A stretch of DNA of 64,000 nt from Macrostomum lignano (taxonomy: Eukaryota), in the NCBI GenBank assembly GCA_002269645.1, contig NIVC01000176.1:770367-834366 (forward strand), in the 5' to 3' direction. The notes under the pieces were generated by a model. The model was given only the letters and a program-made list of their open reading frames with translations. It did not search any database and was not told where the DNA came from. Of this stretch, positions 1 to 64,000 are shown in pieces. Positions within the stretch are counted from its first letter, which is position 1, and every line of letters starts with the position of its first letter. The translations under genes and the position numbers were made by a program.

Positions 1-250
1 TGTCATCAATGAAATTCATGTAAAAATTGTGTCATCAAGGATAATTTATGTAAAAGTTATGTCAAAAGAAAAATTAATGTAAAAATTGCGTCATCAAGGA
101 TAATTTATGTAAAAGTTGTGTCAAAAGAAAAATTAATGTAAAAATTGTGTCATCAAGGATAATTTATGTCAAAATTGTGTCATCAAGGATAATTTATGTA
201 AAAGTTATGTCAAAAGAAAAATTAATGTAAAAATTGTGTCATCAAGAAAA
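1..250. repeat. AT-rich tandem repeat, ~30-bp subunits (~60-bp dimer)
   Basis: Recurrent tgtgtcatcaaggataatttatgtaaaagtta / tgtcaaaagaaaaattaatgtaaaaat units, running off the window start. Confidence 0.85.
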
Positions 251-420
251 TTCAGTCCAGTTTTGAAAGACTTTATGCCTTTGCCCTGTTCCGGCTGGCA
301 AACCGGGTGGACCCAAGTTCTAACATTCATCCAGTTATGCTGCGGAAAGCAGGTTCATCTATAAGATATGCAACAGTTGTCAGGTCCGTAGCTCGTGTTG
401 GTCAGTAGAATTCCCACCCA

Positions 421-888
421 GGCATCACTCCCAATGCCGGTGAGTGCCAATGGGCTGCTGACTCAGTGCAACTCCTGGGGCTTCGCCTGTCTGCTATTAG
501 CGCCTGTCACCAGTGCGGTCCACCGTGGAAGCCACCGAGGAGGTGCCGGAGCTGGAGAGCAGCTGAGGCCGGAGCTGCAGCCATTCTGGAGAATCTGGGA
601 GCGGCTCGCTGTGTGGAACGATGGCAATTGCCTGGCAAACGGAACTCGCGCGGTGATTCCCGCTGCTCTGTGAGAAATATTTCAAGCCTTCAAAGACGGT
701 CCTGACACCGACGAAGTGGTCAACGCTGCCATGCGAGGAGCTTCAGTTGGACATCTTTGGGGAGCTGCACTCGGCACCGAACTGCTGCCGCTTCACCCTG
801 GTGCTGCACGACTTGCACTCGGAGTGGCCGGAAGCAGCCTGCATGTCGACAGAGACCACTGCGGATGTGATCGACGCCCTGAGGACCT
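421..888 (+). pseudogene. Heavily deleted Ty3/Gypsy pol remnant (RT C-terminus, RNaseH-integrase linker, start of integrase core)
   Basis: Translated pieces in different frames: GITPNAGECQWAADSVQLLGLRLS (RT end, cf. GLxLNxxKCxFxxxxVxFLG), ELQPFWRIWERLAVWNDGNCLANGTRAVIPAAL* (linker) and LTPTKWSTLPCEELQLDIFGE...LVLHDLHSEWPEAACMSTETTADVIDALRT (integrase core start). It is cut off at a (CT)n tract. Confidence 0.75.
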
Positions 889-1034
889 CTCTCCTCTCTC
901 TCTCCTCTCTCTCTCTCTCTCTCCCTCTCTCTCTACACTGCATGCCTCGGTGTCAGCTTTATTTTAGTTTTTTTACTCAGTAATTTTTCTGCTCCTATGC
1001 TTTTGCGTGTACTTCTTTGCTGAGTCGCCGTGTG

Positions 1035-1430
1035 TCGAGGATCGACTGCAACTCGGTCAACGCCGTCTAAACGGTGTTCTGCCGCCGCTGCAGCTGCACG
1101 GTCTACGTCGGCGAGACGGTCAACAGCATCCGCGCCCGCATGCTGGCGCACATCGGCGACATCAGGCACGCACGCGACACTCCGGTGGCCCGCCACTTCA
1201 GCAACGATGGCCATAGTCTCGAGGACTTCGCCTTCACCGGAGTGTGGACGCGAGACGGCTCAGGACCCAAGGCCAGTGAACGACGTCAACGTCAGGAAGC
1301 CAAACTCATTGCGGTCCTGAAGACTCTGGTCCCACATGGCGCCAACGAGCTGGCCGGGGTGCTGCACAATCCGGCGATCCCACTGATCGTGCCGCACTGC
1401 GCTGGGTCGCACACCCTGGTTGCCAAGGTC
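1035..1430 (+). pseudogene. Penelope-like element GIY-YIG endonuclease fragment with in-frame stop
   Basis: SRIDCNSVNAV*TVFCRRCSCTVYVGET...RMLAHIGDI...PVARHFSNDGH...RRQRQEAKLIAVLKTLVPHGAN matches the PLE GIY-YIG pattern. The expected VY tyrosine codon is TAA at 1068-1070. Confidence 0.85.
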
Positions 1431-1991
1431 CCAGTCGACTGGAGTCCACCACTGATTGATTTTTTTCTTTCTGATTTTCTTTGCTACTTAGCTTTGTTAG
1501 CTTTGTCTTTGTACCTACCTAGCCTTTTATTGCTCCTAGAATTTTTTATTCTCATCGCTAGTCCAAGGTCAGCTTTTATATATTCTCAGCATTTATCTTG
1601 CACCTACATTTCTATTGTTTTTTGACACCCTGTACATTTTTATTACACTTTACTTTTACTCTTTTGCTTATCGGATAATTGCTTATTTTTTCAGTTTTTG
1701 AGGGCCTTTTCATTATTTATTTATTGAGGTCCATTTTCGAAAGTGCTTAGCGTCACTCTCCCTTTTAAGACACCGGTGCAGTTGCACCGCTCCAATATTT
1801 ATTTCGCGTGTAGGGTCGCTGCAGCCCACGTGCGGTTCACTTTATTTGTGCACTGATTCAGTTATTTTGCATTTTTAAGTCTAATAGTGTTTTATCGACG
1901 CTCTCTACGAGTATCCACCTGTCTACTCTCTCTCCCCTCTAACCCCGCCTATTTAGTAACTTTTACAACGCCACTTGTCGCTACTTTTCAC

Positions 1992-2032
1992 TTGCCCTGA
2001 CGAATAAATATAATAATTTCGAATATCGGCAA
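1992..2032 (+). ncRNA. Degenerate minimal hammerhead ribozyme-like motif in the Penelope tail
   Basis: ttgcc-CTGACGA-(AT-rich stem II)-cGAA-tatc-ggcaa. The closing stem pairs ttgcc with ggcaa, the CUGANGA core is present, and the GAAA is one A short. It lies downstream of the GIY-YIG fragment, as expected for PLE pLTR hammerheads. Confidence 0.4.
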
Positions 2033-2047
2033 TTCAATTAAACTGAC

Positions 2048-2100
2048 TTTCTTCAGTGCTTTCTACCGTGTCAGTGCCTGAGATTGGAGGTGCCCTCCTC

Positions 2101-2132
<32 letters not shown>

Positions 2133-2179
2133 CAGTCCTTTCTACCGTTACCGTGTGAGTGCCTGAGATTGGAGGTGCC

Positions 2180-2256
<77 letters not shown>

Positions 2257-2306
2257 CTTCAGTCCTTTCTACCGTTACCGTGTGAGTGCCTGAGATTGGA
2301 GGTGCC

Positions 2307-2372
<66 letters not shown>

Positions 2373-2422
2373 CAGTCCTTTCTACCGTTACCGTGTCAGT
2401 GCCTGAGATTGGAGTTGCCCTC

Positions 2423-2461
<39 letters not shown>

Positions 2462-2520
2462 TCTTTCTTTCTTCAGTCCTTTCTACCGTTACCGTGTCAG
2501 TGCCTGAGATTGGAGTTGCC

Positions 2521-2613
<93 letters not shown>

Positions 2614-2641
2614 GTCTCTCTCTCTCCCCTCTCTCTCTCTC
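2048..2641. repeat. Compound repeat: ~60-bp constant unit x5 separated by variable (CT)n tracts
   Basis: cttcagtcctttctaccgttaccgtgt(g/c)agtgcctgagattggag(g/t)tgccctcc followed by (CT)n of different lengths. Confidence 0.9.
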
Positions 2642-4120
2642 CGTGCCAAAAGGTTTCAGTGCGGAACAAATCCAAAGACAGACGCAGGAATTCAAGCCGC
2701 GCTGAGCGCCATCAAGACAGGAAACTGGAACACACACGACTCGGTACAACGCGCACTAAAAGCCATCAGCAGCGAACTGACAGAAGACAATGGAATGCTA
2801 CTTCGAGGAGACCTCATTGTCGTCCCAGAGTCACTACGGAGACCAATTTTGCAACTGGCCCACACCGGACATCTTGGTGCCGATCGAACACTCAAGCGTC
2901 TGCAGACCAAAGTCTGGTGGCCAGGGATGCGCAGTGACTGTGGTACCTTCGTGAAATGCTGCATTCCTTGTCAAGCGTCGGACACTCTTACCAATCAGAC
3001 ACCTCTGAGACCGACAAAGTTACCCGAGGGTCCCTGGCAGCAACTTGGAATGGACTTCTTCGGACCTGTCCAAGGCCAAATGCTTCTAGTTACCACGGAC
3101 CTGTATTCTAAATACCCGGAGATCAACATTTTGAGCTCGACAACAGCAGAGAGTGTAAAACCGCATCTGAGGAGACTTTTCAGCAGGCACGGCGTTCCAG
3201 TCGAAGTCGTGACAGACAACGGACCTCCTTTCAGTTCGGCCGATTTTCGTAGCTTTCTAGCCGACTTCGGAGTCCATCATCGCCTCATCTGCCCGCTGCA
3301 TCCGGAGTCCAATGGGGCAACCGAGCGCCTCAATCGAAGCATCGGCAAAGCAGTGAAAACCGCAGTTTCTGAAGGTCGCAATTGGAGAGAAGCCATCGAA
3401 GACTGGCTGCTGGCTTTCCGCACGACACCACACAGGGCTACCGGACGCACCCCTGCAGAGCTTCTAATGGGCAGAAAAATCAACGACGGAATCCCGACTA
3501 GCAAACCGTTCGTTCCAACAGCCGGTGAGGTCCACGACACTGTTAGAGCCTGGAATCGCAAGTATGCCGACAGCATGAAGCAGCAATTTGACACGCGCAA
3601 CGCAGTGAAGGATCACAGCATCCAACCCGGCAACCAAGTGCTCCGCAAACAACAGACGCTAAACAAACTGCAACTGCCTTTCGAGCCTCTGCCATGGACG
3701 GTAAAGGAAGTTCGAGGAGACACCTGCATCTTAGAGCGAGGGCGACAGTCCTGCATGCGCCATGTAACGCATCTGCGACCTATCAGCCAACCTGCCTCTG
3801 CCGGCCAGCCTGCCTCAGCCGGCCAACCTGCCTCAGCCGGCCAACCTGCCTCAGCCGGCCAGCTTGCCTCAGCCGGCCAACCTGCCTCAGCCGGCCAGCC
3901 TGTGTCTGCCGGCCAACCTGCCTCGGCCGGCCAGCCTGTGTCTGCCGGCCAGCCTGTGTCTGCCGGCCAACCTGCCTCAGCCGGCCAGCCTGTGTCTGCC
4001 GGCCAACCTGCCTCGGCCGGCCAGCCTGTGTCTGCCGGCCAGCCCGCCGGCCAGAGGGACTTCCTAGCCTTCAGGAGGCATCCACGTGAGGCTAAAGAGG
4101 GGCCGAAAATTTATAAATGA
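2642..4120 (+). mobile_element. Ty3/Gypsy LTR retrotransposon, 5'-truncated pol with intact integrase (HHCC zinc finger + DDE core) and a PASAGQ-repeat tail
   Basis: Open frame with LLRGDLIVVPESLR, AHTGHLG...CIPC (HHCC), WQQLGMDFFGP (D), VVTDNGPPF (D), HPESNGATER (E) and FRTTPHRATGRTPAELLMGR. An 18-bp repeat (PASAGQ/PVSAGQ, ~14 copies) lies at ~3790-4045 and the stop is at 4118-4120. Confidence 0.95.
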
Positions 4121-4267
4121 CAAGCGCTGTTTGAATCACAAACTGAACTGACAACAACAATATTATTTTTATTCCCGTCAACTGATTTACTGACAATAAT
4201 AATATTTTTTATTTCCGTCAGCTGTTTTTTTTTATTCCTCATCACTTTTTCCTTAGGGGGGAAGAAT

Positions 4268-4485
4268 TGTAGGCTTGCGCCTTAGCAGTTCTCAGTGTCG
4301 TATTTACTAGCCTCTTTCTATCTCTCTGTCATTCTATATCGGCGTACATTCAACTCTCTAACCATGCACGCGCCAACCCCCCATTGACTAATATTTAAAT
4401 ACACGCATTGGCATTTACTCGTATTTGGGACTTTGCTATCGGTATCGATCCAAACAAACTCACACGGCTTGTCAGAGTTCCTACA
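4268..4485 (+). mobile_element. 3' LTR (218 bp) of the Gypsy element, preceded by a polypurine tract
   Basis: PPT AGGGGGGAAGAA at 4255-4266, then TGTAGG at 4268 and the matching inverted end CCTACA at 4480-4485. Confidence 0.75.
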
Positions 4486-5989
4486 ATGATGAGCTGGTAA
4501 TTAATATATCTTATTTATGAACTCTTTTTCATCCTTATTATAGCTTTCACAAAAACTGTTTTACGTGTGAGCTGGTGGTTAATTAGCTACGAGTATCTAA
4601 AGAATTCTACTACTGACATTGCTATGCGTTGAGGATGATGATGTAGCCGCTGGTGGAGGCTGGTATGTTACTGACACAAATTAATTCCTATTAAAACCGA
4701 GAATTATCATGAGTGCAAATTTGGAAGAAGCCACAATGTGCTGTCGAATGTACTGAATGACATATTGGGGTGCAGAACATCAGCTATGAGCGCAATTATG
4801 AAGCCACTGAAAAGTTTCACTAATGAACAATAATGGCAGTGCCATTGTCGTTGAATTCGTTGGAAATTCCGATGTTTATAACAAAGTTGTCAGTTCAAGC
4901 TTATTGTAGCTAGAATATGTACATAAATTTCCTCATTAATAAATTTATCCAATTCCGCTTTCGTGTGCAGTTCACTGACGGCTTTGGCACTCTTGTATTT
5001 TAGAGAATCTCAGAGCTTTGATTCCACCGCGTTTGACTGCTGTAGTGGAAAAGCTACGTAATATTCACAGTTTCAAGTCTTAAATATTGTTCTGTGTCAG
5101 TTTAAATGTTTGGTAATCATATACAGAAGCTGGAGATGACGAGAGCCCATTAGAGACATGTGTATTTCATCCACTATTAGTAACACGACCTTCTAATCTG
5201 AATCAGCTTACTTGCTCGGAGGGTAGCCGTGGCAACTCAATTTATCATGCCCAACTCATCTGAGGACATTTTAGCAAGCTAAAGAAATCCCAGCACAGAC
5301 CTTAATATTTTCCGTCTAAATATGCTCATTGTCTGCGGGACAACTGCAAGTGAAAATGTGGCCTAGATTAGCATGTCTTGTATTCTCTCAGCCCTTGGCT
5401 CGCTGTGTCAGAGGGCGCCAGATGCTTGATACACTGAGCAGATACAATCTAGTCGGTCCATGAGCAATGCAGGTATAAAGGCCCAAAACAGATCAGAACA
5501 GAAGATCAAAGCAAAGTGGTGCGACCGGGGACCGGAAAGAGTTCGAAGTGCGGATTGTAAAGATGATCAACCTGATTAGAAAGTCTGGTGACAACCAGTA
5601 TAAACATATAACCGGTTTTCCCTGTCACTGGTGGCCTGGGCTGGCACGAGGTAAGTCGGTACAGATGGACCAGGGGTGCAAAACTTGCTGATCAAAAATA
5701 AGATAGATGGGCCACTTCACTAAATGCATTCTTACCAAGGACTACTAAGCAAACAAACAATTTAAGTAATTTTAAGTAGTCCTTGCTCCTTACATAGTCT
5801 GTGTTTCTCCAGAGCTTCAACTGTTCTAAAACTGCAGTTAAACAAATATATTTTGTACGGCGGCTTTTGACGAACACACGAAGGGTTTGTAACGCAATTT
5901 AAATATAAACAGAAAAATTGCAAATTATAACTGTTTTGCTGAAGCTGGCTATGGTGCAAGTGGGAGGGCGCCGGCGCTTAAGCGGCAGA

Positions 5990-7024
<1,035 letters not shown>

Positions 7025-7175
7025 CATAACAGGGAGGTAAAATTGTGCAGATAAGGCTACAAAAGAAGATCCAAAATAAAGTTATTAATAATCGCTGTAA
7101 AAATCAAACGCAGCATTGTAGCAAAAGATTTCGTGAGACAGAGCAGCTGTTTAGCGAGCCCGAAGTCAGCCAGCC

Positions 7176-10100
7176 TCACACGGCGGACAGATTCTGCAGC
7201 GATGTTGAGGACCTGCTCAGGGACAGTTCGACTTGCTTTTGCACTGAGGGCATAAAAATAGAGAATTCTTGTTTGATTCCGCTTTGCAACAGCTGTTTTA
7301 AGTTTGGTCTGGGGACTAATTAGACAATTTAATTGCATCTTGGATTCGGCGCCACACCTGCGGTTCATTCATGCGGAAGCATTCAGCATCAACTCGTCAG
7401 AGTTTTCGGGGCGTTGAGGAATTTTTGAAGAACGGAGGGATTTCCCCGGACACAGTTCTTCTCAAAACTTCACAGATGCTATGCCTCATATACTCACCGG
7501 ACAAAATCCCCGCCGGACAGCCCGCACTCACCGGACACAATCCCCGCCGGACAGCCCGCACTCACCGGACACAATCCCCGCCGGACAGCCCGCACTCACC
7601 GGACACAATCCCCGCCGGACAGCCTGCACTCACCGGACACAATCCCCGCCGGACAGCCCGCACTCACCGGACACAATCCCCGCCGGACAGCCCGCACTCA
7701 CCGGACACAATCCTCGCCGGACAGCCCGCACTCACCGGACACAATCCCCGCCGGACAGCCCGCACTCACCGGACACAATCCCCACCGGACAGCCCGCACT
7801 CACCGGACACCCGGACGCCGCGGCCAACCGTGTCAATCAGGGTGTACCGGTCCAGATGCCGGCTAATGGAAATCCCAGACCGGTGGAAGCCCCTCCTGGC
7901 CAGGCTGTCCATCCTGCAGTGCTCCGGCCAGGCCAGCCGGTGCTCTCCGGACAGGGCCGGCAGTCCGTCCTCGCCGCCACCGCCGCCGGCCGCCCCGGAC
8001 AGTCGAGCCCAGTCGCGGCTGCTGATGTAGCTCGGCCGGCCGCCGGCCGAGGAGGCGGCGAGTTTCGGCTCGGTTCTCGACCGAGTCATGAAGCTGAACG
8101 GAGCGGGGTTCTTCGACTGCTCAGCAGGTGGTTCGGCGGCGAGGAGGTCGTCCGGCGCCGTGGGGGTCAGTATCGTCACCCGACGCTTGCCGGAGGCTTT
8201 CGTGAGCGCTGCTGCGTCGGCTCCGGCCGAGCCGTGTCGCTGGTCGATGGCCAGCAGCAGGGCGGCGCTGCGGCTGGAGCTGCCGCCGGGTGTGCAGATG
8301 ACGTTGTCGCGTCCGGGTACGAACTCCCTGCGGATTGGGGGGTTCGGCAGCTTGTTGCAGTGCTTTTAGGGATGTGGGATGTGGGAGCTTTGGTTAGTTT
8401 GTTTTGTTTTGTTTTGGTTGCTGCCCGGTTGACTATGAGAGAGCGGACAGGTACGTGGGTTCAGGTAGACAGACAGGTAGACAGACAGGTAGATAGACAG
8501 GTAGATAGACATTTATATAGACAGGTAGATAGACATTTAGATAGACAGGTAGATAGACAGGTAGATAGACAGGTAGATAGACAGGTAGATAGGCAGTTAG
8601 ATAGACAGGTAGATAGACATTTAGATAGACAGGTAGATAGACAGGTAGATAGACAGGTAGATAGACAGGTAGATAGGCAGTTAGATAAACAGGTAGATAT
8701 AGACAGTTAGACGGACAGGTAGATAGACAGGTAGATAGACAGGTAGATAGACAGGTAGATAGACATTTATATAGACAGGTAGATAGACATTTAGATAGAC
8801 AGGTAGATAGACAGGTAGATAGACAGGTAGATAGACAGGTAGATAGACAGGTAGATAGGCAGTTAGATAAACAGGTAGATATAGACAGTTAGACGGACAG
8901 GTAGATAGACAGGTAGATAGACAGGTAGATAGACAGGTAGATAGACATTTATATAGACAGGTAGATAGACATTTAAATAGACAGGTAGATAAACAGGTAG
9001 ATAGACAGGTAGATAGACAGGTAGATAGACAGGTAGATAGACAGGTAGATAGACAGGTAGATAGACAGGTAGATAGACAGGTAGATAGACAGGTAGATAG
9101 ACAGGTAGATAGGCAGTTAGATAAACAGGTAGATATAGACAGTTAGACGGACAGGTAGATAGACAGGTAGATAGACAGGTAGATAGACAGGTAGATAGAC
9201 AGGTAGATAGACATTTATATAGACAGGTAGATAGACAGGTAGATAGACAGGTAGATAGACAGGTAGATAGACAGGTAGATAGACAGGTAGATAGACAGGT
9301 AGATAGACAGGTAGATAGACAGGTAGATAGACAGGTAGATAGGCAGTTAGATAAACAGGTAGATATAGACAGTTAGACGGACAGGTAGATAGACAGGTAG
9401 ATAGACAGGTAGATATACAGGTAGATAGACAGGTAGATAGACAGGTATATAGACAGGTAGATAGGCAGTTAGATAGACAGGTGGATATAGACAGATAGAT
9501 AAACAGGTAGATATAGACAGGTAGACGGACTGGTAGATAGACAGGTAGATAGACATTTAGATAGACAGGTAGATAGACAGGTAGATAAACAGGTAGATAT
9601 AGACAGGTTGATAGACAGGTAGATAGACAGGTAGATGGACAGGTAGATAGACAGGTAGATGGACAGGTAGATAGACAGGTAGATGGACAGGTAGATAGAC
9701 AGGTAGATGTTTAAAAAGGATATGCAGATTGGTGAACGGACAAGTAGGTGGACGGCGGAAGAGAACGGCGTAGTGAAAATGTTGATGGCACAACCCGAAG
9801 AGAGGTGAGGCACCGGGGCGCAGTCAAGATCGAACTCAGAAACAGAAATTTAACACGAGATTCATTCTAATCTCAAAAATCTATTCTGCAACATCTGTTA
9901 TCTAAGAAATCATCTTTGCTACACAGCCAAACCGTTTACTCAACTGAGATATGAAGGGTAATGGGCAAGAACCATATTGCATCAGACAAAGCCGAGATGT
10001 TAATATTGTGAATAGATTTTTACACGTAACTCTGGCAATCGTTAAAGGTGTTGTACGTAAGGTACCAAATAACTTGTGAGTTAAGTGAATTCACGAGCTC

Positions 10101-13100
10101 AGCTCAATACAATTTGGTGACAAAAAACTGACTAGAATTTGTTAGAACATTCGCAACTCGATTATAAAAGTGCTTGATGTACTTTTCTCCTGTTTCAAGC
10201 CGATTCAGGCCATAGACTATCTGTCTAGCCCGCCTGTTAGCTGGCTCAGTATCAACTGGCTGAATTTTCGGCAGATTCAGCAGCATCTTTCGAATCCGAT
10301 GATCGTCTAGGAGGCTGCGAAATTCGATTCCAGTTTCAGTTAAACAGTTTCGAAATTCCGCGCGACCAGTCAGATTTGAACGAAGTTTCGCTATTAAGAT
10401 AACTACATCTCAAATCCAAACCCAAACCCTCCACCCTATTTTCTCGAACCAAGACCCACAACCCCATTTTTTGCTACCAAAGACTCGCCACCCTGTATTC
10501 AACCTAGACCCACCACCCCATTTTCTCCACTCAGAACCCACCACCCCATTTTCTCCACTTCAGACCCACCACCCCATTTTCTTCACTCCAGACCGACCAC
10601 CCCATTTTCTCCACTCCAGACCCACCACCCCATTTTCTCCACTTCGAACCCACCACCCCATTTTCTCCACTCCAGACCCACCACCCCATTTTCTTCACTC
10701 CAGACCGACCACCCCATTTTCTCCACTCCAGACCCACCACCCCATTTTCTCCACTTCGAACCCACCACCCCATTTTCTCCACTCCAGACCCACCAACCCA
10801 TTTTCTCCACTCAGAACCCACCACCCCATTTTCTCCACTCCAGACCCACCACCCCATTTTCTCCACTCAGAACCCACCACCCCATTTTCTCCACTCAGAA
10901 CCCAACACCACATTTTATCCACTCAAGACCCACCACCCCATTTTCTCCGCTCCAGAACCACCACCCATTTTGTCCGACAGCCACTGTTACTTACTCGTAC
11001 AATCCAGTGTGCTGCGGCAGCAGCGGCTGTCGTCCACCCTGCTGACTCATCCGGCCTCCTTTGTCCAAGCGACTGTCAACTAAGAGCACATCGGGCAGCT
11101 GCTGCAGTTGAGACTTGAATGTAAGAAAGGGAAGAAGTACTGCAAATTTTATCTTTTTACTTTAAAATTCACACCTATCTACTATTAGTATTCTAGTTAA
11201 TAAGAATTCACCAGACACTGGAAATTAAAACTCAAATTCACTCAGACTCATTTACAGACTGGTCACACCTCAGAGCTCACCTGTCTCCCAGTGTCAGTGC
11301 TGCTACTTCCGCTATCAGTTCTGATGTCGCTCCGTCTACTGTGATTGGCTGATCGATTTGTCCTCACTGATGCCGTGATTGGCCGGGTTTTGAGTTCCTC
11401 GGTGACGCTGCCGCTGTCGGGCGCTCCTTCGGCGCCACGGCTGCCACCTGCGCTGCCACCGCCGCTGCCGCTGCCGCTGCTGCTGCCGCTGCTGTCGCTG
11501 CGCTGTTGCTGCTCTTCGCTGAGCACCGTCAGCGGCGGCTGATGCTGCTGACCGAGCGGCTGCTGCTGCAGCTGCTGTAGATTCTGCGATGAGGCTTCGA
11601 GACTGTCCGAAGTCAGCGTCGTCCGAGTGGCATCCCGGCCAGGTGCGTGATGGCGGTCTGGATGGGTAGGGACAGTGCCTATAGATCTAGTGTGTGATCT
11701 ATAGAATCTAGTGTGTGATCTATAGAATCTAGTGGGTGATCTATAGAATCTAGTGTGTGATCTATTGAATCTAGTGTATGATCTATTGAATCTAGTGTGT
11801 GATCTATTGAATCTAGTGTATGATCTATAAAATTTAGTGTGTGATCTATTGAATCTAGTGTATGATATATAGAATTTAGTGTGTGATCTATTGAATCTAG
11901 TGTGTGATCTATAGAATCTAGTGTGTGATCTATAGAATCTAGTGTGTGATCTATAGAATCTAGTGTGTGATCTATAGAATCTAGTGTGTGATCTATAGAA
12001 TCTAGTGTGTGATCTATAGAATTTAGTGTGTGATCTATTGAATCTAGTGTGTGATCTATAGAATCTAGTGTGTGATCTATAGAATCTAGTGTGTGATCTA
12101 TAGAATCTAGTGTGTGATCTATAGAATCTAGTGGGTGATCTATAGAATCTAGTGTGTGATCTATTGAATCTAGTGTATGATCTATTGAATCTAGTGTGTG
12201 ATCTATTGAATCTAGTGTATGATCTATAAAATTTAGTGTGTGATCTATTGAATCTAGTGTGTGATCTATAGAATCTAGTGTGTGATCTATAGAATCTAGT
12301 GTGTGATCTATAGAATCTAGTGTATGATCTATTGAATCTAGTGTGTGATCTATAGAATCTAGTGTGTGATCTATAGAATCTAGTGTGTGATCTATAGAAT
12401 TTAGTGTGTGATCTATTGAATCTAGTGTGTGATCTATAGAATCTAGTGTGTGATCTATTGAATCTAGTGTGTGATCTATAGAATCTAGTGTGTGATCTAT
12501 AGAATCTATTGAGTGATCTATAGAATCTAGTGTGTGATCTATAGAATCTAGTGTATGATCTATAGATCTAATGTGTGGTCTATAGAATCTAGTGTGTAAT
12601 ATAGAATCTAGTGTGATCTATAAAATTTAGTGTGTGATCTATTGAATCTAGTGTGTGATTTATAGAATCTAGTGTGTGATCTATAGAATCTATTGTGTGA
12701 TCTATAGAATCTAGTGTGTGGTCTATAGAATCTAGTGTGTGATCTATAGAATCTAGTGTGTGGTCTATAGAATCTAGTGTGTGATATATAGAACCCAGTT
12801 TGTAATCCATAGAATCTAGTTTTTGATCTATAGAATCGATCGCTTTTAATCTGTAGAAACTGGGCTCTATCAAGGTTTTCTAATTTACAGTCAGTCTACA
12901 GAATCTGTCACTCCAATCTACAGAGTCTGTCACCCCGATCTACAGAATCTGTCACCTCAATCTACAGAATCTGTCACCCTAATCTACAGAATCTGTCACC
13001 CCAATCTACAGAATCTGTCACCCTCAATCTACAGAATCTGTCACCCTCAATCTACAGAATCTGTCACCCTAATCTACAGAATCTGTCACCCCAATCTACA

Positions 13101-16100
13101 GAATCTGTCACCCTCAATCTACAGAATCTGTCACCCTCAATCTACAGAATCTGTCACCCCAATCTACAGAACCTGTCACCCTAATCTACAGAACCTGTCA
13201 CCCTAATCTACAGAATCTGTCACCCCAATCTACAGAATCTGTCACCCCAATCTACAGAACCTGTCACTCTAATCTACAGAACCTGTCACCCAAATCTACA
13301 GAACCTGTCACCCAAATCTACAGAATCTGTCACTCTAATTTACAGAACCTGTCACTCTAATCTACAGAACCTGTCACCCCAATCTACAGAACCTGTCACC
13401 CCAATCTACAGAACCTGTCACCCCAATCTACAGAATCTGTCACCCCAATCTACAGAATCTGTCACCCTAATCTACAGAATCTGTCACCCTAATCTACAGA
13501 ACCTGTCACCCCAATCTACAGAACCTGTCACTTTAATCTACAGAACCTGTCACTCTAATCTACAGAACCTGTCACCCAAATCTACAGAATCGGTCACTCT
13601 AATTTACAGAACCTGTCACTCTAATCTACAGAACCTGTCACCCCAATCTGCAGAATCTGTCACCCCAATCCACAGAACCTGCAGCTCAGTCTCACCCCAA
13701 GCGGTCAGGCTGGTGACCTCGCTGCTCCCCAGCCCCGAGTCCGCAAAACTGGCCGCTCTAGCGGGTCTCTTCGCTCGCGCAGCCTCCTTGACAGAAGATG
13801 CAGCTGATGAGGTCCTTTCCTGCTCCGTCTCAACTTTTTCCTCCGCAGCCTCCTTCTCAGCTTCATCCGGGTTTTGAGGCAGGTTTTTCAACCGAACCAT
13901 CAGGTCGCTTTCGAACAGCTGCACCACCGGCTCGTCCCGTGCCAGCAGCGCCTCCTCATCCTGTCTGACCATCCCGGAAGATTCTCGAGAGGCCAAAGCC
14001 AGGGCGGAGTCGGCGGCGGCTGCAGAGGACTTCTCAGCTTCAGCCTTCGCCGCTTCGGCAGCTGCGGCGGTGGCGGCAGCGGCAGCGGCGGCCGCGGCGG
14101 CCTCTTGAAGGCGGACATCGAGTTCTTGACGAACGGTGTTCCACCTCTGAATTGGGGAAGGAGTGGGATTGGAATTGAATTAGCAATCCCATGTGAGATA
14201 GATTAGCAATCCCATGTGAGATAGATTAGCAATCCATGTGAGATAGATTAGCAGTCCATGTGAGATAGATTAGCAATCCCATGTGAGATAGATTAGCAAT
14301 CCCATGTGAGATAGATTAGCAATCCCATGTGAGATAGATTAGCAATCCCATGTGAAATAGATTAGCTATTCACTCTGTTCCCACGTTCACCTCTTTCAGT
14401 CTGGCGATATCCTTGTAGCCCAGGAACTCCAGCAGATCAACGGTTTGATCTCCTTTGATGAGCATCAGCTTGAGTCGCTGCTCAGACAGAACGCCAGCTT
14501 CCTCGCTCTGTTCGAATATGGTTGCCATGTGACTGATGAGCTGGTCCTCCACGGATTTGTGTAGTTCTGGCTCGAGATCTAGTTGCCTGCGATTTGAAGC
14601 CGGGGTAGACGGAGAGTTAAGTTGAGTAGACATAGACACTGAGTTGGTGGAAATGAGAATTGAGTAGAGTGGTGAGTAGAGTGGTGAGTAGAGTGGTGAG
14701 TAGAGTGGTGAGTTGATTAGGGAGTAGAGTGGTGAGTAGAGTGTTGAGTAGAGTGGTGAGTTGATTAGGGAGTAGAGTGGTGAGTAGAGTGGTCAGTAGA
14801 GTGGTGAGTAGAGTGGTGAGTTGATTAGGGAGTAGAGTGGTGAGTAGAGTGTTGAGTAGAGTGGTGAGTTGATTAGGGAGTAGAGTGGTGAGTAGAGTGG
14901 TCAGTAGAGTGGTGAGTAGAGTGGTGAGTAGAGTGGTAAGTAGAGTGGTGAATAGAGTAGTGAGTAGAATGGTGAGTAGAGTGGTGAGTAGAGTGGTGAG
15001 TAGAGTGGTGAGTAGAGTGGTGAGTAGAGTGGTGAGTAGAGTGGTGAGTAGAGTGGTGAGTAGAGTGGTGAGTAGAGTGGTGAGTAGAGTGGTGAGTAGA
15101 GTGGTTAGAAGAGTGGTTAGTAGAGTGGTGAGTAGAGTGGTTAGAAGAGTGGTGAGTAGAGTGGTGAGTAGAGTGCTGAGTAGAGTGATGAGTAGAGTGG
15201 TGAGAACAATCACTCACCTCTTAATATCCCGCACTCTGTCGCACATGGCCAGGTGATCCCAGCCGCTAACTGTAAACTTCATCAACGTGAGCAGGCCCCT
15301 AGTAACTGGTTCTTTCTCCGCTGGTGGTACCTCAGCCATTGTAAACCAGGGCTCGGCCAGGATCTGCTCCAGCAAAGAGTCGGCAGTTGTCGACACTACA
15401 TTAGCAGCAGGTTTTGTTCCGTCATCGCCGAACTGAACACGGCGAGTCCGTTCAGCTGACGACCTTCCGCCTGTTTGCGGCTCTGTCTGCCGCGTCAGCG
15501 GCTGCACCTCAGGCAGCGGCGGCGGCTGCTGCGTCTGTCGATCGGCTGCCGATCCGGCAGATGTCGGCGTCTTGAGTATCGACTGCGGCGGTGGCGGCTG
15601 TTGCGGATGCGGCTGCTGAGGCTCAGGTGGCTGAGCCGCCTGATTGGCTGGCTCTTCTTTTGGCTGAGAGTTGCAGAAGAGTTTTTATAGATGTAGATGG
15701 GATAAACGTCTAATTAGATGACGTGAAAGAGCACTAGATTACTTAAAAGCACACTAGATAAGCTAAAAGTACACTAGATAAGATAAAAAGTGCACTAGAT
15801 GAGATAAAAGTACACTAGATGAGATAAAGTACACTCGATAAGATAAAGGTACACTAGATACGATAAAAGTGCACTAGACGAGTAAGAAGTACACTAGATG
15901 AGATTAACGTACACTAGATAAGATAAAAGTACACTAGATAAGATAAAAGTCCACTAGATAAGATAAAAGTACACTAGATAAGATAAAAGTACACTAGATG
16001 AGATAAAAGTACACTAGATAAGATAAAAGTCCGCTAAATGAGATAAAAGTACACTAGATAAGATAAAAGTCCGCTAAATGAGATAAAAGTACACTAGATA

Positions 16101-17947
16101 AGATAAAAGTCCGCTAAATGAGATAAAGTATACTAGATGACAAAGTCAGATAAAGTTAATATGGTAAGTGGGGATAAAATCCTAAGAAATCCCTAAAAAC
16201 CGAACACTCACCTCGGACACCTGAGTCTGTCCCGACTTGCCCTTCCCAGTTCCGGGCATCGTCAGTTTCTTCGTCTTCTTAACGATCGGCTTCCTGGCCT
16301 TCTTTTTCGCCACTTTCTGTTGCTCCTGCGGCGGCTGCTCCTCCTTTGGCGTCTCCGTCGATGGCAGCTCCGTCGTCACCGGCGTCGCTTCGCGCGTAGT
16401 CGCAGCCGGGGTCGCCGACTTGACGACCGGATCCTCTGTGTCGGGACTGACGGCGGCGGTGGTGACCTCCTCCGGTGGCGCCGCCGGCACTGGAGCGCTA
16501 ATTGGCGGCAGGGTGCGCAAGTTGATCTGCCGCTGCTGTCGCGGCTCCTTCGGCGGCGTCGGCGCCTCCTCGGCTCGGCTGGGCGCCTGCGATTGCTGCT
16601 GCGACGCTCGGCTGCCGGCCGCCGCCGCCGCCTCGGCCGCCGCCTTCTGCTGCATCTCCTCGAGCATCTGGCGCCGCTTCTCCAGGGCGGTCTCGAGGTC
16701 GGCGAGGCTCGCGCCGTTCAGCCAGTCGCGCTCGGCCTCGGCCAGCTGCTGCTGACGGGCGCGCTCGGCCGTGTCAGCGCTGTTCAGCGAGCGGCGCCGG
16801 CGAGGTGCGTCCTGGGTAGGGGATTGGGGATGTGAAGATGTGTGGATTCCAGGAATAGGTGAATGATTCTTCAAGTGGGTCAAGGAATCTTGGAATAGGT
16901 CAATAATTCTTCGATTGGGTCAAGGATTCTTGTAATGAGTCAAGGATTCTTCAAGTAAGTCAAGTATTCCTTGAATGGGTCAAGAATTTTTTTATTTGGT
17001 CATGGATTCGTCAAGTGGGTCAAAGATTCTTGGAATGGGCCAACTTTAAAGATCATCAAGACATATTCTAAGTTATTTTGGACTCAAGTGTTATACTTCT
17101 GTCCCGTTTGAGAGGCATGAAAGATAAATAGAAAGTATTCGAAAAAAGTTATAAACAGTATCAAACTCACGCCGAATTGCGTCATCAGATCGCCTGCCTT
17201 GGGTTCGTACAGATCTCGGATTACGGAGTTGGGAATTTCACCTGGTTTTATGATAGAAATTGGCTGTTTGAATTGGTTCCTCTGTATAGTGAACTAAATA
17301 GATATTGATCGATAAAGAGTGAGATAGAGATCGGTAGAGAGGGAGATAGAGATCGGTAGAGAGGGAGATAGATATCGGTAGAGAGGGAGACAGAGATCGG
17401 TAGAGAGGGAGACAGAGATCGGTAGAGAGGGATATAGAGATCGGTAGAGAGGGAGATAGAGATCGGTAGAGAGGGAGACAGAGATCGGTAGAGAGGGAGA
17501 TAGATATCGGTAGAGAGGGAGACAGAGATCGGTAGAGAGGGAGATAGATATCGGTAGAGAGGGAGACAGAGATCGGTAGAGAGGGAGATAGATATCGGTA
17601 GAGAGGGATATAGAGATCGGTAGAGAGGGAGACAGAGATCGGTAGAGAGGGAGATAGATATCGGTAGAGAGAGACAGAGACCTGCAGAGAAGTGACACAA
17701 ATCTGCAGTGATCCTCAAGCAGCTCACAGTCAGGCGCCACCGGGTAGCGACTCCGTGGCGCCGCCCGCGGCCGTCCCGCCCGCAGGTCCCAGGCCAGGTC
17801 CAGCTGGCAGGCTCGCGCCAGTTCGACTTTCCGGCCGGGCGGGTAGCCGAGGGTGGCCGCGGCAGGCCAGACCGGAACTGCAGGTGCCGGAGAAGCCGAA
17901 GGCGAGGGCGAAGCCGCTGCAGAGCTCTTCTGAGTTGCGGAAGCCAT
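7176..17947 (-). CDS. Gene A: 10-exon uncharacterised ~1030 aa low-complexity protein (Ala/Gln/Pro/Ser-rich, central helical/coiled-coil segment)
   Basis: Hand-assembled exons (minus strand): 17728-17947, 17171-17241, 16212-16811, 15218-15663, 14391-14586, 13696-14146, 11281-11678, 10995-11113, 7804-8327, 7176-7243. All introns are GT-AG with matching phases and the total of 3093 nt is divisible by 3. The protein starts MASATQKSS and ends VQKQVELSLSRSSTSLQNLSAV*. No domain recognised. Confidence 0.75.
7497..7810. repeat. 34-bp minisatellite (~9 copies) that contains the exon-9 splice donor of gene A
   Basis: Unit ccggacacaatccccgccggacagcccgcactca. On the minus strand each copy reads GTGTCCG|GTGAGTGCG, identical to the real junction at 7804/7803. 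Confidence 0.9.
8462..9708. repeat. 12-bp minisatellite (gatagacaggta)n in a gene A intron
   Basis: About 100 tandem copies with variants. Confidence 0.95.
10430..10968. repeat. ~28-bp minisatellite (cccaccaccccattttctccactccaga) in a gene A intron
   Basis: About 18 diverged copies. The minus strand carries G-runs (TGGGGTGGTGGG). Confidence 0.9.
11680..12835. repeat. 21-bp minisatellite (tctatagaatctagtgtgtga)n
   Basis: About 55 copies abutting the exon-7 acceptor of gene A. Confidence 0.95.
12893..13678. repeat. 22-23-bp minisatellite (aatctacagaatctgtcacccc)n
   Basis: About 35 copies abutting the exon-6 donor of gene A. Confidence 0.95.
14180..14366. repeat. 23-bp minisatellite (gagatagattagcaatcccatgt)n
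   Basis: About 8 copies filling gene A intron 5. Confidence 0.9.
14660..15204. repeat. 12-bp minisatellite (agtagagtggtg)n
   Basis: About 45 copies filling gene A intron 4. Confidence 0.95.
15730..16140. repeat. 20-bp minisatellite (agtacactagataagataaa)n
   Basis: About 20 copies in gene A intron 3. Confidence 0.9.
16850..17045. repeat. Degenerate ~20-bp repeat (caaggattcttcaagtgggt-like)
   Basis: About 9 diverged copies in gene A intron 2. Confidence 0.7.
17310..17680. repeat. 22-bp minisatellite (gagagggagacagagatcggta)n
   Basis: About 16 copies in gene A intron 1. Confidence 0.93.
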
Positions 17948-18874
17948 GTCGTCAATCTCCGGCTCCTTTGTCGCTCAAACTGCTTGAGTCCTCTCTGTTG
18001 TTCAAGCTTTTATTTGGCGAAAAAAGACAAAGAACTGCACGAATTTGTGGATTTCTGCTTCTGTTCTCTGCCGGAGGAGGAGGGGTGGCTGATGCTTTCT
18101 GTCCATATCCCTCCTCTCTCTCCCTCTACCCGTAGCCCATTGTTTCTCACGTGAAGCAGAAGACTGGGCCTTGTCCCCCCCACGCTGTAACCAAGGAGAG
18201 CAGGCGGTTCTGTTTCAAGGGACAGAAAGTGACGGGAGGGCGCAATCCAATCTTGATCTGCCTCCCCCACTGCTCCAGTGTACGCCTGTGCTCAAACAGT
18301 TGAGGTCTGTCCCCTTCCTCTCCCCCTGTCTCTCTCTTTTTTCCGAGTTGCCATGGTTTCCATGGCTTATGCTAAAGCTCTCTTCTCTAGACCATTCTCA
18401 TCTGTTTCTATAACCAGCCTATCTGGCTAATTTTGATACAAGCTTTTTGTGTCAACAGCTCTCGCATTGAGTCTACACTTGAGTCTGTCTCTTGAGCGCA
18501 GTGTGAGCTGTTTATATTCTGCGATTTTTTCCATGTTTTCATTTCTTAGCTCGCAAAAGAAAGTGAAAGTTCTTTACTGGGGCTGCAAAATCGTATGTAT
18601 GAGTCCCGACTGGAGTCTCTGTGTGGGCCAGTAATTACACAGACTATAAATAAGAAAGTGAATATTTTACCTGTCAGCTGGGTACCCCCCGCGGAGATAA
18701 TTGTGGTGGCGCTGATTTACGAGTTAAAAAAATATTTTTTGTTTTTATTACTCTTCTATTTCTTGGAAAGAGCTCTGTTGGCTTCAGTATTGATTGTGTA
18801 TTGTGTATCAAAAGAATAATTTAGATTTCTAGAGACCCGAAATGCATTCAAAGAGAAGAGACCGAGTGTCTGAC

Positions 18875-19295
18875 TGAGGTGTCCGAAAAAATTGATAGGT
18901 GTCCGATAGATTTAAGAGGTGTCCGAACTATTCAAATGGTGTCCGAAAGATTAGGGAAGTGTCCGAAAGATTAGGGAGGTGTCCGAAAGATTAGGGAGGT
19001 GTCCGAAAGATTAGGGAGGTGTCCGAAAGAGTAAGGAGGTGTTCGAAAGATTAGAGAGGTGTCCGAAAGAGTAAGGAGGTGTCCGAAAGATTAGGGAGGT
19101 GTCCGAAAGAGTAAGGAGGTGTCTGAAAGATTAGGGAGGTGTCCGATAGATTCGGGAGGTGTTCGAAAGATTACAGAGGTGTCCGAAAGAGCACTGGGGT
19201 ATCCGAAAGATCACAGGCGTGTCCGAAAGATCACTGGGGTGTCCGAAAGATCACTGGGGTGTCCGAAAGATCAATGCGGTGTCCGAAAGATCACT
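18875..19295. repeat. 20-bp minisatellite (gtgtccgaaagattagggag)n, intergenic between genes A and B
   Basis: About 20 copies sharing the gtgtccgaaaga core. Confidence 0.9.
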
Positions 19296-19492
19296 AGGAG
19301 CGATTAATGAACTTTAAGGAGAATAAAACTCAATGACTCAAAACTGTGTTTCGAGAAAATTAAAGATTTTTTGTACTGCAATCAGCAATTTGATTTAAAT
19401 ATATTTGGTTTCAGGAAAGTCAGCTGACAGCAATTAATTTCTATCCATACTGGCATTCTACTGGAAACAGGAAAATTTAATATTTGATCGCA

Positions 19493-19498
19493 TTTATT
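19493..19498 (-). terminator. Candidate polyadenylation signal of gene B
   Basis: AATAAA on the minus strand ~125 nt downstream of the gene B stop codon. Confidence 0.4.
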
Positions 19499-19620
19499 AA
19501 TATTTGCACCGACAAGCCTAATGGTTAATTAAGTATTGTGATTCGAAAAAACGTAACAAAAGTTTCGAGCTCTTAAAAAATGTGAAAAAAGTCTGATTGT
19601 CCAAAAGTGCGCCGCAGGCG

Positions 19621-19845
19621 TCAGCACTGATTGTCCAGGTAGTAAATGGTGACGGAGCCGTCAATGCTGGCCTCATTGCCACCGGTGACGCTTGAGCACG
19701 AGTTGCTCAGAGCCATGGTGGCGTTGCAGAACGAGCCGCCTCCGCCCCCGGCCTGCAGCGAAGAATTTTAATGCCATTGCCAATAACTCTACTGTTAGTA
19801 GTGTGCTAATCTGTGCCTTCAATATTAATACGACTGATACTACAA

Positions 19846-19915
<70 letters not shown>

Positions 19916-19978
19916 ATGATAATAATACTACTACTAGTACTACTACTACTACTACTACTAATGATAATAATACTACTA

Positions 19979-20056
<78 letters not shown>

Positions 20057-23000
20057 TTACTACCACTACTACTACTGCTACTAACATTAATAATAATACT
20101 ACTACTAGTACTACTACTAATACTACTACTACTACTCACCTGCTTGTCGTGGGTGCCGGCGCCGCCGCCGCTGTAGCCGCCGCCGCCGCCGCTGGCGCCG
20201 TTGTCTTCGCTGCCGCCGCCGCCACCGCCAAAGCCACCAACGGCGCCAGGATTCATTCCGCCGGGTTCGCCGCCAACGAACGGCTCCCTGGTGCCGGACA
20301 GTGGACCGCCGTGTCCGGCGCCGCCGTGCTCGGGTCCGGCGCGCCTGGCGCCACCGCTGAGCCAGCCGGCGCCGCAGCCGCCGTGGTAGCTGGCGGCCTC
20401 CGTGTTGGTCCAGCCGGCGCTACCGTTGAAGCCGCCCCGGCCAGTCTGGCCGAGATTCGGTCCGGACGAGTCGGTGCCGTTCGTGCCGGCCTGTCCGGGG
20501 ACGCCGGTAAGGGTGTAGCTGGCGCCGCCGCCGCCGCCAGCGGCCAGGTAGAGGACCAGCGAGCGCGGGTTGTAGACAAAACTGCCGCCGCCACCGCCCG
20601 TGCCAGCATTGTCTTCGATCTGGATTTTCAAGGGTACAGTCCAATGTCACATCTCTGGAATTCTCTATGGTCTTTTCCTAGGGATTTTCCAAAATCGTGT
20701 TTCAGGATAGGGAGTTTCCATTGTCGTGACCCAGGGATTTACCAAGTTCACATTTCAGGAATTTCCCATTGTCGTGTCACAGGGATTTGCCAAGGTCATA
20801 TTCCAGGAATTTTCCAGTGTCGTGTCCCAGGGATTTGCCAAGGTCATATTCCAGGAATTTTCCAGTGTCGTGTCCCAGGGATTTGCCAAGGTCATATTCC
20901 ACGAATTTTCCAGTGTCGTATCCCAGGGATTTGCCAAGGTCATATTCCAGGAATTTTCTACGGTCTCTTTCTAGGGAGTTTCCTAGGGATGCTAGCAATA
21001 GGCGTTGCTAGTTTGGTTTTAGGAGTTACGATCCTTTGTGTTTGTGATGTTTCGGGTTTATGATTTCGGGAGTTGTCTCTTCTAGGGTTTGTGATGAAAC
21101 CCTCCCCCCGCCCTTACGTGAGGAAAGAGGCGAGAGCCAATCAGAAGGCAGCGAGGGGGAGAGAAGAATAACAAGACTGAACCAGACAGAGAGGGAGAGA
21201 AATAAGAATAACAGGACTGAACCAGACAGAGAGGGAGAGAGATAAGAATAACAAGACTGAACCAGACAGAGAGGGAGAGAGATAAGAATAACAAGACTGA
21301 ACCAGACAGAGAGGGAGAGAGATAAGAATAACAGGACTGAACCAGACAGAGAGGGAGAGAGATAAGAATAACAAGACTGAACCAGACAGAGAGGGAGAGA
21401 GATAAGAATAACAAGACTGAACCAGACAGAGAGGGAGAGAGAACAGAGTAAACAGAGGCCAATAGCAGATGAACTGAAGAAAGTCGCTGAAAAAAGTACT
21501 TTTCAAATCCAAAAGTAAAGAAAATCTAGAAAGAAAGCATTACCGACGGCCGACGAGAAGGCGAAACTTCGCTAGAATTGCCTCCATGTTGGCCGACAAC
21601 AATGGCCAGCATCTGGCCGCGCTCCAGGCGGAATTTGCCTCGCGCCGAGGCGCCCCGTCCACCGAGCCAGGTGCCGCCGCCCGAGTTTCCGTAGCTGGTC
21701 GAGTGGTTGCCACCCGCCGCGCCTGCGGCCGAGATTTCAAAGCAGCCAGTTTTTGGCACAAAATATCTGATGATGCTCCCTGTGGCGCCCTGGCCTGTGG
21801 CGTCGAATCGAACATCTAAAAAATGCCGGCGCTTTCTTATCATACTACTTTCCCGCCATAGGTCTTCAGTAGCATAATCAGCGCTTTTTTATCTCACTCA
21901 CATCTTGGCGCAGTGCAGAAATAATCCACCTCAATGCGCATCATACCGCCGCTGAAGGAGAAACACTCGTCTGGGATAATGTCCTGGGATCGAATCGCAT
22001 TCTGGAGGAACGGGTCCATCAGCCAGGTCGTGTCCAGCTGGCAGCCTTCTTCTGTCTTCTTGCAGCTGCGGTTGTTTCCGGTTGAGGTGTCGGGAACTGC
22101 GTCCTTGACCCATCTGATCACTGACCCCTGTCAGATCCCTGAGGCATCTGATCACTGACCCTGTACTGACCCCTATCAGATCCTTGACCTGTCTGATCAC
22201 TGAACCCTATCAGATCCTTGACCCATCTGATCACTGACCCCTATCAGATCCTTGACCCATCTGATCACTGACTCCTATCAGATCCTTGACCCATCTGATC
22301 ACTGACCCCTATCAGATCCTTGACTCATCTGATCACTGACCCCTATCAGATCCTTGACTCATCTGATCACTGACCCCTATCAGATCCTCCGATCCTTGAC
22401 CCCCTTATGACCCCTCCGATCCTTGACCCCCTAATGACCCCTTCGATCCTTGACTCCCTTATGACCCCTCCGATCCTTGACCCCCTTATGACCCCTCCGA
22501 TCCTTGACCTTTTCTATACTTGGCCCCTTCATATTCTTGACCCCCTCGTATTCTTAACCCCTCCTATACTTGACCCCCTCCGATCCTTGACCCCCTCCGA
22601 TCCTTGACCCCCTCCGATCCTTGACCCCCTCCGATCCTTGACCCCCTCTGATCCTTGACCCCCTCCGATCCTTGACCCCCGATCCTTGACCCCCGATCCT
22701 TGACCTTTCCTATACTTGACCCCTTCCTATTCCTGACCCCCCTTCGATCCTTGACCCCTGACCCACCTTTGATTATCGGCCCCCTCGGATTCTTGACCCC
22801 CTCTGACCCCTCCGACCCGAGCGACTCACTTGCGCCGAACCCTAGCAAGCGCGGTATGCGAGGTGCAGTTGTAGATGCTGCATCCGGCATCCTCCGCCAC
22901 CATCGCGGCCACAGCCGAGCTGCTGCGTCCCCGAGTGAGGTTCTCAAGCTTAACTGAGCACTTCAGCTTTGAGTAGCGCACCTGCAGGATGCCCATGGTT

Positions 23001-26000
23001 GAGCGCTCGCCGCAGACCAGCGGCGACTCCCGCCGGCCGTCAGTGTCGAACATGACCACAGTGTGAAGGGTCGAGTTGCCTGCGAAAGGTTGATGGAGTG
23101 AAATTTATTCTGTCACTCGCATGTCACTCCCTTTGCTAGAACTCCCACTGTCACTCCCATGCATTCTTTCTTTCTCCAATTCTGCCATTCTGATTCTGTC
23201 ACTGCCATTCTGTCACTCCTATTCTGTCACTTTCATTCTGTCACTCCCAGTTTGTCACTCCCATTCTGTCACTTTCATTTTGTCACTCCAATTCTGTCAC
23301 TCCAATTATGTCACTCCAATTCTGTCACTCCAATTCTGTCACTTCCATTCCGTCACTCCGGAACTCACCGCGGAAGCTGACGCACACCTCGCTAGAGTAT
23401 TTCTGCCCGTTGAGCACGTTCATCCCCTTGCAGCAGATGGGGTAGTAGAGATTCACGTGGGTCAGGCTCAGGCTCTGTCCTTTGGTCGCAACCAACTGAC
23501 TGGTCTGGATAATCCGCCAGGAATAGGTGACCTCCGGCATGCCCACATCCGCCTGGCAACTGAGGGTGTCCGATTTGTCGATGCTGCTGTCGTTGGTAAC
23601 GACTCGACCTGTGGCCGCATTGATTATACTGACTCGCCTGAGACCGGCTTTGTAGGCCACCTGGGTGGGGATTGAGAATTTTATTGCTTTGGGGAAATTT
23701 TGAAAGTACTGGATTCTTATAAAGATTTTAGAAAGTATCAGGAGACTACTGTAAGTGTCAGGATTCTACATTAGGTGTCAGGAGACTACAGTAGATGTCT
23801 GGAGACTAAAGTAGATGTCAGGAGACTGCAGTAGATGTCAGGAGACTACAGTAGATGTCAGGAGACTACAGTAGATGTCTGGAGACTACTGTAAGTGTCA
23901 GGATTCTACATTAGGTGTCAGGAGACTGCAGTAGATGTCAGGAGACTACAGTAGATGTCAGGAGACTACAGTAGATGTCAGGAGACTACAGTAGATGTCA
24001 GGAGACTACAGTAGATGTCAGGAGACTACAGTAGATGTCAGGAGACTACAGTAGATGTCAGGAGACTACAGTAGATGTCAGGAGACTACAGTTTCAGGAG
24101 GTTACAGTGTCAGGATTCTACAGTGTCAGGATTCTACAGGGAGTGTCAGGATTCTACAGTAAGTGTCAGGAGACTACAGTAGATGTCAGGAGACTACAGT
24201 TTCAGGAGGTTACAGTGTCAGGATTCTACAGTGTCAGGATTCTACAGGGAGTGTCAGGATTCTACAGTAAGTGTCAGGAGACTACAGTAGATGTCAGGAG
24301 ACTACAGTTTCAGGAGGTTACAGTGTCAGGATTCTACAGTGTCAGGATTCTACAGGGAGTGTCAGGATTCTACAGTAAGTGTCAGGAGACTACAGTAGAT
24401 GTCAGGATTCTACAGTGAATGTCAGGATTCTACAGTGAATGTCAGGATTCTACAGGGAGTGTCAGGATTCTACAGTAAGTGTCAGAAGTCTACACAGGTC
24501 CCCAGAAGACACAGGGATTTCAGGGATGTCAGGGATATCAGTGATGTCAGGAGATGTCAGGGGGTGTCAGGAATGTCAGGGGATGTCAGGGGTTGTCAGG
24601 AATGTCAGGGATGTCAGGGATGTCAGGAATGTCAGGGATGTCAGGGATGTCAGGGATGTCAGGAATGTCAGGGATGTCAGGGATGTCAGGTATGTCAGGG
24701 ATGCTAATGACACACCTTCAACCGTTGGGTCGCGGTCTCCAAAGTGAGCGGATCGTCAGCCCGGCACTCGAACGAGTCGGTGGCATTGTTCGCGTCGGGC
24801 TGGTAGGCCAGGTTCTGCCGGACAGTCAGGCTGCTGCCGTCGGCGCTCCAGTCGAATTCGAAGTCGGTGGGCAGCGAGGGCACTGCGGCACCGTTGCGGA
24901 ACAGAGTCAGCTGGGCCTGCTGGGGCGCGCTGGGCAACACGACCACCTGGCACGAGACGGTGTTGGCCTGCGACTTTAAAGGCGCGTCGCTGGCAGATTT
25001 CAGCTCGAGGGAAGCCTGCCGGGGTTCGAATTTTGTAGGATTTGTTTAAATGGGGTGCGTATATGACTTTTTGTTTATCTGCTTTGCTTTTACCTAATCA
25101 GGGGTCTATTAAATTTCCAAAGAAATTAACAATACTTTACAGTCGTCTGCAGTAGCAAGCATCAATCTACAATAGTAAAAATCAGACTACAGAAAACTAC
25201 AGTAAGCTACAGCATACTACAGTAAGTTACAGCATACTACAGTAAGCTACAGCATACTACAGTAGGCTACAGCATACTACAGTAAGTTACAGCATACTAC
25301 AGTAAGCTACAGCATACTACAGTAAGCTACAGCATACTACAGTAGGCTACAGCATAACTACAGTAAGCTACAGCATAACTACAGTAAGCTACAGCATAAC
25401 TACAGTAAGCTACAGCATACTACAGTAAGCTACAGAATAATACAGTAAGCTACAGCATAACTACAGTAAACTACAGCATAACTACAGTAAGCTACAGCAT
25501 AACTACAGTAGGCTACAGAATAATACAGTAAGCTAGAGCATACTACAGTAGGCTACAGCATAACTACAGTAAGCTACAGCATAACTACAGTAAGCTACAG
25601 CAAAACTACAGTAGGCTACAGCATAACTACAGTAAGCTACAGCATAACTACAGTAAGCTACAGCATACTACAGTAGGCTACAGCATAACTACAGTAAGCT
25701 ACAGCATAACTACAGTAGGCTACAGCATAACTACAGTAAGCTACAGCATAACTACAGTAAGCTACAGCATAACTACAGTAAGCTACAGCATAACTACAGT
25801 AAGCTACAGCATAACTACAGTAAGCTACAGCATAACTACAGTAGGCTACAGCATAACTACAGTAAGCTACAGCATAACTACAGTAAGCTACAGCATAACT
25901 ACAGTAGGCTACAGCATAACTACAGTAAGCTACAGCATAACTACAGTAAGCTACAGCATAACTACAGTAAGCTACAGCATAACTACAGTAGGCTACAGCA

Positions 26001-28029
26001 TAACTACAGTAAGCTACAGCATACTACAGTAAGCTACAGCATACTACAGTAAGCTACAGCATAACTACAGTAAGCTACAGAATAATACAGTAAGCTAGAG
26101 CATACTACAGTAGGCTACAGCATAACTACAGTAAGCTACAGCATAACTACAGTAAGCTACAGCAAAACTACAGTAGGCTACAGCATAACTACAGTAAGCT
26201 ACAGCATAACTACAGTAAGCTACAGCATAACTACAGTAAGCTACAGCATAACTACAGTAAGCTACAGCATAACTACAGTAAGCTACAGCATACTACAGTA
26301 AGCTACAGCATAACTACAGTAAGCTACAGCATAACTACAGTAGGCTACAGCATAACTACAGTAAGCTACAGCATAACTACAGTAAGCTACAGCATAACTA
26401 CAGTAGGCTACAGCATAACTACAGTAAGCTACAGCATAACTACAGTAAGCTACAGCATAACTACAGTAAGCTACAGCATAACTACAGTAAGCTACAGCAT
26501 ACTACAGTAAGCTACAGCATACTACAGTAAGCTACAGCATACTACAGTAAGCTACAGCATAACTACAGTAAGCTACAGAATAATACAGTAAGCTAGAGCA
26601 TACTACAGTAGGCTACAGCATAACTACAGTAAACTACAGCATAACTACAGTAAGCTACAGCAAAACTACAGTAGGCTACAGCATAACTACAGTAAGCTAC
26701 AGCATAACTACAGTAAGCTACAGCATAACTACAGTAAGCTACAGCATACTACAGTAAGCTACAGCATACTACAGTAAGCTACAGCATACTACAGTAAGCT
26801 ACAGCATAACTACAGTAAGCTACAGAATAATACAGTAAGCTAGAGCATACTACAGTAGGCTACAGCATAACTACAGTAAACTACAGCATAACTACAGTAA
26901 GCTACAGCAAAACTACAGTAGGCTACAGCATAACTACAGTAAGCTACAGCATAACTACAGTAAGCTACAGCATAACTACAGTAGGCTACAGCATAACTAC
27001 AGTAAGCTACAGCATACTACAGTAAGCTACAGCATACTACAGTAAGCTACAGCATACTACAGTAAGCTACAGCATAACTACAGTAAGCTACAGAATAATA
27101 CAGTAAGCTAGAGCATACTACAGTAGGCTACAGCATAACTACAGTAAGCTACAGCATACTACAGTAAGCTACAGCAAAACTACAGTAGGCTACAGCATAA
27201 CTACAGTAAGCTACAGCATAACTACAGTAAGCTACAGCATAACTACATTAGGCTACAGCATAACTACAGTAAGCTACAGCATAACTACAGTAAGCTACAG
27301 CATAACTACAGTAAGCTACAGCATAACTACAGTAAGCTACAGCATAACTACAGTAAGCTACAGCATAACTACAGTAAGCTACAGCATAACTACAGTAAGC
27401 TACAGCATAACTACAGTAAGCTACAGCATACTACAGTAAGCTACAGCATACTACAGTAAGCTACAGCATACTACAGTAAGCTACAGGAAAGCCGGAAGCC
27501 TCACATTAAGCGCTTGACTAGGAGAATAGTTTGAGTCCAGCCAGGCCTCATTGCTCATCAGCTTGGCTCTGGGATCAATGATCAGCACATTCCACTCGGT
27601 GATTGACAGGTTCCTAGCCGCATAGGCGTAGTTCACTGAGCAGGCTAGAACGATTTGAGCCTCGGTGCCGGCGGCCGGCAGCAGGCGGACGACTCGGCCA
27701 CGGATGCTGGCCAGCGGTGATGAGGCGTTGCTAGGCTGCAGCACGGCAACTGAGTAGCTCACGGAGCGGGCGCCGCGCCACCTGGAGCGGCCGCTGCGGA
27801 ACGAGCAAACGAAAGCTGCCGAATCGGGCTTCGGGTTGTCATAGTAACCGAACAGTCTCCGACCTTCGGTTGTGTAGAAAGCCACGGCTGGTGAATGGGG
27901 AACGATTCGTTGGGAGAGATTCGCCGAGCGGGTCGCGGCGACGGCTAGGGCGACAGATTCTTCTGCTCCTAGAAGAGCAGCGAACAGAAACGCCAGCAAG
28001 ACGGCGAAGCAACGATAGCGCTGCTGCAT
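19621..28029 (-). CDS. Gene B: secreted ~820 aa protein with signal peptide, Ig-like domains, a SUEL-like lectin domain and a C-terminal ALK/LTK-type glycine-rich domain
   Basis: Exons (minus strand): 27505-28029, 24716-25015, 23369-23660, 22830-23079, 21902-22113, 21544-21815, 20140-20619, 19621-19752. Phases are consistent and the total is 2463 nt. Signal peptide MQQRYRCFAVLLAFLFAALLGA. Ig signatures VSCQV...FECRA and LSCQA..P.VTYSW...ICCKG. SUEL-like LVCGERSTMGILQVRY...RIEVDYFC. ALK/LTK GR motifs [85 protein letters not shown]. The stop follows YYLDNQC. Confidence 0.85.
19832..20137. repeat. (TAC)n/(TAA)n trinucleotide microsatellite in the last intron of gene B
   Basis: About 100 tac/taa units starting directly at the donor GTGAGTAGTAGT (minus strand). 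Confidence 0.97.
20718..20962. repeat. 48-bp minisatellite (~5 copies)
   Basis: Unit tcccagggatttgccaaggtcatattccaggaattttccagtgtcgtg. Confidence 0.9.
21163..21442. repeat. 40-bp minisatellite (~7 copies)
   Basis: Unit aagaataacaagactgaaccagacagagagggagagagat. Confidence 0.93.
22102..22815. repeat. 34-bp repeat containing the exon-5 acceptor of gene B, grading into an ~18-bp (ccccctccgatccttgac) repeat
   Basis: Unit tgatcactgacccctatcagatccttgacccatc. On the minus strand it reads GATCAG|ATGGGTCAAGGA, as at the true acceptor (22113). Confidence 0.88.
23108..23360. repeat. ~15-16-bp degenerate repeat (ccaattctgtcact core)
   Basis: Repeated ttctgtcactcc motif filling gene B intron 3. Confidence 0.8.
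23735..24703. repeat. Compound minisatellite (tgtcaggagactacagtaga, 20 bp; higher-order ~120-bp blocks; 9-bp tgtcaggga)
   Basis: The tgtcagga core is repeated throughout gene B intron 2. Confidence 0.92.
25185..27486. repeat. 20-21-bp minisatellite (ctacagtaagctacagcataa)n, ~2.3 kb
   Basis: About 110 copies filling gene B intron 1. Confidence 0.97.
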
Positions 28030-28518
28030 GTTGGATGCAGTCTCGAGTATTGGCAGGTGTCTAAAATCTTGAAATTTGAGCGTTTATTAAAGCCCAAATA
28101 GCTGGTTTGGAACAGTAAAATCTTATCTTCTTGCGCAGAATTTCGATGCCAGAAAATTGCCAACCCAATCTGTAAATTTATGACACAGTGATGACACAAG
28201 CAGAAACTCAATATACAGCGCCTACCACTACTAACCTGCGCGTATACATTTAAGGCTAAAAATTCAAACAAATCAGCATGATAAGCTGCGCTTTGAAGTA
28301 AGTTCAGGAAATTTCTGAATTGAAGAAAGTTATTTGACGACGTTTGGAGGAGATGCAAGCAAGACTGATAAGATGCCAATTAGCTGGGGGCAGATGGATA
28401 AGGGGGTGAAGCAATGAAGATTTGTGCGCTCAGAATCTAGATAAGATAGTAAGTTAAAGCCTGTAGGTTTTTGGACTTGGTTGGTTTTTCTATAACAGCT
28501 GAAGAAGCACCAAATTTG

Positions 28519-29177
28519 GGTGTCAGATGGTGCATGGTGTCAGGGTGAATCAATCTGGGTGTCAGATGGTGCATGGTGTCAGGGTGAATCAATCTGGGTG
28601 TCAGATGGTGCATGGTGTCAGGGTGAATCAATCTGGGTGTCAGATGGTGCATGGTGTCAGGGTGAATCAATCTGGGTGTCAGATGGTGCATGGTGTCAGG
28701 GTGAATCAATCTGGGTGTCAGATGGTGCATGGTGTCAGGGTGAATCAATCTGGGTGTCAGATGGTGCATGGTGTCAGGGTGAATCAATCTGGGTGTCAGA
28801 TGGTGCATGGTGTCAGGGTGAATCAATCTGGGTGTCAGATGGTGCATGGTGTCAGGGTGAATCAATCTGGGTGTCAGATGGTGCATGGTGTCAGGGTGAA
28901 TCAATCTGGGTGTCAGATGGTGCATGGTGTCAGGGTGAATCAATCTGGGTGTCAGATGGTGCATGGTGTCAGGGTGAATCAATCTGGGTGTCAGATGGTG
29001 CATGGTGTCAGGGTGAATCAATCTGGGTGTCAGATGGTGCATGGTGTCAGGGTGAATCAATCTGGGTGTCAGATGGTGCATGGTGTCAGGGTGAATCAAT
29101 CTGGGTGTCAGATGGTGCATGGTGTCAGGGTGAATCAATCTGGGTGTCAGATGGTGCATGGTGTCAGGGTGAATCAG
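28519..29177. repeat. 39-bp minisatellite, ~17 essentially identical copies
   Basis: Unit tcagatggtgcatggtgtcagggtgaatcaatctgggtg. It produces the MHHLTPRLIHPDT repeat ORFs. Confidence 0.97.
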
Positions 29178-30105
29178 TTCTGGCAGACTTTGCTACCGAT
29201 ATGTACATGTAGCGCATGAAACTTTGTAAAGGGTATTTAAAATACTTTGATACACGAAAATTTATTAAATAAATTACCTTCAAAAATGAGCTTTCACTTC
29301 TCGGGTACTCCGAGTGTTCCTCTCAAGGTGTCAAAATGTTTTTTGAGTCAACTATCCGTAGATCCGCCGCGGTTTTTAAGTCGTCCCAGCCACAGGAATT
29401 CCGATTGTGTAAACAAATTGAAAATTTCCGGATTTTTTTGTTGTAATTTAAATGAGTAGACAGACATGCGGTACTATATATTGAATATTCAGCAAGCCAA
29501 AAAAGTTCTTTTTACCTTTGGAAAGGAAATAAAATTCTGCAATGAGTCACAGTCTCGCCTTGTGTCGCCCTTCTGACCTGCCTAATTGCACCCTCTCTTG
29601 ACCGAAAAAATTATTTGTTTAAATTATTCCATTTTTTGTTAATCAAAGCACAGTCGAGTCATTGGGGGGGGGTTCGCTTGTCCCATTAGAAATGCGAGAA
29701 TTTCTACCCAACCAGTGAGTTGCCGTGAGTCATGAACTCTACTCTGAAATGCCGAAACTCGCAGCACAAATCACGCGCACAACGCCCATTGCCCAGTGAC
29801 TCGGTGTGACTCAGCGTCTCTGCTCAAACACACTCGATCTTCAAAGTCTTCTTTTGTGCTCAATGAAGGCGACTCAAACCCAATTACGGCTGAGAAATTG
29901 TTTCGGAGAGCGTGGGTTGAAGCGTGAGTGAGTGTTAGCTAAGCTCTTCCGCATTCCGGGGTGTTATTATTTTTTAATTTTATTTTATAGAACAAATATA
30001 CGCCGTCCCTACTGTTAGTAGGAGTTAGTAGCTTGAATAATTGAGTAAGTAGAGTGAATTGACAGCTGTTAATCGAGTTAAATATAGCATTCCCCCAAAC
30101 CAATT

Positions 30106-30379
30106 CATTCCAATTCTTTTTTCGCGCACTCCCGGGATCTGTCTGCTGGGTGGTGGCCTGGGTGGACTCGGTCCTTGCACCGTCCCTGATTCCACTAATA
30201 TTGGGTTGGCGGTGTCTTAGTCCATAAGGCTTGGGTTAGTAGCTCCCCCTGGCCCAGACGTCAGGGTCCAACCTCGGGGTATCTCGGGCTAAGGCCCCTG
30301 GAAGTGCCCCTCAGCGGCAGAGCCCCTCCCAGGGCTGATCCGCGGGTAGCCCCCGGCTTCCCTCCCCGTTTAACAACAA
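30106..30379 (+). mobile_element. Probable 5'-truncated non-LTR retroposon (LINE 3' end or SINE) with an (AAC)n tail
   Basis: GC-rich ~275-bp island ending ...cctccccgtttaacaacaac. It is flanked by a 10-bp direct repeat caaaccaatt at 30096-30105 and 30380-30389 (candidate TSD). Confidence 0.5.
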
Positions 30380-30481
30380 CAAACCAATTGAGCCAAGAAG
30401 AGTGCAATTCCATTCTAAGCAATCAACAGTACAGCATAGAGGTTTTACCATAGACAAAGACTGAATAGATGTACATGTTTA

Positions 30482-30608
30482 GCCCCTGTCTCTTGCTGGC
30501 GCCTCTGTCTCTTGGTAACGCCTCTGTCTCTTGATGGGCACCCCTGTCTCTTGGTGGGTCACCCCTGGCACCCCTGTCTTTTGGTGGGTCACCCCTGGCA
30601 CCCCTGTC
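30482..30608. repeat. Minisatellite (ggcacccctgtctcttggtgggtcacccct-like), left part, interrupted by the palindromic element
   Basis: The same repeat resumes in the same orientation at 38744-38808. Confidence 0.85.
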
Positions 30609-33600
30609 ACTACTAAGGACTGGCAGATGTGTTGATTTTGGAGGTGGGGTGGGTGTCAACCCTCCTCGCCTCTCATTGGCTGGCGCCCCGATCACTAGGT
30701 GATCGATACCCGTATCGATATCGGCGCTCGGCGCGCGCGCGCCGCAGGCGCGTGGCGCCAAGCGCCGCAGGCGCACCCTCCCGATATTAGATCCCAATAA
30801 ATCAATCAGACCCCAAATCAATCAGATCCCAAATCAATCAGATCCCAAATCAATCAGATCCCAAGCGCACCCTCCTGAGCCGCAGACGCCCATGCCGCAG
30901 GCGCCCCGAGTGTACACTCTCCCGAGCCAAAGGTACACTCTCCCCAGTACACTCTCCCCAGTACACTCTCCCGATATGTACACTCTCCCACTCTCCCGAT
31001 ATGGGTGTACACTCGCCCAATACAGGTGTACACTCTCCCGATATGTAGTCAACGATACGTACCCCGCAGGCACCCTATACCTCACGCCCTGCCCCCACCT
31101 AGCCTCTTCCCCTCTCTCACCCACATCTCAACTAGCGAAATCGAACCCAGGTCGCGCCCATACTAGGCCACTACACGGTTTGGGGGTATAGGGAGCGAGA
31201 AGTTTTAACCCTGATGCTGACGCAGCCCTGTACAGTGAGCGTGTACGGGCAGAGAGGGGTGGGGCGGACAGAGAACCAGCCACTAGGTTGTTATACTGTT
31301 GAAGCATAGGGAGCGAGAAGTTTTAACCCCGATGCTGACGCAGCCCTGTACAGTGAGCGTGTACGGGCAGAGGGTGGGTGGAAAGAGATGTGAATAACAC
31401 AGCCTGCTGCAGGAGCCGGATAGAGAGGCGCATGCTAGGACAGAGAGACAGTGTGAGTCACACACACACCCACAGAGAGAGCCGTACAGAGGATAGAGAG
31501 CTCCCTCCCCAGTTGCAGGGGACAGAGAGGCAGGCAGGGTATGCAGGGGCATGCGAACAGTCAAGGGGCCACGCGAGGATAGAATGGAGGAGCAGAGATG
31601 TGTATGGACAGAGAGCAGGCCACGCGTGCGTAGTGTGAGGGAACAGAAACATATGGAGCAGGAGGGAGATAGGAAGCAAACGCGCAGGGTAAGGGAGCCA
31701 CACAGGGCGGTACAGTGAGACACGGGCAGGGGTGGAGCCGTGCGTGGACAGAGCTGAACGGCATGGTCAGCTGCAGGAATAGGATGATAGAGAGGCGCGG
31801 ATAGGAGGGACAGAGAGCAGTGTGCAGGGGTAGGCAGCCACGCTGGCAGGGAACAGAGGCGCGTGTAGCCAGTTGCAGCCCGGGACAGAGAAGTGTGAAG
31901 GGGGCCTGGGACAGAGTTCCGAGCAAGGCACAGAGAGGTAGGGTCCGGTAGCCATGTATAGACAGGGACCCACGCGAGGGCAGGACAGGGGAGTAGACAT
32001 GCAAGTTGCATGCAAGGCCAGAGAGGTGTGCGCGGAGGGTGACAGAGAGCAGTGTGTAGGGGTAGGTAACAGCAAACTTTAGTAGAGGTGCGTGCGGGGA
32101 CGGAGAAACCAGTCTGAGCGTACAGAGACGTTACAGAGAGGTACACAAACAGAGAACAAAGCGAGCAGAGCACATGTGTAGGCGCAGAGACGTGAGGGAG
32201 AATCGACCAAAACACGCTATGTATTATCAAAAGTTGGTTTTAGTGCAGCATATTTAATAGTGGGTAGTATAATAGTATGTACATAGTAGGTATAATGGTA
32301 GTAATAATAGTAAGTATATTAGCCCAAAAGGTAGGCTAAAACAGGCTAAACTGTGTGTACGCATCCTCATCACCCCACAAGCCCCCTCTCCCGCCAGATT
32401 CACTCTTCCAAACCCTCCTGTATTGCTGTATGAAGGAAAATATAGTGTAAAAATACAGATGTTAACCGTCAGACCGCTGAAATCAGGGCACACTAGAGGG
32501 GGTTTCGGGTCTGCATGCTCTATGTAAGCTGCTTGAGGAGGTTCCAAGGGCGTTGTGAGGGTTTCCATTATGTTTTGAAAAAACTAGGGGCTTAAATACA
32601 ACGTTTTATTCAAAAAGTAGGTTATTTTAATGAAATAGCTGACACAATCATTGTCGAGAGTAGAAATTTTTATAAGAAACCAGGCATTTTAGCAAAAATA
32701 AACCTTCAAACCACATAAAATTGAATAAAAAGCAGACATTTTCAATTATAAACCGCAAGTATTTTAATAGAAAAGTAAGCAAACAAGGCACAAAAGCAGC
32801 AAATTTTACCTTTTTTATTTTAATGTTACTGTTAAGGTAGAGAGTAGAAACTTGTGAGCTGTACGGAGTTAGAAAGTATTAACCATTATGTATCGTATGA
32901 ATTATTAGTTCAGTACCAGCCATTGGTCAAGCGAGCATTTATGAAGTTATTACGAGTGATGAAGGGATAGAGAGCTATATACAGGAAGACAGTATCCTTC
33001 TAAACCACCACGAACAGATTGCTAATACAGATAAGCTTTGTCTGTGTGCAGTATGAGTAAGCGAAGGCGGGGCAAATACTTTTCCACATGCCGGACAGAA
33101 CAGTATTGTGCTAGGATTTCTCTCGAAATCGCGGTACGTTACTAGTTTTTATCACACCATCCAGATGCGTCAACTAGTCAGCAGTAGTCATTTATATGTT
33201 ATTAGAACTTACAAACCCAGGTCAGGTAAATATTACAAAGAGTATATTACGTACACACGCCAACTCCGAATACCAAGCCATACTAGTCTACTTGCAGTGC
33301 TCCTGGAGGGAAGGGACGGTCAAGAGTTACACACCAAGAATGCATTCACACAAAGAGTACACCACTCGAGCCCCGTCCATGCGCCCCGATATGTATGACG
33401 CAGGCAACCCTCCCGACATGTATGCCGCAGGCGACCCTCCCGACATGTACCCAACATGTATGTCGCAGGCGACCCTACTCACATGTACCCCGACATGTAC
33501 ACCCTACCAAATGGCACTCGAGCCACAGGTGCCAAGCGGCCCCCGAAATGTACGCCGCGGGCGCCCCCCCCCTCCCGAGCCGAAGGTACACTCTTCCAAT

Positions 33601-36600
33601 ATGAGTGTACACTCTCCCAATACAAGTGTACACTCTCCCAATATGAGTGTACACTCTCCCGATATGAGTGTACATCGATTTGTAGTCAACAATACCTATT
33701 AACACAAAATTAGGCTAGTGAAAACTACTTATAGTAGGTGAAATTGCGTATATTTACGTAAAAAGTAAGCAAAACACATATTAATCACATCAGTAGGTGT
33801 AAATATCAGGGCATAATACATATTACGAAACATATAGGTGTACGGACATATAGAATTAAGCATATGGACAGCAAAAACACACAATGTAGGTGCATTTTAT
33901 CGATATTTTGGCAGAAAAGTAGGTGAAATAGACAAAATAGTAGGTATAATACACAGAACCTACTCATTAGTGTAGTAGGCGCTTGTAGATGCTAGTATAT
34001 TGTAAAACATAGGTTGAAATACACATACGCACAGTAGATACAAGTATAATGCAGGTGCATATGCACACACTGTAGATTCGAATTATGTAGATGCATAGGC
34101 TAAAATACACACATCGTAGAGACAGAAGCAGGCATAATGCAGGAAAATTATGATACATATTAGTGCGTAAAGTATCATATTATGACACGCTGTAGCACAT
34201 ATTGACATAATGCAGGGGAAAATATTGACAGAAATAGTACACAATTGTAGAGGTAACAACCCGCCAACTAGTAAGGGCATCCAGCACTTGTTCAGGTTTT
34301 TATTATTTCGAGACGAGTGTCATGCCCCCGCAAGAGATCTTGTGTTTGTGTTTGTGTGTGTGTGTGTGTGTGTTTGTTTGTGTACATTGTGTACATTTGC
34401 GTACATGTGGTCCTATATACCGGAAATTGCGTACATTTATGCGTACAATTATGTCTATGCGCTACATTGTGTGTAGTTCGTTGCCCTGCGTTTGTAAATA
34501 CAGTTTAGTCCGTGCACTGCATTGATGCCTACTTTTGTGTTAGGTACCTGCTTTTTATTAAATACACTGCACCAAAAGCAACTTTAATCGGTACATACTG
34601 TGTTTTTGTAGAGGTGCCGGTATGCTTTTTAATACATATGTCTTTAGTGTAATTTGGTGTGCTTCAACTTGGCTCGCGAATCTTGCACTATAGCTCTCTA
34701 GTGGAAAGTACTCTTACTTGTGCTGGCTGCAGGTGATAGTAAGGCTTTCTGCTTGACTTCTTTAGTTTACTTGATGGTTAAATGAGGAGTGGGAGCTGAC
34801 GCGCCTACCTCGGGGAGGAATGCAGCCCCACGGTCTGGTGCAGTGCAGCGCTTTCTGTTATCCCTCTCCGTCCGCACTGTACTTGGTCTCCGCTAGGATC
34901 ACCCCTTGGGGTTAAGAGTGGGCGGGTCCTTTGTACTCGACCCTGGGTTAAAAACTCGCATTTGGAGGCTCTGGGGAGAGTTGCAGTGGAGTTCAACAAA
35001 TTTCTGATAAGATCTCTTGCGGGGGCATGACACTCGTCTCGAAATAATAAAAACCTGAACAAGTGCTGGATGCCCTTACTAGTTGGCGGGTTGTTACCTC
35101 TACAATTGTGTACTATTTCTGTCAATATTTTCCCCTGCATTATGTCAATATGTGCTACAGCGTGTCATAATATGATACTTTACGCACTAATATGTATCAT
35201 AATTTTCCTGCATTATGCCTGCTTCTGTCTCTACGATGTGTGTATTTTAGCCTATGCATCTACATAATTCGAATCTACAGTGTGTGCATATGCACCTGCA
35301 TTATACTTGTATCTACTGTGCGTATGTGTATTTCAACCTATGTTTTACAATATACTAGCATCTACAAGCGCCTACTACACTAATGAGTAGGTTCTGTGTA
35401 TTATACCTACTATTTTGTCTATTTCACCTACTTTTCTGCCAAAATATCGATAAAATGCACCTACATTGTGTGTTTTTGCTGTCCATATGCTTAATTCTAT
35501 ATGTCCGTACACCTATATGTTTCGTAATATGTATTATGCCCTGATATTTACACCTACTGATGTGATTAATATGTGTTTTGCTTACTTTTTACGTAAATAT
35601 ACGCAATTTCACCTACTATAAGTAGTTTTCACTAGCCTAATTTTGTGTTAATAGGTATTGTTGACTACAAATCGATGTACACTCATATCGGGAGAGTGTA
35701 CACTCATATTGGGAGAGTGTACACTTGTATTGGGAGAGTGTACACTCATATTGGAAGAGTGTACCTTCGGCTCGGGAGGGGGGGGGCGCCCGCGGCGTAC
35801 ATTTCGGGGGGCCGCTTGGCACCTGTGGCTCGAGTGCCATTTGGTAGGGTGTACATGTCGGGGTACATGTGAGTAGGGTCGCCTGCGACATACATGTTGG
35901 GTACATGTCGGGAGGGTCGCCTGCGGCATACATGTCGGGAGGGTTGCCTGCGTCATACATATCGGGGCGCATGGACGGGGCTCGAGTGGTGTACTCTTTG
36001 TGTGAATGCATTCTTGGTGTGTAACTCTTGACCGTCCCTTCCCTCCAGGAGCACTGCAAGTAGACTAGTATGGCTTGGTATTCGGAGTTGGCGTGTGTAC
36101 GTAATATACTCTTTGTAATATTTACCTGACCTGGGTTTGTAAGTTCTAATAACATATAAATGACTACTGCTGACTAGTTGACGCATCTGGATGGTGTGAT
36201 AAAAACTAGTAACGTACCGCGATTTCGAGAGAAATCCTAGCACAATACTGTTCTGTCCGGCATGTGGAAAAGTATTTGCCCCGCCTTCGCTTACTCATAC
36301 TGCACACAGACAAAGCTTATCTGTATTAGCAATCTGTTCGTGGTGGTTTAGAAGGATACTGTCTTCCTGTATATAGCTCTCTATCCCTTCATCACTCGTA
36401 ATAACTTCATAAATGCTCGCTTGACCAATGGCTGGTACTGAACTAATAATTCATACGATACATAATGGTTAATACTTTCTAACTCCGTACAGCTCACAAG
36501 TTTCTACTCTCTACCTTAACAGTAACATTAAAATAAAAAAGGTAAAATTTGCTGCTTTTGTGCCTTGTTTGCTTACTTTTCTATTAAAATACTTGCGGTT

Positions 36601-38743
36601 TATAATTGAAAATGTCTGCTTTTTATTCAATTTTATGTGGTTTGAAGGTTTATTTTTGCTAAAATGCCTGGTTTCTTATAAAAATTTCTACTCTCGACAA
36701 TGATTGTGTCAGCTATTTCATTAAAATAACCTACTTTTTGAATAAAACGTTGTATTTAAGCCCCTAGTTTTTTCAAAACATAATGGAAACCCTCACAACG
36801 CCCTTGGAACCTCCTCAAGCAGCTTACATAGAGCATGCAGACCCCGAAACCCCCTCTAGTGTGCCCTGATTTCAGCGGTCTGACGGTTAACATCTGTATT
36901 TTTACACTATATTTTCCTTCATACAGCAATACAGGAGGGTTTGGAAGAGTGAATCTGGCGGGAGAGGGGGCTTGTGGGGTGATGAGGATGCGTACACACA
37001 GTTTAGCCTGTTTTAGCCTACCTTTTGGGCTAATATACTTACTATTATTACTACCATTATACCTACTATGTACATACTATTATACTACCCACTATTAAAT
37101 ATGCTGCACTAAAACCAACTTTTGATAATACATAGCGTGTTTTGGTCGATTCTCCCTCACGTCTCTGCGCCTACACATGTGCTCTGCTCGCTTTGTTCTC
37201 TGTTTGTGTACCTCTCTGTAACGTCTCTGTACGCTCAGACTGGTTTCTCCGTCCCCGCACGCACCTCTACTAAAGTTTGCTGTTACCTACCCCTACACAC
37301 TGCTCTCTGTCACCCTCCGCGCACACCTCTCTGGCCTTGCATGCAACTTGCATGTCTACTCCCCTGTCCTGCCCTCGCGTGGGTCCCTGTCTATACATGG
37401 CTACCGGACCCTACCTCTCTGTGCCTTGCTCGGAACTCTGTCCCAGGCCCCCTTCACACTTCTCTGTCCCGGGCTGCAACTGGCTACACGCGCCTCTGTT
37501 CCCTGCCAGCGTGGCTGCCTACCCCTGCACACTGCTCTCTGTCCCTCCTATCCGCGCCTCTCTATCATCCTATTCCTGCAGCTGACCATGCCGTTCAGCT
37601 CTGTCCACGCACGGCTCCACCCCTGCCCGTGTCTCACTGTACCGCCCTGTGTGGCTCCCTTACCCTGCGCGTTTGCTTCCTATCTCCCTCCTGCTCCATA
37701 TGTTTCTGTTCCCTCACACTACGCACGCGTGGCCTGCTCTCTGTCCATACACATCTCTGCTCCTCCATTCTATCCTCGCGTGGCCCCTTGACTGTTCGCA
37801 TGCCCCTGCATACCCTGCCTGCCTCTCTGTCCCCTGCAACTGGGGAGGGAGCTCTCTATCCTCTGTACGGCTCTCTCTGTGGGTGTGTGTGTGACTCACA
37901 CTGTCTCTCTGTCCTAGCATGCGCCTCTCTATCCGGCTCCTGCAGCAGGCTGTGTTATTCACATCTCTTTCCACCCACCCTCTGCCCGTACACGCTCACT
38001 GTACAGGGCTGCGTCAGCATCGGGGTTAAAACTTCTCGCTCCCTATGCTTCAACAGTATAACAACCTAGTGGCTGGTTCTCTGTCCGCCCCACCCCTCTC
38101 TGCCCGTACACGCTCACTGTACAGGGCTGCGTCAGCATCAGGGTTAAAACTTCTCGCTCCCTATACCCCCAAACCGTGTAGTGGCCTAGTATGGGCGCGA
38201 CCTGGGTTCGATTTCGCTAGTTGAGATGTGGGTGAGAGAGGGGAAGAGGCTAGGTGGGGGCAGGGCGTGAGGTATAGGGTGCCTGCGGGGTACGTATCGT
38301 TGACTACATATCGGGAGAGTGTACACCTGTATTGGGCGAGTGTACACCCATATCGGGAGAGTGGGAGAGTGTACATATCGGGAGAGTGTACTGGGGAGAG
38401 TGTACTGGGGAGAGTGTACCTTTGGCTCGGGAGAGTGTACACTCGGGGCGCCTGCGGCATGGGCGTCTGCGGCTCAGGAGGGTGCGCTTGGGATCTGATT
38501 GATTTGGGATCTGATTGATTTGGGATCTGATTGATTTGGGGTCTGATTGATTTATTGGGATCTAATATCGGGAGGGTGCGCCTGCGGCGCTTGGCGCCAC
38601 GCGCCTGCGGCGCGCGCGCGCCGAGCGCCGATATCGATACGGGTATCGATCACCTAGTGATCGGGGCGCCAGCCAATGAGAGGCGAGGAGGGTTGACACC
38701 CACCCCACCTCCAAAATCAACACATCTGCCAGTCCTTAGTAGT
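30609..38743. mobile_element. 8135-bp giant palindromic (foldback) element with ~3.73-kb TIRs, 6-bp TSD and ACTACT/AGTAGT termini; non-autonomous Polinton/Maverick-like (family assignment inferred)
   Basis: Left arm 30609-34341 is the reverse complement of right arm 35009-38743. Mirror ORFs have coordinate sums of 69352/69351/69350, and the only differences I noticed are two 1-bp homopolymer indels. Spacer 34342-35008. CCTGTC at 30603-30608 and 38744-38749. No transposase, polymerase or integrase ORF is recognisable. Confidence 0.85.
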
Positions 38744-39775
38744 CCTGTCTCTTGGTGGGTCACCCCTGGCACCCCTGTCTCTTGGTGGGCGCCCCTGTCT
38801 CTTGGTGACTGCAGCACCATAATAAGTTGCCTGCTAAACTAAAGACACGATAGAAACGCTTGTTTCAGCAAAAACTCAAGTATATTTTAGTACTTCTGGG
38901 AAGCAAGATAACTTTTAGCTCGCACTTAACCTTAAAACCCAGGATTTCGCTAATTCCAACGCTACTATATACTTCTCAACCCCACAATTCGGTATGCCAT
39001 ATACATATCTTCGCCTCTCCAACAAAATCGACCTAATTCTTAAAATAACTTATGAAAAGTTAAATGCACTCCAATAATTCGTTGAATTATAGTTTTATTA
39101 GTTTAATGTAAACACGCTCAAATTTTATTTGTATTGTTGCACAAAGTGCTTGCTGAGCAAATAACTTTTGCTCAACAATTTGTGTGTACGATTGGCATCA
39201 TATTATTCAAGCATGAAAAAGGATGGATCAAGTTATAGATAAAATATATAATAAACAGAACAAGGCAGCAATTAACCAATAGATAGAGAAATTTCATGAA
39301 GTTTTTCTTAAGCAGATAAGTTTTAGTTAACACACAACACAACAAATAAACAGTTTTGGAAGTGAATTTTGACTGAGTTATTTATTATTTAATGAGCAAT
39401 TCTAGCAATTCCAGAAGTTCCAGTATCATGCAAGAGTCTAATAGTCTTTTAGTACTCTCAAGGGAGAGAGATTAAGCAACAATACCAACCCTTCACTAAC
39501 GTACATACCCCAGTCCAGTTGAAATGTACATATAAAATCCACTAGAACAGTGTACAATCAACTCTTCGATCGATATAGTAGCTTAAACCTCTTTAGTCTT
39601 AAATTAGAGTGATAGGAGTTTAAAAAATTGAATCACACTGTACACATTGATTTAGACTATCAGTGGCAAGCTGAAACTCTCCCCTCAAATGTACACTCTC
39701 GGATCCCTGGCCTAATGTACATTGAAGCGGGCACCCGGCTTGCTCGGGCCTATAAAACCTCTTTTTAACTCTTTA

Positions 39776-39899
39776 AGGCGCGTTCACACCGCCATAAAAT
39801 CACGCGACAGATGTACAAAGCGACGAAGAAAACATTCGTGTACATAAGCCGTGCGATAACGAAAAATGATCTCAATTTAATGGCGGTGTGAACTAGCCT
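39776..39899. mobile_element. 124-bp MITE, PIF/Harbinger-like termini
   Basis: TIRs aggcgcgttcacaccgccat ... atggcggtgtgaactagcct (18/20 match), with TA/TWA-type flanks. Confidence 0.65.
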
Positions 39900-40291
39900 T
39901 ATATAAGATAAGATATATATAAGATCATATAAGAAATGAAAGTGCAACCTTATCGACATACTAAATACGGATTCTAGACTTCTAGCTAAGAATAAGGATT
40001 ATGAGTCAAAATTTTTGTACAGTACAGTCCCCCCTCTATCGCAGTAATTTGTGCAGCGAGACTTTCTTTGTCACTAAATCTTTATCTCCCCGTTAACTTG
40101 CCAAGCTACTAGCTGAAATGTGATCGAATCGGCCTTTAAAGGCTCGTTCATTCACAGCGTCATCACGTGACCTCACTGACCTGTGTATTAATTTTTGTTT
40201 GCTTTACACGTGCGCTGTGATTTGATAGGTCTAGCTCATCTAATTTTAAACGAAACGATGTTAAACGGATTGTTAAACGAACACTGCAAGG

Positions 40292-43200
40292 TCAGGCAAT
40301 CAATACCCCATCGGTGTAGCCCTCTCTATCGATAGAGACAATCTCTTCCAGCTCTTCTCGTTTAGCCGCAGCCGCCGCCGCGGCCATACTGGCATCAATT
40401 CGCTGGCGTAGAAAGCCGCGCCAAAGAGTCTTCAGCTGAGAATTAGGCGCCTCCAGCAGCAAAACCCGTCGACAGCCGACGTTGCCTCCGTCACCGAAGA
40501 CAAGTCGGATTAGCAATCGTGAATCGAAGCTGGCCTCCAGACAGTCGGCCAGACGGAAGACTTCGCCAGCCAATGTTGACGTTATTACTGATGTCGGTGA
40601 CGGCGAACCAACGGATGTCAAGCAGAGTCGGTCGGTCAGTAGGACGCCGCGAACTGGCAAGTCGACACCGCCGCTGCCGCTGCTCCGCCAGACCAGCTCG
40701 CCGGAGAAGACTACAGCATGCTGCTGGACAGGGGACAACGACGATGCCGAATGATCACGACGATGATTCGACGAAACTTGCCGGATTGGCGGAGTCGGCG
40801 GAGGCGTCGGCAGGCGAACTCGCTCCGGCTCAGGCAAGAGGCTGGCGCAGTGCTCCAAGGCCTGGGCGACATCTTCAACAAACAGGTGGTCGGCGTCCGC
40901 CTCTGGAGTGGCGGCCAGCAGAGCGGAGAAATCCGATGCCAGAGTCTTCAGGTGTCGAAGCGGTTTAATTAGACTGGCGTTCAACGAAGGCAGGTCCGGC
41001 CGTTCGCGCGCGGCGGATTCCAAAGCGGCCAAGAACTCCGGACAGGCGTGCAGGCCCCTGAGGGCACGCGGACAAGCGTCGGACAGGTGGGCGCCGAAGT
41101 CTCGATAGTCGTCGCATAGTTGAAACAGGCGCGAGCGGAAAACCCGGCCGAGACAGTCGGCAGGGTGAGTTGGATCGATCTGGATCGGAGGGAGTATGTA
41201 ATCTAACTTGAGCACGCCTGAACTACGATGCGCATATTAAGCGACAGTTGCAATCACTTGTCAGCCTTTAAAATGTCTAGACTAAAGTGTTCTATATGAA
41301 AAGAACGTACGACAAATATTTCGATCTGGAACACCGTGCTTGTGACAGGGAAAGTTTTAGTTCAGACGTACTTTAAGGATGATAGGGATGGCTTAAACTA
41401 CTCGTAAAGAACGTGTCGTTCCTTGAAAATTTGAACGACGCGTCCTTGAGAGGGACACTTTGAACTGGGACGCATCCTTGTCAGTGACACTTTGAACTGG
41501 GACGCATCCGTGTCAGTGACACTTTGAACTGGGACGCATCCGTGCCAGTGACACTTTGAACTGGGACGCATCCGTGCCAGTGACACTTTGAACTGGGATG
41601 CATCCTTGACAGTGACACTTTGAACTGGGACGCATCCTTGTCAGTGACACTTTGAACTGGGACGCATCCGTGTCAGTGGCACTTTGAACTGGAACCCATC
41701 CGTGTAAGTGACACTTTGAACTGGGACGCATCCGTGTCAGTGGCACTTTGAACTGGGACGCATCCGTGTCAGTGACGCTTTGAACTGGGACGCATCCGTG
41801 TCAGTGGCACTTTGAACTGGGACGCATCCTTGTCAGTGACACTTTGAACTGGGACGCATCCGTGTCAGTGGCACTTTGAACTGGGACGCATCCTTGTCAG
41901 TGACGCTTTGAACTGGGACGCATCCGTGTCAGTGGCACTTTGAACTGGGACGCATCCGTGTCAGTGACGCTTTGAACTGGGACGCATCCGTGTCAGTGGC
42001 ACTTTGAACTGGGACGCATCCTTGTCAGTGACACTTTGAACTGGGACGCATCCGTGTCAGTGGCACTTTGAACTGGGACGCATCCGTGTAAGTGACACTT
42101 TGAACTGGGACGCATCCGTGTCAGTGGCACTTTGAACTGGGACGCATCCTTGTCAGTGACACTTTGAACTGGGACGCATCCGTGTCAGTGGCACTTTGAA
42201 CTGGGACGCATCCTTGTCAGTGACACTTTGAACTGGGACGCATCCGTGACAGTGACACTTTGAACTGGGACGCATCCGTGTCAGTGGCACTTTGAACTGG
42301 GACGCATCCTTGTCAGTGACACTTTGAACTGGGACGCATCCGTGTAAGTGACACTTTGAACTGGGACGCATCCTTGACAGTGACACTTTGAACTGGGACG
42401 CATCCGTGTCAGTGACACTTTGAACTGGGATGCATCCGTGTCAGTGACACTTTGAACTGGGATGCATCCTTGACAGTGACACTTTGAACTGGGACGCATC
42501 CTTGACAGTGACACTTTGAACTGGGATGCATCCGTGTCAGTGACACTTTGAACTGGGATGCATCCTTGACAGTGACACTTTGAACTGGAACCCATCCGTG
42601 TCAGTGACACTTTGAACTGGAACCCATCCGTGTCAGTGACACTTTGAACTGGGACCCATCCGTGTCAGTGACACTTTGAACTGGGACCCATCCGTGTCAG
42701 TGACACTTTGAACTGGGACCCATCCGTGTCAGTGACACTTTGAACTGGGATGCATCCTTGACAGTGACGCTTTGAACTGGGGCCCATCCGTGCCAGTGGC
42801 TGTCAGAACTAGAGATATTTGACCTATAAAAATACCTTAAGTTTTAGAGCCAAGGAACGTCATAACTCGCGACTTGTCATAATCGCCTGCCTACAAACTG
42901 GATACGCTTCCAACTAAGGCCCATCCATGAAAGTGGCCTAACTCGCTTCATACGACGTCTGCTTCTCTTACCAGTCTCAGAATCTGCTTGGTGGTGTCAA
43001 TCAGCTGGTCGAAACGGTGAAACAGCGCCGAGCAGAGCTGCGGCCCCAGACTGCCAACCAGCCTGCGCCGGTAAAACTGCTGACAGGCGGTCATCTCAGC
43101 GGCGAACGCTTCTTCGCGATTGAAAATTTGATTCGCTAAAGATTGGCGCGAATGCGGCGGCGGCGCCGGAGGCGTCTGAAGCTGTAACTGCGGCTTTTGA

Positions 43201-46200
43201 GGCGGCGTTTTTGGCGGCTCGGCGATCATTGCTTCGTAGGCCCGATTGTGGCAGTAGGTCTGACCACCCCCCGGGCCCGGGCCCCGCGCTGGCACAGTAG
43301 ATGACAGGGCCAACCGGCCTAGCATAGTCACCGCGTTGCCGCCACCGCTTCCGCTTCCGCTGCTCTCGTAGCCGCCGTGCCCGTTGGCCGGCGCGTCGAC
43401 CAGCCATCGTTGGATTCGAAGTTCTAATCGGCTGCCGCTTCGTCTGAAGAGCAAGAATTTGCATTTTTTTGTTTGAGAATTATTAACTTTTTACACAAAT
43501 AATCGCTACACACTACTACTGATGAAAGTAGAAATAAGCGGATAACGACAATAGCAGACTTTTTGTTAGGAATAGAGTAACTTTTTAGTCTCGTATCATT
43601 TCGGAGCGGCAGTTTTTTACATCAAGATTCATGCAGGTCATGGCTGCGGGCCAGATTGCATAGAAGATGAGAGAGAGGAGGAAAGACAAGATAGATGAGA
43701 TGAGGGGAGAGGCGAGAGATGAGATGAGAGAGAAGATAAGATAAGAGGAGACTAGAGAAGAGAGGTGACATGAGAGAGATAAGATGGAAGAGAAGAGAAG
43801 AGAAGAGAGGGTAGAAGAGGAGAGAAGAGAGAAGAGAAGATGAGAGAAGAGGAGAGAAGAGAGGAGTGAAGAGAAGAGAAGAGGAGAGAAGAGGAGAGAA
43901 GAGGAGAGAAGAGAGGAGAGAAGATGAGAGAAGAGGAGAGAAGAGAGTAGAAGAGGAGAGAAGAGAGTAGAAGAGGAGAGAAGAGAGGAGAGAAGGGAGT
44001 AGAAGAGGAGAGAAGGGAGTAGAAGAGGAGAGAAGAGAGGAGAGAAGAGAGTAGAAGAGGAGAGAAGATGAGAGAAGAGGAGAGAAGAGAGGAGAGAAGA
44101 TGAGAGAAGAGGAGAGAAGAGAGGAGAGAAGAGAGTAGAAGAGGAGAGAAGATGAGAGAAGAGGAGAGAAGAGAGGAGAGAAGATGAGAGAAGAGGAGAG
44201 AAGAGAGGAGAGAAGATGAGAGAAGAGGAGAGAAGAGAGTAGAAGGGGAGAGAAGAGAGGAGAGAAGAGAGTAGAAGAGGAGAGAAGAGAGTAGAAGAGG
44301 AGAGAAGATAGGAGAGAAGAGAGTAGAAGAGGAGAGAAGAGAGTAGAAGAGGAGAGAAGATAGGAGAGAAGAGAGTAGAAGAGGAGAGAAGATAGGAGAG
44401 AAGAGAGTAGAAGAGGAGAGAAGATAGGAGAGAAGAGAGTAGAAGAGGAGAGAAGATAGGAGAGAAGAGAGTAGAAGAGGAGAGAAGATAGGAGAGAAGA
44501 GAGTAGAAGAGGAGAGAAGATAGGAGAGAAGAGAGTAGAAGAGGAGAGAAGATAGGAGAGAAGAGAGTAGAAGAGGAGAGAAGATAGGAGAGAAGAGAGT
44601 AGAAGAGGAGAGAAGAGAGGAGAGAAGAGAGTAGAAGAGGAGAGAAGATGAGAGAAGAGGAGAGATGAGAGGAGAGAAGATGAGAGAAGAGGAGAGAAGA
44701 GAGGAGAGAAGATGAGAGAAGAGGAGAGAAGAGAGTAGAAGAGGAGAGAAGAGAGTAGAAGAGGAGAGAAGATAGGAGAGAAGAGAGTAGAAGAGGAGAG
44801 AAGAGAGTAGAAGAGGAGAGAAGATAGGAGAGAAGAGAGGAGAAAAGGAGAGAAGATAGGAGAGAAGAGAGTAGAAGGGGAGAGAAGAGAGGAGAGAAGA
44901 GAGTAGAAGAGGAGAGAAGAGAGTAGAAGAGGAGAGAAGATAGGAGAGAAGAGAGTAGAAGAGGAGAGAAGAGAGTAGAAGAGGAGAGAAGATAGGAGAG
45001 AAGAGAGTAGAAGAGGAGAGAAGAGAGGAGAGAAGAGAGTAGAAGAGGAGAGAAGAGAGGAGAGAAGAGAGTAGAAGAGGAGAGAAGAGAGCTGAGAAGA
45101 GACACAAAACTTAAGCGACCCGGAGTTGGTCAAACCTGGCACTAACTCGTAGATATTGTTAAATTAAATTAAATTAGAAAAAACCAGTATACGTTTGCAT
45201 TAGAATTGAGCAGAAAATGACTCGAACTAACGAGCTAAACCATACAGAATACAAGTATAGAAGTTACAGGAGAATTTGCTTGAAATCGACTGCACAGTTC
45301 TGATTGACTGTGAAAGCAGAAAAATGGTGTCAAAAAGGATTCAAAGCAATGCATCCTTGTCTATAGCTTGACATGCTAACATCCTATTTTGGTCAGCAAT
45401 GGCCTGTTTGTTTTTATATTGTCTTTGTTCATAGTTGAGCGTTCTTTTGCATAGATAAATACTGAATATATAGTCTTTGTTTCTCGAAGAAGACCTACAA
45501 GTTCATTTCATCCTTTGTTTTCTTGATGAACTAACTTATCACAAACTCATCGTCATCACAAAGCTGCTGGTCTTTGTTTTGCTTATTTTCCATCTATCTG
45601 TCTATATGCCAAAGTAGCGCGCGACCGTTATTACTGTAAACATACCAAGCTACTTCCATATGGTAATCATATTTCCATTTCAACTTAAATCACTGACCGC
45701 TTCATTTTTCTGAGGTCACTTTAGGGGCCGCTTTGAGGTCATTAAAGGGCCGCTTTCAGGTCACTAAAGGGCCGTTTTGGGGTCACTTAATGGCCGTTCT
45801 TTTAGGTCACTTAAGGGCCGTTTTTGGGGTAACTTAAGTGCCAATTTTTGAGGTCACTTAAGGGCCGTTTGGGGTAACTTAAGGGCCAATTTTTGAGGTC
45901 ACTTAAGGGCCGTTTGGGGTAACTTAAGGGCCAATTTATGAGGTCACTTAAGGGCCGTTTGGGGTCACTTAAAGGCCGCTCTTTGAAGCCACTTTTGGGG
46001 GCACTTTGGGGTCACGTTAGGGGCTGTTTTGGTATTACTTTAGGGGCATAAAAATATATATTTATTTTGAATAAAAAGACAATGTTTCCCAACTCTTCAC
46101 CGCCAACTTATCTCAATTATCCTATCTAATCTTACCATCAGAAAACTTCAAATCTCAATTATCCTATCTAATCTTACCATCAGAAAACTTCAAATCTCAA

Positions 46201-49200
46201 TTATCCTATTTAATCTTACCATCAGAAAACTTCAAATCTCAATTATCCTATCTAATCTTACCATCAGAAAACTTCAAATCTCAATTATCCTATCTAATCT
46301 TACCATCAGAAAACTTCAAATCTCAATTATCCTATCTAATCTTACCATCAGAAAACTTCAAATCTCAATTATCCTATCTAATCTTACCATCAGAAAACTT
46401 CAAATCTCAATTATCCTATCTAATCTTACCATCAGAAAACTTCAAATCTCAATTATCCTATCTAATCTTACCATCAGAAAACTTCAAAGACTAAATTTTT
46501 CGCATAAAACGAAACGCTCGCAAAACCTGGCAAGAAACGAACGCGCAGAGGCCCGCAAACTACATCGCAGTGACTCAGAGCTCAATAGCTTTGGTTGAGC
46601 AAAAGCAAAATGACAGAAGCAAAAAAGTAGTGCTTTTCTGTCTGCACGCTTGGCTTTGAGATGACTCATTTCTGCTGCTGCTGCGGCAGGCAGCTGATCT
46701 CTCGTGTGTGCGTTTTTTGTTCTCTGTCATCCATGATTCTTCCGTGCATAATTGCATGTTAATCAAGTCTATACACATTTTTAGTGCTCCGAGCTGCATA
46801 GGTACTCGAGCTGTCTGATGCTCGGATGAGGCAGCTGCCAACAACAAGCGTAAAATTAATACACCAGCTTGTAGGAAATTCATTGTCTGCTTTTCCCGGC
46901 TTGGCGCCCCTGGATTTTCGAGTAGCACTTTAACGGCTGGGTTCTTTCCTGTACTTTTCCTGTTGTTGACTGTGCAGTTTAGAACTGTCCCTCATCTGTC
47001 ACTCTCTCCCTCATCTCTCACTCTCTACCTCATCTGTCACTCTCTCCCCATCTGTCACTCTCTCCCCATCTGTCACTCTCTCCCTCATCTGTCACTCTCT
47101 CCCTCATCTCTCACTCTCTACCTCATCTGTCACTCTCTCCCTCATCTGTCACTCTCTCCCTCATCTCTCACTCTCTACCTCATCTGTCACTCTCTCCCTC
47201 ATCTGTCACTCTCTCCCTCATCTCTCACTCTCTCCCTCATCTGTCACTCTCTCCCCATCTCTCACTCTCTCCCCATCTCTCACTCTCTCCCTCATCTCTC
47301 ACTCTCTCCCCATCTCACTCTCTTCCCATCTCTCACTCTCTCCCTCATCTGTCACTCTCTCCCCATCTCTCACTCTCTCCCCATCTCTCACTCTCTCCCT
47401 CATCTCTCACTCTCTCCCCATCTCACTCTCTTCCCATCTCTCACTCTCTCCCTCATCTCTCACTCTCTCCCTCATCTCTCACTCTCTCCCCATCTCTCAC
47501 TCTCTCCCCATCTCTCACTCTCTCCCCATCTCTCACTCTCTCCTCATCTCTCACTCTCTCCCTCATCTCTCACTCTCTCCCTCATCTCTCACTCTCTCCC
47601 CATCTCACTCTCTCCCTCATCTCTCACTCTCTCCCCATCTCTCACTCTCTCCCCATCTCTCACTCTCTCCCCATCTCTCACTCTCTCCCTCATCTGTCAC
47701 TCTCTCCCCATCTCTCACTCTCTCCCCATCTCTCACTCTCTCCCTCATCTCTCACTCTCTCCCCATCTCACTCTCTTCCCATCTCTCACTCTCTCCCTCA
47801 TCTCTCACTCTCTCCCTCATCTCTCACTCTCTCCCCATCTCTCACTCTCTCCCCATCTCTCACTCTCTCCCCATCTCTCACTCTCTCCTCATCTCTCACT
47901 CTCTCCCTCATCTCTCACTCTCTCCCCATCTCTCACTCTCTCCCCATCTCACTCTCTCCCTCATCTCTCACTCTCTCCCCATCTCTCACTCTCTCCCCAT
48001 CTCTCACTCTCTCCCCATCTCTCACTCTCTCCCTCATCTCTCACTCTCTCCCCATCTCACTCTCTCCCCATCTCTCACTCTCTCCCCATCTCTCACTCTC
48101 TCCCCATCTCCCATCCTCTATGCCAGAGGTCAGAAAAAATGTAACCCGAAGGCTTGAAAATAAAATCTTGCGCAACACTGTGGGCCAGAGAGGAAAGAGG
48201 AGAGTAGAGAGGCGAGATGAAGAGGAGCGAGGAGATGAAGGGAGAGAGGAGAGAGGAGAGAGGAGAGATGAGAGAGGAGAAAGGAGAGAGGAGAGAGAAG
48301 AGAGGAGAGATGAGAGAGGAGAGATGAGAGAGGAGAAAGGAGAGAGGAGAGATGAGAGAGGAGAGAGGAGAGAGGAGAGAGGAGAAAGGAGAGAGGAGAG
48401 AGGAGAGAGGAGAAAGGAGAGAGGAGAGATGAGAGAGGAGAGATGAGAGAGTAGAGATGAGAGAGGAGAGAGGAGAGATGAGAGGAGAGGAGAAAGGAGA
48501 GAGGAGAGAGGAAAGAGGAGAGAGGAGAAAGGAGAGAGGAGAGATGAGAGAGGAGAGGAGAGGAGAAAGGAGAGAGGAGAGAGGAGAGAGAAGAAAGGAG
48601 AGAGGAGAGATGAGAGAGGAGAGAGGAGAGAGGAGAGAGGAGAAAGGAGAGAGGAGAAAGGAGAGAGGAGAAAGGAGAAAGGAGAGAGGAGAAAGGAGAG
48701 AGGAGAGAGGAGAGAGGAGAGAGGAGAAAGGAGAGAGGAGAGAGGAGAGAGGAGAAAGGAGAGAGGAGAGAGAAGAGAGGAGAGATGAGAGAGGAGAGAT
48801 GAGAGAGGAGAGAGGAGAAAGGAGAGAGGAGAGAGAAGAGAGGAGAGATGAGAGAGGAGAGATGAGAGAGGAGAGATGAGAGAGGAGAGATGAGAGATGA
48901 GAGAGGAGAGAGGAGAGATGAGAGAGGAGAGAGGAGAGATGAGAGATGAGAGAGGAGAGAGGAGAGAGGAGAAAGGAGAGATGAGAGAGGAGAGATGAGA
49001 GAGGAGAGAGGAGAGATGAGAGAGGAGAGAGGAGAGATGAGAGATGAGAGAGGAGAGAGGAGAGAGGAGAAAGGAGAGATGAGAGATGAGAGAGGAGAAA
49101 GGAGAAGGAGAAAGGAGAGAGGAGAGAGGAGAGAGGAGAGAGAAGAAAGGAGAAAGGAGAAAGGAGAAAGGAGAGAGGAGAGAGGAGAGAGGAGAGATGA

Positions 49201-52200
49201 GAGAGGAGAGAGAAGAAAGGAGAAAGGAGAGAGGAGAGGAGACAAACACTGAGCAGGCCGGATAGAGAGGCTTCGCGCGCTGGAGTTTGCCGACCTCTGC
49301 TCTACACTCTCCCTGATCCCCTCATCATCCCACTTTCGAGCAGATCTCCCAAGGCGCTCACCGGATGTCCCCAACCACGGTGTCGCAGCTGCAGCTGAGC
49401 ACGGTCTCCCCGTTCACGCTGACCACAATGTCGCCGCTGAGCAGCCCGACTGCGGCGGCCGCCGATCCCGGCTCGACCTTGCCGACCCGAACTGGCTGCG
49501 AGCCGACCAGGGTGAAGCCGAAGCTCCACTGCTGACCGTGGCGAGTCAGGGAGAACTGCGGGCGGTTGATTGGGATTTGGGATTTGAGATTCAGTGTATA
49601 ATAAGCTAGACAATGTACTCTGCTATCAGCGATAGTTTATTGAATTGTTTAACTAGCTAACTGTGTCAAACTACAATTTACTTTGTCAGACAATGATTTT
49701 CCTGTATCAGACATTGGTAAGCCTGTGTCAGGTAGATGCTGGAGCAACCAATGTGTCAGATGGTTATGTAGATACTGGCATCCCTGTGTCAGATGGTTAT
49801 GTAGATACTGACATCCCTGTGTCAGATGGTTATGTAGATACTGACATCCCTGTGTCAGCTAGGCATATAGATACTGACTTCCCTGTGTCAGACAGTCATG
49901 TAGATACTGACTTCCCTGTGTCAGACAGTCATGTAGATACTGACTTCCCTGTGTCAGATAGTCATGTAGATACCGACATCCCTGTGTCAGATGGTTGTGT
50001 AGATACTGACATCCCTGTGTCAGATAGTAATGTAGATACCGACATCACTGTGTCAGCTAGGCATATAGATACTGACTTCCCTGTGTCAGACAGTCATGTA
50101 GATACTGACTTCCCTGTGTCAGACAGTCATGTAGATACTGACTTCCCTGTGTCAGATAGTCATGTAGATACCGACATCCCTGTGTCAGCTAGGCATATAG
50201 ATACTGACTTCCCTGTGTCAGACAGTCATGTAGATACTGACTTCCCTGTGTCAGACAGTCATGTAGATACTGACTTCCCTGTGTCAGATAGTCATGTAGA
50301 TACCGACATCCCTGTGTCAGCTAGGCATATAGATACTGACTTCCCTGTGTCAGATACCATGCATTACAGCATAGATAGAACCACCGGCCTCTTTAATGAA
50401 ATCTTTACCCAATTAATTTTTGTGAATATGAAAAAATGGCAGAGATAAGAGTGAAAATATACAAAATAACACCAAGGGAACGGCTTCCCTTTGAAGTTCT
50501 AAAATAATCGACTAAAGAATGAAATAAATTAGTCAGCTACAAAGACTTGAATCAGAACCGATCGCATTGCATTCCACTTAGTGCTACCGGCTGCCCAGAC
50601 ACAAAGAGGACAGACAGCAGCACAGGGGGCTGGGCGCAGGTCTTTGTTCGGCAGACTGAATGCGGGACACCCGCGCTGGAGTAGGAGGGGAAGAGAAGGC
50701 AATAAAAAAAGCAGTCAGTTGCAGACAGGAAAAAGCGCCACCGCCCCCACCCAGAAGTTCAATGTCGAGCTTGTCTCGGTGTCTGTCTGCCGTGGAGTTC
50801 CAGACAGAATCTGGGACTGACTTGGCTTTTTGTCTTGTCATTCTCCGCTGTAAAAACCTATATGGGCCTTTATAAAAACTTTAATGTAGTTTAGCCTGCT
50901 TATGTCTTGTGAACAAGACATATGTCTTGCTGTAAAATTTAGGTCCTATGAAATTTAGGTCCTATGAAATTTAGGTCCTATGAAATTTAGGTCCTATGAA
51001 ATTTAGGTCCTATGAAATTTAGCTCCTATGAAATTTAGGTCCTATGAAATTTAGGTTCTATGAAATTTAGGTCCTATGAAATTTAGGTCCTATGAAATTT
51101 AGGTCCTATGAAATTTAGGTCCTATGAAATTTAGGTCCTATGAAATTTAGGTCCTATGAAATTTAGGTCCTATGAAATTTAGGTCCTATGAAATTTAGGT
51201 CCTATGAAGTTTAGGTACTATGAAATTTAGGGTTGTATGAAATTTAGGTCATGAAATTTAGGTCTCATGGAGTTTAGTTATAGTGAAGTTTAGGATAGGT
51301 CCTAAATTTATGATATTTATTCTATATAATCTGTGTTTCCAATCCAGATTTCTAGGCTTACGGCATCCATGTGTCCGCCTGTCTCTCCTCCTATGCGTGC
51401 GTGTTTAATATCAAGACAGCCAAATGCAAGATATGAGTCACTCCCAACACTGAACAGAAACTAACTTTGCCTTGCGTACAATTATAATACAAATACATTG
51501 CATTGGGCTTGCTAAATATCTTTTTATCTCTGCAGGTCCATCACTCCCGGCGCCTCTATCTGGCTCTGTGATCAATCAGTACTGCTTTATTAATGTGCCA
51601 CTTAATTAGATTTCATGTACAGAATATTTTTCTAGCTTTCTGTAACCGACAAAGGCTGCTCAAGAATGCCACCACTTTTGTTCTTTTTTAAAATGGCAAT
51701 TGACCAACCAACTATCTAATTAAAAATGACATTTCGGGTTTCTAAAATGGCACTTGTCCTTTCGAAATGGCCTTGTTTCTCTCTATGAAATGGCACTCAT
51801 CCCTACAAAATGACACCTGTCTCTACAAAATGACACCTGTCCCTACAAAATGACACCTGTCCCTTCAAAATGACACCTGTCCCTACAAAATGGCACTCAT
51901 CCCTACAAAATGACACCTGTCCCTACAAAATGACACCTGTACCTTCAAAATGACACCTGTCCCTACAAAATGACACCTGTCCCTTCAAAATGACACCTGT
52001 CCCTTGAAAATGACACCTGTTCCTACAAAATGACACCTGTTCCTACAAAATGACACCTGTCCCTACAAAATGACACCTGTCCCTACAAAATGACATCTGT
52101 CCCTACAAAATGACACCTGTCCCTTCAAAATGACATCTGTCCCTACAAAATGACACCTGTCCCTTCAAAATGACACCTGTCCCTACAAAATGGCACTCAT

Positions 52201-53199
52201 CCCTACAAAATGACACCTGTCCCTACAAAATGACACCTGTCCCTACAAAATGACACCTGTCCCTACAAAATGACACCTGTCCCTTCAAAATGACACCTGT
52301 CCCTACAAAATGACACCCATCCCGACCCTACAAAATCACACTCTATCTTCAAAATTGACACTTTTCTACTTAAAATGGCATTAGTCTCGTGTCTTTTAAA
52401 GATTGCATTCGTTTCTTCAACATGACAAATTCCATTTCTCTGAGTTCTCTCACCGTTCTTTGCTCAGTTCTGCCGCCGCCTCCGCCACCACCGCCGCCAT
52501 TTTCGACCACTGCGCTTCCCTCGCCGACGCCGCCGTTGCCGCAGGCTTTGAGTCTCGCGACATCTCCTTGCGCGGCGCCCAGCGGCAGCGGGACGTTGTT
52601 GGCAGCGACTCCAGCCGCCGCTTGCGCCGGAGGCGGGGCCGCCCAGCTCCAGCCCTCGTCCAGCACGTAGGGATCCTCCTGGAACCGTTTTCTCAGGCCG
52701 GCCATCATTGAGATTGCGCTGGAAGTGGAACAAAAAGGTGGCATTGTCCGATCGCTAGATTGGGTAAACAGCTGGAGTAACTATACCTGTACTTCTATGG
52801 GCAGATAGCTCGTTATCAAATAAGTACTCCTGCTACTCAAGTTTATAGTGCTTTTTTAAATTGCAAATGTTCTTAGAAAAATGGCACCCCTGTTTTCTAC
52901 AAAATGGCACCCAGACACAAAGGTCTTTGATAAAAAATGGCCACTTTTCAAACAAAAAAATGGCACCCCTTCGCGTCAAAGTCCCGCACTCACGAGTCCC
53001 GCCTCCCCTGCCCGCCCGCGCCGCCCGCCGCTTTCGTCGAGGTCCTCCTGGCCTGCACGCCGTTAGCAGTCACGTGATCTGCCGCCGACGGCTCCTCAAT
53101 GCCGTCGGCCGAAGACGCCGCTGACGAACCCGACGATCGCCCAGCTTGGAAGCAGCTCAGCGGGCGGAGCACCCGGCGAACCCGCTGGGCCCGAGACAT
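40292..53199 (-). CDS. Gene C: PDZ-DH(RhoGEF)-PH domain protein, ~674 aa
   Basis: Exons (minus strand): 52994-53199, 52454-52718, 49362-49555, 42972-43443, 40292-41179. Phases are consistent and the total is 2025 nt. [57 protein letters not shown]...[14 protein letters not shown] is assembled across three exons. [21 protein letters not shown]...[16 protein letters not shown]...LGRVF...[21 protein letters not shown]...[12 protein letters not shown]...[18 protein letters not shown]. The start codon choice is uncertain. Confidence 0.85.
41448..42800. repeat. 32-bp minisatellite (gtgacactttgaactgggacgcatccgtgtca)n, ~42 copies
   Basis: Fills gene C intron 4. Confidence 0.96.
43662..45092. repeat. 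Polypurine (AG-rich) compound microsatellite, ~1.4 kb
   Basis: gaagaggagagaagagagta-type units. Confidence 0.95.
45712..46030. repeat. Degenerate ~22-bp repeat (ggtcacttaagggccgtttggg)
   Basis: About 13 diverged copies. Confidence 0.8.
46110..46487. repeat. 42-bp minisatellite, ~9 near-identical copies
   Basis: Unit tctcaattatcctatctaatcttaccatcagaaaacttcaaa, period 42. Confidence 0.95.
46987..48115. repeat. Polypyrimidine-rich compound repeat (ctcactctctccccatct)
   Basis: About 1.1 kb of CT-rich units. Confidence 0.95.
48188..49241. repeat. Polypurine (gagaggagag)-type microsatellite
   Basis: About 1.05 kb, almost entirely A/G. Confidence 0.95.
49750..50357. repeat. 33-bp minisatellite (gatactgacttccctgtgtcagacagtcatgta), ~18 copies
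   Basis: Gives the [11 protein letters not shown] repeat ORF; intronic in gene C. Confidence 0.93.
50935..51285. repeat. 16-bp minisatellite (aaatttaggtcctatg)n
   Basis: About 20 copies. Confidence 0.95.
51785..52322. repeat. 20-bp minisatellite (ccctacaaaatgacacctgt)n
   Basis: About 26 copies near the exon-2 donor of gene C. Confidence 0.95.
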
Positions 53200-53929
53200 T
53201 TTGCCGTTGCCACCGCTGCCGCCACCTTCGCGGCCTCCGTTGGCCTCGAAATTTCTCGCTCTACTAAGCATGTGAAGGAGCCCCTTAATTCGATTGCAAT
53301 TTCTGTATAACGTTGCTCCAATCTCTGGTTCACGGGGGCTTGGGTTTACAATAAAAATAGGACCTGGCCGCTTGCCCCCGTCTGGTCCGTCTCGCAGCCC
53401 CATTGGCTGGCTCAGTGACGCACCGTACAAAGAATTAATCTGCACCTTCTTCCTCCATTCTTTACCCCTCATAATTTCCTGGGTACAAGCCCCCTGTTCC
53501 CTACTGCAGTGCATACTGGAGGAAACAAAGATCCCCGAGGACCGCGGAAATCAGTTTATGGCCGCCCGTTAGCGGAGCCCATCCCACGCTAAAAATAGCC
53601 CGTTAGCGGGGTCCGCCCCACGGTGGGGTGGGCTCCCTTAGCGCGGGCCAGCCCACAATTATTAGGATATGCCATTACGGGGCTGTGGAGAAGCAGACGC
53701 CAGAACTTGACTCGCATTGGTTGTCAAGATACATGGCACTAATTCAAAAAAGAAAAAAAACTCTTTTTTCGGCTCCATTGCGTGAGAACTAAATGCAATG
53801 ACCTTGCCAGGGCGCTAAAATGGGCGCCGAAAGGCTAAAATTGGCGCCGGTAAATTAAAATTGGCGCCCAAAAGTAGCAAGCTGATATATGCTGCCACTT
53901 CTACGCCCGTTGGCACATTCCAGCGCTGA

Positions 53930-56900
53930 TTAAGGGATCCTGGCGCCGATTTGGTGATCCTGGCGCCAAATTTGACTTTCGGCGCCAATTTGAGCTTTCC
54001 GCGCCAATTTGAGCTTTCCAGCGCCGATTTGAGCTTTCCAGCGCTGGTCCGGGCTTTTTAGCGCTGTTTTCAGCATTCCGGCGCTGATTTGGCGATACTG
54101 GCGCCGATTTGGTGATCCTGGCGCCATATTTGACTTTCGGCGCCAATTTGAGCTTTCCCGCGCCAATTTGAGCTTTCCAGCGCCGATTTGAGCTTTCCAG
54201 CGCTGGTCCGGGCTTTTTAGCGCTGATTTCAGCATTCCAGCGCTGATTAAGGGATCCTGGCGCCGATTTGGTGATCCTGGCGCCAAATTTGACGTTCCGC
54301 GCCAATTTGAGCTTTCCGCGCCAATTTGAGCTTTCCAGCGCCGATTTGAGCTTTCCAGCGCTGGTCCGGGCTTTTTAGCGCTGTTTTCAGCATTCCGGCG
54401 CTGATTTGGCGATACTGGCGCCAAATTTGGTGATCCTGGCGCCAAATTTGACTTTCGGCGCCAATTTGAGCTTTCCCGCGCCAATTTGAGCTTTCCAGCG
54501 CCGATTTGAGCTTTCCAGCGCTGGTCCGGGCTTTTTAGCGCTGTTTTCAGCATTCCGGCGCTGATTTGGCGATACTGGCGCCGATTTGGTGATCCTGGCG
54601 CCAAATTTGACTTTCGGCGCCAATTTGAGCTTTCCGCGCCAATTTGAGCTTTCCAGCGCCGATTTGAGCTTTCCAGCGCTGGTCCGGGCTTTTTAGCGCT
54701 GATTTCAGCATTCCGGCGCTGATTTGGCGATACTGGCGCCGATTTGGTGATCCTGGCGCCAAATTTGACTTTCGGCGCCAATTTGAGCTTTCCGCGCCAA
54801 TTTGAGCTTTCCAGCGCCGATTTGAGCTTTCCAGCGCTGGTCCGGGCTTTTTAGCGCTGATTTCAGCATTCCAGCGCTGATTAAGGGATCCTGGCGCCGA
54901 TTTGGTGATCCTGGCGCCAAATTTGACTTTCGGCGCCAATTTGAGCTTTCCGCGCCAATTTGAGCTTTCCAGCGCCGATTTGAGCTTTCCAGCGCTGGTC
55001 CGGGCTTTTTGGCGCTGTTTTCAGCATTCCGGCGCTGATTTGGTGATCCTGGCGCCAAATTTGACTTTCAGCGCCAATTTGAGCTTTCCCGCGCCAATTT
55101 GAGCTTTCCAGCGCCGATTTGAGCTTTCCAGCGCTGGTCCGGGCTTTTTAGCGCTGATTTCAGCATTCCAGCGCTGATTTGGCGATACTGGCGCCGATTT
55201 GGTGATCCTGGCGCCAAATTTGACTTTTGGCGCCAATTTGAGCTTTCCGCGCCAATTTGAGCTTTCCAGCGCCGATTTGAGCTTTCCATCGCTGGTCCGG
55301 GCTTTTTAGCGCTGTTTTCAGCATTCCGGCGCTGATTTGGCGATACTGGCGCCGATTTAGTGATCCTGGCGCCAAATTTGGCTTTCGGCGCCAATTTAAG
55401 CTTTCCGCGCCAATTTGAGCTTTCCAGCGCTGGTCCGGGCTTTTTAGCGCTGTTTTCAGCATTCCGGCGCTGATTTGGCGATACTGGCGCCGATTTGGTG
55501 ATCCTGGCGCCAAATTTGGCTTTTGGCGCCAATTTAAGCTTTCCGCGCCAATTTGAGCTTTCCAGCGCTGGTCCGGGCTTTTTAGCGCTGTTTTCAGCAT
55601 TCCGGCGCTGATTTGGCGATACTGGCGCCAAATTTGGTGATCCTGGCGCCAAATTTGACTTTCGGCGCCAATTTGAGCTTTCCGCGCCAATTTGAGCTTT
55701 CCAGCGCCGATTTGAGCTTTCCAGCGCTGGTCCGGGCTTTTTAGCGCTGATTTCAGCATTCCAGCGCTGATTAAGGGATCCTGGCGCCGATTTGGTGATC
55801 CTGGCGCCAAATTTGGCTTTCGGCGCCAATTTGAGCTTTCCGCGCCAATTTGAGCTTTCCAGCGCCGATTTGAGCTTTCCAGCGCTGGTCCGGGCTTTTT
55901 AGTGCTGTTTTCAGCATTCCGGCGCTGATTTGGCGATACTGGCGCCGATTTGGTGATCCTGGCGCCAAATTTGGCTTTCGGCGCCAATTTAAGCTTTCCG
56001 CGCCAATTTAAGCTTTCCAGCGCTGGTCCGGGCTTTTTAGCGCTGTTTTCAGCATTCCGGCGCTGATTTGGCGATACTGGCGCCGATTTGGTGATCCTGG
56101 CGCCAAATTTGGCTTTCGGCGCCAATTTAAGCTTTCCGCGCCAATTTGAGCTTTCCAGCGCTGGTCCGGGCTTTTTAGCGCTGTTTCAGCATTCCAGCGC
56201 TGATTTGGCGATACTGGCGCCGATTTGGTGATCCTGGCGCCAAATTTGACTTTCGGCGCCAATTTGAGCTTTCCGCGCCAATTTGAGCTTTCCAGCGCCG
56301 ATTTGAGCTTTCCAGCGCTGGTCCGGGCTTTTTAGCGCTGATTTCAGCATTCCGGCGCTGATTTGGCGATACTGGCGCCGATTTGGTGATCCTGGCGCCA
56401 AATTTGACTTTCGGCGCCAATTTGAGCTTTCCGCGCCAATTTGAGCTTTCCAGCGCCGATTTGAGCTTTCCAGCGCTGGTCCGGGCTTTTTAGCGCTGTT
56501 TTCAGCATTCCGGCGCTGATTTGGCGATACTGGCGCCGATTTGGTGATCCTGGCGCCAAATTTGGCTTTCGGCGCCAATTTAAGCTTTCCGCGCCAATTT
56601 GAGCTTTCCAGCGCTGGTCCGGGCTTTTTAGCGCTGTTTTCAGCATTCCGGCGCTGATTTGGCGATACTGGCGCCGATTTGGTGATCCTGGCGCCAAATT
56701 TGGCTTTCGGCGCCAATTTAAGCTTTCCGCGCCAATTTGAGCTTTCCAGCGCTGGTCCGGGCTTTTTAGCGCTGTTTTCAGCATTCCGGCGCTGATTTGG
56801 CGATACTGGCGCCGATTTGGTGATCCTGGCGCCAAATTTGGCTTTCGGCGCCAATTTAAGCTTTCCGCGCCAATTTGAGCTTTCCAGCGCTGGTCCGGGC

Positions 56901-58656
56901 TTTTTAGCGCTGTTTTCAGCATTCCGGCGCTGATTTGGCGATACTGGCGCCGATTTGGTGATCCTGGCGCCAAATTTGGCTTTCGGCGCCAATTTAAGCT
57001 TTCCGCGCCAATTTGAGCTTTCCAGCGCTGGTCCGGGCTTTTTAGCGCTGTTTTCAGCATTCCGGCGCTGATTTGGCGATACTGGCGCCGATTTGGTGAT
57101 CCTGGCGCCAAATTTGGCTTTCGGCGCCAATTTAAGCTTTCCGCGCCAATTTGAGCTTTCCAGCGCTGGTCCGGGCTTTTTAGCGCTGTTTTCAGCATTC
57201 CGGCGCTGATTTGGCGATACTGGCGCCAAATTTGGTGATCCTGGCGCCAAATTTGACTTTCGGCGCCAATTTGAGCTTTCCGCGCCAATTTGAGCTTTCC
57301 AGCGCTGGTCCGGGCTTTTTAGCGCTGTTTTCAGCATTCCGGCGCTGATTTGGCGATACTGGCGCCGATTTGGTGATCCTGGCGCCAAATTTGGCTTTCG
57401 GCGCCAATTTAAGCTTTCCGCGCCAATTTGAGCTTTCCAGCGCTGGTCCGGGCTTTTTAGCGCTGTTTTCAGCATTCCAGCGCTGATTTGGCGATACTGG
57501 CGCCGATTTGGTGATCCTGGCGCCAAATTTGACTTTTGGCGCCAATTTGAGCTTTCCGCGCCAATTTGAGCTTTCCAGCGCCGATTTGAGCTTTCCATCG
57601 CTGGTCCGGGCTTTTTAGCGCTGTTTTCAGCATTCCGGCGCTGATTTGGCGATACTGGCGCCGATTTGGTGATCCTGGCGCCAAATTTGACTTTCAGCGC
57701 CAATTTGAGCTTTCCGCGCCAATTTGAGCTTTCCAGCGCCGATTTGAGCTTTCCAGCGCTGGTCCGGGCTTTTTAGCGCTGATTTCAGCATTCCAGCGCT
57801 GATTAAGGATCCTGGCGCCGATTTGGTGATCCTGGCGCCAAATTTGACTTTCGGCGCCAATTTGAGCTTTCCGCGCCAATTTGAGCTTTCCAGCGCCGAT
57901 TTGAGCTTTCCAGCGCTGGTCCGGGCTTTTTAGCGCTGTTTTCAGCATTCCGGCGCTGATTTGGCGATACTGGCGCCGATTTGGTGATCCTGGCGCCAAA
58001 TTTGGCTTTCGGCGCCAATTTAAGCTTTCCGCGCCAATTTGAGCTTTCCAGCGCTGGTCCGGGCTTTTTAGCGCTGTTTTCAGCATTCCGGCGCTGATTT
58101 GGCGATACTGGCGCCGATTTGGTGATCCTGGCGCCAAATTTGGCTTTCGGCGCCAATTTAAGCTTTCCGCGCCAATTTGAGCTTTCCAGCGCTGGTCCGG
58201 GCTTTTTAGCGCTGTTTTCAGCATTCCGGCGCTGATTTGGCGATACTGGCGCCAAATTTGGTGATCCTGGCGCCAAATTTGACTTTCGGCGCCAATTTGA
58301 GCTTTCCCGCGCCAATTTGAGCTTTCCAGCGCCGATTTGAGCTTTCCAGCGCTGGTCCGGGCTTTTTAGCGCTGATTTCAGCATTCCAGCGCTGATTTGG
58401 CGATACTGGCGCCGATTTGGTGATCCTGGCGCCAAATTTGACTTTTGGCGCCAATTTGAGCTTTCCGCGCCAATTTGAGCTTTCCAGCGCCGATTTGAGC
58501 TTTCCATCGCTGGTCCGGCTTTTTAGCGCTGATTTCAGCATTCCGGCGCTGATTTGGCGATACTGGCGCCGATTTGGTGATCCTGGCGCCAAATTGACTT
58601 TCGGCGCCAATTTGAGCTTTCCGCGCCAATTTGAGCTTTCCAGCGCCGATTTGAGA
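53930..58656. repeat. 4.7-kb CpG-rich higher-order satellite (138/158-bp HOR built from 7-8 ~20-bp RGCGCY-anchored monomers)
   Basis: Ordered monomers ggcgccgatttggtgatcct / ggcgccaaatttgactttc / ggcgccaatttgagctttcc / ... / ggcgctgatttggcgatact. The 46-aa periodicity of the spurious ORFs equals 138 bp. Confidence 0.95.
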
Positions 58657-61333
58657 TATCTCATAGTATTTTTTTATTCTATTTTGTATTTTCATGCACA
58701 TTAATCATAGTTTTCGTAGCAATGATTTTCATTTTTATCCATTTGGGATTAAAATATCAAAAGTGTCGTTTTTGGACAAATGTTCTAATCGTTTATAAAA
58801 CAAGTCTACTATTAGTATACTCTTGAGCCCCATTCATTGGCAATGGAAATTAATACATCAAAAAGTGACTAAAGTACTTACTACAGCAGCGATAGCTTTA
58901 AAATGATAGTAAGCAACTTCAAATGCTGATTTGGGGATTCTGTCGCGAAATTTGCATGGCTTCCGCGGCGGGTTTATCGTTAAAGATCGTTTGAAGTTTC
59001 GTAGAAAAAAATATTAACACTCTTTCAAATACTATATTATTGCCGAATTAGCCGCTCATATCTAGTTTATCTATTGAATTATTATTAATAATAAATACAC
59101 TGACATATACTGGCCAAACAGGCTTCTTGCCTGAGCCAAGCTTACTTACTTACTATTAGATATACTTGCATACATACAGACACTTCATTTTTAGTTTCGG
59201 GATAATTATACAGTTACTTGCTTCTGCTTACTTCAATTTTTGGACTCATGTCTGGAAAGCCCTTTTGGAAAATTTAGTATCTAGCCAAGTTGCAGGTGGG
59301 TTTAAATTGTTCGAGCATATATTTATTGCCTTTTTAACTTAAAATATTGAGTTTGCAAATAGTGGATCTTGATCTTTATTTAATCTTCATGTTAAAACTT
59401 GGCTTATAGTTATAGGGCAAATAAGACACAGCTCTCACAGACATACCTTAAGACCAATTGTGACCAATTATAATAAGGAAATGAGCATCATATTATCTAT
59501 TTAGACATTTTAATAAACTGTGGCCATCTTGGTGTGTGGCCATCTTGGTCATGCACCCCCTGGCCAAGACTTATCACTAATATTAACAAGATGAATAAGT
59601 GGCCCAAAACTATTGCAAGTCAACCAAGGCAATTTTAACTATAAGCTTATGGTTAAAATTGCAAGGCTAAATTGCAATTGCAAGCCTTGCAAGGCTATAC
59701 ACTATAGTCTATAGGCTATATCTATATTCTTCCATGATATTCATGATTAATTTTTTTCACTTTTTTGTCCTTTTTGAATGCTTTGCCCTGCAGCCCTTAG
59801 AGAACATGCTATACAAAAATAGTATAGGCCTAGTATAGATATTTAGTATATTTGATTCAATAGAATAAGTGGATAAATGCAGGGTGCCTACACCTTCCTT
59901 TATCTCCTTTATCTCCTGGCTTTATTTGGAAGATTTTTGAGACTTTCTCCTTTATTTTAGCCACTTTAGCTCCTAGGATTTTTAGCACTTGTATTTAATG
60001 TATTGTTAGTGGTAACAGTCCATTTTGGTAACAAGGGAGGAGATATAACAATATGTATCTTAATGTGCTCTAAAAAATAATTTCAAATAGTTTTTGAGAC
60101 AAAAAATAATGTTTTAGGCCTAGACAATGATTTAGCCAACAATGATAAAATTTTTAATGTGTTTTGATCAATCTATTTAAATTTCCAGGTGCGCTTGATA
60201 CTCAAGATATGTTATGATACAACCTATAAAACTTGTAATTACCAAAGTATTGTGTAATTAGAATTACTTTGAGTTAGAAATGTGAAATTTCAGTATTTAC
60301 TTTAATTTATTTGTCATTAATTACTTTCATTGATCTCTCTAAGTCTCCGCTGTTATATATTCTATCTGTTCAAGTTGAAACAAATTACATGTATAATATA
60401 TCCTAATCAGAAAAAATTGAATGGTAATCAGCAATAAAGTACTAAACAAGTTAATGATTAATTTAATTAATAGTTACTAAAAAATTAACATAAAGAAAAA
60501 GTGCTAAAAGTCATAAATCTGCTTTACCGAAGTGGCTGTTACCAAAGTGGATTGTATTCTTGTTAGTTTAGGGTCCTTTTAAATAATCATTCATTTTTAA
60601 AAAGACTATTTCATTGACTTGTATTATTTTCTTAGGCAAAGGTTTATATATATGATTAGTTACTAATTAAACAAACTTTAAAGCATCAGCCCTAGGTTAG
60701 CCACAATATCAGATATGTGGCACTGTGGAGCTAAAAATGTATACATGTAGTTTTTCTCAAGACTGAAAAATTGGCTAGAAAGATGATGCAATCAAAGCAG
60801 TCAACAAGTAGGCCATAGAATGAAACAACTATGAGAGTACTATGTCCCTTAAGAGCACAACTGGGAGAGTATATGAGAGAGAGCCAGATAAAGGCTGAGG
60901 GGCAGATAAGAGTAGAAAGAAGAATGAATAGGCAATAAGAGAAAGGAAAGGTAAGAGAAAGGATTAAAGAATAGATAAAATATAAATATATAAAAATATA
61001 ATAATTAATACTGAATCTTTTTTCACATACATTGCACTCACACATTTTTATATGCTATAAAGTAGACAAATATATCAGAATAGTAATGCATACATAATAA
61101 GCTTAAAGTTACTACGTATTGGTTTTGGTAGGTACAAAAGTAATTTATAACAATGATTTACATCAGTGTTTATTCATTATATCATACAAATCCAAAGTGT
61201 CATTTTTGGACAAATGTGTGTTCAGATATGTATGAATCTGTATGAATAAATACGTCTAATAGTATAATATTGAAGTCATACATACATACATACATACTCT
61301 TGAATTACAATTTGCATTAAAACATTTCAGGTC

Positions 61334-63839
61334 ATGTCTCGCCGCAGAACATTGTTTTCTAATACAGATTCTGATAGTGATGTCGAAGCTGTATTGCGGA
61401 CAAGCCGTCGAGGACGTCCAAGAAAGCTCCAGAAATCTTCTGGTTTTGGTGCCACCCGTCGTCCTAGCTCAAGCTCTGCTTATGGTTCTCATCAGGATCA
61501 GTCGGTAGGGAATTATTTTTTTCCTGAAATGCCTGATAATGCAGCCGAAATGCCGCCTGAAAATTCTACTGAACCTTCAAATCCGCCTGAAGAAACTGAG
61601 TGGGAGGATCATTCCATGTTTTCGGATCTTCACAGCAATGCGTATGAAAATTATTTCAACTTGGGTTCATGCATTCGTTGCAGTGATGCGCCTGGAATTT
61701 ATCGGTGTGTCACTTGTAGGCTGGATTTCTGTGAAGACTGTAAAGAAATCACACATGGTGATTTTGCACCACACAAATTTGAACAGTGGAATTCTGAGAC
61801 GCTTATGTTTGCAGATCCAGTGCACGTGCCCATGGTTGCTGCACTTTTCTGTTGTGTGGCAAGCAGAGAGGCTCGCGAATTGTCGGCTGCATCAACTGTT
61901 GAGCTAATCGATTTGTCGGGAATCGTTCAAGCTCAGATGTTTACGTGTAGTTCATGTGACAAAGTGGATGCGCTTCTCTCAATGGGTTACTTCCCGTCTT
62001 ATGATGCAACCGCAACCGCCACAGACTGCACAGCCTATTTCGCCATAAGTTTATTAACACTTCTCGACAATTTGACTACTGTAGGTCGACTACCGGCTCA
62101 CAGGGCAATCAAAGCCCTGTTTTTAGGTGCTACTGTTGGCCAAGGAATCTGCAGAGATAAATTAGCATCAAGTTTGTATCAACGTCTGCAACGCCACTGT
62201 GTTCTGCTAAAATTTAGACAATTACAGATCCGCTCAGCAAAATGGCCCAAGTCGTGTCTCTTGTGTCCCGATCAGCATAATGATCGCCAGACTGTTGTTT
62301 GTGCTGATGCGCTTTTCGGCTGGCAAAGATTTTCTTCAATGGGATTCAGGCAAGCTCTAACTCCGTCAGATGGTCGTCCGCTTCCTGTTCCATTAGTGAA
62401 TGTAGATGTCAAAGCAGACGCGCCAAAAAATCGCTTAGAAGAACAAAACTGTCCAAGTTGGAAAGCTGGGGCGCTCGAGCCACCATCCCGAGGTGCTGGT
62501 AGACATGATGTGTATGGCTTTTTTGGACTTTTTTGCCGGCACAATCGTCTATTGAATGGTTGTAACATTACTACGACAGGAGAGCGGTTCTGCTACATAG
62601 AACAGTGCCTTGAGCATTTTCTAAGAGACACGTCTGTATCGAAGAAATTGCTTCTTATCTATGACGTTGGTAAGTGCATCTTTTGCATACTATGTCCGTA
62701 TAATTTAGCGGGATCAAAATAAAAGTACATACATTTTTCTCACATCTCACTGCAGGCTGCCGCGTTTCAGCTCGCGTACAATCCGCAGTTACTAAATCTG
62801 GTGCTAACGTACAGGCCTCTTCATGTGCCATCAATGCATTCCACGCACTTGGCCACAAACCAAGCTGCCAAAGAAGGTTCTCTGTGCGTGTCACTCCTGG
62901 ACGGGCTTGTGTGATGGCGAGAACACAGAGAGAGCTTGGCACAACTTCGCCCATATGGCATTCACTAAAGTACATGCGACCTGATCGTAGGAGCACCTGT
63001 ATGTTCAAATTCTGTTTCATTCAATGCGAATCAATTGTTTAACACACCCAGTGGTTCCAGCAACGTCTCAGACTTTTGGACAGTACGATAAAAACATGTC
63101 TTCGGAAATGAACTCACTTCTGATGATGCACGAATACAGCAAGCTTCCGGAATTTTAGACGGAAGCTTAGTACTTTCGGAGGTTCAAATTCGGAATCTCG
63201 GCCGTCAGTGGCATCAGAACTCTCTTATAGGCGCAGTAGAAAACTCTGAAAACGACCTTCTATCTAATATTCGTTCGCTTGCAGTTCTCAGAGAACATTG
63301 GCTGCGACAGTGCTGGACTAAATATGGGCCAAGGTCATAACAGAGCTTGCTTGCGCCGTGTACAAGGTTTGACTTCAGAAAATGAAAGCTGATATTAATC
63401 GTCTGCCGGAAGAGACCCGGGGTTCTTTGATCAGTACGGAAGCCAAATAGTTCAAAGTACGATGGTTTATCTGAATCAGCTACTTCTGTCCGTTTCCGTC
63501 GGCGTGCAATCGATCTCTATCATAAGTACGACAGAGTGAATGAGGAACTGCATATCGTATCTGAGGAATGGTATGACTTTATTGTAAAAATGGACATGGT
63601 TTGCAAGAGTCTAGATAATCAGGCTGGTTTTGGCGGCTCAGTTTCGAAAACTATTTCGATCAATTTTAGAAAGAGTTGTAAATCTTGACGTTCCAGCAAG
63701 GGCAGAATATTTTCGACTCATTTTGGGCGGCGCAGAACAAAGCATTGAAATGTTCCTCCTATTAGCAACGACTCGCCAACTGATGTCGGCGACTGAGTCT
63801 TCAGCGTCTGAATCGGATGATTCAGAAGATACTTTTTGA
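61334..63839 (+). mobile_element. KDZ (Kyakuja-Dileera-Zisupton) superfamily transposase with N-terminal Cys/His cluster and CxC domain; 3' part frameshifted
   Basis: Exon 1, 61334-62669 (open 445 codons): CIRC...YRCVTCRLDFCEDCKEITH....PHKFEQWN, CSSC...LLSMGYFP, CPD..., VCADAL (first D), GFFGLFCRH, GERFCY, IYDVG (second D). GT-AG intron 62670-62755. Then GC...INAFHALGHKPSCQRRF and TGLCDGENTERAW (catalytic E, shifted frame), SLKYM and RRRAIDLYHKYDRVNEEL. There are several 1-bp frameshifts after ~62900. Confidence 0.85.
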
Positions 63840-64000
63840 GCAAGTTTAAATTTTTTAGTTAGCTGAACACTTCAATTACACAGTGATTTATTGTGTCGGC
63901 TGCTTTCCAAAGCACTTGCAATAAAAATTATTCAAAAATTGCTGTGCCAATAGATGTCATTTTAACCTCACTGCACACAATAGCTCAAGTGTGCTGTGAA

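What the first reader, a model, noticed from the sequence alone, without database searches (positions are those of the whole stretch)
30609..38743. 8.1-kb near-perfect palindromic mobile element with 3.7-kb TIRs: candidate copy-back (defective-interfering-like) satellite of a Polinton/Maverick-type virus
Seen: two ~3.73-kb inverted arms cover 92% of the element, apparently differing only by two homopolymer indels. There is a 667-bp spacer, tandem-trinucleotide termini (5'-ACTACTAAGG...CCTTAGTAGT-3'), a 6-bp TSD and no enzyme-coding ORF. Established: a 6-bp TSD with short terminal tandem repeats is the hallmark of Polintons/Mavericks (retroviral-like integrase plus protein-primed polB with slide-back initiation). 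Their usual ends are AGTAGT/AG, so the ACTACT polarity is atypical, and their TIRs are normally far shorter. Inference: this is a non-autonomous panhandle genome made by template switching, with one end of a helper element copied back onto itself, as in copy-back defective viral genomes. It would still be integrated in trans, and could be a new class of giant foldback parasite of an undescribed helper family. If transcribed it would form a 3.7-kb dsRNA hairpin, a potential siRNA/piRNA source against the helper.
Basis: partly seen in the sequence, partly recalled or inferred. Interest (0 to 1): 0.92.

Follow-up and report, generated by a model that had tools for sequence, protein, structure and literature searches.

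The report
Giant foldback transposon in a flatworm
An 8.1-kb non-coding mobile element made almost entirely of two identical 3.7-kb inverted arms has inserted into a minisatellite in the flatworm Macrostomum lignano. It is built like a classic foldback transposon, but its 6-bp target duplication and tandem-trinucleotide tips have the form reported for Maverick/Polinton virus-like elements.

Summary
The arms are 30609-34341 and 35009-38743 (3,733 and 3,735 nt) with no mismatches and two 1-nt homopolymer indels. There is a 667-nt loop and a 6-bp TSD (CCTGTC). Removing the element and one TSD copy restores the host's 30-bp minisatellite register. The tips are a trinucleotide repeated twice. No coding signal was found.

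The window is the last 64 kb of contig NIVC01000176.1 of the Macrostomum lignano Mlig_3_7 assembly. The structure cannot be a read or assembly palindrome artefact, because symmetry stops exactly at the TSD.

The anatomy is that of a foldback element: a unique tip, tandem-repeat domains with a 12-mer repeated 11 times per arm, an inner domain and a non-coding middle. One diverged relative of the inner arm exists elsewhere in the genome.

The end form (6-bp TSD plus a tandem-repeat hexamer beginning with A) matches what is published for vertebrate Mavericks, although the letters differ. So a Maverick-type helper is the leading candidate (about 0.45), but it is unproven. Another DDE transposase is nearly as likely (about 0.38).

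Verdict: a new variant of a known kind, of moderate interest.

The parts
30603..30608 (.). Left copy of the 6-bp target-site duplication (CCTGTC), inside a host 30-bp-unit minisatellite (30482-30608)
30609..34341 (+). Left arm (3,733 nt) of the palindrome
   Evidence: no mismatches against the right arm and two 1-nt homopolymer indels
30609..30614 (+). Terminal hexamer, a trinucleotide repeated twice (mirror copy at 38738-38743). It begins with A and its mirror ends with T.
   Evidence: Tandem di/tri hexamers make up 2.8-4.5% of positions locally. The same form is reported for Maverick ends.
30609..30798 (+). Unique GC- and CpG-rich tip domain with small palindromes at 30702-30719 and 30724-30774 (mirror 38554-38743). 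Corresponds to the foldback 'flanking domain'.
30799..30864 (+). 16-bp tandem repeat, 4.1 copies (mirror 38488-38553)
30894..31061 (+). Module M1: 14-bp and 21-bp tandem repeats carrying 7 copies of the 12-mer GTACACTCTCCC, all in one orientation (mirror 38291-38458). Candidate protein-binding array.
31188..31381 (+). Two 76-nt direct repeats, 96% identical: 31188-31262 and 31306-31381 (mirror 37971-38164)
31400..32210 (+). Purine-rich (68-72%) low-complexity stretch rich in ACAGAG. It holds the spurious 315-aa open frame on the opposite strand (mirror 37142-37952).
32211..33350 (+). AT-rich non-coding domain (mirror 36001-37141)
33351..33700 (+). Module M2: 27/38-bp repeats plus a 21-bp repeat (4.2 copies) with 4 copies of the same 12-mer. 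An old internal duplicate of M1: 33554-33698 against 30894-31061, 69% identity (mirror 35650-36000).
33701..34334 (+). Inner AT-rich domain (mirror 35016-35649). A diverged relative (about 81% identity, many indels) lies in contig NIVC01001431.1 next to a KDZ transposon insertion.
34335..34340 (.). Self-complementary hexamer AGATCT at the inner end of the left arm. Its twin at 35010-35015 is the only other AGATCT in the element. Unexplained.
34342..35008 (.). Asymmetric non-coding loop or middle domain, 667 nt (669 nt if bounded by the AGATCT pair). It starts with a (TG)n run. It has no TIRs, no other copy and no unusual fold.
35009..38743 (-). Right arm (3,735 nt), the reverse complement of the left arm
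38744..38749 (.). Right copy of the 6-bp TSD (CCTGTC). The host minisatellite continues in register to about 38807.

Best explanation
This is a real, evolutionarily recent insertion of a non-autonomous, non-coding mobile element with foldback architecture. It lies in Macrostomum lignano at contig NIVC01000176.1, about 800,975-809,109.

Shown: it entered a host minisatellite as one unit, duplicating 6 bp. Both of its ends are the same sequence in inverted orientation. It encodes nothing recognisable, so it must be moved by an enzyme supplied in trans. Each arm carries a unique tip followed by arrays of a reiterated 12-mer, which are candidate binding sites.

Inferred: the enzyme is an integrase or transposase of the RNase-H (DDE) class that cuts the target with a 6-bp stagger. 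The tips are a trinucleotide repeated twice, begin with A, and abut a 6-bp TSD. That is the form published for Maverick/Polinton ends, where the repeat is thought to allow 'jumping back' in protein-primed replication. The most likely helper is therefore a Maverick/Polinton-type element of this genome. If so, the element is a foldback satellite of that helper, using its integrase and perhaps its replication.

Also inferred: the palindrome arose by inverted duplication of one end of an already non-coding parent element, not of a helper genome. The arms are identical either because this happened recently or because they are homogenised by intramolecular conversion.

Sub-probabilities: real mobile foldback-type insertion, about 0.9. 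Maverick-type helper given that, about 0.5.
For: Insertion as a unit:
- The TSD fits only at 6 bp, and the host 30-bp period is restored only when exactly 6 bases are removed.
- Symmetry stops exactly at the TSD.

Non-coding:
- The 315-aa frame has no homologue among 5.8 billion proteins.
- Of 82 six-frame pieces, one gave a Pfam match at E = 0.008, where about 0.8 is expected by chance, and none matched PHROGs.
- The exhaustive HMMER search returned only translated tandem repeats.

Foldback anatomy:
- Tip, tandem-repeat domains, inner domain and non-coding middle.
- The 12-mer occurs 11 times per arm in one orientation and once elsewhere in the window.
- There is an internal duplicate of TIR sequence, as described for Tetris.

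Maverick form of the ends (PMC8097293):
- That paper reports perfect 6-bp TSDs and conserved 6-bp end motifs made of tandem di- or trinucleotides.
- It lists three types, all starting with A and ending with T, and interprets them as serving jumping-back.
- Locally such hexamers are only 2.8-4.5% of positions.

Other 6-bp-TSD superfamilies fit worse: IS3EU/GingerRoot need TA..TA termini, which are absent here.

Mavericks are reported as abundant in planarian flatworms.

The parent was probably already non-coding: a relative of the inner arm at 81% identity sits on another contig.
Against: - No helper was seen. The window has no pPolB, Polinton-type integrase, ATPase, protease or capsid gene. 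No paper documents Mavericks in Macrostomum.
- The letters of the end motif are not any of the three published types. They are the reverse complement of the commonest one.
- The arms are about 2.5 times longer than the longest Maverick TIR reported: 1,447-1,500 bp.
- Reiterated subterminal motifs and foldback shape are the classic signature of cut-and-paste DDE transposons. Most foldbacks are assigned to Mutator.
- Only one full copy and one partial diverged relative were seen in about 180 kb of M. lignano sequence. TSD length and end motif therefore rest on a single insertion.
Confidence: 0.45

Rival explanations
1. It is a foldback-type non-autonomous cut-and-paste transposon of a DDE superfamily unrelated to Mavericks: a Mutator/Foldback, hAT-like or still undescribed lineage whose transposase happens to make 6-bp duplications. 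On this view the tandem-trinucleotide tip is a coincidence. The 12-mer arrays are transposase-binding sites. The long identical arms come from TIR elongation and conversion, as in FB, Galileo or Tetris.
For: The architecture matches the foldback description point by point. The foldback shape is known to evolve independently in several superfamilies through loss of the transposase and elongation of the TIRs. MuDR relatives span TSDs of 4-10 bp. The end motif has a 3-4.5% chance expectation, which is not negligible. DDE transposons such as KDZ are active in this genome.
Against: Described foldbacks give TSDs of 7-10 bp, not 6. IS3EU/GingerRoot, the named cut-and-paste group with 6 bp, needs TA..TA termini. 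The neighbouring KDZ transposon has an unrelated terminus. The conjunction of a 6-bp TSD, a tandem-repeat hexamer and a 5' A is what is published for Mavericks.
Confidence: 0.38
2. One reading: a copy-back, defective-interfering-like genome. One end of an autonomous Maverick/Polinton-type helper was copied back on itself by template switching, so the arms are helper sequence.
For: The whole element is one end in inverted duplicate around an asymmetric loop. The ends have the Maverick form. That strand-displacing, protein-primed replicons can yield defective genomes with long inverted terminal duplications is recalled from general knowledge and was not tested here.
Against: Mavericks are gene-dense, with TIRs of at most about 1.5 kb. 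A terminal 4.4 kb should therefore contain genes, yet none of 82 six-frame pieces matches any polymerase, integrase, ATPase, protease or capsid family. The arm is a mosaic of tandem repeats and low-complexity DNA. Its inner part belongs to an older non-coding repeat family.
Confidence: 0.07
3. It is an assembly or sequencing artefact (a palindromic chimeric long read or a mis-join), and the real locus has only one arm.
For: Mlig_3_7 is a Canu assembly of early PacBio data for a very repetitive, partly duplicated genome. Only about 64% of its bases were scored error-free by REAPR. The only differences between the arms are homopolymer indels typical of long-read consensus errors.
Against: An artefactual palindrome continues its symmetry into the flank and has no long unique centre. 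Here symmetry ends exactly at the element tips. The host minisatellite resumes in register after a 6-bp duplication. A 667-nt asymmetric loop sits in the middle. The element lies deep inside an 834-kb contig, with unique sequence on both sides.
Confidence: 0.03

Closest known systems
Foldback transposons (Drosophila FB; Tetris; Galileo/Kepler/Newton; Tm1 of root-knot nematodes)
   Same: Very long TIRs make up most of the element. The TIR is built from a unique flanking domain, tandem-repeat domains and an inner domain. The middle domain is short and non-coding. Part of the TIR is duplicated inside the TIR. The element is non-autonomous.
   Different: The arms, at 3.7 kb, are longer than in the described families: up to 1,735 bp in Tetris and about 0.76 kb in the near-complete Galileo copy of D. 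willistoni. The two arms are identical. The TSD is 6 bp, not 7-10 bp. The tips are a tandem trinucleotide.
Maverick/Polinton virus-like elements
   Same: A perfect 6-bp TSD. A terminal hexamer made of a short unit in tandem, beginning with A and ending with T. Terminal inverted repeats.
   Different: There are no genes at all, whereas Polintons are defined by pPolB plus integrase. The size is 8.1 kb, against 12.7-25 kb. The TIRs are 3.7 kb, against 46-1,500 bp. The letters of the end motif are not one of the published types. No helper was found.
IS3EU / GingerRoot DNA transposons
   Same: 6-bp TSD.
   Different: Their complete families have TA..TA (occasionally TG..CA) termini and short TIRs. 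This element has A-C...G-T tips and 3.7-kb TIRs.
Copy-back / snap-back defective genomes of viruses and one-ended palindromic MITEs
   Same: Both halves are the same end in inverted orientation around a small asymmetric loop.
   Different: The arms contain no helper sequence that can be recognised. The element is chromosomally integrated with a TSD. The comparison rests on general knowledge and was not tested here.

Membership tests
Maverick/Polinton | [quoted passage not shown] | tested here: not met
   No such domain in any of 82 six-frame pieces of arm plus loop, nor in 90 long pieces of the rest of the window. A non-autonomous derivative would not need them, so this excludes autonomous membership only.
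Maverick/Polinton | Virion module (major and minor capsid proteins, packaging ATPase, maturation protease) | tested here: not met
   no match
Maverick/Polinton | 6-bp target-site duplication (range 5-8 bp) | tested here: met
   CCTGTC; the only fitting length is 6. Definition.
Maverick/Polinton | Conserved terminal 6-bp motif made of a tandem di- or trinucleotide | tested here: inconclusive
   The form is met: a trinucleotide repeated twice, with 5' A and 3' T. The letters match none of the three types listed in PMC8097293 and are the reverse complement of the commonest one.
Maverick/Polinton | Size 12.7-25 kb with TIRs of 46-1,500 bp | tested here: not met
   8,135 bp with 3,733/3,735-bp TIRs
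Maverick/Polinton | An autonomous element with the same ends exists in the same genome (needed to call this its satellite) | not testable with these tools
   No M. lignano genome can be searched by DNA here. Scans of viral and metagenome contigs were negative or gave chance hits.
Foldback elements (structural class) | Long TIRs composed of flanking, tandem-repeat and inner domains, around a short non-coding middle domain | tested here: met
   definition
Foldback elements (Mutator/Foldback or P/Galileo lineages) | TSD of 9 bp (FB), 8-10 bp (Tetris) or 7-8 bp (Galileo). The 9-bp FB value is recalled from general knowledge; the others are. | tested here: not met
   The TSD is 6 bp
IS3EU/GingerRoot | 6-bp TSD together with TA..TA (rarely TG..CA) termini | tested here: not met
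   TSD met; termini not met
Copy-back defective genome of a helper | The arms are colinear with one end of the helper genome, including its terminal genes | tested here: not met
   No gene remnant in 4.4 kb. The helper sequence itself is unavailable, so colinearity could not be examined directly.

The most novel reading that the evidence does not exclude
The element is a non-coding foldback 'satellite' of a still undescribed Maverick/Polinton-type element of macrostomid flatworms. It would be integrated by that helper's integrase, and its tandem-trinucleotide tips could let it be copied by the helper's protein-primed polymerase. This would be the first hyper-TIR, gene-less parasite of a Maverick. 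It would add a new end-motif type and show that foldback architecture can also evolve on self-synthesising elements. If transcribed through, it would be a 3.7-kb hairpin source of small RNAs.
Probability: 0.4. Interest if true: 0.7.

Novelty: new variant of a known kind. Interest (0 to 1): 0.5.

Why it matters
Foldback transposons are known mainly from Mutator- and P-type lineages, with TSDs of 7-10 bp. A foldback element carrying Maverick-form ends would link two fields: foldback transposons and virus-like self-synthesising elements. It would also give a compact sequence probe, the terminal ~200 bp, for finding the helper in a regeneration model organism whose DNA transposons are essentially uncharacterised (3% of the genome, with no class breakdown published). 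Long perfect palindromes are also hotspots for rearrangement and potential sources of hairpin RNA. That matters for anyone interpreting structural variation or small-RNA clusters in this highly repetitive, neopolyploid genome. If the helper turns out to be an ordinary DDE transposase, the element is simply an unusually large and clean foldback with a rare TSD length.

Tried and rejected
1. ORF handles to pull other copies from protein-indexed assemblies. The 315-aa frame has no homologue. Ten window ORFs are not on record. The reason is that the GenBank annotation excluded transcripts overlapping repeats.
2. Exact scans with the terminal 21-mer found nothing in IMG/VR or JGI metagenomes. A scan for the 12-mer at its 21-bp period gave 4 loci, all of them unrelated short tandem repeats.
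3. A search with the adjacent host exon, aimed at reaching a homeologous empty site, gave no hit. The annotated gene is probably the 713-aa PDZ protein, which lies outside the search's length filter.
4. KDZ transposon as mobiliser. Its terminus is unrelated, and its right end and TSD could not be read because of an assembly gap.
5. I first took the AGATCT pair at the loop edges as a footprint of snap-back priming and then withdrew that. Junction microhomology is invisible in any copy-back product, whatever its sequence. The pair fits either a central insertion with a 6-bp TSD or chance (p about 0.02-0.04). The loop shows no feature of an inserted element.
6. Nested insertion of a smaller related foldback inside a larger one is rejected. 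A nested TSD would break the perfect symmetry, and no internal terminus-like sequence exists.
7. The exhaustive HMMER search with the piece spanning module M2 found only translated tandem repeats.
8. No tRNA or Rfam family was found: ARAGORN gave 0, and the best Rfam hit had E = 0.12.

Slips, declared. The Maverick end motifs I discuss come only from the text of PMC8097293 and are described here in words. Separately, a slicing bug printed the whole of locus L008, which is raw public sequence as it stands.


Full report
OBSERVATION. The inverted repeat is exactly as described. Three gap-free blocks of 100% complementarity join into arms of 3,733 nt (30609-34341) and 3,735 nt (35009-38743). The arms have no mismatches and two single-base indels, both in homopolymer runs. 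The arms make up 91.8% of the 8,135-bp element. The loop between them is 667 nt. The element begins ACTACTAAGG and ends CCTTAGTAGT. The terminal 23-mer occurs nowhere else in the window.

The hexamer CCTGTC flanks both ends. Of all lengths from 2 to 11, only 6 gives a direct repeat. Deleting the element plus exactly 6 bases restores the 30-bp periodicity of the host minisatellite (74 of 90 matches, against 51-57 for any other offset). It is the only large palindrome in a window otherwise packed with minisatellites.

WHERE IT IS. A KDZ-transposase ORF in the window is 100% identical to a Macrostomum lignano protein. Tracing the members of that protein's cluster recovered a locus identical to the window. 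That places the window as the last 64 kb of contig NIVC01000176.1 (834,366 bp) of assembly GCA_002269645.1 (Mlig_3_7), with the element at about 800,975-809,109. Mlig_3_7 is a Canu assembly of PacBio reads polished with Illumina data. Its GenBank annotation excluded transcripts overlapping repeats, which explains why none of the element's open frames is on record. The two differences between the arms are the kind of error such assemblies make, so the arms may in truth be identical.

IS IT AN ARTEFACT? No. A chimeric palindromic read or a mis-join would carry the symmetry on into the flank and would have no long unique centre. Here symmetry ends at the last base of the element, the host repeat continues in register after a 6-bp duplication, and the centre is a 667-nt asymmetric loop. 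The palindrome therefore existed before this integration and was inserted as a unit.

WHAT IT IS MADE OF. From the tip inward, each arm has the following domains:
- a 190-bp unique, GC- and CpG-rich domain with small palindromes
- a 16-bp repeat (4 copies)
- module M1, with 14- and 21-bp repeats
- two 76-nt direct repeats
- about 0.8 kb of purine-rich low-complexity sequence
- about 1.1 kb of AT-rich sequence
- module M2, an old (69% identity) internal duplicate of M1
- about 0.6 kb of AT-rich sequence.
The 12-mer GTACACTCTCCC (one mismatch allowed) occurs 11 times per arm, always in the same orientation relative to the tip, and once in the other 56 kb of the window. It is a good candidate for a reiterated protein-binding site.

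Nothing is coding:
- The longest frame (315 aa) sits in the low-complexity stretch and has no homologue.
- Of 82 stop-to-stop pieces from all six frames of arm plus loop, one matched Pfam at E = 0.008, where about 0.8 is expected by chance, and none matched PHROGs.
- An exhaustive HMMER search found only translated tandem repeats from unrelated sequences.
- There is no tRNA or Rfam family.

RELATIVES. No eukaryotic genome could be searched by DNA. Scans of viral and metagenomic contigs were empty or gave chance hits. By luck, one of the loci fetched through the KDZ protein does carry a relative. This is L001, on contig NIVC01001431.1. Immediately outside the KDZ transposon's left end it has 486 bp that align to the inner arm (33696-34190) at about 81% identity with many indels. 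The arm is therefore at least partly drawn from an older, diverged, non-coding repeat family. The perfect identity of the two arms reflects recent formation or homogenisation, not slow evolution. Five further M. lignano loci (about 120 kb) hold no copy of the tip, of the modules or of the loop.

THE LOOP. AGATCT, a self-complementary hexamer, occurs only twice in the element, exactly at the two edges of the loop. About 2% of arm hexamers are self-complementary. I first read this as a snap-back footprint and then withdrew that, because microhomology at a copy-back junction merges into the inverted repeat whatever its sequence. The pair would fit a 669-bp insertion with its own 6-bp TSD at the exact centre of a once-perfect palindrome. 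However, the loop has no TIRs, no terminal repeats, no other copy and no unusual fold. It also shares the arm's short GTACA-type motifs. I leave it as unexplained, with chance at about 0.02-0.04.

HOW IT MOST LIKELY WORKS. Shown: it is a gene-less element with two identical ends that was integrated with a 6-bp staggered cut. Inferred: it is moved in trans.

TSD length tends to be conserved within a superfamily and so can indicate it (PMC10045372). Six bp is characteristic of Polintons and of IS3EU/GingerRoot. It lies within the 4-10 bp range of MuDR relatives and the 3-6 bp range of retroviral-type integrases. IS3EU/GingerRoot are excluded by their TA..TA termini.

PMC8097293 reports that vertebrate Mavericks combine perfect 6-bp TSDs with conserved terminal hexamers made of a di- or trinucleotide in tandem. 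It describes three types, one of them newly found. All start with A and end with T, and the authors interpret them as allowing jumping-back during protein-primed replication. The element's tip has exactly this form. Its letters match none of the three types; they are the reverse complement of the commonest one.

Against the local background such hexamers are 2.8-4.5% of positions. The conjunction of a 6-bp TSD, a tandem-repeat tip and a 5' A is therefore fairly specific.

Against a Maverick reading:
- The foldback shape and subterminal motif arrays are the hallmark of cut-and-paste DDE transposons (PMC4079207).
- The arms are about 2.5 times the longest Maverick TIR on record.
- No Polinton gene is in the window.
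- Mavericks are reported in planarians but not in Macrostomum.
I therefore put a Maverick-type helper at about 0.45 and another DDE transposase at about 0.38.

THE COPY-BACK CLAIM. Some inverted duplication of one end must have produced a molecule whose two ends are the same sequence. In that generic sense 'copy-back' is reasonable. The specific claim, that the arms are the end of a helper virus-like genome, is not supported. Mavericks are gene-dense with TIRs of at most about 1.5 kb, so 4.4 kb from one end should include genes. None is detectable, and the sequence is a repeat mosaic with an old non-coding relative elsewhere. The parent was more likely an already non-coding element. Foldback architecture is known to arise repeatedly through loss of the transposase and elongation of the TIRs.

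COMPARISON AND NOVELTY. Structurally this is a foldback element. By its ends it resembles a Maverick. It meets the definition of neither family in full (see the membership table). I class it as a new variant of a known kind: an unusually large, perfectly symmetric foldback with a 6-bp TSD and Maverick-form tips in a flatworm. The dsRNA and small-RNA idea is untested.

LIMITS AND SLIPS. Everything about TSD length and end motif rests on one insertion. The helper is unseen. A functional mobilisation test is referred and not described.

Noticed in passing
window 53552-64000 (runs off the contig end); L001, L006, L007, L009, L011: A multicopy transposon at least 20 kb long that encodes a B-box/CxC/KDZ transposase. 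Its left end (CAGTTTATGG...) is shared by six loci, each with a different upstream flank. Inside that end it carries a minisatellite of about 5 kb with a roughly 158-bp unit. In some copies a SET-domain gene lies downstream. The right end and TSD could not be read.
   Followed up: partly
L001 and L006 (contig NIVC01001431.1, 58,779-102,823): Two KDZ transposon copies lie tail-to-tail on the same contig around a run of Ns. This is either a real inverted pair or a scaffolding problem in a repeat.
   Followed up: no
window 34335-34340 and 35010-35015: The self-complementary hexamer AGATCT occurs only at the two edges of the loop, so it is at once part of the inverted repeat and a direct repeat flanking the loop. 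It could be a central insertion with a 6-bp TSD, or chance (about 2-4%).
   Followed up: partly
window 40292-41215 and 42948-43454 (minus strand); window 51331-53316: Two open frames look like real exons and, by eye, resemble a DH/PH (RhoGEF-like) region, although Pfam gives no match. The assembly's annotation calls a 713-aa PDZ-domain gene starting near 53316 on the same strand. If these are one gene, its stop lies about 1.5 kb from the element's right end.
   Followed up: partly
window 2294-4117 (+): An open frame with an integrase H2C2 zinc-binding domain and an rve core: an LTR-retrotransposon pol fragment, not the Polinton type, which lacks the HHCC motif.
   Followed up: no
whole window, e.g. 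5838-7050, 11559-12900, 13025-13800, 14543-15300, 25233-27400, 28357-29319, 41341-42900, 43634-45100, 47132-49400, 49650-50441, 51680-52426: An extraordinary density of minisatellite arrays (periods 8-39 bp), producing long spurious ORFs and extreme strand skews. This agrees with published figures of about 15% simple and tandem repeats in this genome.
   Followed up: no
window 27481-28029 (minus strand): A 182-aa ATG-initiated frame with a signal-peptide-like N-terminus. It may be the first exon of a secreted protein. It is not on record as a gene.
   Followed up: no
window 31130-31185 (and its mirror): By eye, a stretch resembling the T-arm/B-box part of a tRNA on the minus strand. ARAGORN and Rfam report nothing.
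   Followed up: partly
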